Below the pieces are notes generated by a model. It searched no databases and had not been told where the DNA came from. It worked only from the letters and a program-made list of their open reading frames with translations. This document shows, piece by piece, positions 1 through 64,000 of a stretch of DNA of 64,000 nt (position 1 is the stretch's first letter; each line of letters opens with the position of its first letter). Source of the stretch: Vicinamibacteria bacterium (lineage in GTDB: Bacteria; Acidobacteriota; Vicinamibacteria; Fen-336). A program made the translations under genes and the position numbers. The stretch is taken from NCBI GenBank assembly GCA_963578825.1, contig CAUZDW010000008.1, positions 24,640 to 88,639 on the forward strand. Reading direction: 5' to 3'.

Positions 1-975
1 CGAGATTCGACGTGTGGTGAGGACAACGAACGCGACGAGCGCGGCAAGGAGTACGGCGAGCGGCACGGCGACGGCGGGCCGGTGCAGGAGGGTCAGTGGC
101 GACACACGTCTCTCCGCACGACGCTCCCGACACCCCTCGATGTCGCGGAGGAGCGGAGCGGCGTTCGGATAGCGCGCCTCCGGGTCCTTGGCCAGACACC
201 GATAGACGATTGTCTCCACCTCGCGATCGACCTCGGGGCGGAGGCGGCGCACCGGCATCGGGTCGTCGCGAAGAACTGCGCTGATGACCGCCGCGGTCGT
301 CTCTCCCTTCATCGCACGCTGGCCGGTGAGCATCTCGTAGAGGAGCAGCCCGAAGGCGAACACGTCGGTGCGGGCATCCACTCCTCGGCCGTGAGCCTGC
401 TCCGGCGACATGTACGCGGGTGTTCCCAGGATGGCACCGGTCCCGGTGCGCGGCCCCTCGCTCAGCGTCTGCGCGCTGCTCGCCTCCGAGTCGGCGAGCG
501 GCGCCGTCAACTGCGCCAGACCGAAGTCGAGGATCTTCGCGTGACCGTCGGGGGTGATCATCACGTTGCTCGGCTTGATGTCGCGGTGGACGATCCCGGC
601 CGCATGGGCGGCCGCCAGCCCGGAGGCGATCTCCGTGGCGAGCCGGAGCGCTTCGTCCACGGCGAGAGGCCCACGGGCGAGCCGGGCGTGCAGCGACTCG
701 CCCTCGACGAGCTCCATTGCGATGAAGTCTGCGTCGCTGTCGGGGTCCCGTCCGACCTCGTAGATCGTGACGATGTGCGGGTGGTTCAACGAGGAGGCCG
801 AGCGGGCCTCCTGGAGGAAACGACGGCGATGGTCGGGGTCGCCGCCCGCCTCCGGCTTGAGCCGCTTGAGGGCGACCACGCGCTGCAGACGAGTGTCACG
901 GGCGCGGTAGAGGACACCCATGCCGCCCTCACCGAGCTCGCCGAGAATCTCGTAGTCCGCGAGGATCTCGCCCAT
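1..975 (-). CDS. Hanks-type Ser/Thr protein kinase with C-terminal TM segment; 3' end runs off window start
   Basis: Minus-strand translation from ATG (plus 973-975): MGEILADYEILGELGEGGMGVLYRARD...VALKRL...IVHRDIKPSN...DFGLAQ...GTPAYMSPEQ. The HRD codon lies at plus 586-588, in frame with the start (129 codons). There is no stop before position 1. The plus ORF 82..1026 in the track is an antisense shadow frame. Confidence 0.85.
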   Translation of the reverse strand, partial: MGEILADYEILGELGEGGMGVLYRARDTRLQRVVALKRLKPEAGGDPDHRRRFLQEARSASSLNHPHIVTIYEVGRDPDSDADFIAMELVEGESLHARLARGPLAVDEALRLATEIASGLAAAHAAGIVHRDIKPSNVMITPDGHAKILDFGLAQLTAPLADSEASSAQTLSEGPRTGTGAILGTPAYMSPEQAHGRGVDARTDVFAFGLLLYEMLTGQRAMKGETTAAVISAVLRDDPMPVRRLRPEVDREVETIVYRCLAKDPEARYPNAAPLLRDIEGCRERRAERRVSPLTLLHRPAVAVPLAVLLAALVAFVVLTTRRIS

Positions 976-1279
976 CACATATTCCTTCGACTGGCCTTCA
1001 ACGGACCCGGCGTCGTGTCAGGCTGACGGCGGGAGTCTACAACGTCCCCCGCTCTTGCGGGGCGGAGATGCCCCGCCATCCTCATGTTGGCGGGCGAGCT
1101 CAGCCGAAAGCATCCACGCCACCGCGCGACTTGTTGGCTGCGCGCCGCTATTGTTTGCGTGCGGGGTGCGTCCTCGAGCCCTTTTCGTCCGTATACCAGA
1201 TGACGGAGGCAACGCTGGACCTCGACCGGAAAGACGCGGAGCGCCTGCGCAAGGCGACCTCACGGGCCTCGAAGGCCTC

Positions 1280-1780
1280 ATGGGGCGCCATCAGCAGCGA
1301 CTCTTCCGGTACCTGCGGCGTCTCCTGGGAGACGAGACGATGGCGGAGGACCTGTTCCAGCAGACGTGGGTGAGGGTGGCCGAGCGGATCCGGAGCTTCG
1401 ACGCGGCGCGGCCGTTCGGCCCCTGGCTCCTCACCGTGGGACGCAACCTCGCCCTCGACCACCTGCGGCGGTACCGGCCGCAGAGCCTCGACGAGGCGGA
1501 CGAGCCGGTCGCCCCGGCCGAGCGCTCGAGCTCCGCGGGCGACGCCCTCGAGCGGCTCGCCCTCCGGGAGCGAAGGGAGCGGCTGGAGGCGGCCCTGACC
1601 GGTCTGGCCGCACACGATCGGGAGGCCCTCTCACTGCGCTTCGACGAGGAGCTGTCGCTCAAGGAGATCGCGGCGCTCGTCGGGGTGCCCCTCCCGACGG
1701 CCAAAGCGCGGCTCTACCGCGCCCTCCGCCGCCTGCGCACCCGGCTGCTCACGATGGGACCGAAGGAGGAGTGGGCCTGA
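1280..1780 (+). CDS. ECF (sigma-70 family) RNA polymerase sigma factor
   Basis: MGRHQQRLFRYLRRLLGDETMAEDLFQQTWVRV (region 2) ... LSLKEIAALVGVPLPTAKARLYRALRRLR (region 4 HTH). The first ATG in frame is at 1280. An upstream frame-0 ATG at 1200 encodes MTEATLDLDRKDAERLRKA, which reads like the missing region-2.1 start, so the 5' end is probably frameshifted (see findings). Confidence 0.8.
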   Translation: MGRHQQRLFRYLRRLLGDETMAEDLFQQTWVRVAERIRSFDAARPFGPWLLTVGRNLALDHLRRYRPQSLDEADEPVAPAERSSSAGDALERLALRERRERLEAALTGLAAHDREALSLRFDEELSLKEIAALVGVPLPTAKARLYRALRRLRTRLLTMGPKEEWA

Positions 1781-2242
1781 TGAGCGACCACGTGGAAGAT
1801 CTACTGGCGCTCGGGGCAGCCGGGTCGTTGACTCAGGACGAAGACGCCCGGGTGACCGAACACCTGGGCGAGTGCACGGCCTGCAGCGCACGGGCCGAGG
1901 AATGGCACCGCGTCGCGACGGAGCTCGGCCGGCTTCCCGAGCCGGCGCCCTCGCCGGAGCTCGTGGCCCGAACGCGTGCGGCTGTGGAGCGCTGGCAGGC
2001 CGAGCGTGAGGAGCGAGCGTGGAACCGGGCGGCGCTCGGCTTCGTGATCGTCTTCGGGTGGACGCTCACGGGCGTCGCCTGGCTGCTCCTCGAGATCTTC
2101 GTCGGCGAGCTCACGGTGCGTCGCGATCGGCCGCTCGGGTCCACCGCGGCGTGGTTCGGTGTCTACCTGGTCGCCGGATGGGTGATGCAGGGTCTGCGGC
2201 GATGCTTCTCGGTCGCCGCGCACCTGAGGAAGGGAGAATCGC
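1780..2242 (+). CDS. Zinc-finger (ZAS-type) anti-sigma factor, membrane-anchored; 3' end unresolved
   Basis: ATG at 1780 overlaps the sigma-factor TGA (ATGA). The translation MSDHVEDLLALGAAGSLTQDEDARVTEHLGECTACSARAEEW carries an H-x3-C-x2-C ZAS motif, followed by two hydrophobic helices (GFVIVFGWTLTGVAWLLLEIFV; AAWFGVYLVAGWVMQGL). The frame has no stop until 2802 and runs into the next gene in another frame as Arg/Gly-rich junk. The end coordinate is therefore the start of the downstream gene, not a stop. Confidence 0.55.
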
Positions 2243-2743
2243 ATGAGTCGTTTCCAGAAGGAATGGACCCTGGTCCCCACCGCGGCACGCGGCGTCGCGG
2301 CGTTCGCGTATCTCGCTTATCTCACCTTGATGGCGTCCATTTGGCTGCTGCCGCCAGCCATGGAGAAGCAATTTCCCCATCCGGTGCAGTGGGGCTTCTT
2401 CATCGGCACCGCCGCGCTGGGCCTGCTGCTGTGGGCGTTCATCCTGCTCGTGGGCTACATCTGGGCCGACGCGACGCGCAGGCAGATGAACGCCGTCCTC
2501 TGGGTGCTCCTCGCCATCTTCATCCCGAACGCTATCGGGATCATCCTGTACTTCATCCTGCGCGACCCCTTGACCGTGCCGTGCTCCTCGTGCGGGACAC
2601 CGGCAGGAAAGGACGAGGCCTTCTGCTCGGGGTGCGGGGCGTCGGTTCGCCCCTCTTGCGCCGAGTGCAAGCAACCGGTCCAGAAGGGCTGGACCCACTG
2701 TGGGCGCTGCGGCGCCGCGCTCGCCTCGGAGAACGCTTCCTAG
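2243..2743 (+). CDS. Membrane protein with PLDc_N-like motif and double zinc-ribbon C-terminus
   Basis: Good SD (AGGAAGGGAGAA) 7 nt before the ATG. Several TM helices; NAVLWVLLAIFIPNAIGIILYFILRDP resembles the PLD-nuclease N-terminal (PLDc_N) motif. The C-terminus has four CxxC pairs (CSSCG...CSGCG...CAECK...CGRCG). Confidence 0.7.
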   Translation: MSRFQKEWTLVPTAARGVAAFAYLAYLTLMASIWLLPPAMEKQFPHPVQWGFFIGTAALGLLLWAFILLVGYIWADATRRQMNAVLWVLLAIFIPNAIGIILYFILRDPLTVPCSSCGTPAGKDEAFCSGCGASVRPSCAECKQPVQKGWTHCGRCGAALASENAS

Positions 2744-2852
2744 GCACTCGGAACGGCACGACGGGCGGTCGTGGTGTACGCTCGTTCATGGCGGTCCCCT
2801 GATGATGTTCAGGGGGCCGTCCCTGCACCAGAACGCTCACCGTCCGCCGACC

Positions 2853-2874
2853 GCGCGAATGCTATGATTCGCGC
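2853..2874. promoter_or_regulatory. AT-rich inverted repeat GCGCGAAT-gctatg-ATTCGCGC upstream of znuA; candidate Zur operator
   Basis: Perfect 8-bp arms with a 6-nt spacer, ending about 18 nt before the znuA TTG start and its SD (AGGAGAAGG). It is an AT-rich core in a GC-rich background. Confidence 0.4.
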
Positions 2875-2891
2875 CCGCAGGAGAAGGCCTC

Positions 2892-3812
2892 TTGAGCGCA
2901 TCTCGCCGGGTCGAACAACGCCTCGTGCCCTTGGTGCTGGCTGGGCTGCTCGCGGCCTCCAGCGTCCACGTTTCGTGCGCGGGCTGCGCTCGGCGTTCGC
3001 TCGAGCGGCCCCAGGTGGCCGCCACCGTGTTTCCGCTCTACGACATCACCCGGCGCATCGCGAAGGACCGGGTGGACGTCCACCTCATCCTCCCTCCCGG
3101 CCTCGACGTGCACAGCTACGAGCCGCGACCCCGTGACGTGGAGGCGCTCGCCGACTCCAGCCTGATCTTCGCCGTGGGCCTCGGCCTCGATGCGTGGACG
3201 CAGGAGCTGGCCACGAGCGCCGGCGCCGGCGAGGCCCGTGTCTTCGAGCTGGGGCCGCTGGTGGATCCCATCTTCGCCCCGGCGGACCTCATCCAGAGCG
3301 AGCCCCTCATCGACGGGCACTTCTGGCTGGACCCAATCCGGGCCCAGCGGGCGGTCGAAATCATCGTCGAGGCCCTGGGCTCGCTGGATCCCTCGGGGGG
3401 CCCCTTCTACCGGTCGCGGGGCGAGGAGATGAGGCGGTCGTTCCAGGCCGTGCACGAGGAGACCGCTGGGCGCGCTTCCCGGTGGACCGGGAGTCGGATC
3501 GTCACGCTTCACGGCTCCTTGTTCTACTTTGCCGCGCGATACGACCTGGAAGTCGTGGGCGTCGTGGAGCCGGTGCCCGGGCAGGAGCCGACCGGGCAGC
3601 ATCTTGCAGGCCTGATCGACCTCTTGAAGGCCTCTGAGCCGGCGGTCCTCTTCTCGGAGCCCCAGATGGACCCCGTGCTCCTGCGAGCTCTGGCACGCGA
3701 AGTCGGCGTTCGTGCTCACGAGATCGACACGATGGGAGGGCGCCCGGGCACCGAGAGCTACGAGCAGCTCATGAGACACCTGGTGATGGTCGTGGACAAG
3801 GCGCTGCGGTGA
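2892..3812 (+). CDS. znuA: Periplasmic metal (Zn/Mn) ABC substrate-binding protein, TroA/ZnuA family
   Basis: Signal peptide followed by cysteines, then the motifs DVHSYEPRPRD, HFWLDP and TLHGSLFYFAARY typical of ZnuA/TroA cluster-9 binding proteins. TTG start. Confidence 0.8.
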   Translation: MSASRRVEQRLVPLVLAGLLAASSVHVSCAGCARRSLERPQVAATVFPLYDITRRIAKDRVDVHLILPPGLDVHSYEPRPRDVEALADSSLIFAVGLGLDAWTQELATSAGAGEARVFELGPLVDPIFAPADLIQSEPLIDGHFWLDPIRAQRAVEIIVEALGSLDPSGGPFYRSRGEEMRRSFQAVHEETAGRASRWTGSRIVTLHGSLFYFAARYDLEVVGVVEPVPGQEPTGQHLAGLIDLLKASEPAVLFSEPQMDPVLLRALAREVGVRAHEIDTMGGRPGTESYEQLMRHLVMVVDKALR

Positions 3813-4555
3813 ACGCGGCGATCCGGGCTCGGGACGTCTCGGTCGATCTCGGCAACAGAAGGGTCCTCGACGACGTGAGCTTCGACGTGGGGGGCGGGGA
3901 GTTTCTGGCGCTCTGCGGGCCGAACGGCGGAGGCAAGACGACCTTTCTCAAGGCCGCCCTGGGCCTTCTCCCTCTCCGGTCGGGCTCGATCGAGGTCCTG
4001 GACACCACTCCACGAGCCGCCCGTCCGCGTGTGGGCTACGTGCCCCAGGTCAAGACCTTCAACGCCGCGTTTCCCGCCCGCGTCGTCGACGTGATCGCGG
4101 CCAACCGCAAGGGACGCTGGCCGCTGCGGCTCGGTGCCGCGGAGAAAGAGAGTGTGCGCGCGGCTCTCGCCGCCGTCGGGGGAGAGCGGCTTCTGGAGGC
4201 CTCTCTCGGCGGCCTCTCCGGTGGAGAGATCCAGCGCGTCTACCTGGCCCGCGCGCTCGTGACAAAACCGCTGCTCCTCCTCCTCGACGAGCCCACCGCG
4301 GGTGTGGATGCGCGGGGTCGAGCGGAGTTCCAGGAGCTCCTCGCCGGCATTGCGACCGGCGGCGAGCTCGCGGTGGTGCTGGTGACGCACAGCGCGGGCG
4401 CGGTGCGCCGTCTCGCCGCGCGTGCCATCTATCTCAACACCACCGTGCGGGCCTGGGGCTCCCCCGACGAGGTCGTCGACAGGGAGTGGGACGATGGCGG
4501 GCGGGCCTTCTCGGGGCACGACCACACGAACGACTCCTTCTGCGAGGCCGAGTGA
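3809..4555 (+). CDS. znuC: Zinc/manganese ABC transporter ATP-binding protein
   Basis: Walker A GPNGGGKTT, signature LSGGEIQRVYLARAL, Walker B LLLLDEPTAGVD. The GTG start overlaps the znuA stop (GTGA). Confidence 0.85.
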   Translation: MNAAIRARDVSVDLGNRRVLDDVSFDVGGGEFLALCGPNGGGKTTFLKAALGLLPLRSGSIEVLDTTPRAARPRVGYVPQVKTFNAAFPARVVDVIAANRKGRWPLRLGAAEKESVRAALAAVGGERLLEASLGGLSGGEIQRVYLARALVTKPLLLLLDEPTAGVDARGRAEFQELLAGIATGGELAVVLVTHSAGAVRRLAARAIYLNTTVRAWGSPDEVVDREWDDGGRAFSGHDHTNDSFCEAE

Positions 4556-5388
4556 TGGCCGAGCTCGGGGAGGCCTTTCTCGCGCCGCTCTCCCACGGCT
4601 TCATGCTGCGTGCGCTGGTGGCGGGAGCCGCCCTCGGCGCGGTGGGAGCGCTCCTTGGCGTCTTCGTGGTGCAGCGCGGGCTCGGCCTCCTCTCCGACGG
4701 GCTCGCGCACGCGACTTTCGGCGGGCTGGCCCTCGGGCTCCTCCTGGGGTCCACCCTGGACCGGGCGATGTGGGTGGCGCTGCCCTTCACGGTGGCGATC
4801 GCCCTGGGCATCCAGTATGTGCGCCGCCACACGACCCTCGGCGGAGACGTCGCCACCGGCGTCTTCTTCGCCGTTTCGTTCGCCGCCGGCATCTTGTTCC
4901 TCGGTCTCCGCCCTCCGAGCTCTGCCCCCGTCAGCGTGGAGGGGCTGCTCTTCGGAAGCCTTCTCGCCGTGTCTCCCCAGGCCCTCACGACGATCCTCGT
5001 GGTGGCCGCGGGTGTCGTCGTCGTGCTGGCCGGCCTGGGGTCGCGGCTCGCCTACGCCAGCTTCGACCCGGAGCTGGCCGCGCTCTCGGGGGTGCCCGTG
5101 GCCACCCTCGAGTACGTTCTTCTGGCCCTCACTGCTCTGGTCGTGGTCGTGGGCGTGAAGACGGTGGGAGTGGTTCTTGTGTCCGCGTTCGTCGTCATCC
5201 CGGCCGCGACCGCGAACCTGCTGGGGCGGACCCCTGCGGGAATCGCCGCCCTCGCCGTCTCGCTCGGTGTGGGCGGGACCACCCTCGGGATCTTCGCCTC
5301 CTATCACCTCAACGTGGCGACGGGAGCAACGATCATCCTCACGCTGGGCGCGCTGTTCTTCGGTGCACTCGTCCTGCGGAAGAGGTGA
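4555..5388 (+). CDS. znuB: Zinc/manganese ABC transporter permease (ABC-3 family)
   Basis: [43 protein letters not shown]... with 8 or more hydrophobic helices. The ATG overlaps the znuC TGA. Confidence 0.85.
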   Translation: MAELGEAFLAPLSHGFMLRALVAGAALGAVGALLGVFVVQRGLGLLSDGLAHATFGGLALGLLLGSTLDRAMWVALPFTVAIALGIQYVRRHTTLGGDVATGVFFAVSFAAGILFLGLRPPSSAPVSVEGLLFGSLLAVSPQALTTILVVAAGVVVVLAGLGSRLAYASFDPELAALSGVPVATLEYVLLALTALVVVVGVKTVGVVLVSAFVVIPAATANLLGRTPAGIAALAVSLGVGGTTLGIFASYHLNVATGATIILTLGALFFGALVLRKR

Positions 5389-6125
5389 AAAAGGAAGAAC
5401 GCCAGGCACGCGAGAAAGCCCGGGAACGGCTTGCCGCCTACCTCGACTCCCTCGATCTGGAGCCTTCCGAGCCTTCGCCGTGCCCGTACCTTCCCGAGCG
5501 GGAGTCGCGGCTCCTGCTCATGCGGCCCCGCCAGCTCACACCTGGCCTCTACCAGCTCCTGCTGGACCTCAACTTCCGCCGACTCGGCTGGGGCGTCTAC
5601 CGTCCCCAATGCGAGGGTTGCGCCGAGTGCCGGCAGCTGCGACTCCCGGTTTCCGGCTTTCGGCCGTCCCGGGCCCAGCGCCGCTGCTGGCAGCGCAACG
5701 CCGACGTGGTCGCAACCGTGGGGGAGCCCGACGCGACGGAGGAGAAGCACGCCGTCTACAAGCGCTACCTCGAGACCCGGCACGACGGTGAGATGTCGGG
5801 CTCGTGGAAGGAGTTTGCCGATTTCCTGCACGAGGCGCCGCCCCTTGCCCAGGAGGTGGTCTACCGTGTCGACGGACGGCTCGTCGGGGCCGGTATCGTG
5901 GATGTCGAGCCGGACTCCATGAGCACCGTCTATTTCTACTTCGATCCGGATTTGTCCGACCGCTCCCCCGGCACCTTCAACGTGCTCTGGCTCCTGGAGG
6001 AGTGTCGGAGGCGAGAGCTCTCCTGGCTCTACCTGGGATACCACGTGGCGGATGGACGGGGGATGGCCTACAAGACCGGCTTCCGCCCACACGAGATCCT
6101 CGGGACAGACGGCGAATGGCGGTAG
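5385..6125 (+). CDS. bpt: Bacterial Bpt-type aminoacyl-tRNA--protein transferase (Asp/Glu leucyltransferase, ATE_N/ATE_C)
   Basis: CPYLPERESRLLL...NFRRLGWGVYRPQCEGCAECRQLRLPV...AVYKRYLETRHDG...VYFYFDPD. The GTG start overlaps the znuB TGA (GTGA). The stop is TAG at 6123-6125. Confidence 0.75.
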   Translation: MKKEERQAREKARERLAAYLDSLDLEPSEPSPCPYLPERESRLLLMRPRQLTPGLYQLLLDLNFRRLGWGVYRPQCEGCAECRQLRLPVSGFRPSRAQRRCWQRNADVVATVGEPDATEEKHAVYKRYLETRHDGEMSGSWKEFADFLHEAPPLAQEVVYRVDGRLVGAGIVDVEPDSMSTVYFYFDPDLSDRSPGTFNVLWLLEECRRRELSWLYLGYHVADGRGMAYKTGFRPHEILGTDGEWR

Positions 6126-6135
6126 AATTGGGTCG

Positions 6136-6576
6136 ATGTCTCTCCGCGCCGAGCCCGCGAGCCCTCACGATGTCAAGGACGCGCTCGATCTCCTCCGCCG
6201 CGCCGACCTGCCCGACACGGACGTGGCCGAGAAATTCGGCCACTACTTCGTCGTTTACGAGGACGACGGCCGGGTCGTGGGCGTCGCCGGCCTCGAGCTG
6301 CACGGCGAGGACGCCCTCCTGCGCAGCGTCGCCGTGAACGACGACTACCGCCGGCAGGGCGTCGGGACGTCGCTGGTCAAAGCCGCCCTCGAGCGGGCGG
6401 CTCGGCTCGCCCTGAGCTCGGTTTTTCTCCTGACGACCGACGCCCGGGAGTACTTCGCCCGAATGGGGTTCGCCGAATGCCCTCGGGAGGAGGCCCCGCC
6501 GGCCATTCAGGAGTCCTGGGAGTTCAAGACCGGCTGCCCGTCCAGCGCGGCCTTCATGAAGCGCACCGTCGGCTGA
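6136..6576 (+). CDS. GNAT family N-acetyltransferase
   Basis: MSLRAEPASPHDVKDALDLLRRADL...LRSVAVNDDYRRQGVGTSLVKAALERAARL...FLLTTDAREYFARMGF, an acetyl-CoA binding Q/RxxGxG/A fold. Confidence 0.75.
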   Translation: MSLRAEPASPHDVKDALDLLRRADLPDTDVAEKFGHYFVVYEDDGRVVGVAGLELHGEDALLRSVAVNDDYRRQGVGTSLVKAALERAARLALSSVFLLTTDAREYFARMGFAECPREEAPPAIQESWEFKTGCPSSAAFMKRTVG

Positions 6577-6587
6577 AGGCTCGACGG

Positions 6588-6932
6588 TCAGGCTTCTGCT
6601 GGATAGAGCGATTGGGCCCGGGCCAGCTCGGGCTCCATCCGCTCCATCCACATCAGGCGATACATGCGCCAGTCCCCACGGAGCGACCACCAGGGGTGGG
6701 TGAACGTGGCGGGCCGGTTCTTCTCGAAAAAATAGTGCCCGATCCACGCCGGGCCGTACCCCACCAGCGGCGCGAGGAGGAGCGCGAGGGGCGCCCCGAG
6801 GGTCAGCGCAGCGGAGACGGCGGCGAGCGCCATCGACGTGCCCAGGAAATGCAGCGCCCGGTTGACGGGATGGACGTGCTGCGACACGTAGTACGGCCAA
6901 AACACTTCGAAAGACGAGAGCTTGCGCTCCAC
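6588..6932 (-). CDS. DUF962 (Mpo1-like) membrane protein
   Basis: GTG start preceded by GGGAGGGAGG. The 114-aa translation VERKLSSFEVFWPYYVSQHVHPVNRALHFLGTSMAL...GYGPAWIGHYFFEKNRPATFTHPWWSLRGD is the DUF962 signature. Confidence 0.6.
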   Translation of the reverse strand: MERKLSSFEVFWPYYVSQHVHPVNRALHFLGTSMALAAVSAALTLGAPLALLLAPLVGYGPAWIGHYFFEKNRPATFTHPWWSLRGDWRMYRLMWMERMEPELARAQSLYPAEA

Positions 6933-7238
6933 CGTGACCTCCCTCCCGCGCCCTGACGGGTCGGACCAGGATTCACCCTCTCGTACGTCTCTCCCAGATG
7001 GTGGCCGATCATGACGCGGGAGGAGACCGAGCGCAAGACTTTCTCGCTCCGCTCGCCAATGGAGGCGCGTCCAGACGACGCAAGCGGCCCTTTTCGTTGA
7101 ACTTGAGCGTGCGAGAGGCTGACGATGACCGGCTCGGAGCCTCTCCAGTGCGGGGCATGGGCCATTGGCGCGTTGACGCACCGTCGCCGGCGTGACTATC
7201 CTCCTCAGCCGTCTCACCTACGAAGAGAGGAGCCCTTC

Positions 7239-9272
7239 TTGTCGACGACCCAACTCCTGGCTCGCCTGGCCTTCGCCGCGGTTCTGGCGTTCCTCCCCTC
7301 CGCTCTCCGGGCCGAGACGTTCAACGCGACGGAGATGATGGACCTGAAGCGTATCTCCGACCCACGGGTCTCTCCGGACGGGGCGCGGGTCGTGTTCGTA
7401 CTTGCGACCGCCGACCTGGAGGCGAACTCCAAGACCTCCGACCTCTGGATCGTCCCGATCGCCGGCGGCGAGCCGCGCCAACTCACGTCGCACCCCGCCT
7501 CCGACTCGAGCCCCCGCTGGAGCCCGGACGGCGGGTGGATCGCCTTCGTCTCCGCCCGAGAGGGCCAGGCTCAGGTCTTTCTTCTCGACCTGGCCGGCGG
7601 CGAGGCGCGGCGGGCAACCTCCTTCGAGGGCGGGGTGACGACGGTGTCCTGGATCGACGACCGGCGACTGCTCGTCGGGGCCGAGGTCTTCCCCGCCTGT
7701 GGTGCGGACGAGGAGTGCAACGCCGAGCGGCTCGCGGCGCTCGAGACTCCCTCCAGGGTGCGCGTCTACGCCAACCTCTTGTACCGCCACTGGGACACGT
7801 GGGACGACGGCCGCCGCCAGCATCTCTTCGCAGTGAGCGTCGACGGCGAAAGCGCGACCGATCTCACTCCCGGGCCGGACGACGTGCCGCCGTTCAGCCT
7901 CGACGGCCCCGAGGGGTTCTCGGTCTCGCCCGATGGCAAGGAGGTGTGCTTCTCACGCAAGGAATCCCGCGAGGAAGCCTGGTCCACGAACGGCAACGTG
8001 TGGGTGGTGCCCTCCACTGGCGGGCAGCCCGAGCGCGTGGCGGATGGGCCGGGTGACGAAGACGGATGCCAGTACAGCCCCGACGGCCGGCTGCTGGTCT
8101 GGCGCATGCAGGCGCGGGGAGGATACGAGTCGGATCGCTGGCAGCTCGTCGTGCGGGACCGCGCGACGGGCGCCACGCGGAGCGTCACCGCGGACTTCGA
8201 CCGCCAGGTGGACTCCTTCACGTTCTCTCCCGACTCCCGCACGATCTACTTGACAGCAGGAGACCGGGGCAGCAGCCATGTCTTCGCCGTGCCGGCTGCC
8301 GGGGGCGCAGTCAGGGCAGTGCTCGCGGGGGGCAGCGTTGGCGACCTCTCGGTCCTCCCGGACGGACGAACGCTCGTCGGAACCCAGACCGCGCACACCC
8401 ATCCGAGTGAGATCGTTCGCTTCGGCGCGGACGGGCGCGGACTCGAACGCGTGACCCGGCTGAACGACGCCCTCCTGGCGCCCTTCGGCCTCCGCCCCTC
8501 CGAGAGCGTCACCTACCAGGGGGCCGGCGGGCAGCCGATCCAGGCCTGGATCGTGAAGCCCCCCGACTTCGACCCAGGGAAGACGTACCCCCTGCTCGTA
8601 CTGATCCACGGCGGACCCCAGGGTGCGTGGTCCGACGCCTGGAGCTTTCGCTGGAACCCGCAGGTCTACGCCTCGGCCGGGTACGTGGTGTTCATGCCCA
8701 ACCCCCGGGGATCGATCGGCTGGGGGCAGGCTTTCATAGACGAGATCCGCAACGACTGGGGGGGCAGGCCCTACGAAGACATCATGAAGGGGACGGACTA
8801 CGCGGAGGCGCTGCCCTACGTCGAGAAGGGCCGCATGGTGGCCGCCGGAGCGTCGTACGGCGGCTACATGGTCAATTGGATCGCCGGCCACACGGATCGC
8901 TTCCGCGCCCTCGTCTCACACGACGGCTTGTTCGATCTGGCGGCCTTCTACGGCGCCACCGAGGAGCTGTGGTTTCCCGAGTGGGACCTCCAGGGGACCT
9001 ACTGGACGAACCCAGGGATGTACGAACGCTGGAACCCGCGGGCCTTCGTGCAGAACTTCAAGACGCCCACCCTCGTCATCCACGGCGAGCTCGACTACAG
9101 GGTCCCCCTCGAGCAGGGTTTGGCTCTGTTCACCGCCCTTCGAAGACAGGGCGTGCCGTCGCGCCTCGTGCTCTTTCCGGACGAGAACCACTGGGTCCTG
9201 AAGCCCGCCAACTCGGTGCGCTGGCACGAGGAAGTCCTCGGCTGGCTCAACCGGTGGACGAAGAAGGAGTAG
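7239..9272 (+). CDS. S9 family serine peptidase (prolyl oligopeptidase/acylaminoacyl-peptidase) with N-terminal beta-propeller, secreted
   Basis: TTG start after GAGGAG. Signal peptide, then TolB-like WD repeats (SPRWSPDG, SVSPDG), a GASYGGYM catalytic Ser motif, and the Asp/His region FPDENHWV. Stop is TAG. Confidence 0.85.
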   Translation: MSTTQLLARLAFAAVLAFLPSALRAETFNATEMMDLKRISDPRVSPDGARVVFVLATADLEANSKTSDLWIVPIAGGEPRQLTSHPASDSSPRWSPDGGWIAFVSAREGQAQVFLLDLAGGEARRATSFEGGVTTVSWIDDRRLLVGAEVFPACGADEECNAERLAALETPSRVRVYANLLYRHWDTWDDGRRQHLFAVSVDGESATDLTPGPDDVPPFSLDGPEGFSVSPDGKEVCFSRKESREEAWSTNGNVWVVPSTGGQPERVADGPGDEDGCQYSPDGRLLVWRMQARGGYESDRWQLVVRDRATGATRSVTADFDRQVDSFTFSPDSRTIYLTAGDRGSSHVFAVPAAGGAVRAVLAGGSVGDLSVLPDGRTLVGTQTAHTHPSEIVRFGADGRGLERVTRLNDALLAPFGLRPSESVTYQGAGGQPIQAWIVKPPDFDPGKTYPLLVLIHGGPQGAWSDAWSFRWNPQVYASAGYVVFMPNPRGSIGWGQAFIDEIRNDWGGRPYEDIMKGTDYAEALPYVEKGRMVAAGASYGGYMVNWIAGHTDRFRALVSHDGLFDLAAFYGATEELWFPEWDLQGTYWTNPGMYERWNPRAFVQNFKTPTLVIHGELDYRVPLEQGLALFTALRRQGVPSRLVLFPDENHWVLKPANSVRWHEEVLGWLNRWTKKE

Positions 9273-9325
9273 TCCCCCTCCATGGGTCGAGCGTCGCGGG
9301 GCCGACGATCCGAAGTCGTCGCGAA

Positions 9326-9751
9326 TCAGCGGGACCGACGACGTGTCAGCGTCCAGTTCTCGATGGACAATCCCTTCACGCGTTCGAACTCCGTCGTGTT
9401 GTTCGTCACGAGCGTGAGGCCGAGACTCCGCGCGTGTGCTGCAATGAACAAGTCGTTGGCACCGATGAGAGCTCCGCGCTTCTTCAGGTCCGCCCGAATC
9501 TCGGCGTAGTGAGAAGCGGTGTCGTCGTTGAAGTGTAGCGCCTCGACGTACGGTAGCAACGCGGCGAGCGCTGCTGCATCCTGCTTGCGGCGCGGCGATA
9601 TTTCGACACCGTAGAGCAATTCAGCCCGGGTGATGAACGACATACAGACGTCGGTCACAGGCACGGCCTGCAACCGGCGCAGCACCGGCGGGCTGGACCG
9701 CTTCATGATGTAGGAGCACGTGTCTGTGTCCAGCATGTACCGGGCCATCAA
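9326..9751 (-). CDS. vapC: PIN-domain toxin VapC (type II TA)
   Basis: MMARYMLDTDTCSYIMK...TRAELLYGVE...NDLFIAAHARSLGLTLVTNNTTEF, with the PIN acidic residues. The start overlaps the vapB stop (ATGA). Local GC is visibly lower than the surroundings. Confidence 0.8.
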   Translation of the reverse strand: MMARYMLDTDTCSYIMKRSSPPVLRRLQAVPVTDVCMSFITRAELLYGVEISPRRKQDAAALAALLPYVEALHFNDDTASHYAEIRADLKKRGALIGANDLFIAAHARSLGLTLVTNNTTEFERVKGLSIENWTLTRRRSR

Positions 9752-9975
9752 GGCTCGCGCTCCTGCACTGGCAGGTCCTCGACGTCGCCCATGAACGCGT
9801 CCGACGCGACGGCGGCGCTCTCGAGGTACGGACCCCAGTCTCGCGGGCGGGGAGAGAGGATCACGTCCTCACCCTCTTTGCGGATGAAGACCTCGTTTGT
9901 GGAGAACTGGTACTCCTTGGGCAGCCGCACGGCCTGGCTGCGGTTGGTCATGAAGACTTTGGCGGTACGCGGCAT
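9748..9975 (-). CDS. vapB: SpoVT/AbrB-type antitoxin VapB
   Basis: MPRTAKVFMTNRSQAVRLPKEYQFSTNEVFIRKEGEDVILSPRPRDW. There is a GGAGG 9 nt before the ATG. The ORF extension to 10023 only translates the upstream AT-rich palindrome. Confidence 0.75.
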   Translation of the reverse strand: MPRTAKVFMTNRSQAVRLPKEYQFSTNEVFIRKEGEDVILSPRPRDWGPYLESAAVASDAFMGDVEDLPVQEREP

Positions 9976-10002
9976 GGTCAGCAACCTCCAGAAATGGGTG
10001 CC

Positions 10003-10018
10003 ATATACGTGAGTATAT
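10003..10018. promoter_or_regulatory. Palindrome ATATAC-gtga-GTATAT in the vapB promoter; candidate VapB operator and -10 region
   Basis: Perfect 6-bp inverted repeat, AT-rich, about 28 nt upstream of the vapB ATG. On the minus strand it reads ...TATACTCACGTATAT..., which is -10-like. Confidence 0.4.
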
Positions 10019-10111
10019 CCCATCCCATCCGCTCTCGGCCGGCGCGCCGGTTTCGCCTACACTTGGGGCCGCCGGGGGCCCGAGCGGGCCACGCCGGGCA
10101 GGGAGTGTCCG

Positions 10112-13100
10112 ATGCGCGATCTGTGGCGATCCGTCGTGCTGGTTCTCGGGGTGGGGCTCGTGGTCGCCGCGGTCGTCTGCTCCCGCCCCCGACCCGTGGC
10201 CCGCGGACCACTCTCCCCTGCCGAGGCCGCCGTCGTCTCGGCGTTCACCGGGGGCACGATCTCCCGCGAGAGCCCAGTCCGGGTCGTGTTCAACGAACCC
10301 CTCGGCACGGGTCAGCCCCAGAACGCGCCTCTCGAGAGCGAGCCCTTCCGCTTTGACCCACCCCTCGAAGGGGTGACGGTCTGGACGTCTCCCAGCCGCC
10401 TCGAGTTCCGCCCCGGAGACCGTCTCGAGGAGGGCCGAACGTACTCCGCGCGCCTCGACCTCGAAGCCCTCCTCGGCAACGACGCCCCTGCCGATATCGA
10501 TCGCTTCGAGTTCACCTTCTCGGCGATGCGTCAGTCCTTCTCGGTCAACATCGAGGGCCTTCTGGCGGCGGACACGTCCGACATCGCCCAGCAGAAGCTG
10601 AGCGGGCGTCTCGTCACCGCCGATGTCGAGTCCGACGCGAAGGTCGAGCCACTGATCAGCGCCACTCAGGAGGGCAGAGCCCTCGAGATCGCCTGGAACC
10701 ACCACACGGACCGGCGCAGCCACGCTTTCGTAGTGAAAGCGATCGTCCGTGGCGACGAGACATCGAGTGTCGCTGTGCGGTGGGACGGCTCTTCGATCGG
10801 CGTGACCGAAGACGGCAGCCAGGAGATCGAGGTGCCTGCCGTCGACACGTTCACCGTGAGCCTGGCCCGCCCGGTGCAGGGCCGAGAGGAGTACGTGGAG
10901 CTGCGCTTCACGGACCCGCTGCGCCCCAACCAGAGCCTCAAGGGGCTCGTCGTCATCGGTGATCGGAAGGATCTCCGCTTCGTCATCCGCGGAAGCCTCG
11001 TCGAGATCTACGCCACGGGAGGCTTCTCGGGCGACCTGACCGTCCGGGTCGCCGCCGGTGTCAGAAACGCCCTCGGGTACCGCATGAAGGAAGCGCGCGA
11101 GCTGGGCGTTGCGTTCGAGCCGGTCAAGCCGCAGGTGCGCTTCGCCGGCACCGGCGTCATCGTGCCCACCTCGGCCAACCTAACCGTCGCCATCGAGGCC
11201 GTGAACCTCCGCGCTGTCGTCGTCGAGGCCATCCGGGTCCCCGAGACCAACCTCCCCCAGTTCCTGCAGGTGAACGACCTCGACGGCGAGCGGGAGCTGA
11301 ACCGTGTGGGTCGTGTCGTCTGGAGCAGGACCGTCTCCCTCGAGGTGACCGCCGACAAGCAGGATCGCCGGGTGGCGATCGGGCTGGATCTGTCTCCCCT
11401 CGTGGCGGACGGACCCGGCGGACTCTATCGGCTCACGCTCTCCTTCCGGCGCCCGCACATCCTGTGGTCGTGCCCGGGCGACGCCGCACTCGACGAGGAG
11501 CTGACGACCGCCAGCGAGCTGGCCACCGGCGAAGAGGAGGCCAGCTACTGGGACGCCTGGCTGCAGAACGAGGGCGACGATTGGCGGTCACGATACGAAG
11601 GCCGCCGCGACCCCTGCAACCCTGGCTACTACCAACACTTCTATGACCACGACATCCGCGCCTCGCGAAACGTCCTCGTGTCCGACATCGGTCTCATCGC
11701 CAAGGCGGGCGAGGACGGCACGGTGCTGCTGGTGGCCACGGACCTGCGTTCAGCGGCGCCCCTCCAGGGCGCTGCCGTCACGCTCACCGACTCTCAGCAC
11801 GGCACTCTCGCCACCGGGCACACCGGGGGCGACGGCCTCGTCCGCCTCGAGGTGGAGCGGGCTCCCTTCCTCGCCATGGCGCGCCACGGGAGACAGACCG
11901 GCTACCTGCGCCTCGACAACGGGAGCGCCCTCTCCATGGCGCATTTCGACGTCGCGGGGTCCCGGTCTCCCAAGGGTCTCAAGGGCTTTCTCTACGGCGA
12001 GCGGGGCGTCTGGCGGCCGGGCGACACGCTGCACCTCACGTTCATCCTCCAGGACCCCTCGGGACGGCTCGCCTCGGCCGAGCATCCTGTTCGCTTCGAG
12101 CTTCTCAACCCGCGGGGACAGGTGGTGCGGACGCTGACCCGGGCCGACTGGACCGACGGTTTCTCGGTCTTCGAGATCGCGACACCGCCGGACGCTCCCA
12201 CGGGCGCCTACACCGGGCGGGTCACGGTGGGCGGGGCGGTCTTCGAAAAGGCTCTCAAGATCGAGACGGTCATGCCCAACCGCCTCAAGATCGGCCTCGA
12301 CTTCGGACGGGAGATGCTGGAGTCGAGCGAAAGCCTGTCCGCCGCCCTGACGGCGACGTGGCTTCACGGTGCGACCGCCCGGAACCTGAAGGCCGACGTG
12401 GAGCTGGCGCTGTCCGCAGGGCGGACGCGGTTCGATCGCTGGGCCGAGTTCGTCTTCGACGACCCGACCCGGCGGTACGCGACCGAGCGCCAGACCGTCT
12501 TCGACGGCGCCCTCGACGCCTCCGGTCACGCGCGTGTCGACGCGCGGGTCGACCCGGGGGATGCTGCGCCCGGGATGCTCCGGGCCGACTTCACGACCCG
12601 TGTCTTCGAGCCCGGCGGGGCGTTCAGTATCGACCGCTTCAGCCTCCCGTTCTCGCCGTACGAGCGCTACATCGGCATCCGGCCGCCCAGGGGCGATCGG
12701 GCGCGGGGCATGCTCCTCACGGATACGACGCACGAGCTCAGCATCGTGGCGGTGGACTCCTCGGGACGCCCGGCGGGAGACGGCACGGTGGAGGTGAAGC
12801 TCTACAAGATCGACTGGCGCTGGTGGTGGGAGAAGGGCGAGCGTGGCCTGGCGGCGTGGGCGGAGGCGACCGCGCACACGCCCCTCGACTCGGGGGTGGT
12901 GACGCTCGAGGACGGAGTCGGGACGTGGCCCTTCGAGATCAAGCACCCCGAGTGGGGCCGCTACCTCATCACGGCTGCCGACCGGAAGGGCGGTCACCGG
13001 ACCGGGCAGGTCGTCTACATCGACTGGCCGGGATGGGCCGGGCGCGGGCGGAAGGAGGCCCAGGGGGCCACGGTCTTGACCTTCGCCGCCGAGAAGGAGG

Positions 13101-15673
13101 AGTACGACGTGGGCGAGACGGTGACTCTCGTCCTGCCCACCCCGCAGAAGGGGCGGGCCCTCGTCAGCCTCGAAACCGGGTCTTCGGTGCTGCGAACCGA
13201 ATGGGTCGAGGCCACCGGGACCGAGACCCGTTACCGTTTCGAAGCCACTCCGCGGATGGCGCCCACCATCTACGCCCACGTCACCCTGCTGCAGCCCCAC
13301 GGGCAAACGGCCAACGACCTTCCGATCCGCCTGTATGGCGTGACCCCGGTGAAGGTGCTCGACCCGAAGACACGCCTCCAGCCCGTGGTGGAGTCGGCGG
13401 AGGTCTTCTCTCCCGAGAGCCAGGCGACGATCACGGTCCGTGAGGCCTCGGGACGGCCGATGACCTACACGCTTGCCGTGGTGGACGAAGGGCTTCTGGG
13501 CCTCACCCGCTACGCCACGCCGAATCCCTGGGACCACTTCTACGCCCGCGAGGCCCTCGGTGTGAGGACATGGGACCTCTACGATCAGGTCCTCGGCGCC
13601 TGGGGCGGAGTGCTGGAGCGTCTGCTCGCCATCGGCGGAGACGAGGAGGGGGTGCGCGCCGACGCACAACGCGCCAACCGCTTTCCACCGATGGTGCGTT
13701 TCCTCGGACCCTTCCGCCTGGCCGCCGGGGCCGCCGGAACACATGACGTCGACGTGCCCCAGTACGTGGGAGCTGTCCGGGTGATGGTGGTGGCCGGACG
13801 GGATGGGGCCTTCGGTGCGGCCGATCGGCAGGCCTTCGTGCGGCGCCCGCTCATGATCCTGGCGACACTCCCTCGTGTGCTCGGGCCCGAGGAAGAGGTG
13901 GCGCTTCCGGTGTCGGTCTTTGCCATGGAGCCGCAGGTCCAGGACGTCGAGGTGTCGGTGAAGACCTCCGGGCCACTCCGGGCCGATCCGCCCGTCCGCA
14001 AGACGCTCTTGTTCGACGCCCCGGGCGACGATCTGGTGAGCTTCGATCTGCGGACCGCGTCGGGGCTCGGCGTCGGGACCGCCACGGTGGAGGCCGTCTC
14101 GGGCTCGGAGCGGGCGGTCCAGACCATCGAGATCGACGTGCGGATGTCGACGCAACTGGCGGTGGACGTCCTCGGCACGACGCTCCAGCCCGGGGAATCC
14201 TGGAGGCCCAGGGTGTCCTTCCCCGGGCTCCCCGGTACGAACGAGGCGACCCTCGAGGTGTCCCGGACTCCCCCCCTCGACCTGGGACGACGGCTCGCCT
14301 CGCTGCTGCGATACCCGCACGGCTGTGTGGAGCAGGCCGTCTCCGCCGCCTTTCCCCAGCTCTCCCTCGGCCGTCTTCTCGAGCTCGCCCCGTACCAGGA
14401 GGAACGGGTCGAAAAAAACGTCAAGGCCGCCCTGGAGCGACTGCAGTCGTTCCAGACCTCGGGCGGAGGCTTCGGCTACTGGCCCGGCGACGACGATCCC
14501 AGCGACTGGGTGACGAACTACGCCGGCCACTTCGTCCTCGAGGCCTGGGCCGCGGGCTACCTGCCCCCACCCGGGATGCTCGACCAGTGGACGCGGTTCC
14601 AGGAGCGACGGGCGCGGGCCTGGGTGCCGGGATCGGGACGGGCCGAGCTCGTGCAGGCCTACCGGCTCTTCACGCTGGCCCTGGCCGGAGCCCCCGAGCT
14701 CGGGGCCATGAACCAGCTCCGCGAGCAGGACACTCTGCCCGTGACCACCCGCTGGCGGCTGGCCGCGACCTACGAGATGGCCGGCCAGCCCGAGGCGGCG
14801 GACGCGTTGGCCACTCCGGGCCCGGTGACGGTCAAGCCCTATCGCGAGCTGGCCGGCACGTTCGGCTCGGACGTGCGGGACCGGGCAATGATCCTCGAGT
14901 CGCTCCTCATCCTCGAGCGGGGCGAATCCATCGGCCCTCTCGTGCAGAGCCTCTCCAAGTCTCTCTCTTCGAACCGCTGGCTCAGCACCCAGGAGACGGC
15001 GTACGCACTCCTGGCCCTGGCCCGATCCGCGGGACCGGTGGGAGCCGAGACGGCGTTCACGTGGGCGTGGCGAGACACAGAAGCGGTCCGGGCCACGTCA
15101 CCAGCTCCTCTCGTCCAGCGCGAGCTCGAGACCGACGAGGAGACGCGGGGCTCGCTCGTCGTGAGCAACGTGGGCGAGGGAGTTCTCTACCCTCGCGTCA
15201 TCCTGTCCGGGATGCCTGCGGTCGGCCGCGAGACCGCCGCATCCAACGGGCTCGTGCTCGGCGTCGAATACAAGACGACGGACGGTGGGGCTCTGAATCC
15301 GTCGCGCCTCGACCAGGGGACCGACTTCAAGGCCATCGTGACCGTCACCAACACCGGGGAGCGGGGCGACTATGACCAGCTGGCCCTCTCGCATCTCGTC
15401 GCCTCGGGCTGGGAGATCCACAACGAGCGGATGGGTCCCGGCGGTCGGCGGCCTCCGACGAGTATCACGTACCAGGACGTCCGCGACGACCGAGTCTACA
15501 GCTACTTCAATCTGCGAGCCGGGGAGACGAAGACCGTGGAGCTTCTCCTGAACGCCAGCTACCTCGGCCGCTTCTACCTCCCGCCGGTCGGGATCGAGGC
15601 CATGTACGACGCCACGATCAATGCCCGCGTCGTGGGGCGCTGGGTCGAGGTGGTGCAGGCGGGGAGCCGCTAG
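10112..15673 (+). CDS. Bacterial alpha-2-macroglobulin (YfhM/ECAM-like), 1853 aa, lipoprotein
   Basis: N-terminal signal with Cys (VAAVVCS). A long run of MG-like repeats leads to the thioester motif GCVEQ in LLRYPHGCVEQAVSAAFPQLSLG. C-terminal receptor-binding-like region. A single uninterrupted ORF with a TAG stop. Confidence 0.85.
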   Translation: MRDLWRSVVLVLGVGLVVAAVVCSRPRPVARGPLSPAEAAVVSAFTGGTISRESPVRVVFNEPLGTGQPQNAPLESEPFRFDPPLEGVTVWTSPSRLEFRPGDRLEEGRTYSARLDLEALLGNDAPADIDRFEFTFSAMRQSFSVNIEGLLAADTSDIAQQKLSGRLVTADVESDAKVEPLISATQEGRALEIAWNHHTDRRSHAFVVKAIVRGDETSSVAVRWDGSSIGVTEDGSQEIEVPAVDTFTVSLARPVQGREEYVELRFTDPLRPNQSLKGLVVIGDRKDLRFVIRGSLVEIYATGGFSGDLTVRVAAGVRNALGYRMKEARELGVAFEPVKPQVRFAGTGVIVPTSANLTVAIEAVNLRAVVVEAIRVPETNLPQFLQVNDLDGERELNRVGRVVWSRTVSLEVTADKQDRRVAIGLDLSPLVADGPGGLYRLTLSFRRPHILWSCPGDAALDEELTTASELATGEEEASYWDAWLQNEGDDWRSRYEGRRDPCNPGYYQHFYDHDIRASRNVLVSDIGLIAKAGEDGTVLLVATDLRSAAPLQGAAVTLTDSQHGTLATGHTGGDGLVRLEVERAPFLAMARHGRQTGYLRLDNGSALSMAHFDVAGSRSPKGLKGFLYGERGVWRPGDTLHLTFILQDPSGRLASAEHPVRFELLNPRGQVVRTLTRADWTDGFSVFEIATPPDAPTGAYTGRVTVGGAVFEKALKIETVMPNRLKIGLDFGREMLESSESLSAALTATWLHGATARNLKADVELALSAGRTRFDRWAEFVFDDPTRRYATERQTVFDGALDASGHARVDARVDPGDAAPGMLRADFTTRVFEPGGAFSIDRFSLPFSPYERYIGIRPPRGDRARGMLLTDTTHELSIVAVDSSGRPAGDGTVEVKLYKIDWRWWWEKGERGLAAWAEATAHTPLDSGVVTLEDGVGTWPFEIKHPEWGRYLITAADRKGGHRTGQVVYIDWPGWAGRGRKEAQGATVLTFAAEKEEYDVGETVTLVLPTPQKGRALVSLETGSSVLRTEWVEATGTETRYRFEATPRMAPTIYAHVTLLQPHGQTANDLPIRLYGVTPVKVLDPKTRLQPVVESAEVFSPESQATITVREASGRPMTYTLAVVDEGLLGLTRYATPNPWDHFYAREALGVRTWDLYDQVLGAWGGVLERLLAIGGDEEGVRADAQRANRFPPMVRFLGPFRLAAGAAGTHDVDVPQYVGAVRVMVVAGRDGAFGAADRQAFVRRPLMILATLPRVLGPEEEVALPVSVFAMEPQVQDVEVSVKTSGPLRADPPVRKTLLFDAPGDDLVSFDLRTASGLGVGTATVEAVSGSERAVQTIEIDVRMSTQLAVDVLGTTLQPGESWRPRVSFPGLPGTNEATLEVSRTPPLDLGRRLASLLRYPHGCVEQAVSAAFPQLSLGRLLELAPYQEERVEKNVKAALERLQSFQTSGGGFGYWPGDDDPSDWVTNYAGHFVLEAWAAGYLPPPGMLDQWTRFQERRARAWVPGSGRAELVQAYRLFTLALAGAPELGAMNQLREQDTLPVTTRWRLAATYEMAGQPEAADALATPGPVTVKPYRELAGTFGSDVRDRAMILESLLILERGESIGPLVQSLSKSLSSNRWLSTQETAYALLALARSAGPVGAETAFTWAWRDTEAVRATSPAPLVQRELETDEETRGSLVVSNVGEGVLYPRVILSGMPAVGRETAASNGLVLGVEYKTTDGGALNPSRLDQGTDFKAIVTVTNTGERGDYDQLALSHLVASGWEIHNERMGPGGRRPPTSITYQDVRDDRVYSYFNLRAGETKTVELLLNASYLGRFYLPPVGIEAMYDATINARVVGRWVEVVQAGSR

Positions 15674-15691
15674 GAAGCGGCGCGGCACCAG

Positions 15692-18169
15692 GTGAAGACG
15701 GTGAGGTTCAAGTGGCCACGATGGCGACCCGGCGTCGGCGCGAGGCTCGCCGGGGCCTCGCTCCTCGGCCTGTTCGCCTTCTGGGCGCTGGTGCCGGTGG
15801 TCCCTTTCGACGACCCGCTCTCCACGGTGATCCTCGACCGCGAGGGCCAGCTCCTCGGCGCAACGATCGCCGCGGATGAGCAGTGGCGTTTCGGAGTGGC
15901 GGCTGCCGCGGCAGTGCCGGAGAAGTTCGTGGCCGCCATCACCTGCTTCGAGGACCGCCGTTTCTTCCGACACCCCGGCGTCGACCCCCTGGCGCTGGCC
16001 CGCGCTCTCGGCCAGAACATCCGTCACGGCCGCGTGGTGAGCGGAGGCTCGACACTCACCATGCAGGTCGTGCGCCTGGCCCGCAAAGACCGGCCACGGA
16101 CATACACCGAGAAGGCCGTCGAGGCGGCGCTGGCTCTGCGGCTTTCGATGTCGCTTTCGAAGAAGGAGGTCCTCGCCCTCTACGCCGCATACGCCCCGTT
16201 CGGCGGAAACACCGTGGGCCTCGACGCTGCGGCGTGGCGCTACTTCGGCCGTTCGGCGGCGCGGCTCTCCTGGGGAGAGATCGCGACGCTGGCCGTGCTC
16301 CCGAACGCGCCGTCCCTGATCCACCCGGGGCGAAACCGGAGCCGGCTCCTGCTCAAGCGCAACCGGCTGCTCGACGCGCTGCGGGAGCGCGGCGCCCTCG
16401 ACGCCATGAGCGCCACGCTGGCCAAGGACGAGCCCCTGCCCCCGGCGCCCAGGCCGGTGCCCCGCGTCGCCCCCCATCTCCTCGAGCGCGTGCGAGCCGA
16501 GCGCCGAGCGGGATCCTGGCGAACCGGAGAGCCGAGCCCCTGGGTGTGGACCACTCTCTCCCACGACGTGCAGGTCCGGGCGAGCGTCGTCCTCGAGCGA
16601 CACCACCGCCGGCTCTCGGCACGCGGCGTCCACAACGCGGCGGCGCTCGTGGCCGAGGTCGACACGGGTCGGGTTCTCGCCTACGTCGGCAACCTCTCGC
16701 ACTTCGACCTGCCCGACCGGGGACACTGGGTCGACGTCGTCCCAGCGCCCCGGAGCACCGGAAGCATCCTGAAGCCGCTGCTCTATGCGGCGATGCTGGA
16801 CGCCGGTGAGGTGCTGCCCGGACAGCTCGTCCCCGACGTCCCCACACGCCTCGGGTCCTTCCACCCGGAGAACTTCGATCGCACCTACTCGGGGGCCGTT
16901 CCCGCCCAGCGGGCCCTCGCCCGCTCGCTCAACGTCCCGGCGGTGCGCCTGCTGAGGGCCTTCGGCACCGACCGCTTCACGGTGCTGCTCCGCCGGCTCG
17001 GGCTCACGACGCTCGAGAGATCGGGCGCACACTACGGCCTCTCGTTGATCCTGGGAGGGGCGGAGGGAACCCTCTTCGACGTCACCGGCGCCTATGCCGG
17101 GCTGGGGCGGCTGGTGAGACGCACCGAGCTCGGGGAGTCCCCGGAGGGCGCGTTCCATCCCCTGACCTATCTGGACGAGCCGTCTCCGGGGACTCGGAGC
17201 AGGAATGGCGACGCCCCGATCGGCCCGGGCGCCGTCTGGCTCACCCTCGAGGCCATGCTGGAGGTGGAGCGGCCCGGGGACGATTTCGCCTGGCGCGCGT
17301 TCTCGTCGTCCCGAAAGATCGCCTGGAAGACCGGAACCAGCTACGGCTTCCGGGACGCCTGGGCGGTGGGCGTCACGCCCCGTCACGTGGTGGGCGTGTG
17401 GGCGGGCAACGCGGACGGCGAAGGACGGCCCGGTCTCACCGGATACTCCGCCGCCGCCCCCATACTCTTCGATCTCTTCGACCTCCTCCCGGGGCGCGGC
17501 TGGTTCGAAGAGCCGGGTCGAGACCTGGCCGAAGTCGAAGTCTGTGCCGACAGCGGCATGCGCCGGGGTCGACACTGTCCGGCGGGCCGGCCGCAGCTCG
17601 TGACGATCCGGGGACTGGAGACGCCGCCCTGCGCCTACTGTCGGCTCGCCCACCTGGACCGGGGAGGCGACTGGCAGGTGCACGGAGACTGCGAGCGGGT
17701 GAGGGACATCGAGAGCGTGCCCCGGTTCGTCCTCCCGCCGGCGATGGAGACCTACTATCGCCTTCGGCACGCCGACTATCGGCCCCTGCCGCCGCTGCGT
17801 CCGGATTGCCGCTCGTCAGTGGGTCCGCGAGCGGCCGCCGCTCTCGACTGCGTCTCCCCGCGAGAGGGCGCGACGCTGTACGTTCCCGTCGAGATGGACG
17901 GCTCGCTTGGGCGGGTCGTCTTCGAAGCCGCTCACCGCGACCCGGCGACCACTGTCTTCTGGCACCTCGACGGCGAGTACCAGGGCCGGACCCGCGACAT
18001 TCACCAGATGGCCCTCGCCCCCCCGCCCGGGAGCCACGTCCTGACGCTCGTCGACGAGAGCGGCGAGTCCGTCACGCGCCGTTTCCGAGCGCTGCGTCGC
18101 GTCACAGCTTCAGGAGCCGCGGTGGGGGCGCCGCAGGCCGGGCGTCGCCGCCTCGCTCAGCGGGAGTAG
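15692..18169 (+). CDS. pbpC: Penicillin-binding protein 1C (transglycosylase/transpeptidase)
   Basis: GT51 motifs EDRRFFRHPGVD and GGSTLTMQVVR; transpeptidase STGSILKP, SLN and KTGTSYG; C-terminal PBP1C-specific domain. It starts 18 nt after the A2M stop, the classic A2M-pbpC pairing. Confidence 0.85.
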   Translation: MKTVRFKWPRWRPGVGARLAGASLLGLFAFWALVPVVPFDDPLSTVILDREGQLLGATIAADEQWRFGVAAAAAVPEKFVAAITCFEDRRFFRHPGVDPLALARALGQNIRHGRVVSGGSTLTMQVVRLARKDRPRTYTEKAVEAALALRLSMSLSKKEVLALYAAYAPFGGNTVGLDAAAWRYFGRSAARLSWGEIATLAVLPNAPSLIHPGRNRSRLLLKRNRLLDALRERGALDAMSATLAKDEPLPPAPRPVPRVAPHLLERVRAERRAGSWRTGEPSPWVWTTLSHDVQVRASVVLERHHRRLSARGVHNAAALVAEVDTGRVLAYVGNLSHFDLPDRGHWVDVVPAPRSTGSILKPLLYAAMLDAGEVLPGQLVPDVPTRLGSFHPENFDRTYSGAVPAQRALARSLNVPAVRLLRAFGTDRFTVLLRRLGLTTLERSGAHYGLSLILGGAEGTLFDVTGAYAGLGRLVRRTELGESPEGAFHPLTYLDEPSPGTRSRNGDAPIGPGAVWLTLEAMLEVERPGDDFAWRAFSSSRKIAWKTGTSYGFRDAWAVGVTPRHVVGVWAGNADGEGRPGLTGYSAAAPILFDLFDLLPGRGWFEEPGRDLAEVEVCADSGMRRGRHCPAGRPQLVTIRGLETPPCAYCRLAHLDRGGDWQVHGDCERVRDIESVPRFVLPPAMETYYRLRHADYRPLPPLRPDCRSSVGPRAAAALDCVSPREGATLYVPVEMDGSLGRVVFEAAHRDPATTVFWHLDGEYQGRTRDIHQMALAPPPGSHVLTLVDESGESVTRRFRALRRVTASGAAVGAPQAGRRRLAQRE

Positions 18170-19782
18170 AAGACCGCCCCGCTCGGCAGCTTGTGTCGGT
18201 GCGGGAAGAGTTGCCTGAACTCAGGGTCGTTCCGCAGGTTTCGGTGCGCATCCCGTGTGCGCCTGTCGAGGAAGCGGAGGTACACCGCGTCGATCGGCAG
18301 GAACTCGTCGTTGAAGCGCAGGACAGAGAGGATCGGGGGCCCATCCGGGCGACGGTCGAAGTGGGTGCGCACACTGCGGCGGCCCGTCTCCCACGTCACC
18401 TCCCAGGACACGTCCGACATGATCACGGCGTCTTCGCTGGTGTGGGCCTTCACGTACCTCAGGTCGCCCGCGGGGGTGCGATTCACCCCGAACTCCACGG
18501 TCTCGGCTGCCACCTTGACCTGCCCTGGATCGACCATGACGACGACAGCGAGGAGAAGACCAGCCAGACGAACGACTCTTTGGCGAACCCGCCCGAGGAG
18601 GGTCCAGATCACCCCCATCCCGACCACCAGGAGCCCGGGCAGGACGTGGTGATGGTAGCGGGCCAGGAAGATGTCGGTCAGGGACACGAATGCGGCGCCG
18701 GCGGCGAACGATGCGAACAGCAGCCAGGCGGAGCGCCTCAAGTCCCTGCCGATGGGGAGCGCGAGACCGAGGAGCGCGATCACCGGCAGGAAGGGGACTC
18801 CGCCAAGTCTCGGGAAGCGGATCAACAGCTTTTTAGCGTTGCGAGTCCATTTCTCCCAAACGCGATCAGGGTGCTGCCGCGCGTACTCGACGGGCGACAC
18901 GAAGTCGCTGACCCAGGGGTTGTTGACGTCCCATTTGTCGCCTTCGGCCTCGGGCAGGGTCCCCGCCGGGAGCAGGAAGTAGGAGTGAAGCGAGAACGTC
19001 GGGCTCCCCGCCACGCTCCAGTTCCTGGCCATCCAGGGGGTGATCAGGATCAGCATCCCCAGGACGAGAGCGCCTCCTCTCTGGCCCAACTCTCTCCAGG
19101 GCCGACGTCCCGGGGGGGTCTCGGCGAGGAGCGGCCAGAGGACCGCCAGAACGAAGAAGGGAGCGGCAAACAAGGCGTTCGTCCTGGCGAGCGTCGCCAG
19201 ACCCAAGGCGGCCCCGGCGGCGAAGGGCCAGCGCACTCCCCCCTCACCGAAAGCGCGCCAGGCGAAGAAGAGGGAAAGCGTGAAGAAGAACATCGCCGAA
19301 GGCTCGGCCAGGCCGGAGACGCCGGTCTCGAGAACGGCGCCGCTCGAGCTGAACAGCGCCGTGGCGGCAACCGCGGGCGCGAGGCCGACGGCCCGGCGCG
19401 TCCACTCGAAGAGCAGCATAGAGGTCGCGACGTGAAAGCCGATCCCGTACGCCAGGACTGCCGGGACACCGACTCCCAGGACCAGGAAGAGCCCGGCCAT
19501 GACGAGCGACGGCAGCGGGAAGCGATGAAGATTGGGCCAGGGCCCCTGGAGCAGATCGTGATCCTCGAGGAAGCGCAGGTGCAGCATGTAGATCGCCTGT
19601 CGGGAGCTGAAGCCTCGGCCTTCGGCAAGCTCCCTTCCGATCTGTGCGTAGTCGAAGCCGTCGGGGCGCGAAAGCCCGTCGACGGTCACCGCGGCAAAGG
19701 TGCACAGGCAAGCCGCCGTGACCACGCCGGCGGCCAGCCAGAGGTGGCGTCCGGTCACCGAGGGGTCCTCCATAGCCCGCAT
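18157..19782 (-). CDS. GT39/GT83 (ArnT/PMT-like) membrane glycosyltransferase
   Basis: 541 aa with about 11 N-terminal TM helices and a periplasmic C-terminal domain, the dolichyl-phosphate-mannose/undecaprenyl-phosphate sugar transferase architecture. Convergent with pbpC (13-nt overlap). Confidence 0.75.
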   Translation of the reverse strand: MRAMEDPSVTGRHLWLAAGVVTAACLCTFAAVTVDGLSRPDGFDYAQIGRELAEGRGFSSRQAIYMLHLRFLEDHDLLQGPWPNLHRFPLPSLVMAGLFLVLGVGVPAVLAYGIGFHVATSMLLFEWTRRAVGLAPAVAATALFSSSGAVLETGVSGLAEPSAMFFFTLSLFFAWRAFGEGGVRWPFAAGAALGLATLARTNALFAAPFFVLAVLWPLLAETPPGRRPWRELGQRGGALVLGMLILITPWMARNWSVAGSPTFSLHSYFLLPAGTLPEAEGDKWDVNNPWVSDFVSPVEYARQHPDRVWEKWTRNAKKLLIRFPRLGGVPFLPVIALLGLALPIGRDLRRSAWLLFASFAAGAAFVSLTDIFLARYHHHVLPGLLVVGMGVIWTLLGRVRQRVVRLAGLLLAVVVMVDPGQVKVAAETVEFGVNRTPAGDLRYVKAHTSEDAVIMSDVSWEVTWETGRRSVRTHFDRRPDGPPILSVLRFNDEFLPIDAVYLRFLDRRTRDAHRNLRNDPEFRQLFPHRHKLPSGAVFYSR

Positions 19783-19864
19783 TATTCACCAGACTGCTGC
19801 TGTGACGGGCGATCCGCGCTCGGCCCACCCGGTGAAAAGACTCCGAGCGCCGGGAGACGCTAGG

Positions 19865-20872
19865 ATGATCTTCATGAAGCACAGGCGAAGGCTGCTCGTC
19901 GCGGCTCTAGGCGTCGGTGTGGCGTTGACAGCAGCGTGCACGCCGCAGGCCGAGCCCCCCGTCCGAGTGGTCCTGATCACCCTGGACACACTGCGCCTGG
20001 ACTCCTTCCTCGGCAGCGCCGACCGACCGGGGCAGATGCCCCGGCTCAGGAAGTGGGCCGAACGGGGCCGCGTGTTCGAACTCTACTACTCGTCGACCTC
20101 CACGACGCAGCCCACCCACGCCACGCTTCTGACGGGCCTTCATCCGTGGGAGCACGGGGTGCCCCGCAATGGCAAGGTGAAGGCCCGGATCGCCGAGGGT
20201 TCGGACCCGGCGCGAATTCTCGCCAAGGCTCGGGGCCTCTACGACGGCGACGTGAGCTACCTCGACGGTGCGCTCGACCGGGTCCTCGTCCAGCTGGACG
20301 AGGACCGCGAGGAGATCGAGACCCACGTCCTGGTGGTGTCGGACCACGGCGAGAGCTTCGGGGAGGGCGGGTCCGTGGGCCACGGCCGGCGTCTGACGAC
20401 CGAGCAGATCCGTGTGCCCTGCTTCGGGCTTTCGCCACGGGTTGCGCCGGGCGTCAGCGTGCGGCCCATCGGGACCACGGACCTGACCACCACGATCCTC
20501 TCCCTCGCCGGCGTGGCCGGCGAAGCCCCGGGCGGCCGGGATCTCGTCGACCGCGAGACCGAGCCGGCGCGGGTCGTCGGGATGAGACGCGCTTTCGACA
20601 GGATCACCCACGAGAGGCGAATCGACGGCAGCGTGCACGTGCTCGAGGGGCTGAGATTCTACGTCCTCGACGGGCAAGACCTGGTCACTGGCAACGGACA
20701 GGGTGCCGTCACGCTCAACGACTCTTCGGAAGAGCTGGCCGATCCCGAGAGGGCCGCATCGGCCCGGCAGCTCTTCGCGGAGTTCGAGGAGCAGTTCATG
20801 GCGGTGACGCTCCGCTCGCGCGACGATGAGGAGACGCTGAAAAAGCTGGAGGCTCTGGGCTATGTTCGCTGA
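19865..20872 (+). CDS. Sulfatase / alkaline-phosphatase superfamily protein (secreted)
   Basis: Signal peptide MIFMKHRRRLLVAALGVGVALTAAC; LITLDTLRLDSF...TQPTHATLLTGLHPWEHG...VVSDHGESFGEGG, the sulfatase N-terminal motifs. Confidence 0.75.
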   Translation: MIFMKHRRRLLVAALGVGVALTAACTPQAEPPVRVVLITLDTLRLDSFLGSADRPGQMPRLRKWAERGRVFELYYSSTSTTQPTHATLLTGLHPWEHGVPRNGKVKARIAEGSDPARILAKARGLYDGDVSYLDGALDRVLVQLDEDREEIETHVLVVSDHGESFGEGGSVGHGRRLTTEQIRVPCFGLSPRVAPGVSVRPIGTTDLTTTILSLAGVAGEAPGGRDLVDRETEPARVVGMRRAFDRITHERRIDGSVHVLEGLRFYVLDGQDLVTGNGQGAVTLNDSSEELADPERAASARQLFAEFEEQFMAVTLRSRDDEETLKKLEALGYVR

Positions 20873-22238
20873 GGTGCGTCGCTCGCTCGTCGTCGGGCTG
20901 GTGGCGGGGGGCGTGTTGGCGGGCTGCACTTCGCCGGAGGTGGCACCGGACATCGTGCTGATCACCGCCGACGCCCTGCGAGCGGATCACCTCTCCATCA
21001 ACGGCTATCCTCGGGAGACGTCACCGAACATCGACCGGTTCGCTCGTGAAGCATGGCACTTCACCGAGGCCGTCACCGTCATCCCGAAGACGGGCCCCGC
21101 CCTCACCACGATGTTCACCGGGCACCAGACCGACACCCATCGAGTGCGGACCAACCTCTGGAGAATGCCCCGCGCGCTCCCGGTCCTCGCCGAGCGACTC
21201 GGGGACGAGGGATACCGGACGGCGGCGTTCGTGAGCAACCCCGCCGTCGGGGCGAGCATGGGCTTCGCCCGGGGCTTCGACACCTTCAAAGAGCTCTTCG
21301 CGGGCGACGGCGTGTCGGCGGTCAACGCCGCGTTTCTCCAGTGGGCTGCGGACGAGTGGACGAGGCCCTCTTTCGTCTGGCTCCACTACATCGACCCGCA
21401 TGGGCCCTACGACCCTCCTCCCGCGCTCGAGGCACTGTTCGTCGACGACGAGTGGGCGCAGTCGTCAGCGCGGGTCTCACTGGACTATGAGGCGAACCAG
21501 ATCGAGGGGGGCTCGCCCAACAAGCTGCTGGGGGCGGTGCCCCGCTACCAGCAGCTCGGCGACGAGGATCGCGTGGCGGTCTATGTGGCCCGCTACGACG
21601 CCGAGATCCGCCACGTCGACAACGCCTTCGGTGAGGTGATTCGCGCGCTCGAGGAGCTCGGCCGCTACGACAACGCCATGGTGCTGTTCACGGCCGACCA
21701 TGGAGAGAGCCTGGGCGAGCACAACTTCTACTTCGAGCACGGATGGTTCGCCTACGACGCGACCCTGCGCGTGCCGCTCATGATCAAGCGGCCCGGCCAG
21801 ACCGAGGGAGGGATCGTCGAAGCCCAGGTCTCCCTCGTGGACATCGTGCCGACGGTCCGCGACGTCGTGGGGGCCTCGTGGGAGGACGACGGAGCCGGCG
21901 GCAGCGTCTTCCGTGCACCCGAGAGCCGCCCCCTCGTGAAGATCGAGAGCGCCGGCCGCTACCCCGAAACGTTCCACGGTCTCAGGAGCACACGCTGGAA
22001 GTTTCTGAAGAGCCGCGCCCTGGGCTCGGAGGAGCTCTACGATCTGGCGGCCGATCCAGGGGAGACCGAGAATCGGGCCGGAGGCGAAGCGGAGCTCGCA
22101 ACGGAGCTTCGCCTCCGGCTCTCCGAGACCCGGGCCGCGCTCCGATCCGACGCCTCGCCCGTCGCTCCTCCACTGGAGGAGGACGAGATCGATGCGAGGG
22201 CCCGGGAGCAGCTGAAAGCGCTCGGCTACCTGCAGTGA
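20862..22238 (+). CDS. Sulfatase family protein (paralog of the preceding gene)
   Basis: Lipoprotein-like signal (VLAGCTSP); VLITADALRADHLSINGY...PALTTMFTGHQTDTH...FTADHGESLGEHNFYFEHG. Its C-terminus (KALGYLQ) resembles the upstream paralog (EALGYVR). Confidence 0.8.
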   Translation: MFAEVRRSLVVGLVAGGVLAGCTSPEVAPDIVLITADALRADHLSINGYPRETSPNIDRFAREAWHFTEAVTVIPKTGPALTTMFTGHQTDTHRVRTNLWRMPRALPVLAERLGDEGYRTAAFVSNPAVGASMGFARGFDTFKELFAGDGVSAVNAAFLQWAADEWTRPSFVWLHYIDPHGPYDPPPALEALFVDDEWAQSSARVSLDYEANQIEGGSPNKLLGAVPRYQQLGDEDRVAVYVARYDAEIRHVDNAFGEVIRALEELGRYDNAMVLFTADHGESLGEHNFYFEHGWFAYDATLRVPLMIKRPGQTEGGIVEAQVSLVDIVPTVRDVVGASWEDDGAGGSVFRAPESRPLVKIESAGRYPETFHGLRSTRWKFLKSRALGSEELYDLAADPGETENRAGGEAELATELRLRLSETRAALRSDASPVAPPLEEDEIDARAREQLKALGYLQ

Positions 22239-22353
22239 CACATCGAGTCGTCCGCGTCGGTCGCCCGCGAAGTGCGGGTCGCGTTCTCGAGGGCGAGAGA
22301 CCAACCACGGGGAACCGGCGCACCCAGCCTGCGGGTACAATCAGCACTCGCGG

Positions 22354-23628
22354 GTGGAGCGCTCCCGGTTCGAGAGCCTGGCGGCGGAGGACGGGGTGCG
22401 CGCGGCACGCTCCAACTACTACCCCTGGGTCGCCGTCGAGGGGATTGCGAAGGACGGCCTCTCGGGAGCCACCGGTGGCCTGGGCCTGGTGGGGCTGACC
22501 GGCTCACCCTTCTTCGACAAGCTGGCCATCGGCGTCAACGTCAGCTTCAACGCTCTCGACTTCGGCCGCACGAGCAACGCCGTGGACGCGGCCCGGTTCA
22601 CCGCTGCGTCGCTCCGCAGCCGCGAAGAGGCCGAGAAGGCCGCCGTCGTGTGGCAGGTCAAGACCGCCTACTACCGCTGCCTTCAGGCCGAAGACCTGCT
22701 CCAGGTGGCCCGTGAGACGCTCGAGGCAAGGGAGCTCACAGCGCGGCAGGCCCGGGTCTACTACGAGGCCGAGCTTCGGTCGAAGCTCGACGCCAGCTTC
22801 TCCGAGGTTCGTGTAAAGGAGGCCGAAGCAGAGCTGATACGCGCCGAGAACCAGCAACAGCTCGAGTTCGCGGCGCTCGATCTCGCCATGGGAGTGCCGG
22901 GAGAAGGCACCTACCGACTCGAGGCGACGCCGGCCGATTCCGAGCCCGGGGAATCACTCGAGGCTCTCGTCGAGAGAAGCCTGCTCAGCCGACCCGACCT
23001 CGCGGCGGCGCACCTCGAGGCCCAAGCCGTGCGCGCCTCTCTCGAGGCCGCTCGCAGCGAGAGGCTCCCGCAGATCCGTGCGGTGGCCAGCTTCGGGAAG
23101 GCCCGCTTCGCCGAAGGCGTCGACGGGAAGGACTGGGTGGTCGGGGTCGGGTTCAGCGTTCCCGTGTTCACCGGGTTCGCCGTGGATTCGCGCATCCACC
23201 AGGCGGAGTCGAGGCTGCGGGCGGCCCAGGCGGGTCAAAGAGCGATCGTGCAGCGTGTGCGCTTCGAAGTCCAGAGGGCCTTCCTGGGCCTGGAGACCGC
23301 ACGCTCCTTCACGGAGGTGGCCCGCGCCCAGGTGTCTCTGGCCGAGGAGTCCCTGCGTCTGGCCACCCAGAGATATGGAGCGCAGCTCGGGAGCTTCATC
23401 GACCTCACGGCGGCCGACCTGTCCCTGGTCCGCTCGAAGCAGGCCCACGCGCAGGCCGTCTACGACGTCATGATCGCCCGCGCGACCCTGGAGTTCGTGG
23501 TGGGAGAGCCTGCGCCCCACTCGGCGCGGTCGAAGGCCGTGGTGGCTCGAGACTCAGCCTCTACGAGGCTGCCGAGGAACGGCCCGACGCGTTGGAAGCC
23601 GCTGGAGGCCCTCGGCGACCTTCAGTGA
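22354..23628 (+). pseudogene. TolC-family outer-membrane efflux protein, 5'-truncated (no signal peptide or first helix)
   Basis: The translation has both TolC repeats (…SNYYPWVAVEG…FDKLAIGVNVSFNALDFG…; second repeat LVERSLLSRPDLAAAHLEAQAVRASLEAARSERLPQI…ATQRYGAQLGSFIDLTAADLSLV) but begins mid-helix at a GTG. The 115 nt upstream up to the sulfatase stop translate to junk in every frame. Confidence 0.5.
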
Positions 23629-23690
23629 GGTCGGTCTTCGAGTCGGCGGTCGCGATGGCCGGGCCACAAGAGGGTCCCGGACCTGACGTT

Positions 23691-25211
23691 CTACCAGAAG
23701 TAGAGATACAAGCCGATCGTCAGGGCGACGATCACGGCCCCAAAGAGCTTTGCCCTCGGGCTCGCCTTGAGGTCGACCTCGCCGGCGTCCGGAATCTCCC
23801 TCGGTTCCCCTGGGCTCACGTGCGTGTAGAGGAGCATCGCCGCCGACGTCGTGAGGAAGGCGAGGGCCGCCACGTTCAGGTACGGACCGTCGACGACCCA
23901 GATGAAGACGCCGTAGAGGGGCACCGAGACGAGCAGCCCCATCACGGCCGCTCCGGCGGGGACCCTCTTGATGAACATCCCCAGAATGAAGACCGCGAGG
24001 ATGCCGGGCCAGATGAAGTTCCACGCCATCTGCATGTAGTCGTAGATGGGTCCCATTCGCCGCAGCTCGGGGGCAAGAAGGCACGCCAGGACCACGAACG
24101 CAGCGGTGCTCATCCGCCCCATGGCGACGAGGGCCTTTAGCGAAGGCTTCGATTTCGCCCAGTGGCGCTTGTAGAGATCGATCGTCAGGATCGTGGAGGC
24201 GGAGTTCAGCATCGAGTCGAGCGAGCTCATGATCGCCCCGAACAGCGCCGCGAACATGACGCCTCGGAGCCCGGACGGGAGCAGCCTCTTCATCAGAAAG
24301 GGATAGGCCTGATCGGCCTCGGGGACCTCGGAGCCGTAGAGCTAGAAGGCAATGATCCCGGGAAAGACGACAAGGAAGGGAATGACGAGCTTCAAGGCAG
24401 CGGCGAAGAGAATCCCCGGCTGCCCTTCCTCCAGGCTCTTGGCGGCGAGGGCGCGCTAGGTGATGAACTGATTCAAGCCCCAGTAGCAGATGTTCGGGAC
24501 CCAGATTCCCAGCAGAAAGATCGTCCACGGCATCGTGGAGTGGTCCGCCGGCAGGACCATGTGGAGCTTGTCCTGATTCACCTCCAGGAAGACGCCGAGG
24601 CCGCCCACTTCCCGAAGGCCGAGAACCAGCACGACCGCGCCCCCCAGCATCAGCGTGATCCCCTGGACGAGGTCGGACCACACGACAGCCTTGAGGCCGC
24701 CGTAGACCGTGTAGGCGCCCGCCCGCACTCCGATGCCCCAGATGCCGTAGTAGAGATTGACGCCGAAGATGCTGTTGAGCGCGAGACCGCCGGTGTAGAG
24801 GACGCCGGCCATGGCCGCGACCACGTACATGATCATCAGGTAGAAGGCCATGATGGCCCGGGCGGTCGCGTTGTAGCGGTACTCCAGGTACTCGGGGAGG
24901 GTGTAGATCCCGGCGCGCAGGAAGCGTGGGAGCAGCACCAGGGCGACGAAGACGAGAGCGATGGCCGCGATCCACTCGAAGCTGGCGATGGCGAGGCCCA
25001 GTTCGAAGCCCTTGCCTCCCATCCCGATGAAGTGCTCCGTCGAGATGTTGGACGCGACCAGCGACAGGCCGATGAGCCACCAGGTCAGGCTGCGGCCGGC
25101 GAGGAAGTAGTCCTCGGAGGTGTCTTCCTTGCGCGAGGCATACAGCGAGACCGCTATGACAAAGACGATGAATCCGACGAAGGTGCCGATGTCGACGCCA
25201 GAGAGTTCCAT
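23691..25211 (-). pseudogene. Sodium:solute symporter (SSF) interrupted by two in-frame TAG codons
   Basis: A single reading frame (start ATG = plus 25209-25211) gives MELSGVDIGTFVGFIVFVIAVSLYASRKEDTSEDYFLAGRSL…GLNQFIT*RALAAKSLEEGQPGILFAAALKLVIPFLVVFPGIIAF*LYGSE…, with TAGs at plus 24456-24458 and 24342-24344. The first falls where SSF proteins have the Q of the conserved Q-R-x-LAAKS motif. The track splits it into ORFs 24456..25370 and 23691..24293. Confidence 0.7.
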
Positions 25212-25353
25212 GCTCGATTTGATCGGACTCGCCTTTGGGAGTAGCGCTCCCGAGCGGCCTTTGGCTGATCCCGCGTGAGGGCAGATTACATCACGGATTT
25301 CGGAGAGGACGGTGGAGAATAAACTGCTCGACGCGGCGTGGTAGATTTCGTCG

Positions 25354-26436
25354 ATGGAAGGCGGGCTCAAGCTGGGGATCGTCGGTGCGGGACGGATCGG
25401 CGTCTTTCACGCGCAGCACGTCCAGGAGATCGCCAGCGACCGAGGCGACTGCACGCTGAGCGCTGTGATCGACGCCCACGAAGACACCGCCGAGCGCGTG
25501 GCGGCGCAGCTGCAGGAACGCCAGGGTCAGCCCGTCCGCGCGTTCCGCCGCATCGAGGAGGCGATCGACGCCGGGGGCCTCGACGCCGCGGTCGTGGCGT
25601 CTCGCACGGAGGACCATGAGGCCCACACGCGCACCCTCGTCGACGCCGGGTGTCGTGTGCTCCTCGAGAAGCCCCTCGCCAGCTCCTTCGAGAGTGCTGC
25701 GGCGCTGGCGGAGCACCTCGCCGCACTGCCGGGCGGAGATCGGGCGGTCATGCAGGCGTTTCAGCGCCGATTCGACGAGCCGCTCCGGCGGGCCAAGGCG
25801 CTTGTCGACGACGGCGCCGTCGGCCAACCGTTCAAGATTGTGTCGGTGCTCGAGGATCCCGACCCGCCGCCGGAGGGATATCAGAGCCCCGGCCTGCTCC
25901 CCGACATGTCCGTCCACAACGTCGACGAGGTCGTGTGGCTCCTGGGCCAGCGCCCGGATCGCGCGACCGCAATGGCCAGTCGGCTCTACAACACCGCCAT
26001 CGCCTCGGTGAAAGAGGATTTCGACGACGCGCTCATGACCATGTGGTTCCCTGGTGGTGCGGCCGCCCAGGTGCAGGTGAGCCGCAATCACGTCGCCGGC
26101 TACCGCAACGAGACCTGGGTCTACGGCGATCGCGGGGTCGTGCACGTCGGCGGGTTTCAGGAGGATCCGCTGCGGGTCGACGTCGAGGCCCTCGCCCGTG
26201 GCCGAGTCATCGCCCGGGAGACCTTCAGGATGAGATCGTACGACGCCCCCAGCGTGCCGGTGTTCGTCGAACGCTTCGGTCCCGCATACCGCGCCGAGAT
26301 GGTGCACTTCATCAACTGCGTCACCCGGGGCGAGCCGTTCGCGGTCACACACGAAGACGGTCTGGAAGCGCTGCGCATCGTGGAGGCCGCGGCCCGGGCG
26401 GTTCAGACCCGCGACGGCGCCCCGCAGGGCGTGTGA
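25354..26436 (+). CDS. Gfo/Idh/MocA family NAD(P)-dependent oxidoreductase (inositol/sugar dehydrogenase-like)
   Basis: N-terminal Rossmann LKLGIVGAGRIGVFHAQH, EKP motif VLLEKPLA, and a C-terminal alpha/beta domain. Divergent from the symporter gene. Confidence 0.8.
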   Translation: MEGGLKLGIVGAGRIGVFHAQHVQEIASDRGDCTLSAVIDAHEDTAERVAAQLQERQGQPVRAFRRIEEAIDAGGLDAAVVASRTEDHEAHTRTLVDAGCRVLLEKPLASSFESAAALAEHLAALPGGDRAVMQAFQRRFDEPLRRAKALVDDGAVGQPFKIVSVLEDPDPPPEGYQSPGLLPDMSVHNVDEVVWLLGQRPDRATAMASRLYNTAIASVKEDFDDALMTMWFPGGAAAQVQVSRNHVAGYRNETWVYGDRGVVHVGGFQEDPLRVDVEALARGRVIARETFRMRSYDAPSVPVFVERFGPAYRAEMVHFINCVTRGEPFAVTHEDGLEALRIVEAAARAVQTRDGAPQGV

Positions 26437-26487
26437 GTCCCCAGACGCCGGGAGGGGATGATCCAATCCGGCCGTCCGATCCCGAGA

Positions 26488-26651
26488 TGGATCCGTTCGA
26501 GGGTGACGAAGACCAGGAGTCCTGGGAGCCGCCGAGCCCGGCACTGGGAGGCCCCGGTCAGCTGGTCGCTGCGGTGGTCCTCGCTTTCGTCGCTGGCGCG
26601 ATTCTCGTAGGCGCCGTGGCAGTGGCGTCCTGGCTTTTCCGGTTTCGCTGA
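26488..26651 (+). CDS. Possible small C-tail-anchored membrane protein (54 aa)
   Basis: MDPFEGDEDQESWEPPSPALGGPGQLVAAVVLAFVAGAILVGAVAVASWLFRFR: acidic N-terminus plus one TM helix. No SD seen and no homology recognised. Confidence 0.2.
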
Positions 26652-26672
26652 GCCACGCACGCCGAGCGGGAG

Positions 26673-26879
26673 CTACAAGAGCTTGTGACGGACCGCGAAC
26701 GTCACGAGCTCGGCGCTCGTGTCGATAGCGAGGCTCTTCATCGCACGGTACTTGTGGAAGGCCACGGTGCGTGCCGTGATGCCGAGGGCAGCCGCAGCCT
26801 GCTTCATCGAGCGGCCCTCCGCCAGAAGCTGGACGACCTCGCGCTCGCGAGGCGTCAGGAGCTCCACAGGATTGCTCAC
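26673..26879 (-). CDS. Small LuxR/GerE-type HTH protein (about 68 aa); start uncertain
   Basis: LTPREREVVQLLAEGRSMKQAAAALGITARTVAFHKYRAMKSLAIDTSAELVTFAVRHKLL is a canonical LuxR C-terminal HTH. The only nearby in-frame start is a GTG (plus 26877-26879) with no SD. Upstream in-frame sequence is junk. Confidence 0.35.
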   Translation of the reverse strand: MSNPVELLTPREREVVQLLAEGRSMKQAAAALGITARTVAFHKYRAMKSLAIDTSAELVTFAVRHKLL

Positions 26880-26929
26880 GACGTTGGGGGGCGGCAGGGC
26901 GTCGATGTCGCCGCCGTCGATCAGCGGTG

Positions 26930-27268
26930 TCAGGTAGCGGCGATTTTCGAGGGCCGCGCGGACCCCATGAAGATGACGCGGATCTCGTTGGGCTGGATCT
27001 CTTCGGTTCCGGGGAACCAGTTCGCGGCGCTCTTCAGCCACGGCATGGGCCGGATCCCCTCGAAGAGGAGTCCCTCCTTCCAGCGGTCCATGGGCACGCC
27101 GCCGAAGAGAGCGGCCTTGATGTCCGCCTCGCTGGACGGCGTCTGCTTGGGCGGCGCCTGGGCCAGCGCGGCCCCCGCCGTGAGAGCCACAGCGGCGGCA
27201 GCCGCAACGGCAACGAATTTCCTGGTCCAAGCACGGGCCCCGGCCCGGCGGTATCTGCTTGATTTCAA
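26930..27268 (-). CDS. Small secreted protein with Tat-like signal (RR + hydrophobic + AxA)
   Basis: MKSSRYRRAGARAWTRKFVAVAAAAAVALTAGAALAQAPPKQTP... Its 3' end overlaps the LuxR-HTH ORF by about 10 nt in another frame. Confidence 0.3.
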   Translation of the reverse strand: MKSSRYRRAGARAWTRKFVAVAAAAAVALTAGAALAQAPPKQTPSSEADIKAALFGGVPMDRWKEGLLFEGIRPMPWLKSAANWFPGTEEIQPNEIRVIFMGSARPSKIAAT

Positions 27269-27342
27269 CGGCTGATAAGTGCTCGTTTTTGCTTAGAGCA
27301 GTTTCAACTGGGCCGCAAACAGTGCCTCCATCGGGCTTGGTT

Positions 27343-27355
27343 CTGTGATACACAG
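27343..27355. promoter_or_regulatory. Inverted repeat CTGTG-ATA-CACAG upstream of the D-aminoacylase gene
   Basis: Perfect 5-bp arms with an AT spacer, about 38 nt before the GTG start. It is followed by the palindromic CCGATCGG-type motifs CGGGATCGGG and ACCGATCGGA. Confidence 0.25.
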
Positions 27356-27392
27356 ACCGGGATCGGGCCAACCGATCGGAAAGGGGCCTTAC

Positions 27393-28868
27393 GTGTCGCG
27401 ACTCGTTTTGTGCCTGTCACTCGCGCTTGCACCGCCGCTCCAGGCCAAGGACGGCTACGACGTCGTGCTCGAGGGCGGGCGCGTCATCGATCCCGAGACC
27501 GGCTTCGATGCCGTGCGGAACGTCGGGATCAGGGGAGATCGCATCGTCGAGATCTCGACAGACGCCCTCTCCGGCACCGAGGTCGTCGACGTGGGCGGCC
27601 TCGTGGTGGCCCCGGGGTTCATCGACCTGCACGCTCACGGGCAGACGAACGCAGCCAACGAGTACCAGGCCCACGACGGGGTGACGACCGCCCTCGAGCT
27701 GGAGCTGGGTGTGCCGTTCGTCAAGGCCTGGCTCGAGTTGAGAAAGGGCAACGCTCTCATCAACTTCGGCGCAACGGTGTCCCATGCGAGCACTCGCTGG
27801 ATGGCCATGGCCAAGTACGCCGACGAGGCCCGGCGAGCGCGCGCCGGGGCCGAGGGGGGGCACCTGCCGGCAGCCGTGACAGCAGCATTGAACCCACCCG
27901 GCTCGGCCCGCTATGAGGCCGTGACGAGCGCGGAGATGATCTCGATGACCGAGATCCTCTCCGCTGGTCTGGGTCAGGGGGCCCTGGGGATCGGCGTGCC
28001 GGTGGGGTACTACCCCGGGGCGACCCGGGAAGAGGTCTTCCGTGTCTACGAGGTTGCGGCAAAATGGGACGTTCCGGTCTACACCCACGTGCGCGATCCG
28101 GACATCCCGGCCATCCAGGAAGCCATCGCCAACGGTGGAGCCACGGGCGCGTCGGTCCACATCGTGCACCTCAACAGCATGGCGCTCGGGCGCGTCGGTG
28201 TGGCCCTCGCCATGATCGACTCCGCCCAGAAGCGTGGGCTCGACATCACGACGGAGCTCTATCCGTATACGGCGGGATCCACACTCATCGAGTCCGCCCT
28301 CTTCAATGAGGGCTGGCAGGACGTCTTTGGCATCGACTACGGAGACCTGCAGTGGGAGGGCACTGGCGAGCGGCTCACCGAGGAAACGTTTCGGAAGTAC
28401 CGTGCGACGGGCGGCACACTCATCCTCCACGTGATGAAGGAGGAGTGGATCGAGACGGGGCTCCGCGCGCCCTTCACGATGATCGGCTCCGACGGGATGC
28501 CCTTCGCGCCTCTCGCGCACCCCCGTTCCGCCGGAACGTTCTCGCGGGTCCTGGGGCGCTACGTGCGTGAGCGGCGCACGCTCTCGTTGATCGACGCGCT
28601 CCGCAAGATGACGATCATGCCGGCTCGACGGGCCGAGTCGGCCGCGCCGTCCATGCGTCTCAAGGGGCGGCTGCAGGTCGGATGTGACGCCGACATCACT
28701 ATTTTCGACCCCGCCGCGGTCATCGACACCGCAACCTTCGGCGAGGAGCTCACCTTCGCCGAGGGCATCCCACACGTCCTGGTGAACGGCACGTTCGTCG
28801 TCCGAGAGGGCAAGACGGTGCCCGGCGTGTATCCGGGCCGGGCCGTCCTAGGCAGGTACCGCAACTGA
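27393..28868 (+). CDS. Amidohydrolase-family N-acyl-D-amino-acid deacylase (D-aminoacylase)-like, secreted
   Basis: Signal peptide [18 protein letters not shown]; [10 protein letters not shown]...[12 protein letters not shown] (metal HxH)...TIFDPAAV. Confidence 0.8.
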
Positions 28869-28914
28869 GGGCCCCCACGAAGGAACCACAAGCCGAAGCA
28901 AAAGAGTGACCGCC

Positions 28915-29802
28915 ATGGAACGAAAGAAGGCCAGCGATTTCGACCCGGAGCTTCTCGATCTCTTCGACAGGTACGTCCACGGGGGGATCAGCCGCCGCAC
29001 GTTCCTGGATCGTGCGGGTCGCTTCGCCGTTGGGGGCGTCACAGCGGCGGCCCTCGTGGAGACCCTGAGCCCGAACTATGCCGCGGGCGAGCAGATCGCC
29101 TCGGACGACGAGCGGCTCGAGCCGAAGTCCATCGAGTACGAGTCGCCGAAGGGGTACGGCACGGTCAAGGGCTACCTGGTGCGGCCCGCGGGATCCAGCG
29201 GGAAACTCCCCGGTGTGGTCGTCATCCACGAGAACCGGGGACTCAACCCCCATATCCGAGACGTGGCACGCCGCACCGCCCTGGCCGGCTACCTGGCCCT
29301 CGCCCCCGACGGGCTCACGTCCCTCGGAGGCTACCCCGGCACCGACGACGAGGGCCGCTCGATGCAGCGAACGCTGGACCGGGACAAGCTCTTCGAGGAC
29401 TTCGTCGCCGCGGTGGAGTTCCTCCAGTCCTACCCGGGCTGCACGGGACGGGTGGGCTGCGTGGGTTTCTGCTACGGCGGCAGCGTCTCGAACGGGCTGG
29501 CCGTGCGGGTCCCCGACCTGGCGGCCGTGGTGCCGTTCTATGGGGGGCAGGCTCCCTCTGCGGACGTGGCGAACATCAAGGCCCCGCTGCTCCTTCACTA
29601 CGCGGGCAACGACAAGAGGGTCAACGCCGACTGGCCGGCCTACGAGGAGGCGCTCAAGGCCAACGGTGTCCGCTACACGGCCCACGTCTACGAAGACACG
29701 AGCCACGGCTTTCACAACGACACGACACCGCGATACGACGAGGCCGCCGCAAAGCTGGCCTGGCAGCGAACGCTCGAGTTCTTCGAAATGCATCTGAGCT
29801 GA
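28915..29802 (+). CDS. Dienelactone hydrolase family protein with Tat signal
   Basis: [24 protein letters not shown] is a twin-arginine signal. [21 protein letters not shown]…GFCYGG (nucleophile elbow)…HGFHND. Confidence 0.8.
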
Positions 29803-29829
29803 CGACGACAGCCCGACGAGATGCTGACC

Positions 29830-29853
29830 GGGGACGTGACGCCCCTTCTCTCC
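29830..29853. terminator. Weak GC hairpin plus T-rich tail between convergent genes
   Basis: GGGG-acgtgacg-CCCC followed by TTCTCTCC. The stem is only 4 bp, so low confidence. Confidence 0.25.
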
Positions 29854-29885
29854 TACCGTGCGGGGGATGTCCACTTCCCGGCTCG

Positions 29886-31685
29886 TCAGTGGCCCACTGC
29901 TCGGCCCTCGTTCTGCTCATCGAGCCAGGCGACCAGTGGCTCGAAGTATTCGACCAGGGCGGAGGCGTCCACTTCGCGCTGACCAGTGAGCGCCTCGAGG
30001 GCATCGGGCCAGGGCTGGCTCATGCCCATGGCCATCATGCGCCGTAGCCGATCGCCCGCCGCCTCGCTGCCGTAGATCGAGCAGCGGTAGAGCGGGCCTT
30101 CGTACCCGGCCTCGCGGCACAGCGCTCGATGAAACTGGAACTGGAGGATGCGGGCGAGGAAGTAACGCGTGTACGGCGTGTAGGCCGGCACGTGGTACTT
30201 GGCGCCAGGGTCGAAGTCGTCTTCGGTGCGAGGGGCGGGGGCCTCGATGCCCTGGTATTCCTCCCGCAGCTCCCACCATGCCTCGTTGTAGTGCTCGGGT
30301 GACAGCTCGCCCGAGAAGACCTTCCAGCGCCACTTGTCGATCACCAGGCCAAACGGCAGGAAGGACACCTTGTCGAGGGCGGTGCGGAGCAACAGGGCCA
30401 CGTCGGCGCTCGTGTCGGGCTCGCGGTCGAGCAGCCCGATCTCGACCAGGTAGCCCGGGGTGACCGAGAGGGCCACGGCGTCGCCGAGCGCCTCGTGGAA
30501 ACCGTCGTTGGCGCTCCCGCGGAAGAGAAACGGCTGCTGACGGTAGGCCCGCTGGTAGTAGTTGTGTCCCAGCTCGTGGTGCACGGTGACGAAATCCTCG
30601 GCGTCGACTTTGATGCACATCTTGATCCGGAGGTCCTGATTGTTGTCCACGTTCCAGGCACTCGCGTGACAGACCACCTCGCGATCCCTCGGCTTCACGA
30701 AGAGGGAGCGCTCCCAGAACGTGTCGGGGAGCGGCTCGAAGCCCAGGGACGAGAAGAAGCGCTCGCCGATTCTGACCAGCTCCAGCTCGTCGACACCCTT
30801 TCGACGGAGGAGCTCGGTGAGGTCGTAGCCTCGGCTTCCAGTGCCCAGCGCGACCAAGGGGTAGATGTTTCCCCACTCCTGAGCCCACATGTTCCCCAGG
30901 AGATGGGCGGGGATGGGCCCGGACTCCGGCACCTTGTCTGGCCCGTACCGGGCACGGAGCCCGGCACGCACGTGAGCGTGGAGGGCCTCGTAGAGGGGTT
31001 TCACCTGGCCCCACAGCCGGTCGAGCTCGGCCTCGAACTCGTCCGGGGCCATGTCGTAGTTCGACCGCCAAAGGACCCCGAGATCGTCGAAGCCCAGCTC
31101 GCGGGCGCCGGTGTTCCCGATCTCGACCGTGCGCTGGTACCTGGCCTTCATCGGAGGCGCGATGGTGCGCCACCCCTGCCACGCGTCGAGCAGCTCGTCG
31201 TAGTCACGACTCTCCGCCATGACCTTCTCGAGGTCGTTGAGCGGCCGGCCCTCGTGTTTTCCCTTGCCGTAGACACTCTCGAGGTCCACGGCGAGGCGGG
31301 CGAGCTCGGCCCGGTCGCCGGCGTCGGCTGGTCCGGGGAGGGTCTGGGAGAGCTTCAGGAGCTTCATCTGACGGGCGAGGTCGGGTGGAAGCTCGAGGCC
31401 ATCGTAGACCGCGGCCTCGGCAGCGAGCTCCACGCTGGTCCCCATGACGGCCTCTCGGGCCTCGGCCGCCACGGTGTCCGTGTCCCGGGTGATGAAGTTG
31501 GCCTGCACCCAGGCCGCGCGGGCCGATCGATTGTTGTCCTCCAGCAGGCGAGCGTTGGCGTCTTCCAGGAACGCCCGGGCATCGTCCACTGCGGGGACCG
31601 TCGTGCAGGCCGAAACGCCCAGGAGCGAAAGTGTCGTCGCGGCGGCCACTGCCGCCCATCGGCGCAGAGGGTGACTCTGTCTCAT
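29886..31685 (-). CDS. M2 family metallopeptidase (angiotensin-converting-enzyme-like peptidyl-dipeptidase), lipoprotein
   Basis: Signal with lipobox LLGVSAC. The zinc site HHELGHNYY plus downstream FHEALGD is the HEXXH...E arrangement of ACE/M2. SD GAGGAG before the ATG. Confidence 0.85.
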   Translation of the reverse strand: MRQSHPLRRWAAVAAATTLSLLGVSACTTVPAVDDARAFLEDANARLLEDNNRSARAAWVQANFITRDTDTVAAEAREAVMGTSVELAAEAAVYDGLELPPDLARQMKLLKLSQTLPGPADAGDRAELARLAVDLESVYGKGKHEGRPLNDLEKVMAESRDYDELLDAWQGWRTIAPPMKARYQRTVEIGNTGARELGFDDLGVLWRSNYDMAPDEFEAELDRLWGQVKPLYEALHAHVRAGLRARYGPDKVPESGPIPAHLLGNMWAQEWGNIYPLVALGTGSRGYDLTELLRRKGVDELELVRIGERFFSSLGFEPLPDTFWERSLFVKPRDREVVCHASAWNVDNNQDLRIKMCIKVDAEDFVTVHHELGHNYYQRAYRQQPFLFRGSANDGFHEALGDAVALSVTPGYLVEIGLLDREPDTSADVALLLRTALDKVSFLPFGLVIDKWRWKVFSGELSPEHYNEAWWELREEYQGIEAPAPRTEDDFDPGAKYHVPAYTPYTRYFLARILQFQFHRALCREAGYEGPLYRCSIYGSEAAGDRLRRMMAMGMSQPWPDALEALTGQREVDASALVEYFEPLVAWLDEQNEGRAVGH

Positions 31686-31710
31686 GGCTTTCTCCTCGTC
31701 TGTCTCGTTC

Positions 31711-33453
31711 TCACGTCTGGTCCAGGGACTCCACCCGGCCCGCGAGAGCGGCCAGGCCGTCGTCGAGGTCGGCAAGGGCGGACTCCGCCGCTCGCAGTCG
31801 ATCCCCCTCGGTTCGCACGAAGCGAGAATAGGGAGCGATGGCCTCGCGCACCTTCTGCAAGCTGCGGTCGCGCTCGCTCTCGAAGCTCGCGGTCAGGGAC
31901 GAGAGGAGCTTCTCGTGGAGGGAGGCCACCCTCGCCGCGAGCTCGGCCCGCGCCTTGCGACGGCGGGCAGGCAGGACGAAGAGCCCGAGCACCGAAAGGG
32001 CTCCGGCGGCCACCAGCCCGGTCACGTCGACAGCGGTGCTGGTGGCCAGGGTCGTCACCAGGGCGCCGAGTCCCAGGGCCGAGACTTGGAGGAGCGCCGT
32101 CTGGGCGACCGAGTCGCGCACGGTCTGAGCGAGGCGTCTGGCCTCGGCGGGGGCATCGTATCCATCGACTGCGCGCTGTGCCTCGGTGCGCACCGCCCCC
32201 AGAAGGCGCTGCCGGTCGTACCCGAAGCGATCCTCGACCCGACCCACCATCTTGTCGGCGTGGGCGACTTGCCGACCACCGAGGTGCTCCATGACGTCCT
32301 GCCACTGCCGGAGCTCCGCCTCCACCATCCAGTCGACGACCGCCTCCACCCGGGTCTCGACCTCGCGAGGCAGCTCGGCGACGACAGTCGTCTCGAAGTC
32401 CCGGCGGAGGCGCTCCTTGCTCAGCAGCTCGTGGATGCGCATCAGGCGAAGGCGCTCGTCGAAGAAAGCGTTCCCGCGCCGCTCGAAGTCGAGGAGGACC
32501 TTCTCGACGTCGGAGAGCCGCAGCCGGAAGTCCCGCTCCAAGTCGGCGCGACGGGCGGCGAGATCGGCCTCCACCGTTTCCAGCGTGTCGAGATCCCCCT
32601 CGAGAACCCTCAACCGGCCGTCGACGACCGCAGCCACCTCGCCGTGGACACGGCGGCCCACGCCCAGCGGGTTCTGGAGCTTCAAGCGGAACCGCTCGCC
32701 CTCGTCCAGGGTGGCGGTGACTCGGGCTTCGAAGGACTCGAGGCCGCTCGCGTCGAGCGCCACCTCGTCGCCGTCCAGACGGGCCTGAAGCGCCCGGCGG
32801 GCGGAGAGCGCGAACACCTCCGGCGCGAACCCGAGGGTCCGTTGCGCCTGGTCTCTCACATAGGTCACGACCCGTGAGACATCGTCCGGCGACTCGAGGA
32901 GATCGGCCTTGTTCACGACGACGATCACCTTCTTGCCCCAGGCCCGGATCGCCTCGAGAAAGGCCCGCTCGCTCTCGGCGAAAGGCCGATCGGAGGACGT
33001 GACGAACAGCACGAGGTCGGCGCGGGGGACGAACTCTCGGGTCAGGGCCTCGTGTTCTCTCAGCACCGCGTTCGTGCCCGGGGTGTCGACGATCACGAGA
33101 TCGCGGAGGATCTCGCTGGGGGCCGTGAGGCTCTCGAGCCCGGCCGCGGTCACCTCACGCCCCATCTCCTCACCGTGGCGAAGGAGACCAATGCGGGCCG
33201 TGGTCGGGGTGATTCCCTCCTCCAGCACTTTCTGGCCGAGGAGCGCGTTGATGAACGCGCTCTTCCCCGCGTTGAACTCCCCGACGACGACGAGCAGGAA
33301 GGGCTCCTCGAGCTGCTCGATCGAGTCGGCGAGGGCCTTCCGCTGCTCCTCGGGGGCCTCGAGTCGGACGAGCCAGTCCCGAAGCTCGCCGAGGAGGCGG
33401 CGCTCGTCGCCCAGGAGGGCGCGGCGCGTCTCGTCGAGGCTGGGCGTGATCAT
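31711..33453 (-). CDS. Bacterial dynamin-like GTPase (BDLP/DynA/LeoA family)
   Basis: G1 GEFNAGKSAFINALLG, G3 DTPG, G4 NKAD. Long coiled-coil stalk, then a C-terminal double hydrophobic paddle (LLQVSALGLGALVTTLA…LVAAGALSVLGLFVL). It ends 25 nt before the ACE-like gene start. Confidence 0.8.
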   Translation of the reverse strand: MITPSLDETRRALLGDERRLLGELRDWLVRLEAPEEQRKALADSIEQLEEPFLLVVVGEFNAGKSAFINALLGQKVLEEGITPTTARIGLLRHGEEMGREVTAAGLESLTAPSEILRDLVIVDTPGTNAVLREHEALTREFVPRADLVLFVTSSDRPFAESERAFLEAIRAWGKKVIVVVNKADLLESPDDVSRVVTYVRDQAQRTLGFAPEVFALSARRALQARLDGDEVALDASGLESFEARVTATLDEGERFRLKLQNPLGVGRRVHGEVAAVVDGRLRVLEGDLDTLETVEADLAARRADLERDFRLRLSDVEKVLLDFERRGNAFFDERLRLMRIHELLSKERLRRDFETTVVAELPREVETRVEAVVDWMVEAELRQWQDVMEHLGGRQVAHADKMVGRVEDRFGYDRQRLLGAVRTEAQRAVDGYDAPAEARRLAQTVRDSVAQTALLQVSALGLGALVTTLATSTAVDVTGLVAAGALSVLGLFVLPARRRKARAELAARVASLHEKLLSSLTASFESERDRSLQKVREAIAPYSRFVRTEGDRLRAAESALADLDDGLAALAGRVESLDQT

Positions 33454-33472
33454 GGTCGATGGTCGATGGTCG
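33452..33472. repeat. Tandem heptamer (ATGGTCG)x3 at the dynamin gene start codon
   Basis: Plus catggtcgatggtcgatggtcgg. On the minus strand this is CGACCAT x3, with the last copy supplying the ATG of the dynamin gene. Confidence 0.6.
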
Positions 33473-33560
33473 GCTGGACGCTCCCGGGGGCGCGCCAGGG
33501 GCGCGGGGAAGTTCCAAGGCGAGCTTAGTACGGAATGCGCGGCAAGGGGAATGGACCACC

Positions 33561-34640
33561 CTAGAACGTGTAGCCGAGGGCGAGAGTGACCGCGAAGTCT
33601 TCCTTGGAGACGCCCTCGGTCGGGGGCTCGGAGTCGTAGTTATAGAAACCCTTGATCACGAGATGGAAGTCGCTGAAGAGCTCCCGGTCCAGGCGCACGT
33701 TCAGGTCCACACGGTAGCGGCCCCAGTCGGTCAGCCCGAAGGTGACGATCGAGCCGATCTCGACGTCCGTCTTCGGGAAGTCGTAGGCGAAGTTGGCCCA
33801 GTCCAGGGCGATCAGGGCCTCCAGGTTCGTAGCCCTCTCGCCGTTCACTGGCACCTCGCGGTTGACGTAGAGGCCGGCGGCACCCAGGATCTCGTTGCCC
33901 TGGCTGCGCACCAAGTAGCGTCCCCAGGCGCCTGTGATGCCGGCGCGGAGGTCATAGCCAAGCGCAGTGTTCTGATCCGCGGAGACGCGCCCCATGGCAA
34001 AGTGACGACGCTCGAAGGTGCGGACATATGTCGCCGCAAGGGAGTTTCGTGTGGTGTCCTCGATGTTCTCCGGCCGCTGGAGGAACGAGCTGCCCTTGAG
34101 CTCGGCGGAAAAGGTCGGTCGAGTGAACTTGACGGAGAAGTCGCCGTTGAACTCGACCAGATCGCTGGCTTTCGTATAACCGAAACCGACGTCGACCGAG
34201 CCCGAGAGCCTTTTCCAGAAGCTGCTCTTGATGGACTGGACGCGAGCGATGGTCTCGAGGGGCACGGTCTCGATCCCGGTGGCCGTGGCGACCTGAAGCC
34301 CTTCGTCCGGGATGGTCTCCAAGGGGCCGAAGTAGAGACCGCCATAGAGGTCCTCGATCTCGAAGAGGCCCGCGGCCGTCAGCGACTCGATCTTGTCCCA
34401 TTCGATGTCGACGGTGCCCATGTCGTCGGTCTTGACCCGAATCTTCCCGCGCCTGAGGCTCACGATCTCGCAGGTGATCTGATCCCCGTTCTTGAGAACG
34501 ATGACGTCCGTCTTGGGGTCGGCGCGAGCCGGGACCGAGAAGCCGAGGACGACGATCGCGAGCCACACCGCACCGATGACGAAGAAACGGTACCGGACAC
34601 TGGAGGCCGGCGCGGAAACCACGGTGGGACGTGCGATCAT
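33561..34640 (-). CDS. Outer-membrane beta-barrel protein, DUF481-like
   Basis: Signal peptide; N-terminal VLKNGDQITCEIVS...GKIRVKTDDMGTVDIEW module; alternating amphipathic strands; C-terminal aromatic ...LALGYTF typical of OMPs. Confidence 0.55.
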   Translation of the reverse strand: MIARPTVVSAPASSVRYRFFVIGAVWLAIVVLGFSVPARADPKTDVIVLKNGDQITCEIVSLRRGKIRVKTDDMGTVDIEWDKIESLTAAGLFEIEDLYGGLYFGPLETIPDEGLQVATATGIETVPLETIARVQSIKSSFWKRLSGSVDVGFGYTKASDLVEFNGDFSVKFTRPTFSAELKGSSFLQRPENIEDTTRNSLAATYVRTFERRHFAMGRVSADQNTALGYDLRAGITGAWGRYLVRSQGNEILGAAGLYVNREVPVNGERATNLEALIALDWANFAYDFPKTDVEIGSIVTFGLTDWGRYRVDLNVRLDRELFSDFHLVIKGFYNYDSEPPTEGVSKEDFAVTLALGYTF

Positions 34641-34702
34641 GGTGGCAGGTACAAGGCGAGTATGCCCGGCCCGGGGGCGGTGGTAGTCTAGGCCTCCTCT
34701 CG

Positions 34703-35764
34703 ATGCTCTTCGACATCGGCCTCTTCCTGGGCGGTCTGGTGGTCCTCGTGACCGGCGGGCACGCCCTCGTGAACGGGTCCTCCGCGCTCGCTCGGCGGCT
34801 TCGGCTGTCCCCGCTCGTGATCGGTCTGACGGTGGTGGCCTGGGGCACGAGCGCGCCGGAGCTCGCGGTCAGCCTTGGTGCCGCTCTCGACGGCCGGGGA
34901 GGCATGGCTCTCGGCAACGTCGTCGGCAGCAACATCATCAACATCCTCGGCGTGCTCGGCGCCTCGGCGCTCCTCACACCGCTGGTGGTCTCGAGGCAGC
35001 TGGTGTGGCGCGACGTGCCGATCCTCGTCGTTCTGTCCGGAGCGGTCCTCGTGCTGGGCTACGAGGGGCATCTCGGGCGCGGGGAGGGTGGGCTGCTGTT
35101 CCTCGCCGGCCTCGGGTACACCGTCCACACCATCCGGGCGAGTCGGCGTGAGAGCGTCGCGGTGTCCGACGAGCGCCCGCGTGCAGAGGTTCGGCTTCCT
35201 CGTGCCAGCCTCCTGGTCGCGGTGGGGATGCTCCTGCTCGTGGTCGGGGCGCGCTGGATAGTGAGCGCGGCCACGACCTTCGCCCAGGCCCTGGGCGTGA
35301 GCGATCTCGTCGTGGGCCTGACGGTGGTCGCGGTCGGCACGTCGCTGCCCGAGGTGACTGCTTCGATCGTCGCCGCATGGCGGGGGGAAAGAGATATGGC
35401 GGTGGGAAACGTCATCGGCAGCAACATCTTCAATATCGTGAACGTGCTCGGCCTCACCGCACTCCTGGCGCCGCAGGGCGTGCCGGTGCCCGAGCCGGCG
35501 CTTCGATTCGACCTCCCGGTGATGATCGTGGTGGCGGCGGCCTGCCTCCCGATTTTCTACACCGGGCATCGGATCAACCGGTGGGAGGGGGCGCTGTTTC
35601 TCGGTTACTACGCTGTCTATCTCCTTTTCGTCGTGCTGCAGGCGGAGCGGCACGACGCGCTGCCGGCTTTCAGCCGGGCCATGCTCTTCTTCGTGATCCC
35701 GCTCACGGTGGCGACGGTGGGCGTCGTGGCCTGGCGCGAGCTTCGGCGCCCAGCCCGCACCTGA
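34703..35764 (+). CDS. Ca2+/Na+ antiporter (CaCA/YrbG family)
   Basis: Two alpha-repeats, GTSAPELAVS and GTSLPEVTAS; 10 TM helices. Confidence 0.8.
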   Translation: MLFDIGLFLGGLVVLVTGGHALVNGSSALARRLRLSPLVIGLTVVAWGTSAPELAVSLGAALDGRGGMALGNVVGSNIINILGVLGASALLTPLVVSRQLVWRDVPILVVLSGAVLVLGYEGHLGRGEGGLLFLAGLGYTVHTIRASRRESVAVSDERPRAEVRLPRASLLVAVGMLLLVVGARWIVSAATTFAQALGVSDLVVGLTVVAVGTSLPEVTASIVAAWRGERDMAVGNVIGSNIFNIVNVLGLTALLAPQGVPVPEPALRFDLPVMIVVAAACLPIFYTGHRINRWEGALFLGYYAVYLLFVVLQAERHDALPAFSRAMLFFVIPLTVATVGVVAWRELRRPART

Positions 35765-36052
35765 GCGGCGAGGCTGGGGCCTCCGAAGAGCACCAGGTTG
35801 CCGAGGAGGATACCGACGAGAAGCTCGCCGAGAACCACGGGCAGGCACCGGCGAGGAAGAAGGCGAGAGCAAGGAGGATCTGGGCCTGCTCCTCCTTCGC
35901 CCCTGCAGACGCAAGAACAGAGGGCAGAATCGCCATGCGAGCCCGCAGGTCTAGCGCCCGCGGCTTCGCCCACGGGATGTGGTATAGGTGTGGTGTCCGC
36001 CAGCCACGAGGGTCCCGTGGGGAAGGTCCGGGCCGCGGCGGTCAGGAGCCTC

Positions 36053-37282
36053 ATGAGCGATTTCCACCAGTTCGGTCCCGTCACTGCCATCCCGTTGCTT
36101 GCGGCCCGCGACCCGGAGGAGATGGAGCAGCGCCTCGAGGAGCTGACCGAGCGATTCCCCGTGTCGCTGGTCATTCCCATGATCCCCAGCGAGATGGATC
36201 GGCCCGCCCTTGGTCGAATCCTGGACGAGCTGTACCAGGTGAAGTGGATCGACACGCTCGTGGTCTCCCTGAATCGAGCCACCCTGGAGGACTACCGGCG
36301 CGCCGTCGAGTTCTTCGATCGCTACCAGGGACGCAAGATGGTGCTGTGGAGCGAGTCGCCGGCGGTCTCGGCCTTCGTGTCGGACATGGCGGCCGCCGGG
36401 CTCTACACGGGCGAGACAGGGAAGGGGCGCGCGTGCTGGCTGGCCATCGGGCTCATCCTCGCCGAGGATCGCACCTCCTACATCGCTTTCCAGGATGCAG
36501 ACGTCATCAACTACACACGCTGGATGCTGGGTCGCCTGGTGCTCCCCGCCATCGAGCCGACCGTCGATTTCGATTTCGTGAAGGCCTACTACGGTCGCGT
36601 CTCCGATCGACTCCACGGTCGGGTGACCAGGCTCCTGCTGACGCCCCTTCTTGGAGCGTTCACGAGGCTGATCGGCTCGGACCCCTACATCCGCTATCTT
36701 TCCTCGTTTCGCTACGCCCTCTCCGGGGAGTTCACCATCAAGCGCGATCTGGCCGAGCAGCTCCGGCTGCCCTGCGATTGGGGTCTCGAGATCGTGACGC
36801 TCTTCGAAGCGCTCCGGCACCGCGCTCCCGGGCGGCTCTGCCAGGTCGAGATCACCGAGCGCTACGACCACAAGCACCAGGATCTCTCCGGGCAGGACCC
36901 GACCCAGGGGCTCAACCGCATGGCGCGCGACGTCATCAAGCACCTGCTGAGAACGCTGGCCGCGGCTGGCGTGACCCTCTCGCCCGGGCTTCTCATGAGC
37001 CTTCTCGCGGCCTACCAGCGCCAGGCGGAGGATGCGGTCAACGACTCGTACGCCGTAGCGGTGGTCAACCACCTGAAATACGACCGGCACGCCGAGGAGC
37101 AGAGCGTGCACGTGTTCGCCGAGGCACTGAGGGCCTCGATCGACGAGTTCCTGGCCGATCCGCTGGGCCCTCCCCTCGTGCCGAACTGGTCGCGGGTGTG
37201 GGCGGGCGTTCCCGACGCGAGCGCGCGGCTGCTCGCCGCCGTCGAGAGGGGAGCGGAGCCCCCGAGCGGGGTTCGACGGTGA
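36053..37282 (+). CDS. Glycosyltransferase of the mannosyl/glucosyl-3-phosphoglycerate synthase type (MpgS/MggA-like)
   Basis: SD AGGAG before the ATG. 409 aa with IAFQDADVINY (DXD-like). It is immediately followed by, and start/stop-overlapped with, a YedP/MpgP-type phosphatase. The family assignment is an inference. Confidence 0.6.
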   Translation: MSDFHQFGPVTAIPLLAARDPEEMEQRLEELTERFPVSLVIPMIPSEMDRPALGRILDELYQVKWIDTLVVSLNRATLEDYRRAVEFFDRYQGRKMVLWSESPAVSAFVSDMAAAGLYTGETGKGRACWLAIGLILAEDRTSYIAFQDADVINYTRWMLGRLVLPAIEPTVDFDFVKAYYGRVSDRLHGRVTRLLLTPLLGAFTRLIGSDPYIRYLSSFRYALSGEFTIKRDLAEQLRLPCDWGLEIVTLFEALRHRAPGRLCQVEITERYDHKHQDLSGQDPTQGLNRMARDVIKHLLRTLAAAGVTLSPGLLMSLLAAYQRQAEDAVNDSYAVAVVNHLKYDRHAEEQSVHVFAEALRASIDEFLADPLGPPLVPNWSRVWAGVPDASARLLAAVERGAEPPSGVRR

Positions 37283-38133
37283 GCTCCCAGGACGGCACGC
37301 GGCTGGTCATCACCGACCTGGACGGAACGCTGCTGGACGGGGAGACCTACGACTTCCGGCCGGCGCAGCCCGGGCTCGACGCCCTGCGCGAGCGGCGAGT
37401 GAGCCTCGTGCTTTGTAGCAGCAAGACCCGGGCGGAGATGGAGCCTCTCGCCCGCGAGCTGGGGCTCGATGCCCCGCTCATCGTGGAGAACGGTGGCGCC
37501 ATCGTCCTTCGGGCGCGGATGCTCCCGTTCCTCCCTCCCGGGGGACGGCAGGACGGCGAGTACCTGGTCATCCCCCTGGGCAGCACTCGCGACGTCCTCC
37601 TCGCCGCCCTCGACCCGGTGGCAAAGGAGGCAGGGGTGACGGTCCGGTCGTTTTCGGTGATGACGCCGGGAGAGGTCGCGAAGCGGACCGGCCTCGACCC
37701 CGAGGCGGCGGCGCGGGCGCTCAAGCGCGAGTGGGACGAGCCGTTCGTGGTGGAACCGGAGGGGGACGGGGCCACGACCCTGCGCCTCGAGGAAGCGGCC
37801 CGGCAGCGGGGCCTTCGGGTGACTCACGGAGGCCGCTTCCACCACCTGACCGGAACCAGCGACAAGGGGCTCGCCGTGCGGATGCTTCTCAAGCTCCTCC
37901 CGGACGACCCGCGAGGGCGAACCGTCGGGCTGGGAGATGCGGCGAACGACCTGCCGATGCTCGAGGCGGTGGACCGGCCGATCCTGATGCCGCGGAGAGA
38001 CGGCACGGTCGACGCCGCCCTGGCGGCGGCGCTGCCGGGGGCGGAGCAGGCTCCGGAGCCCGGGCCGGCGGGCTGGTCTGCGGCCATCCTCGGCGTGTTG
38101 GCCGGAGAGTCGCTGCCCCGGGTCCCTGCATGA
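37279..38133 (+). CDS. HAD-IIB phosphatase of the mannosyl-3-phosphoglycerate phosphatase (MpgP/YedP) family
   Basis: LVITDLDGTLLDG (HAD motif I), SSKT (motif II), GLGDAANDLPML (motif IV). The GTG start overlaps the upstream stop. Confidence 0.75.
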   Translation: MSSQDGTRLVITDLDGTLLDGETYDFRPAQPGLDALRERRVSLVLCSSKTRAEMEPLARELGLDAPLIVENGGAIVLRARMLPFLPPGGRQDGEYLVIPLGSTRDVLLAALDPVAKEAGVTVRSFSVMTPGEVAKRTGLDPEAAARALKREWDEPFVVEPEGDGATTLRLEEAARQRGLRVTHGGRFHHLTGTSDKGLAVRMLLKLLPDDPRGRTVGLGDAANDLPMLEAVDRPILMPRRDGTVDAALAAALPGAEQAPEPGPAGWSAAILGVLAGESLPRVPA

Positions 38134-39395
38134 AGAAGGGCGACGTCCCCCTCGAGCCACACGTCTTGCGGCAGCTCGAGGAGCTCGGCACCATCGATCT
38201 CCTCGTGGGCATCCCGAGCTACAACAACGCGGACACGATTGGCCATGTCGTGCGGGCCGCTGCAGCCGGACTCGCCAAGTACTTCCCGGGGCAATCGGCG
38301 GTGATCGTCAACTCGGATGGAGGTTCGAACGACGGAACCGCAGAGGTCGTGGCGAAGACTGAGCTCCAGTCGCCAAGCGCGATCCTCGTGTCCCACCCGG
38401 TGAGCCCGGCGCACAAGATCGTGACCCCGTACCGTGGGCTGCCGGGCAAGGGCAGCGCCTTCCGCACGGTCTTCGCCATCGCGGAGAGGCTCCAGGCCAG
38501 AGCCTGCGCGGTGGTGGACTCCGATCTGCGCAGCATCAGGCCGGAGTGGTTCGAGCTTCTCCTCGGCCCGATCGTCGCCCAGGATTTCGACTACGTGGCG
38601 CCGATGTACCTCCGGCACAAGTTCGACGGGACGATCACGAACTCGATCGTCTACCCGCTCACCCGGGCGCTCTACGGTCGGGAGGTGAGACAGCCGATCG
38701 GAGGGGAGTTCGGTTTCTCCGGGCGTCTCGCCGGGCACTATCTCAAGAAGCCGGTCTGGGAAACCAACGTGGCCCGATTTGGCATTGACATCTGGATGAC
38801 GACCACGGCGATCGCCGACGGTTTCAAGGTGTGCGAGAGCTTCCTCGGGGCGAAGATCCACGACCCGAAGGATCCCGGCGCCGATCTGGCGGACATGCTG
38901 GTGCAGGTCGTCTCCGCCGTTTTCGATCTGATGGAGACGTACGAGGACCGATGGAAGGAAGTCGAGGGCGCGGAGGACGTGCCTCTGTTCGGCTTCCCGC
39001 ACGACGTCGGCCTCGAGCCGGTGAAGGTGAACGTCGGGCGGATGGTCCGGATCTTCCGCCAGGGCGTGCGAGACCTGGCCGAGGTCTGGGCCCGGGCGCT
39101 GGACGAGGCGACCCTTGCGGCGGTGACGGCGCTGGGCGACGACGATCGAGAGGCCTTCCGCTTCCCGGACTCCTTGTGGGTGAGAGTCGTCTTCGACTAC
39201 GCCCTGGCCTACCGGCGGCGAGCGTTGAACCGCGAGCAGCTCCTGCGCTCGCTGGTGCCGCTCTATCTGGGCCGCACCGCCTCGGTCGTCGTGCAGAACA
39301 TGGACAGCGGGGCCGAGGAGGTCGAGGCTTCGATCCGAGCCCTGGCCGAAACGTTCGTCGGCCAGAAGGACTACCTGCGTGAGCGCTGGACGTGA
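38130..39395 (+). CDS. GpgS-like (GT81-type) glucosyl-3-phosphoglycerate synthase family glycosyltransferase
   Basis: LLVGIPSYNNADTIGHVVRAAAAGL...VIVNSDGGSNDGTAEV...GLPGKGSAFRTVF...VVDSDLRSIRPEW parallels the GpgS pattern (LPALNEE..TI...LDSGSTDDT...PGKGEA...DSDL). ATGA overlap with the phosphatase. Confidence 0.6.
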   Translation: MKKGDVPLEPHVLRQLEELGTIDLLVGIPSYNNADTIGHVVRAAAAGLAKYFPGQSAVIVNSDGGSNDGTAEVVAKTELQSPSAILVSHPVSPAHKIVTPYRGLPGKGSAFRTVFAIAERLQARACAVVDSDLRSIRPEWFELLLGPIVAQDFDYVAPMYLRHKFDGTITNSIVYPLTRALYGREVRQPIGGEFGFSGRLAGHYLKKPVWETNVARFGIDIWMTTTAIADGFKVCESFLGAKIHDPKDPGADLADMLVQVVSAVFDLMETYEDRWKEVEGAEDVPLFGFPHDVGLEPVKVNVGRMVRIFRQGVRDLAEVWARALDEATLAAVTALGDDDREAFRFPDSLWVRVVFDYALAYRRRALNREQLLRSLVPLYLGRTASVVVQNMDSGAEEVEASIRALAETFVGQKDYLRERWT

Positions 39396-39420
39396 GCGCT
39401 TCGCTGGCGAGGAGGACACG

Positions 39421-40122
39421 ATGAAGGAGATCTTCGAGGAGGTCATCAACACCACGCTCGCGGAAGTCGGCGCGCGGTTCCAGGACTTCGTCCCGAACCT
39501 GCTGGCGATGCTGACTCTCCTGACGATCGGGATCCTCGCTGCGGTGACCCTCCGCCTATCGGTGGGCTTCGCCCTCAAGTGGATCTCCTTCGATCGCTTC
39601 TCCGAGAGGACCGGCATCAGCACCGTGCTGCGAAAGGGAGGCATCCGGGCCGTCCCCTCCCGGGTCCTGGCCCTCACCCTCGCGTGGCTCGTCCTGGCCG
39701 TGTTCGTGCTCCTCGCGGTGGCGGCGCTCGACCTGAGCGCGGCGGTGAACCTCGTGAACCAGGCCTTCGCCTACCTCCCGCATCTCCTCGTGGCCTTCGC
39801 GCTCGTTCTGCTGGGCAGCCTCGTCGCCGGCTTCGTCCGCCGTAGCGTCCTGATCGCCGCGGTCAACGCGGGAGTGCCGTCGGCCAGGCTCCTGGCGGGG
39901 GGGGCGCAGGTGGCTCTTCTCGTCCTCTTTGCAGCCATGGCCCTCGAGCATCTGGGACTGGGCCGCCAGGTGATCCTGACCTCCTTCAGCATCGTGTTCG
40001 GCGGCGTCGTCTTCGCTCTCGCGCTGGCCTTCGGTCTCGCGGGCCGCGACATGGCTCGTGAGACCCTCGAGAGGATGAGATCGCGCCAGACTAAGGAGGA
40101 CGACGAGCTGAAGCACCTCTAA
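39421..40122 (+). CDS. MscS-related membrane protein (conserved TM-helix repeat, PF05552-like)
   Basis: SD GGAGGA before the ATG. Four or more TM helices with repeated LAxxVxLxxAxxAL patterns and a charged C-terminal tail. Confidence 0.5.
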   Translation: MKEIFEEVINTTLAEVGARFQDFVPNLLAMLTLLTIGILAAVTLRLSVGFALKWISFDRFSERTGISTVLRKGGIRAVPSRVLALTLAWLVLAVFVLLAVAALDLSAAVNLVNQAFAYLPHLLVAFALVLLGSLVAGFVRRSVLIAAVNAGVPSARLLAGGAQVALLVLFAAMALEHLGLGRQVILTSFSIVFGGVVFALALAFGLAGRDMARETLERMRSRQTKEDDELKHL

Positions 40123-40168
40123 GAGCTCGTGGCGGCTTGCGGGACCTCTGCCCAGGCTCTCGAGGTTG

Positions 40169-42214
40169 CTAGCTCTGGATCTTCCCCAGCGCCTGACGCA
40201 ATGCCTCTCGAAAGTCGTCGTCGAGCATCTCGTTGTGGAGTTGCTCGTCCGTGGCGTCGGGCGAGAGGTATCGACCCTGGCCCAGGACTTTCTCGATGAG
40301 CGGCACGGCCTTGCTGGCGCGGGGCCCGAACGCGCCGAGGGACTTCGTTGCCGCGATGCGCACGGTCCAGTTCGAATCGGTCCGCAGGAGGTAGATCAGT
40401 ATGTCGAGTCCTTTCTCCCTGTCGAGGACCAGATCGCGCGCGCCGCGGGCTCGAACTTCCGGGTCGCTCGCGCGCGTTCTTCTTCGGGCGTTCTGGATCC
40501 GGGCTCGCGCCGCCGTTTTCTGCTGCCCCGCCCGAAAACGCTCCATCTGCGCCGCTCGCTGCAGCAGCCCCTTGTCGAGCTGATCGATGTACTCGGCGAG
40601 GCGCGGGTCGGAACGACCCGCCGCGATCATCTTCTTCTCGAAGGCACGGGCGTTCTCCAAGTCCAGCTTGTAGATGTAGGCCAGGGTGATTCCCCAGTAG
40701 GCTTCGGCCGCGAGGGTGTCGTCGAACTCCGCACCCTTCTTGTACCAGGCGATGGCTTCGTCGTACTCCTTCATCTCCGTGTAGGCCCACCCGAGACCCA
40801 ACGCCGCCTGCACCTGCTTCGGCTCGATCTCGAGCGCCTTGCGGTAGGCGGCGATCGACTCGGTGGGCTCGTCCCGGCTGCGGTAGACCCATCCGAGGTT
40901 CACCCAGGCATCCCCCTCCTCGTAGCCCGGAGTTTCGACGACCTTCTTGAGCTCTGCGAGCCCGCCGTCGAGATCGCCACTCATCCCGAGGAGCAAGCCA
41001 TGGGTCGAGCGGTAGCCGACGCTCTGAGGAGCCAGCTCAACGGCCCTGCCGTAGGCGTCGGCCGCGTCGTCGAGCCGGTCGCTGAACTGATAGGCCCGTC
41101 CCAGGAGTGCCCAGCCGTCGGCGTTACCGGGCAGGCCCTTGAGCGCGCTCTCGAGGTAGCCCAGGGCGGCCGCGTGGTCGCCCTCGCGCTCCGACATCTC
41201 TCCGAGGAGCATCTGGATCTGTGGGCTCGTGGGGTTGTCGGCGGCGGCCTTCTTCGCCTCCTCCATGGCGGCGTCGCCGTGGCCGCGAGCCAGCTCCGCC
41301 TCGATCAGCGCCAGGCGGGCGGGGGCGAAGCCGGGGTCGAGCTCCAGCGCCCTCCTGTAAGAGCGGGCGGCCAGATCGACCTGGCGGTTGGCCTCGAAGA
41401 TACGACCCACCGCGGTCTGCGTGATCGGGTTCGCCGGATTGAGAAAAGCGCCCTGCTGGGCCTGGGCGATGGCTGCGCCCCAGTTGTTCAGGTTCTCGGC
41501 GAGGAGGGCTTCGCCCAGGAGGGCGAAGCCCTCGGCGAAGGTCTCGTCGAGCCTAGTCGCCTGGCGTCCGGACGTGACAGCTTCCTTGGGCTTCCCCAGG
41601 GCGACCTGCACCCTGGCCAGCCGCGAGTAGGCGAGCGCCGACCGGGGGTCGAGCTCCACCGCCTGGCGCAGGGCCTGCTCCGCGTCGGCGTTGCGGCCGA
41701 GGGCGAAGAGGGCCTCTCCCCGAGCGATGTGCGCGGGTGCGCTGTGAGGACCGGTCGCGACCGCCCGGTCGGCGGTCTCCAGGGCGCCGGGACCGTCTTG
41801 GGTGCGCACCTGGGCGCGGGCCTTCGCCGCCAGAGTCGTGACGGTGGCCCCGGCCTCAACCGCCCGGTTTGCCAGCTCGAGCGCGTCCCTCCCGGTGCCC
41901 GTCCGCAATGCAAAGGTCGCGGCGGCGGCCAGGACGTCGGGACGCACGGCCGGGCTGGCGGTGGCTTGGGCGCGCTCGTAGGCGGCAGCGGCCTCCTCGA
42001 GATTGCCCAACCGTTCCTGCAGGCGGCCGAGTGCGAGGCAGCCCACGGCGCCGGCCTCCTCGGCGGCCTTCGTCAGGGTCTGGATCGCTTCGTCGGGCTT
42101 GCTCTCCTCGATCTGCTCGTGGGCTTTGTCGATGGCCTTGTCGAGCTTCGATTGGGCCCAAAGGGGACTGGCAAGCAGGGCCGCGACGAGCGACATGGCT
42201 GGCAAGTGGCGCAT
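40169..42214 (-). CDS. Secreted TPR-repeat protein with C-terminal HEAT/PBS-lyase-like repeats
   Basis: Signal MRHLPAMSLVAALLASPLWAQS. Many 34-aa TPR units (…ALGRLQERLGNLEEAAAAYERA…, …AYRKALEIEPKQVQAALGLGWAYTEMKEYDEAIAWYKKGAEFD…). The C-terminus DPEVRARGARDLV…NWTVRIAATKSLG is HEAT-like. Confidence 0.75.
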   Translation of the reverse strand: MRHLPAMSLVAALLASPLWAQSKLDKAIDKAHEQIEESKPDEAIQTLTKAAEEAGAVGCLALGRLQERLGNLEEAAAAYERAQATASPAVRPDVLAAAATFALRTGTGRDALELANRAVEAGATVTTLAAKARAQVRTQDGPGALETADRAVATGPHSAPAHIARGEALFALGRNADAEQALRQAVELDPRSALAYSRLARVQVALGKPKEAVTSGRQATRLDETFAEGFALLGEALLAENLNNWGAAIAQAQQGAFLNPANPITQTAVGRIFEANRQVDLAARSYRRALELDPGFAPARLALIEAELARGHGDAAMEEAKKAAADNPTSPQIQMLLGEMSEREGDHAAALGYLESALKGLPGNADGWALLGRAYQFSDRLDDAADAYGRAVELAPQSVGYRSTHGLLLGMSGDLDGGLAELKKVVETPGYEEGDAWVNLGWVYRSRDEPTESIAAYRKALEIEPKQVQAALGLGWAYTEMKEYDEAIAWYKKGAEFDDTLAAEAYWGITLAYIYKLDLENARAFEKKMIAAGRSDPRLAEYIDQLDKGLLQRAAQMERFRAGQQKTAARARIQNARRRTRASDPEVRARGARDLVLDREKGLDILIYLLRTDSNWTVRIAATKSLGAFGPRASKAVPLIEKVLGQGRYLSPDATDEQLHNEMLDDDFREALRQALGKIQS

Positions 42215-42278
42215 GGCGAGCCTCCTCTCGGTCGCTTCCTAACACTTATCACACAAACAAGCCGCACTCGCACCCAAG

Positions 42279-42300
42279 GTGTCCTGCTGCAGCAGGACAC
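42279..42300. promoter_or_regulatory. Perfect 22-bp palindrome GTGTCCTGCTG|CAGCAGGACAC
   Basis: 11-bp arms with no spacer, in the divergent intergenic region 65 nt upstream of the TPR gene start and about 270 nt upstream of the ATP-grasp gene start. Confidence 0.45.
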
Positions 42301-42570
42301 GGCAGGTGCCTCAGATTCGGTTCGGTTTGCCCCGGGGCTCGGGAAAACGAAAGCCTCTCCCCGATGCCTGGGCGGCGTACGCCGAGGCAGATGGTACCTC
42401 GCAAGTGATCGGCACCAAATTTTGTCGCTCGGATCCAATCTCGAACGTGTCTGGTCGACGCCAACGACTACCGACCGCGACAGCAAGGCCACCTCGCTCG
42501 GGAGCACTTCCACCACGGTCTCCTGGCGAAGCACGCCGGCGGGAGATCACGGGGCCGACGAGGAGAACCC

Positions 42571-43508
42571 ATGGCGGAGAGCGACACACGGATCGGCATC
42601 CTGCGCGGGCGCGAAAACTCCTTCCCCGACGCCTTCATCGAGAAGGTGAACGGGACGGCAAGGGCGTGAGTGCGGAGTACGTCCAGCTGGGCGGCACCAA
42701 GCTCAACGAGGATGTCCCCTATCGAGTCATCGTCGACCGCATGAGCCACGAGGTCCCGTACTACGAGGTCTAGCTGAAGATGGTGGCGCTGCAGGGGACT
42801 TACTGCATCAACAACACGTTCTGGCGCTGCGCCAACGACAAGTTCTTCGGCTATGCCGTGGCGGAGAAGCTCGGGATCGCCTCGCCGAAGACGGTGGTGC
42901 TCCCGAACAAATCCTATGTGGAGGATGTGACCGGGGACAGTCTGCGAAACCTCTGGCCCGTCGACTTTGCCGGCCTCCTGGACTACGTGGGCACGCCCTG
43001 CATCATGAAGCCCGCCTTCGGAGGCGGCTGGAAGAACGTCAACAAGATCCACTCGCTGGACGAGCTGATGGAGAAGTACGACGACTCCGGGACCCTCACG
43101 TTGATGTTGCAGGAGTTCATTTCCTGGGATGTCTTCATCCGGATTCCCACGGTGGGTCGGCGTTGGGCCCGGGCAATCCGCTACGATCCCGCGCCCCTCG
43201 CCCAGGGGGGCTATGATCAGGACTACGACGCGCTGAGCGCAAAGCTCCGGGACGAGGCCGAAGAGTTGTCCCTGCGGTTCAACCAGGCCCTGGGCTACGA
43301 CATGAATGCCGTGGAGTTCGCTGTGAAGGACGATCGCTTCTACGGGATCGACCTCACGAACTACACCCCGGACTTCGACCATCGCAGCCTGAAGGACGCC
43401 CACTTCCCCTGGGTCGTGGAGAAGATGGCGTCGTACGCGGTGGAAAAGGCCCTCTCGGACGAGCCCACGCCGAAGGTACCGGACTGGAAGGCGCTTCTCC
43501 TGCGCTAG
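42571..43508 (+). pseudogene. ATP-grasp family protein disrupted by a frameshift and an in-frame TAG
   Basis: The ATG at 42571 (SD GAGGAGAA) gives MAESDTRIGILRGRENSFPDAFIEKVNGTARA and then TGA at 42667. The neighbouring frame continues as GKGVSAEYVQLGGTKLNEDVPYRVIVDRMSHEVPYYEV, then TAG (42771-42773), then in the same frame LKMVALQGTYCINNTFW...CIMKPAFGGGWKNVNKIHSLDEL (ATP-grasp B-loop) through to 43508. Confidence 0.55.
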
Positions 43509-43569
43509 CTCTCTAGAATAGGGAGGGCACGAGGTCCAGTGCCGGGCCGCCGCAGGGCTTGGCGCGGGT

Positions 43570-44733
43570 TCAGCGGGCTGGTGGCATCAGCAGCAGGCAC
43601 ACAGGCTTCGGCACCCTCACCGGCGCCCCGACCGCAGCCGGCAGGCCGGTGGCGAGGTCGAGCCGAAAGACAGTGACCGTGGCCGAATTCTGGTTGGCGA
43701 CGAGGAGCAGTCGGCCCGTCCCATCGATGGCGAAGTGGCGTGGGTTACGGCCGCCTGTCGAAACGTGACCGGCTGGCGCCAGACGGCCCGAGTTCTCGTC
43801 GATGGTGAAGACGGCAAGGGAGTCGTGCCCGCGGTTGGAGCCGTAGAGGAAACGACCGTCCGGGGAGACCGCAATCTCGGCCGTCGAATTGCGGCCCTCG
43901 AAACCGATGGGGAGCGTCGTGATCGTCTGCGCGGGCTCGAGGATTCCGGAGGCAGCCTCGTAGCGAAACACTGTGACCGTGGAGAGAAGCTCGTTGATGG
44001 CGTAGACGTGGTTCCCGGAGGGATGGAACACGACGTGGCGCGGTCCCGACCCGGGCTCCGCGGCAGCGGACGGTGGGGTGTTCGGCTCGAGCGTGCCCGC
44101 GGCGGGATCGAAGCGATGGACGAAGACCCGGTCCGCGCCCAGGTCGGTGACGAGGGCAAAGCGCTCGTTCGGCGCCAGCGCCAGGCCGTGAGCGTGGGGC
44201 CTCTCCTGCCGCCGGCTGTCGGGTCCGGTCCCCTCGTGCACCCGAACGGCGGACGGGGCCTCCAGTCGACCGTCTGCCGTCAGCGGAAGGACTGAGACGT
44301 TGCCCCCGTTGTAGTTGGCCACGAGTACATTCCGTCCGGCGGCGTCGAGCAGGAGATGGCAAGGGTGTGCCCCCATCGACGGCTGCCGGTTGAGCAGCCG
44401 CAGATCGCCGCTCGCCGGGTCGATGGCGAAGGCGCTCACGGCCCCCGTGCTTTCTCCCCCGAAGTCGTCCGTCTCGTTGACCGCGTAGAGAAACCGCCCG
44501 GCCGGATGGAGGGCCAGAAAGGACGGGCTCTCTGAGTCTGCCGCCAGGGCGGAGCTCGTGGCCTTGCCGGAGTCGGGGTCGACCGCGAAGCGGTAGATCC
44601 CCCGGCTTTCGCCGTCGGTGTATGTACCGACGTAGACGACGATCATACCGTCTTCGGGCTCGGGCGCCCGGGCCGACGACCCGGTCGACGCTGCGGCAAG
44701 CGCCGCGAGGAGGATGATGGCTGTCTTGTCCAC
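43570..44733 (-). CDS. Lactonase family 7-bladed beta-propeller protein (6-phosphogluconolactonase-like), secreted
   Basis: Signal peptide, then repeated motifs of the carboxy-cis,cis-muconate cyclase/Pgl fold (YVGTYT…GIYRF, …PRHVVFHPSGNHVYAINEL…, …PRHFAIDGTGRLLLVANQNS…). Confidence 0.75.
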   Translation of the reverse strand: MDKTAIILLAALAAASTGSSARAPEPEDGMIVVYVGTYTDGESRGIYRFAVDPDSGKATSSALAADSESPSFLALHPAGRFLYAVNETDDFGGESTGAVSAFAIDPASGDLRLLNRQPSMGAHPCHLLLDAAGRNVLVANYNGGNVSVLPLTADGRLEAPSAVRVHEGTGPDSRRQERPHAHGLALAPNERFALVTDLGADRVFVHRFDPAAGTLEPNTPPSAAAEPGSGPRHVVFHPSGNHVYAINELLSTVTVFRYEAASGILEPAQTITTLPIGFEGRNSTAEIAVSPDGRFLYGSNRGHDSLAVFTIDENSGRLAPAGHVSTGGRNPRHFAIDGTGRLLLVANQNSATVTVFRLDLATGLPAAVGAPVRVPKPVCLLLMPPAR

Positions 44734-44801
44734 GTTCGAGCCCTCTCCCGGGCGTCAGGGCTGCCCGTCTCCGTCTTCGTCTTCATATCCAGCGCTCCAC
44801 T

Positions 44802-45293
44802 CTACTCCAGAGTGGACTGCAAGACCCTGGCGGTCTGCTCCTCGCGAAACGCGCGGAGCTTGTCCTTGAGCGCGGGCCGCGTGAGGGCCAGGATGGCAAC
44901 GGCGAGGAGCGCGGCGTTGGTCGCACCCGGCTTGCCGATTGCGAGAGTCCCTACGGGGATACCACCGGGCATCTGCACGGTGGCGAGGAGAGAGTCCAGG
45001 CCCTTGAGGGATACGCTCTCCATGGGCACGCCGAGGACCGGAAGCAGCGTGTGGGCCGCGACCACGCCGGCGAGATGGGCGGCGCCCCCGGCGGCGGCGA
45101 TCATGACCTCGATCCCCCGCTCCTCAGCCGAGGAGACATACTCGACAGTGGCCGCCGGCGTCCTGTGGGCCGAGAGGACGCGGCACTCGTGAGGAACACC
45201 GAAGCTGGCGAGGGTGTCCCTTGCGCGCTGCATCGTCTCCCAATCGGACGTGCTGCCCATGACGATGCCCACCAGGGGTGACTCGGAGGTCAT
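44802..45293 (-). CDS. purE: N5-carboxyaminoimidazole ribonucleotide mutase
   Basis: [16 protein letters not shown]...[24 protein letters not shown] is a near-identical PurE motif set. 163 aa. Confidence 0.9.
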
Positions 45294-45775
45294 CGCGTGG
45301 TCGCCGCTCGAGCCTTCTTCCGATGCTTCGACCCGTTCGAGGGGATCACTCCCGGGTGCAGCGCCGGCGGAAGGAACTTCTTCTCGACCTTCTTGTAGAC
45401 CTTCGGACGATTGTCACGGAGCCACTCGAGGAAGACGACCGGGTCGCGGAACGTGAGCGACTCGTGATCTTGATCGTTCACCTCGCAGGTTCTGTTGTCG
45501 AAGTTCCGGCAGAGATGGGGTCGTGTCTCGTAGATGCCACACAGGAGGTCGTCGCCGAGATTGCGGCATCGGGTCTCGAAGTGAACAGACCATTCCTTGT
45601 TGCCGTCGACATAGACGTACACGCTCTCGTGGTAGAGGTACCAGAGGATGTCGGTGGCGTAGCGCGCCCTGTTGGGCGTCTCTATCCCCACACCGACGTA
45701 GGTGCAGCACTTGGCGCAGTCGGTGCACTCGACGATCGCCCCTTCACGGACGACGGGCAACGGGATTCGATTCAC
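45290..45775 (-). CDS. YkgJ-family putative Fe-S/zinc cluster protein (CxxCxxCC motif)
   Basis: GTG start after [26 protein letters not shown] and later [14 protein letters not shown]. The stop overlaps the purE start. The 161-aa length was checked against the coordinates. Confidence 0.6.
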
Positions 45776-45867
45776 GGGTTCGTCCCTCCTGCGATGATCC
45801 GGGGGTACCGGTGGCGCGCCGCTCGTGCCGCAGCCGCCCCGCGCCAGCGGACCGTCAGAATAGCATC

Positions 45868-45912
45868 TCCTGTGCTTGACCGCTCCGCTCACGGTGGTTC
45901 TAATAGGCGATC
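45868..45912 (+). promoter_or_regulatory. Sigma-70-like promoter candidate for fabH
   Basis: TTGACC (45868-45873), a 17-nt spacer, then TCTAAT. The -10 is imperfect. Confidence 0.3.
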
Positions 45913-45926
45913 GACCTGCCGAGGAG

Positions 45927-45936
45927 CCCCCCCCCC
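45927..45936. repeat. Homopolymeric C10 tract between the fabH SD and start codon
   Basis: GAGGAG-CCCCCCCCCC-T-ATG, read directly from the sequence. Confidence 0.7.
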
Positions 45937-45937
45937 T

Positions 45938-46942
45938 ATGAGCCAGAGACGGGCCCGTATCACCTCACTCGGGACGTTTGTGCCGGAGAAGGTGCTCACC
46001 AACGCCGATCTGGCGAAGATCGTCGACACCTCGGACGAGTGGGTTCGAACCCGCACCGGGATCGAGCGTCGGCACGTGGTCGAGCCGGGAACGCCGACCA
46101 GTGAGCTCGCCGTCTCCGCCGCCCGCGAGGCGCTGCGCCGCCGGGAGATCGGTCCCGAGGACCTGGACCTCATCGTCGTGGCGACGGTGACGCCGGACAT
46201 GCTGTTTCCGGCGACGGCCTGCATCGTCCAGGACAAGCTCGGCGCCGTCGGGGCGTGGGGTTTCGACGTCTCCGCGGCCTGCTCGGGCTTTCTCTACGCG
46301 CTCACCGTGGGCGCACAGTTCATCCAGACCGGGACCCACCAGAAGGTCCTCGTGATCGGGGCCGACGTGATGACCTCGATCCTGGATTACGATGATCGCT
46401 CGACCTGCGTCCTCTTCGGGGACGGTGCCGGCGCGGTGCTCCTCGAGCCAGGTGAGGACGGTTCCGGCATCCTGGACTTCGGCCACGAGGTCGACGGCTC
46501 GGGAGCCAGCTTCCTCAACATGCCCGCCGGCGGCAGCCTGCGGCCCGCGACCCACGAGACGGTCGACGAGAGGCTGCACTACGTCAAGCAGGAAGGGGCA
46601 AGCGTCTTCAAATACGCCGTGCGGAAGTTCGCAGAGTCAGCGGAGGGGCTCCTGCTGCGGAACGACTTCACCGGCACCGACGTGGATCTCTTCGTCGCCC
46701 ACCAGGCGAACATCCGGATCATCGAGGCTGTCCAGCGGCGCCTCGGACTCCCGGAGGAGAAGGTCGTGAAGAACATTCACGAGTACGGGAACACGACCGC
46801 CGCGACGATCCCGCTCGCGCTGGGGACGGCCCTCGAACAGAAACGCGTGGACGAGGGTCACCTCGTTCTGCTCAGCGCCGTCGGAGCCGGCTACACGGCC
46901 GGCTCGGTTCTGGTGCGCTGGTCCGGGGTGCCCTGGGACTAG
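45938..46942 (+). CDS. fabH: 3-oxoacyl-ACP synthase III
   Basis: Catalytic Cys in [11 protein letters not shown], His in [10 protein letters not shown], Asn in [12 protein letters not shown]. 334 aa. Confidence 0.9.
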
Positions 46943-47406
46943 TCGCCGTCGACGAACTCGTGCTCGGCGAGGCGGACAGTGAGCACCGGGCATGGCGCAC
47001 GACGGACCACCCGCTCGGTCGTCGAGCCGAACAGAGCCTGATCCAGCATTCCCTTACCGTGGGTTCCGAGCACGATCATGTCGACCTCGTTTTCCCCGGC
47101 GAAGCGGATGATCTCGGCCGACGGCTTTCCTTGAACGACCTGCTCCACGACTTCGACCTTCTTCTCGCGGGCCAGAGTCCCGAGCTTGCCGAGCTCGGTC
47201 TTCGCGTAGCCCGAGATCTCCTGGAACACCTCGGCCATGGGTACGGGGAAGAGGTCGCTCGCGTAGCCCACGGTGAGGTTCTCGACGACGTGGAGCAGCG
47301 CGACCTGAGCCGAGTACTCACGAGCGAAGGAGATCCCGTAGGTCAGCGCGTGTCGCGCGCTCTCCGAGAAGTCGGTGGGAACCAGTACCTTCTTGAGCTT
47401 GATCAC
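46939..47406 (-). CDS. Universal stress protein (UspA family)
   Basis: [17 protein letters not shown]…[37 protein letters not shown]. Confidence 0.8.
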
Positions 47407-47572
47407 TCCCCACCTCCGGTGTGGGCCCCTCTACGTGGCGGAGCCTCGCAGATTGCGACGCTATTCTATCGTCGGCGCGGGGTGGTCGGAAAGGGCAAAA
47501 CAGGGGGCGTTTGACGGCGATGGCGGGGCGAGCCTATGCTTCGATGATGGCGACGCCAGCGGGAGTGGGCCT

Positions 47573-47857
47573 GTGATCCGCGGGATCATCTACTTGATTT
47601 ACGGGCTCATCGTGATGTTTCTTTTTCGCCTGGTCACCCGCTCGATCGTGCGCTTCTTCGCCGCTCCGGCAGACGTCCAGCGCCGGGAACGCCGGCCCGG
47701 GTCCCCGGTCGCCGAGGATCTCGTCCGCGATCCGATCTGCAACACGTTCGTGCCCCGATCGCGGGCGCTCACGGCTCTCGTTCAGGGCCACGAGGAGCAC
47801 TTCTGCTCCGAGGCGTGTCGCGATCGCGCCCGTGCGACGGCACCCCGGGCGTCGTAA
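47573..47857 (+). CDS. Small membrane protein with C-terminal YHS/TRASH-like metal-binding motif
   Basis: GTG start. One TM helix (IIYLIYGLIVMFLFRLV), then DPICNTFVPRSRALTALVQGHEEHFCSEACRD, matching DP-x-C-x-M/T ... G-x-x-YYFCSxxC. The TAA stop lies 11 nt before dinB. Confidence 0.4.
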   Translation: MIRGIIYLIYGLIVMFLFRLVTRSIVRFFAAPADVQRRERRPGSPVAEDLVRDPICNTFVPRSRALTALVQGHEEHFCSEACRDRARATAPRAS

Positions 47858-47868
47858 GACGGGGGGCC

Positions 47869-49095
47869 ATGCCTTCCCCGACGAGCCCGGGACGGCCCCG
47901 CTCGATACTTCATCTCGACATGGACGCCTTCTTCGCGGCGGTCGAGCAACGCGACAGGCCCGAGCTGAAGGGGCGGCCAGTCATCATCGGAGCCGACCCG
48001 AAAGGCGGTCGAGGGCGGGGTGTGGTCTCGACGGCCTCATACGAAGCGCGTCGCTTCGGGGTAGGGAGCGCCATGCCGATCTCGCAGGCCTTCCGCGCGT
48101 GCCCGCACGGCGTCTACCTGCCCCCGGACATCGAGCTCTACTCCCGGGAGTCCCGGCGCATCATGGACATCCTGCGGCGCGTCACCGATCGCGTGGAGCC
48201 GGTCTCGATCGACGAGGCCTTCCTCGACGTGACCGCCGGTGAGCGCGCTTTCGGAACCGGGGAGACCGTGGCCAGGCGGCTGAAGAAGGAGATCCGGGAC
48301 GAGACCGGCCTCACCGCCTCCGTGGGCGTCGCGACGTCCAAGCTCGTGGCCAAGGTGGCCTCCGACATGCGCAAGCCCGACGGCCTGGTCGTGGTGGTGC
48401 CCGGGGAAGAGGCCGCCTTTCTCGCCCCGCTCCCGATGCGACGGCTCTGGGGCGTCGGGCCGAAGATGGAGGAGCGGCTCGCGAAGCTGGGCGTCGTGAC
48501 CATCGGCGACCTAGCCGCCCTCGAGCACGGACGGCTCGAGAACCGGCTCGGGACCCACGGCCAGGACCTTCAGAAGCTGGCCCGGGGGATCGACGAGCGA
48601 GCGGTTCACGGCGAGTCCGAAGGGGCCAAGAGCATCGGCCAGGAGCACACCTTCGACACCGACACCGCGGACGCCGAGCGACTCCGCGCGTTACTGCTCT
48701 CTCTTGCCGACAGCGTCGCTGCACGCCTGCGCTCCCATGGCCTCAAGGGCCGCACCCTCACCCTCAAGTACCGCGACGAGACGTTCCGCACGAGGACTCA
48801 CGCTCGCACGCTGGGGGCCGGCGTGGACTCCGGCAACGCGATCTTCGACGTGATCTTTGCCTTGTTCGAGGACGTTCACGGGGGCAGAAGGGTCCGGCTC
48901 CTGGGGATCTACGCATCCCACTTCGGGTCGGGCTCCCCCCAGCTCGATCTCTTCCCGGAAACGGACGAGTCCCCCGGGGCAGCCGACCGCCTCCGCGACG
49001 AGGTCGCCCGACGCTTCGGGAAGGGGTCGCTCACCCGGGCGAGCCTGGTCGGCCACCGGGAGAGGCGCAATCCCTCCGACCGACCGACCGAGTAG
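47869..49095 (+). CDS. dinB: DNA polymerase IV (Y-family)
   Basis: ILHLDMDAFFAAVEQRDRPELKGRPVIIG...SIDEAFLDV...ASVGVATSKLVAKVASDMRKPDG, the canonical DinB motifs. Confidence 0.85.
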   Translation: MPSPTSPGRPRSILHLDMDAFFAAVEQRDRPELKGRPVIIGADPKGGRGRGVVSTASYEARRFGVGSAMPISQAFRACPHGVYLPPDIELYSRESRRIMDILRRVTDRVEPVSIDEAFLDVTAGERAFGTGETVARRLKKEIRDETGLTASVGVATSKLVAKVASDMRKPDGLVVVVPGEEAAFLAPLPMRRLWGVGPKMEERLAKLGVVTIGDLAALEHGRLENRLGTHGQDLQKLARGIDERAVHGESEGAKSIGQEHTFDTDTADAERLRALLLSLADSVAARLRSHGLKGRTLTLKYRDETFRTRTHARTLGAGVDSGNAIFDVIFALFEDVHGGRRVRLLGIYASHFGSGSPQLDLFPETDESPGAADRLRDEVARRFGKGSLTRASLVGHRERRNPSDRPTE

Positions 49096-49144
49096 GCCAC
49101 GTCGCTCATCCGCGACGCCTGCGAGGGCGAAGGCCAGGACCCGA

Positions 49145-50055
49145 CTAGTGTGGCCGCGCCAGCACGGCGAGCGCTGCTGCGCCCAGGCCCAGGGTCTCGC
49201 GCCACGGGAGGGACAAGCGATCCCCCGAGAAGAGTCGGGGCGCCGAGCCTGATGAAGCCATCTCCTGCAACCGGTCGCGAACGTTGTGGAGCTCACGAGC
49301 AAGATCGACAGTCGATGCGTAGCGCTCGGCGGGTTGCTTCTCGAGGCAGCGTTCGACGATCCACCGCGCCGGTGCGGGAAAAGAGGGGTTCAGCGACGAA
49401 AGAGGCTCCGGAGGAGCCTCGATGATTGCGGTCAGGGTCTGGGGCGGACTGTCGCGACGGAACGCCTGCCTCCCCGTCGCCATCTCGTAGACGATCGCCC
49501 CGAAGGAGAACTGATCGGACCGGAAGTCCACCACCTGGCCACGGGCCTGCTCGGGCGACATGTACCCGACGGTGCCAAGGACCGCGCCGTCCGCGGTCCT
49601 TGGAGAGTCCGGGCTGGCCGGCCAGGTGGAAAACTCCGAGCCGAACCAGACCTCTCGATCCCCGGAGGAGTGGCCCGCAGCTTGGCGAGACCGAAGTCGA
49701 GGACCTTGACGAGCCCGTCTCCGGTGACCATCACGCTCTCCGGCTTGAGGTCTCGGTGCACGATCTCCCGGAGGGTCTGTCCCTCGACGAGCTCCATCAC
49801 GATGTAGTGAAGGCCGGACTCTTCCCCGATCTCGTGGATCGTCACGATGTTCGGGTGGTTGAGGGAAGAGACCGCTCGGGATTCCTGGGCGAAGCGGGCG
49901 AGCCGAATCGGGTCGGACGCGAACCGCTCGGGAAGGAACTTCACCGCCACGTCGCAGTGGAGATCCTGGTCGTGGGCGCGGAAGACCTCTCCCATTCCCC
50001 CGACCCCGAGCTTGCCCGTGAGCTCGTAACGGCCGAACCGCATGCCAACCGACAC
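49145..50055 (-). pseudogene. Decayed Hanks-type Ser/Thr kinase (frameshift plus internal deletion)
   Basis: The N-terminal frame reads [20 protein letters not shown]...VAVKFL...HRDLKP...[10 protein letters not shown]. The activation-loop/APE region ([35 protein letters not shown]) continues in a different frame (track ORF 49145..49561). The segment between helix C and HRD (…[15 protein letters not shown]) is about 30 aa shorter than in kinase 1. Confidence 0.65.
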
Positions 50056-50077
50056 AGGTACGAGGGCCCCCTCTCGA

Positions 50078-51844
50078 TTATCTGTAGAGCGCTTCTATGG
50101 CGTCGCGATGATTCTCGTGGATCACTCGACGCTTCAGCTTCATCGTCGGCGTGAGCTCGGAGCTCTCGGTCGTCAACTCCCTGGGAAGCAGCGCGATGCG
50201 CTTGATCGACTCGTAGCGGGCCAGACCGCGGTTGATCTCTTCGACCTGCCCCTCGACGTACGCCCTGAAGATTGGACAGGCGGCGGCGGCCTCCGGCGTG
50301 CGCGCGGGACTCTCTGCCTTCTCCGCCTCCTGGACCACCCGGCTCGGGTCCACGGCCAGCAGAGCGACGAGGTACGGGCGGCGATCCCCGATGGCCACCG
50401 CCTGGGAGATCGCCGGGATCTGCTTGAGCTTGCCCTCGAGGAACTGGGGGGCGATGTTCTTCCCGCCGGCGGTGATGATCAGCTCTTTCTTGCGATCCGT
50501 GATCCGCACGAAACCGTCGGCGTCGATCTCGGCCACGTCGCCGCTGTGGAGCCAGCCCTCCGGCTCGATGACCTCCCGGGTGGCGTCGTCGTTCTTGAAA
50601 TAGCCCTTGAAGACGTGGGGGCCGCGCACCAGAAGCTCTCCGTCGTCCCCGAGCTTCATCTCGGTGCCAGGAAGGGGATGGCCGGATCGTCCGGTCCGGT
50701 ACGCCCGGGGCAGCGAGATCGTGGCCGGGCCCGTGAGCTCGCTCATGCCCCAGATGTCCATGATCGGGATCCCGAGGCTCAGGAAGAACTCCTGGGTCTC
50801 CAGGGCCAGGGGAGCAGCGGAGGCGATGGCGAGTCGGGTGGCATCCATTCCCAGCCGCGTCCTCACCTTGGAGAAGACGAGGCGATTGGCGAGCCCCCAG
50901 GTCCAGGGCCGGCCCTGACCGCGCTGGTCCGCGTAGCCGCCGGCAAGGCCCACCCGCCTCGCCCAGGCCGCGATCTTCTTCTTCAAGGGAGAACCCTGGG
51001 CACCCGCAGCCTGGATCCCGGCCTGGATCTTCTCCCAGACGCGGGGGACGCCGAGAAAGACGTGGGGACGCACCTCGCGCAGGTTCTCGCCCAGCTTGTC
51101 GACGCTCTCCGCGAAGTAAACGCAGGCCCCGGTAGCCATCGAGAGATATAGGGAGGAAATCTGCTCGGCGATGTGGGAGAGCGGCAGATAGGAGATGAGA
51201 CGGTCGTCGGAGCGGACCTCGAGCTGCTCGACCATCATCTCGGCGATCCAGGCGATGTTCCGGTGAGTCAGCATCACGGCCTTGGGGGCCCCGGTGGTCC
51301 CGGAGGTGTAGATGAGCGTGCAGACGTCGTCGGGACGGGCCGCAGCCATGCGCGCGTCGATGTCCTTCTCGTCGACCAAGGCGCCGCGCTCGAGCAGCTG
51401 GGCCCACGAGAGGGCGTCCGCTCCAGGCGGCTCCCCTTCCATCAGCACCATGTGCCGAAGCCGCGGCAGCCGGTCGCGTATGGCGAGGAACCTTTCGAGA
51501 TAGTCGCGGTTCTCGACGATCACGACCACTGCCTCGGCGTGCTCGGCAATGTAGTGACACTGCTCCGCGGTGTTCGTCGTGTAGACGCCCGCCGGGAGCC
51601 CGCCCACCGCCATGGCGGCGGCGTTGGCCACGTACCACTCCGGGCGACTGAAGCCCATGATCGCGACGCCCGCTCCCGGGGTCACCCCGAGGGCGACCAG
51701 CCCGCGTGCCGCCTGGCGGACGAGCGCCCGGTACTCGGCCCAGGTGATGGTCTCCCAGGCTCCTTTGTGCTTGTGCCGCATCGCAGGGCGGTCGGCGTGG
51801 GCACGAGCGGTCGCCTCGAAGACCTGGAACACGGTGTCGGGCAT
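50078..51844 (-). CDS. Long-chain fatty-acid--CoA ligase (AMP-dependent synthetase)
   Basis: AMP-binding motif [14 protein letters not shown]; ...GYGMSE-like WGMSELTG...; C-terminal [19 protein letters not shown]. Confidence 0.85.
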
Positions 51845-52001
51845 GAAACCTCCGGCGCAGAGCGTGGTGTGACACAGACACTAGGACCCGTGCAGGGGGG
51901 TGTCAAGGGTCAACGCCGATCGGAGGGCGGTTTGGACGACTTGGCGCGTGAGCCCGCGGCTCTCGGGTCGAGAGCTATGCTCCGCGGAATCCGGAGGGTC
52001 C

Positions 52002-53708
52002 ATGCTCATCCGCACCACCGTCTGCGTCGCGCTCCTGGCCCAGGTTTCTCCCTCGAGCACAGGCGAAGACGGAGCTGCCGATCTCGTCCTACGAAACGCC
52101 GTCGTTCATACGGTGGACCCGGCGCGGCCCCGGGCTCAGGCCCTCGCCATCCGAGGTGGTCGCATCCTGGCTGTGGGCTCGAACGAGGAGGTCCAGACGC
52201 TCGTGGGCCCGGAGACGCGGGTCCGGGACCTGGCCGGTCGCACGGTGGTGCCGGGCTTCGACGACTCCCACGCCCATCTCCTGGGAATCGGTTTCGCGCG
52301 GCTCGACGTGAACCTGCGGGGCACCACGAGCTACGCCGAGGTCGTCGAACGGGCCGCAGCGGCGGTGAAGACCCGCCGGCCAGGGGAGTGGATTCGCGGC
52401 CGCGGGTGGCACGAGGAGAAGTGGTCGGCACCGGCTTCAGGGTCGGTCAAGGGCTTCCCGACCCACGAAGCGCTTTCCGCCGTCTCGCCCGACAACCCGA
52501 TTCTCCTCGCGCGGGCCGACGGCCACGCGGTGCTGGCCAACGCGAGAGCGATGTCGCTGCTGGGCATCACCGGCGAAACGCCAACGCCCCAGGGAGGCGA
52601 GATCATCCGCGACAGCACCGGGGAGCCGACGGGCCTCTTCGTGGACAACGCCCAGGGCCTGCTCGGGGCCCCGGAGAGAACCGATTCGGAGCGGCGCCGA
52701 GCTCTGGATCTCGCGATGGACGAGTGCCTCGAGAAAGGCGTCACCAGCCTGACCGACGCCGGCGCCACGGAAGAAACGTTGGCTCTCTACAGGGCCTTCG
52801 CGGAGACGGGGCGGCTTCGCACACGGGTCTACGCCATGGTGTCCGGGCAGCGGACGATGCGTGCGGTGGGCCGGCCCGAGATCGGCCTAGGTGACGGTTT
52901 CCTCACGATCCGTGCGGTGAAGCTGTACGCCGACGGGCCCCTCGGCTCCCGGGGCGCAGCTCTCCTCGAGCCCTATGCGGACGACCCCGGCAACGTCGGC
53001 CTTCTGGTGACACCGCCCGAGCGCCTCCGCGAGGCGACGCGGGACGCGCTGGCACGAGGCTTCCAGGTCGGGATCCACGCGATCGGAGACCGGGCCAACC
53101 GGATCGTGCTGGACATATACGAGGAGGCCATGAATGAGGCCGCTTTGGGGGAGAGTCCTCGTTTCCGAATCGAGCATGCACAGCTCATCGACGCGAAGGA
53201 CATCCCTCGTTGCGGCCGCCTCGGAGTGCTCGCGGTGATGCAGGGCATCCACTGCACCTCCGATCGACCCTGGGCTCCCCGCAGGCTGGGTGAGGCCCGC
53301 GTGAACGAGGGGGCCTACGTGTGGCACAAGCTCCTCTCCTCTGGAGCGCGAGCCATCAACGGTACGGACGCCCCGGTCGAGGACCTCTCTCCCATCGAGA
53401 ATTTCTACGCCACCGTCACCCGGCAGGATGCGGCGGGGCGGCCACGGGGCGGCTTCGACCCCGACCAGAGGCTGAGCCGCGAGGAGGCGCTCCAGATGAT
53501 GACCAGGGACGCGGCCTACGCCAGCTTCGAGGAGTCGCGGAAGGGCTCCATCGAGCCCGGGAAGCTCGCCGGCCTCGTCGTCCTCTCCCGGGACACCCTG
53601 TCCGTGCCCGACGAGGAGCTCCTCGGGACGAAGGTCCTCGCCACGATCGTGAACGGCCGGGTGCTCTATGAGAGCCCCGAGCTCGCGGTAAACAGCGGCC
53701 CGCCGTGA
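52002..53708 (+). CDS. Amidohydrolase-3 (YtcJ-like) metal-dependent hydrolase, secreted
   Basis: Signal MLIRTTVCVALLAQVSPS; VVPGFDDSHAHLLGIG (HxH); ...GIHAIGDRANR...; C-terminal VLSRDTLSVPDEEL. Confidence 0.8.
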   Translation: MLIRTTVCVALLAQVSPSSTGEDGAADLVLRNAVVHTVDPARPRAQALAIRGGRILAVGSNEEVQTLVGPETRVRDLAGRTVVPGFDDSHAHLLGIGFARLDVNLRGTTSYAEVVERAAAAVKTRRPGEWIRGRGWHEEKWSAPASGSVKGFPTHEALSAVSPDNPILLARADGHAVLANARAMSLLGITGETPTPQGGEIIRDSTGEPTGLFVDNAQGLLGAPERTDSERRRALDLAMDECLEKGVTSLTDAGATEETLALYRAFAETGRLRTRVYAMVSGQRTMRAVGRPEIGLGDGFLTIRAVKLYADGPLGSRGAALLEPYADDPGNVGLLVTPPERLREATRDALARGFQVGIHAIGDRANRIVLDIYEEAMNEAALGESPRFRIEHAQLIDAKDIPRCGRLGVLAVMQGIHCTSDRPWAPRRLGEARVNEGAYVWHKLLSSGARAINGTDAPVEDLSPIENFYATVTRQDAAGRPRGGFDPDQRLSREEALQMMTRDAAYASFEESRKGSIEPGKLAGLVVLSRDTLSVPDEELLGTKVLATIVNGRVLYESPELAVNSGPP

Positions 53709-53712
53709 GCGA

Positions 53713-56391
53713 TCAGCGACCCCGGGGACGGCTCACGAGATTGGCCAGAAGCCGCCAGCCCCCGGGGACGCCGGCCGGGACCTGCCGGAAGAGCACGAGG
53801 CCCACGTAGGTCCAGGTCCCCTTGCCGACGCTGGCGTCGACGAGGATCCCCTTCTTCTCCCCGAGGTTGTTCGGGAAGGGATCGGTGGCGGCAAGAATCT
53901 CCACGTATCGAGGGTCTCTCGTGGCGAGAAAGTAGATCCCTCGCTCCTGCACCCACCCGGACCAGTCTGCATCGCCGAGCCGATTGGGCGCTGTGAGAAG
54001 AGCGTGGTCGGGGGCGAGGATCGTGAAGGATGCCGTCTCGTCGGTGATCCGCTGGCGGGTCACTGCCGCCGGGTAGGGGGCGAAGGGGCTCTCCGCCTCG
54101 CCACGGGATCGCCCCCGTGCGCGGCGGGGCGAAACCTGGTTGAACGCGAAGCGGTTGTATTGGACGACGAGGTGCCCGCCCGCCTCGACCCACTCCATGA
54201 GCCGATGGTGCACGGAGCGGAGATCGCGGCGGTTCTCGTACGCACGAATGCCGGTCACGATCGTCGAGAAGCGGGTCAAGTCTCCAAACGCCAGATCCTC
54301 GGCGGTGAGGAGCGTGAGGGGGACACCGAGCTGGCGAATGCCGTCGGCGACCGCATCTCCCGATCCCATCACGTAGCCGACCGAGGCGTCCGGCGCGACC
54401 CGGACGTCGAGGACGAGCACGTGCACTCGAGCGGCGTGGAGACGCTGTCGCCGGTGTGTGTGGTCGTAGGCGATCGCCTGCACAGTGTCCCGGTACTCGC
54501 GGCCCGCTCGAGAGGCAACGGCCTGGAGAACCACGGTGCCCGCGGTCGGCCGCGCCGGCGGCGTCACCTCGAAACGGGCGGCCACCTCTTCGCCCTCGTA
54601 GGCGAAGTGAAGCCGCATCTCGGATGGCTCGACGGTCCACCCCTCGGGCACCTCCAGCCGGACCATGGCCTCTCCGGTCCCGGAAGCGTTGTGGCGGGCG
54701 AAGACCCGAACCTCCAGGGGATGCCCCGCACCCGCCAGGGGCACGGCGGCTCGCTCCGGCGACACGCGAACCGATACCTCCGGGACGACCTGCACCACGT
54801 GCTGCTTCTCGCCTCCGACGAACGGACCGGGGTAGCGAAAGCGGGCGGGGGCCGTGAGCGTCGTCAGGGCGCCGGCGATGTGGATCTGCAGGCGGGCGAC
54901 GACGGCGGGCGGAGTCCAGGGGAGCGTCTCGTGAGCCGACACATCGAGGGCGTGGCGGTCGAGATCGCTCCGCCGGTGCCAGTAGGGTCCCGAGGGTCGG
55001 GCGTCGGCAGGCACGGTCACCGTGAACGTCAGACGCTCCTCCCCCGCGCCATCGATCCTTCCCATGACGGTCTGCGGCGCGGCAACCGTCCACCCCTCGG
55101 GCACCTCGACGGTGACATCGTCGACGTCGACGGGCGCGTCACCGTGGTTCCAGGCAGAGACGGTCACCTCGAACGACTGGCCAGGCGTCACCAGCCCGTC
55201 CTCGGCCCGGGCTTCGACGACGAGGCCCTGGGCCAGCACCAGGGCGCGCTCGATGTCCCGCTCTTCGTCCTTCAGGCGGGTGGCGATCTCGCCGCGGGCG
55301 ACGGAGTCAGGGACTTCGACGGGCAATCGCTCCAGGAAGGCGCGCGTCGCCTCCAGCGCTTCGGCCAGGGGGGGCGCCGCGTCGTCCAGGACCAGCGGGT
55401 TGAACGAATCCCGGGCGAGGGAAGCCTTCTCCTGCAGCTCGGCCAGCGAAGAACCGAGCGCGGACCCGGGGGCGAAGCGCGCGAGGCCGACGAGCGTCGT
55501 GTCCACCCCGTCGAGAATATCGTCCTCCGCCGCCTCGATTGCGGGCTCGGCGTCCACCAGGAAGTAGACGCCACGGGCCGGCCCGGGATCAGCCTTGAGC
55601 TGTCCCATGTCCTGGCACCGGTGCATGGATCGAGCAAGGCTTCCGAGCTCCTGCCACGTCATCCCGAGGAGGGGGTCAAAGACACCGGTCGCCATCTCGA
55701 CCGGCGTCCCGGGGAGGTCGACGGGAAAGCCGCCGGTTCCTCCCTGGTAGAGCTTCCGCGCCTGCCACGGCTCGAGACCCGCGCTCAGCTGGTCCGGAAA
55801 CCGCGCCGGGTCGGCGGCGGCGCGAAAGGCGTCCCGTGTGAGCTGGGCCACCGCTTGATGGTGCTGCCCCCCCCGACCGGGTGCCTCCAGCGGGAGAGTC
55901 AGCACGACGTCGGGGCGGAACGAACGGATGACCCGCACGATGTCCCCGGTGGTCTGCTCCCGACCCCACTTCTCCAGCGTCTCCTCCACACTGAAGGAGT
56001 AGCCGAACTCGTAGGGGCGGCCAAAGTACTGCTCCACGGCGTCCATCCGGTGCATCGCCATCAGCTCCTCGGTGCGGAGGACACCGAGGGCGTCGAACAG
56101 CTCGGAGCCAATGGCGTTCTGGCCGCCCTCGCCCCGGGTCAGGGTGAGGAGGGCGGTGCGCAGACCCATTCCGCGGGCCAGGCGGACGAGGAGGCCGTTG
56201 TGCTCGTCGTCAGGGTGAGCGGTGACGTAGAGCACGCGACCGCTCACGCCGACTCGCCTGAGAGCCAGCCCCAGCCCGCTGGCGCCGGTGTCGAGGGCAA
56301 GAGGCTCGAGCGGGGCTGTGGCCACAGCTCCGACGGAGACGACCATCGCCAGGGTCAGGAGCAGGACCAGAAACCTTCGCTCAGGATGCAT
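53713..56391 (-). CDS. Large (892 aa) PIG-L/LmbE-family N-acetylglucosaminyl deacetylase with long C-terminal extension
   Basis: Signal peptide, then VLYVTAHPDDEHNGLLVRLA (PIG-L HPDDE zinc motif). About 650 further aa with no motif I recognise. Confidence 0.7.
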   Translation of the reverse strand: MHPERRFLVLLLTLAMVVSVGAVATAPLEPLALDTGASGLGLALRRVGVSGRVLYVTAHPDDEHNGLLVRLARGMGLRTALLTLTRGEGGQNAIGSELFDALGVLRTEELMAMHRMDAVEQYFGRPYEFGYSFSVEETLEKWGREQTTGDIVRVIRSFRPDVVLTLPLEAPGRGGQHHQAVAQLTRDAFRAAADPARFPDQLSAGLEPWQARKLYQGGTGGFPVDLPGTPVEMATGVFDPLLGMTWQELGSLARSMHRCQDMGQLKADPGPARGVYFLVDAEPAIEAAEDDILDGVDTTLVGLARFAPGSALGSSLAELQEKASLARDSFNPLVLDDAAPPLAEALEATRAFLERLPVEVPDSVARGEIATRLKDEERDIERALVLAQGLVVEARAEDGLVTPGQSFEVTVSAWNHGDAPVDVDDVTVEVPEGWTVAAPQTVMGRIDGAGEERLTFTVTVPADARPSGPYWHRRSDLDRHALDVSAHETLPWTPPAVVARLQIHIAGALTTLTAPARFRYPGPFVGGEKQHVVQVVPEVSVRVSPERAAVPLAGAGHPLEVRVFARHNASGTGEAMVRLEVPEGWTVEPSEMRLHFAYEGEEVAARFEVTPPARPTAGTVVLQAVASRAGREYRDTVQAIAYDHTHRRQRLHAARVHVLVLDVRVAPDASVGYVMGSGDAVADGIRQLGVPLTLLTAEDLAFGDLTRFSTIVTGIRAYENRRDLRSVHHRLMEWVEAGGHLVVQYNRFAFNQVSPRRARGRSRGEAESPFAPYPAAVTRQRITDETASFTILAPDHALLTAPNRLGDADWSGWVQERGIYFLATRDPRYVEILAATDPFPNNLGEKKGILVDASVGKGTWTYVGLVLFRQVPAGVPGGWRLLANLVSRPRGR

Positions 56392-56434
56392 CGAAGCCCC
56401 CTCTTTTTCGGCTCGGTCGACGAACCAACGGCGC

Positions 56435-57634
56435 TCAGCGCCGCTTCAGGTTGAGAACCAGCCGGAGATTGAGGCGCAGCCGCGTGGTGCCCGGCGCGAT
56501 CTCGATGTCGACTGGCACCTCGACCTCGGCCGTCTCTGCGGTCGCCGGGGCTGGCGCGGCGACCGCCGGGGCCGGCGCTGCGGCCGGCGGCGGTGCCGAG
56601 GAGATCGCCGGTGGCGGCGTCGGGGGTGGTGTGACCGGAGCGGCAGGCATCGGGACGTGGCTCGCGCTCCGGTGATCCGGCAGCTCGTCGATCTCCTCGA
56701 GATCCATCTCGATCTCGGGCTCCGGAATCCCCGGGTTGGCGATTCGACGCCTGAGCTCCGCCGCCTCATCCCGCGAGCTCACCAGGGTTCCCTGCGGGTC
56801 GTGGGCAATGACGGCGCTCGGCTGAGGGATCGGTGCTCCGTAGGCGGAAGCCGGCGTGTCCTCGTGGATCACCATCGGGCGAGCGCTGGCGACGGGCTCT
56901 TCGACCTCGACGGCCGGGTCCCCGAGAAGGTTCGGCGCCGGGGCTGGTGCGGGTGCCGGCGGCGGGGCCACGGCGACGGGCGGGGCGGCGCGAGGCGGGG
57001 CGGGGGCCCGGCCCGCTCCTGGAGCGACTGGGGGAGGCGCGGCATCGCCGTACTTCGCCGAGAGCGACTTGAACACGAGCTTCGTGACCGCCTTGAGCGT
57101 GTCCTCGACCCCGGCCCCGTTGACGGCGATCGCCTCGTTGAACGGGTAGTTGTGGGGGTTCATCCGCTCGTTCAGGATCTCGATGGGCAGGGCGTTGGGC
57201 AGGTCTCGCTTGTTGTACTGAAGAACGATGGGGATCTCGTCGGGGTCGATCTCGTTGGCCTCGAGATTCTGTCGCATGTTCTCGAAGCTCTCGAGGTTGG
57301 CATCGAGCATCGCCTCCTGAGAATCACAGACGAAGACCAGAGCGTCGGCTCCCTTCAAGACCATCCGCCGCGTGGCGTTGTAGAACACCTGACCCGGGAC
57401 CGTGTACAGCTGGATGCGGGTCTTCATCCCGCGGATGCTCCCGATCTCGATGGGAAGGAAGTCGAAGAAGAGGGTGCGGTCCGTCTCGGTTGCCAGCGAG
57501 AGCATCTTGCCTTTGTTCTTGATGGGCAGCTTCTCATGGATCCACTGGAGGTTCGTGGTCTTGCCGCACAGTCCTGGCCCGTAGTAGACGATCTTGACCG
57601 TCAGCTCCTTCGTCGAGTAGTTCAAGAAGACCAT
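56435..57634 (-). CDS. MglA-like Ras-superfamily GTPase with about 200-aa Pro/Ala-rich C-terminal extension
   Basis: The first 195 aa read as a close MglA-family GTPase (…KIVYYGPGLCGKTTNLQ…TETDRTLFFDFLPIEIGSIRGMKTRIQLYTVPGQ…VLQYNKRDLPNA…). A low-complexity tail follows (APPPVAPGAGRAPAPP…PAPAPAPAP…PPPTPPPAISSAPPPAAAPAPAVAAPAPA), ending …RLRLNLRLVLNLKRR. Confidence 0.8.
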   Translation of the reverse strand: MVFLNYSTKELTVKIVYYGPGLCGKTTNLQWIHEKLPIKNKGKMLSLATETDRTLFFDFLPIEIGSIRGMKTRIQLYTVPGQVFYNATRRMVLKGADALVFVCDSQEAMLDANLESFENMRQNLEANEIDPDEIPIVLQYNKRDLPNALPIEILNERMNPHNYPFNEAIAVNGAGVEDTLKAVTKLVFKSLSAKYGDAAPPPVAPGAGRAPAPPRAAPPVAVAPPPAPAPAPAPNLLGDPAVEVEEPVASARPMVIHEDTPASAYGAPIPQPSAVIAHDPQGTLVSSRDEAAELRRRIANPGIPEPEIEMDLEEIDELPDHRSASHVPMPAAPVTPPPTPPPAISSAPPPAAAPAPAVAAPAPATAETAEVEVPVDIEIAPGTTRLRLNLRLVLNLKRR

Positions 57635-57739
57635 GCGTTTACGAGCATTTTACGGCCGGCCAGCCGGGCGAATCAACGTGGGCTGCTAGAATCGTCCTCC
57701 CGGGAGGACGGACGCCCATTTCCCGCAGGAGACAGACAG

Positions 57740-58408
57740 ATGCCCATTTTCGCTCTCGTCCTCGTGCTGGTTCAGGCCTCGGACGCCCCGCCGCCGGCCC
57801 CGGCGGCCCCAGTGCTCTCGGGGCCCACGGTGGCGCTCGACCTGTCTCAGGCGGGGCAGAGCCTCGGGACCATCACGATCGTGCTCCGGCCGGAGGAGGC
57901 GCCCTTGTCCGTCGCCAACTTCCTCCAGTACCTGCGCGCCGGCCACTACGACGGGACGATCTTCCACCGGGTCATGTCGGACTTCATGATCCAGGGGGGC
58001 GGTTTCACCCCGGAGATGGAAGAGAAGCCCACGAGAGACTCGATCCGGAACGAGGCCCGAAACGGCCTTCGGAATTCCCGAGGGACTGTCTCCATGGCCC
58101 GGACGGACGCGGCCAACAGCGCCACCGCCCAGTTCTTCATCAACGTCCGCAACAACCACAGCCTCGACTTCGGAATCCGGGGAGCCGGCTACGCCGTCTT
58201 CGGCCAGGTGATCGACGGGATGGACGTGGTGGATCTCGTCGTGCAGGCATCCACGACCCGCCGGGGGGAGCACAATGACACGCCCACGCGGGCGGTGATC
58301 ATCCAGAAGGCGTACGAGGTAGAGCCCGTGGCGGCGCCGTCGGCTCTCGCTCCCGAGGCCGAGGCAGGGGATGGCGGGCCACCCGTGGCCCCTCCGGAGG
58401 GGCGCTAG
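57740..58408 (+). CDS. Cyclophilin-type peptidyl-prolyl cis-trans isomerase, secreted
   Basis: Signal MPIFALVLVLVQASDA; FHRVMSDFMIQGGGF...SMARTDAANSATAQFFIN. Confidence 0.85.
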   Translation: MPIFALVLVLVQASDAPPPAPAAPVLSGPTVALDLSQAGQSLGTITIVLRPEEAPLSVANFLQYLRAGHYDGTIFHRVMSDFMIQGGGFTPEMEEKPTRDSIRNEARNGLRNSRGTVSMARTDAANSATAQFFINVRNNHSLDFGIRGAGYAVFGQVIDGMDVVDLVVQASTTRRGEHNDTPTRAVIIQKAYEVEPVAAPSALAPEAEAGDGGPPVAPPEGR

Positions 58409-58409
58409 C

Positions 58410-59840
58410 TCAGTCCTCGGGGCTGCTCTCAGGCTCGGGCTCTTGCAGGGGGACGGCGCGGAGGGCATCGAGGGCATCGAGGAGCTCTCGGGCCTTCGTG
58501 GAATCGAGCACCAGCACGGAGTCGTCGGCGCTGCGCCGGGCGTAGTGGGTGCCGTCCCTCTCACCCAGCTCGATCCAGGACTCGCCCTTCGCCCGGATCG
58601 TCACTCGGACACTCGGCGCGTCGAGCCCGTAGGACTCGAGATCCGACGGCTCGTCCCGAAACTCGAGGACCTCGACCCCGCTGATCTTGAACAGTGCATC
58701 CTCGACCGTGGTCGTCTCGAGCTCCGCCTCCTCCGGTGAGGTTCGCCTCCACTGGGTCTCGTCGAAGCCGTCTTCACCTTCGGTCGTGGCCTTCTGGTAG
58801 GTCTCCGCCCCTCCCTCCGAGACCACATCGAAGCCTTCGGTGTCGTAGGTCGCCACCTCGAGGAGCTTCTTCGCCCGAAGCGCATCCATGCCTTTCTCGA
58901 GGTCGGTGACGATGGCCCCGGGTACGATGGCCACGAGAGAGGATCCCTTCTCGCGGACGTGGAACTTGCCGTCGTCTTTGTCGCCGGCGGGGCTGCCGAT
59001 CTCCAGCGTGCGCGCCGTGCCGTCGGCGAGGACGAGGCGGACGGAGCGACCGGGGCGATCGAGGCCGAACGGGGTCAGGTCCCCGGCCTCCTCCTCGGCC
59101 ACCGCCTCCATCTCCAGGTTCTCGAGAGTGCCCAGGAGACCGTCGACCGACCAGCGCCCGGCCCGGGTCGCCAGTGGCTCGGTAAAGGCCCAGTCCCCGG
59201 CGTCGGTCCGTGCCAGGGCGTAGTCGCCTTCCGGGCCCCGGACCTCGAGAGTCCGTACGTCGTCGCGCTTCGCGTGGAGGAGATCCCGGTCTCGAAGGTC
59301 GAACGGCTCCTTCTCGAACGAGCTCTCCACGAACGCCTCCACGGTGTAGACACGGGGCGACGTGGGCGTTCGAGCGTAGACAGCCGAGCCGCCGGGTGCG
59401 GCGGCGCCGAACTCGACGACCATCGGCTCCCCGGCACCTTCGAGCGTGACGCTCACGGATCGACTGGGTGAGTCGAGCCCGTACTGGGCGACGTCATCGG
59501 CCTCCTCGACGACGACCTCTTCGGCCTCGAGCTTCTCGAGACGGGTGAGGATCGACTCGACGGCCGATTGGTCGGCGGGGGCCTCGAAGGGACTCGTCAC
59601 ACGCCACGCGCCCTCCACCTTCGACAGGCGGATCGTCGGAGCGTCGCTGGATGCGATGGAGATGGCCGTGGCCTGGTCCGGCTCGACGGAGAGGATCGTT
59701 TCCTTCGGGTCGTCGGAGGCGATCTCCTGACCCCACTCGAAATGCCAGATGTACAGACCCAGACCGACGAGGACGAGGAACGCGAGACCGGTCTTCCAGA
59801 ATTGCTTCACTGGTCTACCGCCTGCGCCACCAGGTGACAA
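58410..59840 (-). CDS. DUF4340-like protein (GldG-associated), N-terminal TM anchor
   Basis: TM helix LAFLVLVGLGLYIW, then repeated beta-rich about 100-aa modules. It sits immediately downstream of, and overlaps, the GldG-like gene, the usual position of DUF4340. Confidence 0.55.
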   Translation of the reverse strand: MSPGGAGGRPVKQFWKTGLAFLVLVGLGLYIWHFEWGQEIASDDPKETILSVEPDQATAISIASSDAPTIRLSKVEGAWRVTSPFEAPADQSAVESILTRLEKLEAEEVVVEEADDVAQYGLDSPSRSVSVTLEGAGEPMVVEFGAAAPGGSAVYARTPTSPRVYTVEAFVESSFEKEPFDLRDRDLLHAKRDDVRTLEVRGPEGDYALARTDAGDWAFTEPLATRAGRWSVDGLLGTLENLEMEAVAEEEAGDLTPFGLDRPGRSVRLVLADGTARTLEIGSPAGDKDDGKFHVREKGSSLVAIVPGAIVTDLEKGMDALRAKKLLEVATYDTEGFDVVSEGGAETYQKATTEGEDGFDETQWRRTSPEEAELETTTVEDALFKISGVEVLEFRDEPSDLESYGLDAPSVRVTIRAKGESWIELGERDGTHYARRSADDSVLVLDSTKARELLDALDALRAVPLQEPEPESSPED

Positions 59841-61425
59841 TGCCCGCGACGACGAAAAAAAACGGAACGATCACAAGCGCCACCCAGGCCACGTTCTGCT
59901 GAGCGGTGCGGCTCAGGAAGAGACTCTGGTTCTTCGGCTCCTTCGGGCGGATCGAGATGAGATCGGCGTCCTCGGCCAGCCACGCCACGAGGTTCAGGAA
60001 GAAGTCCTGGTTGCCCTGGAAACCGAGGAAGCTGTTGCTGGCGAAGTCGGTGTCCCCGACCGCCACCACCCGGCCCTCGGAAGCCTTCGGCTCCTCTTCC
60101 GCCGCGTTGTCCTCGCCCCCGCCTTCTCCTTCGGCGGGAGAGGGTGAGGGCTCGGGCTCGGGAGTCTCGCTCTTGATGGTCGCCACGGCGACAAGGGAGA
60201 TCGGGCCGAGGCGGTCGGTCTCCTCCTCGTACTCGAGAGCGCCCTCGAGCGTGAGCGTCGTCTCCGCCCAGGACTCGACCGAGGTCCGCCCGATGTCCTG
60301 GGCTGTGACGCCATCGATGGTGCCCTTGCCCGCCTGCATGCTGCGCGCGCCGGCGAAGACGGTCATGAGGCGGAAGTCCTTGGTGATCGCGTGGTACGGG
60401 TAGTCCATCACCAGGGGGGCGAGCTCGGAGGCACCGAAGATCTGGCCCATCCCGGAGATGTCCACGACGACGTCAGGGCCTGCCTCGAGGTTCCACTCCT
60501 CGAGAAGGGCCACGAGATTGGGGAAGGACTCCTTGAACTCGGGCTCCACCATGATCAGGGCCTTGCCCCCCGACCTGACGAACTCGCGGATCGGGGAGAT
60601 GGCCTCGGGCAGGAGGTCCTTCTCCGGCCCGGCCACCACCAGCACCGTGCACTGCTCGGGAACCACCTTCTCCCGCAGGAGGAAGACGCTCTCTACGTCG
60701 TAGAGGTTGGTCGTGAGCGCGGCCCTGGCCCCGGAGAAGCCCCGGTCGCCGCTGTTCTCCGACGACCGCTCACCCTGGCCTTCCACGAGACAGATGGTCT
60801 TCTTGCCCTCGCGAGTGACCGTGATGAGGGCATTCGTGATGTCCTGCTCGGAGTCGTTGTTGACACGCTCGCGCTGCTCGCCACTCTGGACGATCAGGAT
60901 GGGCCAGGGGCCCCTCACATCGAAGGCCTCGGCCCTGGCGGGACTCTTCACCGGATCGACGAAGTCGACCTCGAGCTTGTCGGAGAGGGACTGGTACTCC
61001 TTCAGCCGGTCCCGCCCGCGGAGCATCTCGCGCTCGCGCTGGAAGTACGTGATCGTGATCTTGTTCTCGAGCCCGGAGACGACCTTGCGGGTCTGGTCGG
61101 AGAGGCTGTAGCGCCGGTTCTCCGTGAGGTCGAAGCGCACCACGTGGCGGTTGAGCAGGTAGTTGGCGGCACCCAGTATGCCCAGGACGACCAGCGTCAG
61201 GACCAGGGTGTTGGTGCCGTGCTTCCACTGGCGCACACCCAGGCCCCGAGTGGCATCGTCCCACCGCAGGATCAGGTGCACCAGCACGAGAGCCACGCCG
61301 GCGATGAGCCACGGTTGGAGGCCTCCTGGCAGCGTCTTGCCCGACCGCGACCAGATCACCACCCCCACGGTGAGGGCGATGCCGGCGGGGGCAAGGACGT
61401 TGATCAGTCTCTTCAGGATGCTCAT
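59815..61425 (-). CDS. GldG-like ABC transporter auxiliary component (ABC_transp_aux)
   Basis: N- and C-terminal TM helices flanking a large periplasmic domain with …TITYFQREREMLRGRD… and …GRVVAVGDTDFASNSFLGFQGNQDFFLNLVAWL…; acidic low-complexity insert. Confidence 0.7.
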   Translation of the reverse strand: MSILKRLINVLAPAGIALTVGVVIWSRSGKTLPGGLQPWLIAGVALVLVHLILRWDDATRGLGVRQWKHGTNTLVLTLVVLGILGAANYLLNRHVVRFDLTENRRYSLSDQTRKVVSGLENKITITYFQREREMLRGRDRLKEYQSLSDKLEVDFVDPVKSPARAEAFDVRGPWPILIVQSGEQRERVNNDSEQDITNALITVTREGKKTICLVEGQGERSSENSGDRGFSGARAALTTNLYDVESVFLLREKVVPEQCTVLVVAGPEKDLLPEAISPIREFVRSGGKALIMVEPEFKESFPNLVALLEEWNLEAGPDVVVDISGMGQIFGASELAPLVMDYPYHAITKDFRLMTVFAGARSMQAGKGTIDGVTAQDIGRTSVESWAETTLTLEGALEYEEETDRLGPISLVAVATIKSETPEPEPSPSPAEGEGGGEDNAAEEEPKASEGRVVAVGDTDFASNSFLGFQGNQDFFLNLVAWLAEDADLISIRPKEPKNQSLFLSRTAQQNVAWVALVIVPFFFVVAGIVTWWRRR

Positions 61426-61429
61426 GGCC

Positions 61430-62227
61430 TCAGGCCCTCCACCGCTGGCTCTCCACCGACTGGTGGGCGAGGAAGAGGCCGAACACGATCACGCTCAGGT
61501 AGAAGACGACGTCCTTCAAGTCCACGACACCCTTCGCCAGGTCCTCGAGGTGAGAGGTGACACCGAGGTACGCCACGATCTTCATGACTGGCCCGGCGGT
61601 CGGGCTGTCGGCCCATCCCAGCGTCCACATGCCGAGGAAGAGGCAGAAGGACAGGATGCCGGCCACGATCTGGTTCCGCGTGAGGGTGGACACGAACGTC
61701 CCCATGGCGAGGAAGGCGCTACCGAGAAGGAAAAGACCCGCCGCTCCGGCGGCGACGGGCTTCCACTCGGGCGGATTGTCCGTGTACGTCCACATCAGTG
61801 CGACGTTCACCAACCCGGCGAGGATCATGAGCAGGTAGAGGCCGGCGGCGGCCAGGAACTTTCCCAGCACGACCTGCAGATCGCTGAGCGGCGAGGTGGC
61901 CAGGAGCTCGATCGTCCCCTGGCGCTTCTCCTCGGCGAACAGACGCATGGTGAGCATGGGGGCCATGAAGAGAGCCACCACGGCCATGTTCTGGAGTACC
62001 GGCTGGATGAGGTACTCGTTGAGCGAGAGGTTCGGACCTCCGCCCGGATACTGCATCTGCTGCTGAGCCATCCTCATCGACTGCTCGAGAAAGAAGGTGA
62101 ACCCGAAATAGAAGAAGATTCCGAACAGCATCGTCCAGACGAACAGGCCCACCCAGGCGATGGGACTGCCGAAGTAGTGGTGCCACTCCTTATGGATGAT
62201 GGCGCCGATGTTCCTGAAGGCGGTCAC
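61430..62227 (-). CDS. ABC-2 type permease (GldF-like)
   Basis: Six TM helices; …IHKEWHHYFGSPIAWVGLFVW…. It lies 5 nt after the ATPase gene. Confidence 0.7.
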   Translation of the reverse strand: MTAFRNIGAIIHKEWHHYFGSPIAWVGLFVWTMLFGIFFYFGFTFFLEQSMRMAQQQMQYPGGGPNLSLNEYLIQPVLQNMAVVALFMAPMLTMRLFAEEKRQGTIELLATSPLSDLQVVLGKFLAAAGLYLLMILAGLVNVALMWTYTDNPPEWKPVAAGAAGLFLLGSAFLAMGTFVSTLTRNQIVAGILSFCLFLGMWTLGWADSPTAGPVMKIVAYLGVTSHLEDLAKGVVDLKDVVFYLSVIVFGLFLAHQSVESQRWRA

Positions 62228-62245
62228 GGTTGTCTCCCCCTTCGC

Positions 62246-63205
62246 TCAGGCCGCGGGCGCCGTCTCGGCGCCCTGGTCGGTTGTCGTCAGTTCCAGGAAG
62301 ATGTCTTCGAGGCTCATGCCGACCTGCTCGAGGCCGAGGAGCCCGTGGCCAGCCGCCACGACGGCCGAGGCCAGCTCGGCCCGGACGTCGCGTCCGGCCT
62401 CGGCCTCGACGTCGACCACAAGCAGTTCGTTATGTCCACCCTTGAGGCGCGCGGCGAGAACGCCCGGCACCGCCCGCAGCGTGTCCAGGACAGGGATCTC
62501 CTCCCCTCGGATCTCGAGGCGCAGCGTGCCGGCGCCCGCGAGGCGGCGGGTCAGGTTCTCCGGCGTGTCCTCCGCCACGACGCGGCCCTTGTTGATGATC
62601 ACCACTCGCCCGCAGGTCATGGACACCTCGGGCAGAATGTGGGTCGAGAGGATGACGGTGTGCTCACCCCCGAGACTGCGGATGAGCTCCCGCGTCTCGA
62701 TGATCTGCTTGGGGTCGAGCCCGGCGGTGGGCTCGTCGAGGATCAGGACGTCGGGGTTGTGGAGAATGGCCTGGGCCAGGCCGACGCGCTGACGATAGCC
62801 CTTGGACAGCTTGCCGATAAGGGTCGTCCGAACGTCGCCCACGCGACACTTCTCGATGGCGTCGCCCACCTTCCCCTTGCGGTCCCCGGCCGAAACGCCC
62901 TTGATCTTCGCGCAAAAGTCCAGATAGTCGCGGACCGACATGTCCGGGTAGAGCGGAGGCGTCTCGGGCAGGTATCCCACCCGGCGGCGGACCTCCATGG
63001 GCTGCTCGTAGACGTCGTAGCCGCCCACCCGCGCCGTCCCTCCGGTCGGGGGCAGGTAGCAGGTGAGGATCCGCATGGTCGTGGTCTTCCCCGCTCCGTT
63101 GGGACCCAGGAAGCCCAGGATCTCCCCCTTGTTGACCCGGAACGAGACCCCATCCACCGCGGTGGCACGGCCGTACCTCTTGGTGAGGCTTTCAACCTCG
63201 ATCAT
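62246..63205 (-). CDS. ABC transporter ATP-binding protein (GldA-like)
   Basis: Walker A GPNGAGKTT, signature LSKGYRQRVGLAQAIL, Walker B VLILDEPTAGLD. Confidence 0.85.
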   Translation of the reverse strand: MIEVESLTKRYGRATAVDGVSFRVNKGEILGFLGPNGAGKTTTMRILTCYLPPTGGTARVGGYDVYEQPMEVRRRVGYLPETPPLYPDMSVRDYLDFCAKIKGVSAGDRKGKVGDAIEKCRVGDVRTTLIGKLSKGYRQRVGLAQAILHNPDVLILDEPTAGLDPKQIIETRELIRSLGGEHTVILSTHILPEVSMTCGRVVIINKGRVVAEDTPENLTRRLAGAGTLRLEIRGEEIPVLDTLRAVPGVLAARLKGGHNELLVVDVEAEAGRDVRAELASAVVAAGHGLLGLEQVGMSLEDIFLELTTTDQGAETAPAA

Positions 63206-63433
63206 CGTGCTCGCCTCTCACTGCTCATTTGTCTTCGGCCAGCCGCCCCCTCAGACGAAGCCGCCCGCTCCTCCTCGGAGCGAGGGACGCTCGTGTCTCT
63301 TCCGGGACTGGAGTAGCCGGGGCGCCCGGCCCGCCGTCGGGGAACACCCCCGCCGGTCGACGGCGCTTCAGCTGACCGACCAGTATCGTTAATATAGCGA
63401 CGATCTTTTCCATGTGTCAATATCAGCCACCCG

Positions 63434-64000
63434 ATGATGATGACCGCCTCGCCCAGAACCGCGCGCTGCGCCCGGCTCCGGCGCCTCGCCGACGACGTCC
63501 TCGGGGTCCCCGATCTGCCGGCCCTGCCGCGGCTGCTGACGGGAGATCTCCCTGCCGCACTCGGGGCCTCGAGCGCGACGCTCCTCCTGTGGGACCGCCG
63601 GCTCGAGAGCTTCGAGGGTGTCGCTCTCACCCGCGATGGCAGGCTCAGGACCTTCCAGCCCCGCCCGGCGGCTCGTCTCCGACGGCCACCTGTTGGAGAC
63701 CGCCGAGAACAAGGGCGAGGGGGCGCTCGTGCCTCTTCTGGCCCGAAGCGGGCTGGCAGGCACGCTCGTCCTGGGGCACGCGCCGCGGCGGCGGGGGCCC
63801 GTCTCCCCCGGCGAGGCGCGGATCGCCTCGCGGGCCGCCCTGGCCATCGAGAACAACGCGTATCAGAAGGAGCTGATCGCCTCCGAGCGCCTGGCGGCCC
63901 TCGGGACCATGGCGGGGATGCTGGCCCACGACTTTCGGGGTCCGATGACGGTGATCCGAGGCTACGCCGAGACGCTCCTGGCGCCAGGCCTCCCCCACGA
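63434..64000 (+). CDS. GAF-domain sensor histidine kinase, 3'-partial; apparent frameshift inside GAF
   Basis: From the ATG at 63434: MMMTASPRTARCARLRRLADDVLGVPDLPALPRLLTGDLPAALGASSATLLLWDRRLESFEGVALTRDGRLRTFQP (GAF N-terminal half). The +1 frame from about 63660 gives …LVPLLARSGLAGTLVLGH…GEARIASRAALAIENNAYQKELIASERLAALGTMAGMLAHDFRGPMTVIRGYAETLL (GAF C-terminal half plus HisKA H-box). It runs off the window end. Confidence 0.6.
   Translation, partial: MMMTASPRTARCARLRRLADDVLGVPDLPALPRLLTGDLPAALGASSATLLLWDRRLESFEGVALTRDGRLRTFQPRPAARLRRPPVGDRREQGRGGARASSGPKRAGRHARPGARAAAAGARLPRRGADRLAGRPGHREQRVSEGADRLRAPGGPRDHGGDAGPRLSGSDDGDPRLRRDAPGARPPPR

What the first reader, a model, noticed from the sequence alone, without database searches (positions are those of the whole stretch)
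53713..57634. Orphan MglA-like GTPase fused to a long Pro/Ala-rich tail, apparently co-transcribed with a giant PIG-L deacetylase
The first about 195 aa are a close MglA homologue (all G-motifs including the MglA-specific PGQ/TxxD arrangement). A roughly 200-aa low-complexity PA/PPP tail follows, ending in a basic hydrophobic patch (RLRLNLRLVLNLKRR). No mglB (Roadblock/LC7 GAP) is adjacent, although MglA normally operates with MglB in a conserved mglBA operon. The gene ends 43 nt before an 892-aa secreted PIG-L-family deacetylase on the same strand, and the GldA/F/G-like ABC cluster is 0.8 kb away. A polarity GTPase tethered by a PA-rich linker and coupled to envelope polysaccharide deacetylation is not a described arrangement.
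Basis: partly seen in the sequence, partly recalled or inferred. Interest (0 to 1): 0.6.

Follow-up and report, generated by a model that had tools for sequence, protein, structure and literature searches.

The report
Long-tailed MglA switch GTPase of Vicinamibacteria
This is a real, intact MglA-type polarity GTPase carrying a conserved 200-residue C-terminal tail (flexible Pro/Ala linkers, acidic motifs and a terminal beta-hairpin) that is shared by at least 178 relatives in soil Acidobacteriota, has not been described, and probably builds regulation or tethering into the switch itself.

Summary
ORF 56435..57634(-) encodes 399 aa. Residues 1-196 are a Group-1 MglA GTPase: about 60% identical to M. 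xanthus MglA (E 7e-74), with all catalytic residues intact. The 203-aa tail is 43% Pro+Ala. It ends 43 nt before an exported 892-aa PIG-L protein.

The fusion is not an artefact. 178 intact homologues (379-552 aa) share the architecture, and the shorter database versions are frameshift truncations. Genome hits are all Vicinamibacteria/Acidobacteriota MAGs.

The tail is not mere low complexity. Two Pro/Ala linkers separate conserved islands: a helix, a D/E-rich motif resembling the MglB C-terminal helix, and a confidently predicted terminal beta-hairpin. The MglA pocket that binds such acidic helices is conserved.

No mglB lies in the window or within 10 kb in the 7 related loci with Pfam-annotated gene calls; tblastn found none in the window or 24 loci. 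The whole genome could not be searched. Orphan and extended MglAs are known, including in Acidobacteria.

PIG-L follows on the same strand in 21 of 24 informative loci. A convergent 303-aa gene intervenes in 9. Co-transcription is therefore possible here but not obligatory.

Verdict: new variant of a known kind. The tail's function is inferred, not shown.

The parts
56435..57634 (-). mglA-long coding sequence (399 aa plus stop)
   Evidence: ORF. GC3 0.86. It is 100% identical to database protein P0001 and has at least 178 intact homologues of 379-552 aa.
57047..57634 (-). GTPase domain, aa 1-196: Group-1 MglA with G1 GPGLCGKT, R53/T54, D58, TVPGQ and NKRD. The allosteric-pocket residues I64, I67, K181 and K185 are present.
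   Evidence: PDB phmmer E 6.8e-74 to MxMglA. 59% identity. AF2 pLDDT 85-94 over most of the domain, Foldseek TM 0.92 to 6izw_A. G21, R53, TVPGQ and NKRD are invariant in 178/178.
56927..57046 (-). Tail segment 1, aa 197-236: Pro/Ala-rich linker containing the conserved GRAPxPPR motif (aa 208-215)
   Evidence: 65% Pro+Ala over the 197-245 segment. R209 is invariant and G208, P213 and P214 are nearly invariant. The strict motif is present in 129/178. pLDDT is about 56-59 over most of it, falling below 50 at its C-terminal end.
56807..56926 (-). Tail segment 2, aa 237-276: weakly conserved acidic/hydrophobic short motifs (NLLGD.., family consensus DDLLGELDL, and LPPIEFDEDTP)
   Evidence: Alignments. 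Motif counts are 123/178 and 94/178. Predicted disordered.
56675..56806 (-). Tail segment 3, aa 277-320: conserved island HDPQGTLVSSRDEAAELRRRIA (helix 288-299), then PGIPEPEIEMDLEEIDEL (D/E-rich amphipathic motif, aa 306-317)
   Evidence: T283, L312 and E314 are invariant; E290, L294, R295, I298 and several others are invariant or nearly invariant (>=90%). Helix pLDDT 77. The motifs are retained in distant members P0165, P0172, P0157 and P0151. Resemblance to the MglB Ct-helix EISDDDIDNLF.
56534..56674 (-). Tail segment 4, aa 321-367: second Pro/Ala-rich linker, variable in length and sequence
   Evidence: 65% Pro+Ala. Poorly aligned and gappy in A1, A3 and A5. pLDDT 38-54.
56438..56533 (-). 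Tail segment 5, aa 368-399: terminal amphipathic beta-hairpin TAEVEVPVDIEIAPGTTRLRLNLRLVLNLKRR. One strand is acidic and one basic, and they share a hydrophobic face.
   Evidence: AF2 strands 368-380 and 384-395 with pLDDT 80-91. This is the most conserved part of the tail. It is present in all 178 members, by selection. Apart from one weak 1,356-aa hit that was not examined (P0159, E 1.1e-06), every hit inspected among 1.84e9 representatives belonged to this family.
57647..57676 (-). Promoter-like site TTGATT-18 nt-TAAAAT whose -10 box ends 12 nt before the mglA-long ATG. No Shine-Dalgarno sequence, so probably a leaderless or near-leaderless mRNA.
   Evidence: Scan hit: 3 found against 0.2 expected. 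Sequence. The element TTG(A/C)..-17/18-TAGAAT-N12-ATG is conserved in 24 aligned loci, including distant ones.
57740..58408 (+). Divergently transcribed cyclophilin-type peptidyl-prolyl isomerase, PpiA-like, with a hydrophobic N-terminal signal-like segment
   Evidence: PF00160 E 6.7e-42. NCBIfam PpiA 188.8 bits, below the 308-bit equivalog cut-off. It is the neighbour in every locus that extends far enough, including distant L023, L024, L026 and the P0217 contig.
56392..56434 (-). 43-nt spacer between mglA-long and PIG-L. It has no terminator-like hairpin, and GAGGGGG lies 6 nt before the PIG-L ATG.
53713..56391 (-). Exported 892-aa PIG-L/LmbE-family deacetylase with two NEW3 (NPCBM-associated) domains and an unassigned C-terminal third
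   Evidence: PF02585 54.3 bits (cut-off 28.2) and PF10633. AHPDDE motif and an N-terminal RRFLVLLL..AVATA signal-like segment in the translation. Only distant PDB relative is LnmX 5bmo.

Best explanation
The gene encodes the Vicinamibacteria (Acidobacteriota) form of the MglA polarity/motility switch. It is a catalytically competent Group-1 MglA GTPase that has acquired a lineage-specific C-terminal extension.

Shown:
- The GTPase domain is about 60% identical to M. xanthus MglA. All residues needed for GTP binding, intrinsic-arginine catalysis and GAP responsiveness (G21, R53, Q82) are invariant in 178 family members.
- The tail is conserved in architecture: Pro/Ala linker, acidic short motifs, an amphipathic helix plus a D/E-rich motif, a second Pro/Ala linker, and a terminal beta-hairpin.
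- This tail module was seen only attached to this MglA clade.
- The gene has its own conserved promoter ending 12 nt before the ATG, and no mglB is nearby.

Inferred:
- The two Pro/Ala stretches act as flexible spacers.
- The D/E-rich motif (E308-L317) can occupy, in cis, the allosteric pocket of MglA (I64, I67, K181, K185). In Myxococcus that pocket receives the acidic C-terminal helix of MglB or of RomR and promotes nucleotide exchange.
- The terminal hairpin has a continuous hydrophobic face that must be buried. It therefore either docks back on the GTPase domain or mediates self-association or attachment to a fixed partner.
- The protein would thus be a switch with part of its regulation and/or localisation built in, analogous to fusing a RomR-like output (Pro-rich linker plus Glu-rich helix) to MglA.

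The downstream PIG-L deacetylase and the upstream cyclophilin are conserved neighbours. In this genome PIG-L may be co-transcribed by read-through. Both have N-terminal export-signal-like segments and are probably exported, and the adjacency is breakable, so a direct mechanistic coupling is not supported.
For: MglA identity:
- sequence; model TM 0.91-0.92 to 6izw_A and 6h5b_A; invariant catalytic residues.
- Group-1 criteria (intrinsic Arg next to the G2 Thr; TVPGQ) come from PMC4316618.

Family and taxon:
- The 120 best hits to the window protein are all 379-454 aa.
- The 120 best hits to the distant member P0172 are 337-552 aa.
- 178 intact members, median about 409 aa.
- 17 genome loci, all Vicinamibacteria/Acidobacteriota MAGs.

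Tail conservation and exclusivity:
-.
- A tail-only profile found 55 representatives among 1.84e9. Every one with an N-terminus carries an MglA domain, and the rest examined look like fragments of the same family.

Structure:
- Hairpin pLDDT 80-91 and helix pLDDT 77.
- pTM is 0.57, about 0.10 more than the GTPase domain alone can contribute. This hints that the hairpin and helix are positioned relative to the domain (my arithmetic, indirect).

Pocket:
- K181/K185 and L64/I67 form the Ct-helix pocket. [quoted passage not shown]
- In this family, K181 is K in 155/155 matched sequences, K185 is K in 150/155, position 64 is I or L, and position 67 is I or V.

RomR analogy:
- Its Pro-rich linker and Glu-rich C-terminus are independent pole-targeting determinants (PMC3441718).

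Promoter.

Neighbourhood.

No mglB locally: and the Pfam columns.
Against: - Nothing shows what the tail does.
- AF2 does not place the D/E motif with confidence (pLDDT about 50) and assigns it no helix.
- I had no PAE or coordinates, so docking of the hairpin on the GTPase is not demonstrated.
- The resemblance of EMDLEEIDEL to the MglB Ct-helix is a short acidic-motif similarity that could arise by chance in an acidic disordered region.
- The tail has no detectable homology to RomR-C. There is no Trp in most tails, and RomR was not retrieved.
- mglB, romR, romX or a second, canonical mglA may exist elsewhere in these genomes, which I could not search. In that case the tail need not replace anything.
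- These bacteria are uncultured, and whether they are motile or polar is unknown.
Confidence: 0.55

Rival explanations
1. One reading: the tailed GTPase and the PIG-L deacetylase form a functional unit. A polarity switch would be coupled, through co-transcription, to spatially controlled deacetylation of an envelope polysaccharide.
For: - There is a 43-nt gap, no terminator, and a Shine-Dalgarno sequence before PIG-L.
- PIG-L lies downstream on the same strand in 21 of 24 informative loci, and within 220 nt in 12.
- Those 12 include two of the most divergent family members, whose outer flanks differ (L023, L026).
- In the P0217 contig the genes beyond PIG-L are different, yet the core is kept.
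Against: - In 9 loci a conserved convergent 303-aa gene separates the two genes by 0.8-2.2 kb, so they cannot be one operon there.
- In L008 and L013 PIG-L is absent within 10 kb, and in L009 it is 8.9 kb away.
- All loci come from one bacterial class, so shared synteny may be inherited rather than selected.
- PIG-L has an N-terminal export signal, whereas MglA is cytoplasmic.
- No known MglA effector is a deacetylase.
Confidence: 0.2
2. It is a SofG-like accessory paralogue. The genomes would also carry a canonical mglBA (and perhaps romR/romX) elsewhere. The tail would serve only to bind a cytoskeletal or polar scaffold, as the Pro-rich extension of SofG is reported to do (my recollection of Bulyha et al. 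2013, not read here).
For: - Extended, MglB-uncoupled Group-1 paralogues coexist with canonical mglBA in Myxococcota and Geobacter (PMC4316618 Table S2).
- SofG works with a bactofilin and has no known GAP (PMC4316618).
- The invariant G21, R53 and Q82 imply a cycling GTPase that would normally need a GAP.
Against: - The GTPase domain is as close to MxMglA (59-61%) as canonical MglAs of other phyla are.
- It is extremely conserved within the family: more than 90% identity in many members, while neighbouring genes are 53-72% identical. That is the behaviour expected of the principal MglA.
- All relatives listed with 87% or higher identity to the GTPase domain are tailed or frameshift-truncated tailed forms. 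The next-best hits listed are about 60%-identical 195-197-aa MglAs; those that carry names are Myxococcota, most carry no name, and only the top 120 hits are shown.
- The extension is C-terminal, not N-terminal, and shows no detectable homology outside this clade.
Confidence: 0.2
3. Artefact: a frameshift or assembly error has fused an ordinary mglA to a downstream Pro-rich ORF, or the tail is a non-coding GC-rich read-through.
For: - GC-rich Pro/Ala tracts are error-prone.
- Several public relatives are indeed mis-assembled.
Against: - 178 independent intact homologues from many samples have the same architecture and conserved tail motifs.
- GC3 in the tail is 0.82, and the other frames contain stops.
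- The errors seen in databases shorten the protein; they do not lengthen it.
Confidence: 0.01

Closest known systems
MglA of Myxococcus xanthus / Thermus thermophilus (Group-1 MglA; PDB 5ymx, 6izw, 3t12)
   Same: - The GTPase domain aligns residue for residue from Met1 to about 192 (59% identity).
- It has the same P-loop, the intrinsic Arg53, TVPGQ, NKRD, and the G1-G2 insertion.
- The allosteric pocket residues (64, 67, K181, K185) are the same.
- The predicted fold has TM 0.91-0.92.
   Different: - It is 399 aa instead of 195-196, with a conserved 203-aa C-terminal extension.
- It is not preceded by mglB. It has its own apparently leaderless promoter instead of an mglBA operon.
SofG and other extended, MglB-uncoupled Group-1 MglA paralogues (MXAN_6703 298 aa, MXAN_2693 372 aa, sce2413 433 aa, Geobacter about 290 aa)
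   Same: They are MglA-family GTPases longer than a single domain and are not encoded next to mglB (PMC4316618 Table S2).
   Different: - Those are accessory paralogues beside a canonical mglBA.
- SofG's functional extension is N-terminal, from my own knowledge of Bulyha et al. 2013, which I did not read here.
- The tail profile of this family retrieved none of them among 1.84e9 proteins.
RomR output region (Pro-rich unstructured linker plus Glu-rich helical RomR-C)
   Same: - The composition and layout match: long Pro-rich disordered spacers followed by a conserved acidic segment.
- In RomR both parts are pole-targeting determinants, and the Glu-rich helix can act at the MglA allosteric pocket (PMC3441718; PMC6785124).
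   Different: - There is no receiver domain.
- There is no RomR-C signature (invariant Trp). 162 of 178 tails contain no Trp or Cys.
- There is no detectable homology.
- Here the module is covalently attached to MglA and ends in a beta-hairpin that RomR lacks.
C-terminal helix of MglB (EISDDDIDNLF)
   Same: It is a short D/E-rich amphipathic segment on a flexible tether. Aligned to E308-MDLEEIDEL-P318, it gives 4 identical and 4 conservative positions out of 11 (my alignment).
   Different: - It is not attached to a Roadblock/LC7 domain.
- AF2 does not predict it as a helix.
- Binding has not been tested.
MglB-less MglAs: Bdellovibrio bacteriovorus MglA and Candidatus Koribacter versatilis Acid345_0708
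   Same: They are MglAs without an adjacent or genomic mglB. Koribacter is also an acidobacterium.
   Different: - Those are 194-197-aa single-domain proteins.
- Bdellovibrio MglA has Ser21 and is thought to be GTP-locked. This family keeps Gly21 in 178/178.

Membership tests
MglA family, Group 1 (Wuichet & Sogaard-Andersen 2014) | P-loop GxxxxGK(T/S) and NKxD guanine-specificity motif | tested here: met
   GPGLCGKT at 19-26 and NKRD at 141-144. Present in 178/178 family members.
MglA family, Group 1 (Wuichet & Sogaard-Andersen 2014) | Intrinsic arginine finger adjacent to the conserved G2 threonine | tested here: met
   TETDR53T54. Invariant in 178/178. Criterion taken from PMC4316618.
MglA family, Group 1 (Wuichet & Sogaard-Andersen 2014) | G3 motif TVPGQ (Thr instead of Asp; catalytic Gln) | tested here: met
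   T78-V-P-G-Q82. T[V/G]PGQ in 178/178.
MglA family, Group 1 (Wuichet & Sogaard-Andersen 2014) | Bacterial MglA insertion between G1 and G2; overall sequence and fold similarity to solved MglAs | tested here: met
   Gap-free alignment to MxMglA 1-192, E 6.8e-74. AF2 model TM 0.92 and rmsd 1.9 A to 6izw_A.
MglA family, Group 1 (Wuichet & Sogaard-Andersen 2014) | Single-domain protein of about 170-200 aa | tested here: not met
   399 aa. Family range is 379-552 aa.
MglA family, Group 1 (Wuichet & Sogaard-Andersen 2014) | GTP hydrolysis and nucleotide-dependent polar localisation controlling motility | not testable with these tools
   Requires biochemistry and cell biology in an uncultured lineage.
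Coupled mglBA module | mglB (Roadblock/LC7, PF03259) encoded within four genes of mglA | tested here: not met
   No Robl_LC7 among the called genes within 10 kb (or to the contig end) in 7 loci. None among the window ORFs scanned. tblastn with MxMglB against the window plus 24 loci gave best E 1.9. The 168-aa unknown gene near the histidine kinase is a lipoprotein.
Coupled mglBA module | mglB present anywhere in the same genome | not testable with these tools
   Only 64 kb plus 10-kb flanks of relatives could be read.
SofG-type MglA paralogue | N-terminal extension that mediates bactofilin binding; divergent GTPase domain beside a canonical MglA | tested here: not met
   The N-terminus aligns with MglA residue 1 and the extension is C-terminal. 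The presence of a second mglA was not testable.
RomR | N-terminal receiver domain and C-terminal RomR-C with invariant Trp/Pro and conserved Glu | tested here: not met
   No REC domain. 162/178 tails lack Trp/Cys. The tail profile retrieves only MglA-linked sequences.
Gliding-motility ABC transporter GldA/GldF/GldG | Match to the GldG equivalog model (TIGR03521) at its cut-off | tested here: not met
   82.1 bits against a cut-off of 389.85. Only the generic ABC_transp_aux, DUF7088 and DUF4340 families match.
PIG-L / LmbE deacetylase family (neighbour gene) | PF02585 above the gathering score, with the metal-binding AHPDDE motif | tested here: met
   54.3 bits against 28.2. VTAHPDDE at aa 57-64. 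The substrate is unknown. Mycothiol and bacillithiol equivalogs are far below cut-off.

The most novel reading that the evidence does not exclude
The tail makes this MglA a self-contained polarity switch. The D/E-rich motif would act in cis at the alpha5/beta2-beta3 allosteric pocket as a built-in exchange factor or brake. The terminal hairpin would bind the beta2 face exposed in the GTP state, or anchor the protein to a pole or scaffold. One polypeptide would then replace the MglB C-terminal helix and RomR functions, and these Acidobacteriota would run an MglA cycle without MglB.
Probability: 0.2. Interest if true: 0.7.

Novelty: new variant of a known kind. Interest (0 to 1): 0.45.

Why it matters
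MglA is the best-studied bacterial Ras-like switch. Its regulation is understood almost entirely from Myxococcus, where GAP, GEF and targeting functions are supplied in trans by MglB, RomR/RomX and others.

A large, strongly conserved clade in abundant but uncultured soil Acidobacteriota carries conserved acidic motifs and a beta-hairpin on a flexible leash, attached to an otherwise near-canonical MglA. This offers a natural experiment on how the allosteric pocket and the beta2 face of MglA are used. It also suggests that polarity control exists in a phylum where it has not been studied.

There is a practical annotation lesson too. Current pipelines call these proteins 'signal recognition particle receptor subunit beta'. 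Many MAG versions are frameshift-truncated in the GC-rich Pro tract.

Tried and rejected
- Pfam and NCBIfam scans of the tail alone, even at E up to 10, found nothing.
- The first AF2 run used 95 near-identical family members and was unusable (mean pLDDT 54). Adding distant tailed members and Myxococcota MglAs fixed the GTPase domain and the hairpin, but not the D/E motif.
- The afdb50 structure library was unavailable. Foldseek against PDB matched only the GTPase domain.
- I suspected that the conserved 168-aa Pfam-less gene beside the histidine kinase might be a hidden Roadblock/MglB, by analogy with the actinobacterial conservon. It has a lipoprotein signal peptide, so I rejected the idea.
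- I first concluded that the tight mglA-PIG-L juxtaposition was a lineage-specific result of losing the 303-aa gene. I withdrew this after finding tight adjacency in the most divergent members, L023 and L026. Which arrangement is ancestral remains open.
- The short (213-318 aa) relatives that looked like tail-less forms turned out to be frameshift truncations.
- Cluster look-up gave no curated names or accessions.
- Literature searches for MglA in Vicinamibacteria or Acidobacteriota, or for tailed MglAs, returned nothing relevant.
- A functional link between the Pro-rich tail and the neighbouring cyclophilin was considered and judged unlikely. The isomerase is PpiA-like with an N-terminal signal-like segment, so it is probably periplasmic.

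Full report
**What is in the sequence**

The 399-aa ORF is at 56435..57634(-). The 892-aa ORF is at 53713..56391(-), 43 nt downstream. The window is 64-72% G+C, and both ORFs show the high third-position G+C of real genes.

Pfam sees only weak Ras/Arf similarity in the first protein. A search of solved structures shows what it is. Residues 1-192 align without a gap to M. xanthus MglA (5ymx, E 6.8e-74) and to T. thermophilus MglA (3t12, E 1.3e-67). Identity to MxMglA is 59%.

The features that define Group-1 MglA are the intrinsic arginine next to the G2 threonine and the G3 motif TVPGQ (PMC4316618). Both are present (R53-T54; T78-Q82). So are the P-loop GPGLCGKT and a canonical NKRD.

**The tail is real and conserved**

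The last 203 residues are 22.7% Pro and 20.7% Ala. The reading frame is continuous, with GC3 of 0.82, and the other frames contain stops.

- A search of 5.8 billion proteins returned 120 best hits that are all 379-454 aa.
- A second search, seeded with a distant 552-aa member, returned 120 hits of 337-552 aa.
- In total I hold 178 intact members with a median length of about 409 aa.
- The few relatives of 213-318 aa end in Arg-rich out-of-frame sequence just after the GRAPGPPR motif. They are frameshift truncations in error-prone assemblies.

If anything, the artefacts run the other way.

**Anatomy of the tail**

Alignments show five parts:

1. A Pro/Ala linker (aa 197-236) containing GRAPxPPR.
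2. Weakly conserved acidic/hydrophobic motifs (consensus DDLLGELDL and LPPIEFDEDTP).
3. A well-conserved island, aa 277-320: HDPQGTLVSSRDEAAELRRRIA followed by PGIPEPEIEMDLEEIDEL.
4. A second, variable Pro/Ala linker (aa 321-367).
5. The most conserved element, TEVEVPIDIEVAPGTTRxxLNLRLVLNLRRR at the C-terminus.

A tail-only profile searched against 1.84 billion representative proteins found only 55 hits. Every hit that has an N-terminus begins with this MglA domain, and the others examined are fragments of the same family. One weak 1,356-aa hit (P0159, E 1.1e-06) was not examined. The tail has no Pfam or NCBIfam match.

AlphaFold2 with a diversified alignment gave the following:

| Region | pLDDT |
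|---|---|
| GTPase domain | 85-94 over most of it |
| Helix 288-299 | 77 |
| Two 12-13-residue strands, 368-380 and 384-395 | 80-91 |
| Linkers | below 50 over most of their length |

The hairpin has one face made entirely of Val/Ile/Leu. The other face is acidic on one strand and basic on the other, so it must bury its hydrophobic face somewhere.

The pTM is 0.57. That exceeds what the 196-residue domain alone could contribute (about 0.47), which hints that the hairpin and helix are placed relative to the domain. I had neither PAE nor coordinates, so this is only an indication.

**Who has it**

A scan of one genome per species with the tail profile found 17 loci. All are in MAGs labelled Vicinamibacteria or uncultured Acidobacteriota.

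Within the family the GTPase domain is extraordinarily conserved: more than 90% identical in many members. Neighbouring genes are only 53-72% identical in the more divergent loci. G21, R53, TVPGQ and NKRD are invariant in 178/178.

**Is it an orphan?**

By the operational definition (mglB within four genes; PMC4316618), it is.

- No Roadblock/LC7 gene appears among the called genes within 10 kb (or to the contig end) in seven related loci.
- None appears among the window ORFs I scanned.
- tblastn with M. xanthus MglB found nothing in the window or 24 loci. I first verified that query against PDB 6h5b_B.
- A conserved 168-aa unknown gene beside the histidine kinase is a lipoprotein, not MglB.

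I could not search whole genomes, so mglB elsewhere is not excluded.

Orphan status is not itself novel.

- 59 of 449 MglA-family proteins are uncoupled, and extended uncoupled paralogues of 270-433 aa are tabulated.
- 9 of 70 MglA-bearing species lack MglB altogether, among them the acidobacterium Koribacter (PMC3983030).
- Bdellovibrio MglA has Ser21 and is thought to be GTP-locked. This family keeps Gly21, Arg53 and Gln82, so it looks like a cycling GTPase.

**Expression and neighbours**

Immediately upstream of the ATG lies TTGATT-18-TAAAAT. Across 24 loci, including distant ones, TTG(A/C)..-17/18-TAGAAT-N12-ATG is conserved almost base for base. With only 12 nt between the -10 box and the ATG, and no Shine-Dalgarno sequence, the mRNA is probably leaderless. 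This is an inference.

That gene is a PpiA-like cyclophilin at 57740..58408(+), with a hydrophobic N-terminal segment. It is the neighbour in every locus that extends far enough, including the most divergent.

**The PIG-L link**

In the window there is no terminator between the genes, and GAGGGGG precedes the PIG-L ATG. Read-through is therefore plausible.

Across 24 informative, distinct loci:

| Arrangement | Loci |
|---|---|
| PIG-L on the same strand within 220 nt | 12, including distant L023 and L026 |
| PIG-L 0.8-2.2 kb away, with a conserved convergent 303-aa gene between | 9 |
| PIG-L absent within 10 kb | 2 (L008, L013) |
| PIG-L 8.9 kb away | 1 (L009) |

The 303-aa gene is weakly similar to ParB/Srx-fold proteins.

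The neighbourhood is thus conserved, even where the outer flanks differ. It is not a fixed operon, and all the genomes belong to one class.

PIG-L carries an N-terminal RRFLV...AVATA export-type signal. It has a PIG-L domain with AHPDDE plus two NEW3 domains. It probably acts outside the cytoplasm. I therefore rate a direct functional coupling as possible but unsupported.

The upstream ABC genes are generic ABC-2 / ABC_transp_aux / DUF4340 proteins and not GldA/F/G equivalogs.

**How it most likely works**

Shown: this is an intact Group-1 MglA switch with a conserved, clade-restricted C-terminal module on flexible spacers, expressed from its own promoter, without a nearby mglB.

Inferred, from published MglA biology:

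- In Myxococcus a D/E-rich helix on a flexible tether binds an allosteric pocket formed by L64, I67, K181 and K185 and promotes nucleotide exchange. The helix comes from the C-terminus of MglB, and the Glu-rich end of RomR can replace it. Such lysines are conserved mainly in MglAs whose partner carries such a helix (PMC6785124).
- The pocket is conserved in this family: I/L64, I/V67, K181 in 155/155 matched sequences and K185 in 150/155.
- The tail carries a D/E-rich amphipathic motif, retained in 163 of 178 members by pattern with L312 and E314 invariant in the 95-sequence alignment, that aligns plausibly with EISDDDIDNLF.
- RomR itself is a domain followed by a Pro-rich disordered linker and a Glu-rich helix, both of which target the protein to the poles (PMC3441718).

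The simplest reading is that this lineage has attached an analogous module directly to MglA. The acidic motif would act in cis at the pocket. The hairpin would either dock on the GTPase or mediate self-association or anchoring.

Against this:

- AF2 does not place the acidic motif.
- There is no detectable homology to RomR or MglB.
- A short acidic similarity can be coincidental.

**Verdict**

The object is a new variant of a known kind: a long-tailed MglA clade of Vicinamibacteria. I found no description of it in the literature I could search. Its tail function, and whether it dispenses with MglB, are open and testable.

Noticed in passing
window 57647-57700; aligned upstream regions of L001-L026: Two back-to-back, strongly conserved sigma-70-type promoters with TAGAAT -10 boxes lie in the short mglA-long/cyclophilin intergenic region. 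The mglA-long box ends 12 nt before the ATG with no Shine-Dalgarno sequence, which suggests a leaderless mRNA. In the window, a perfect 18-bp palindrome CGTCCTCCCGGGAGGACG (57693-57710) lies in the cyclophilin leader.
   Followed up: partly
L003:11310-12221(-), L005:11250-12161(-); also L008, L009, L012-L016, L018, L020, L024, L025; absent from the window: A conserved 303-aa gene (about 80-89% identical among most loci) lies between mglA-long and PIG-L in about half of the loci. It is usually convergent with mglA-long. It has no Pfam hit and only weak ParB/Noc/SerK-like (ParB/Srx fold, NGHHR motif) similarity. It is unclear whether it was inserted or lost.
   Followed up: partly
database proteins P0245, P0247, P0255, P0257, P0264, P0279, P0260; also P0048 and P0053: Many public MAG versions of this gene are truncated or scrambled by frameshifts in the GC-rich Pro/Ala tract, giving Arg-rich out-of-frame ends. 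Automated names for intact members are misleading ('signal recognition particle receptor subunit beta').
   Followed up: yes
window 53713-56391(-), N-terminus: The PIG-L protein begins MHPERRFLVLLLTLAMVVSVGAVATAP. The RRFLV motif looks like a twin-arginine (Tat) export signal. The C-terminal third (about aa 640-892) has no domain assignment.
   Followed up: no
window 49432-50055(-): This is a remnant of a Ser/Thr protein kinase. The Pkinase match covers model positions 1-88 and then jumps to about 170-198, followed by Arg/Pro-rich sequence. Relatives have an intact 886-917-aa kinase-TPR protein at this position, so this is probably a pseudogene or an assembly error in the window.
   Followed up: partly
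window 10112-15673(+) and 15692-18169(+): A bacterial alpha-2-macroglobulin (1853 aa) is immediately followed by a PBP1C-type transglycosylase/transpeptidase. This is the known conserved pairing.
   Followed up: no
window 29886-31775(-) and 31711-33453(-): An angiotensin-converting-enzyme-like M2 peptidase (E 5e-215) lies next to a bacterial dynamin-like GTPase.
   Followed up: no
window 23691-24293(-) and 24456-25370(-): A sodium:solute symporter appears split into two ORFs, one matching the N-terminal and one the C-terminal part of the SSF model. This is a possible frameshift.
   Followed up: no
window 9326-10023(-): A PIN-domain toxin with an AbrB/MazE-type antitoxin (VapBC-like pair).
   Followed up: no
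L019 and L022 (both from MAG MFD00905.bin.3.32): One MAG contains two complete copies of the whole syntenic region (ABC cluster, cyclophilin, mglA-long, PIG-L) on different contigs. This is more likely two strains binned together than a true duplication.
   Followed up: no
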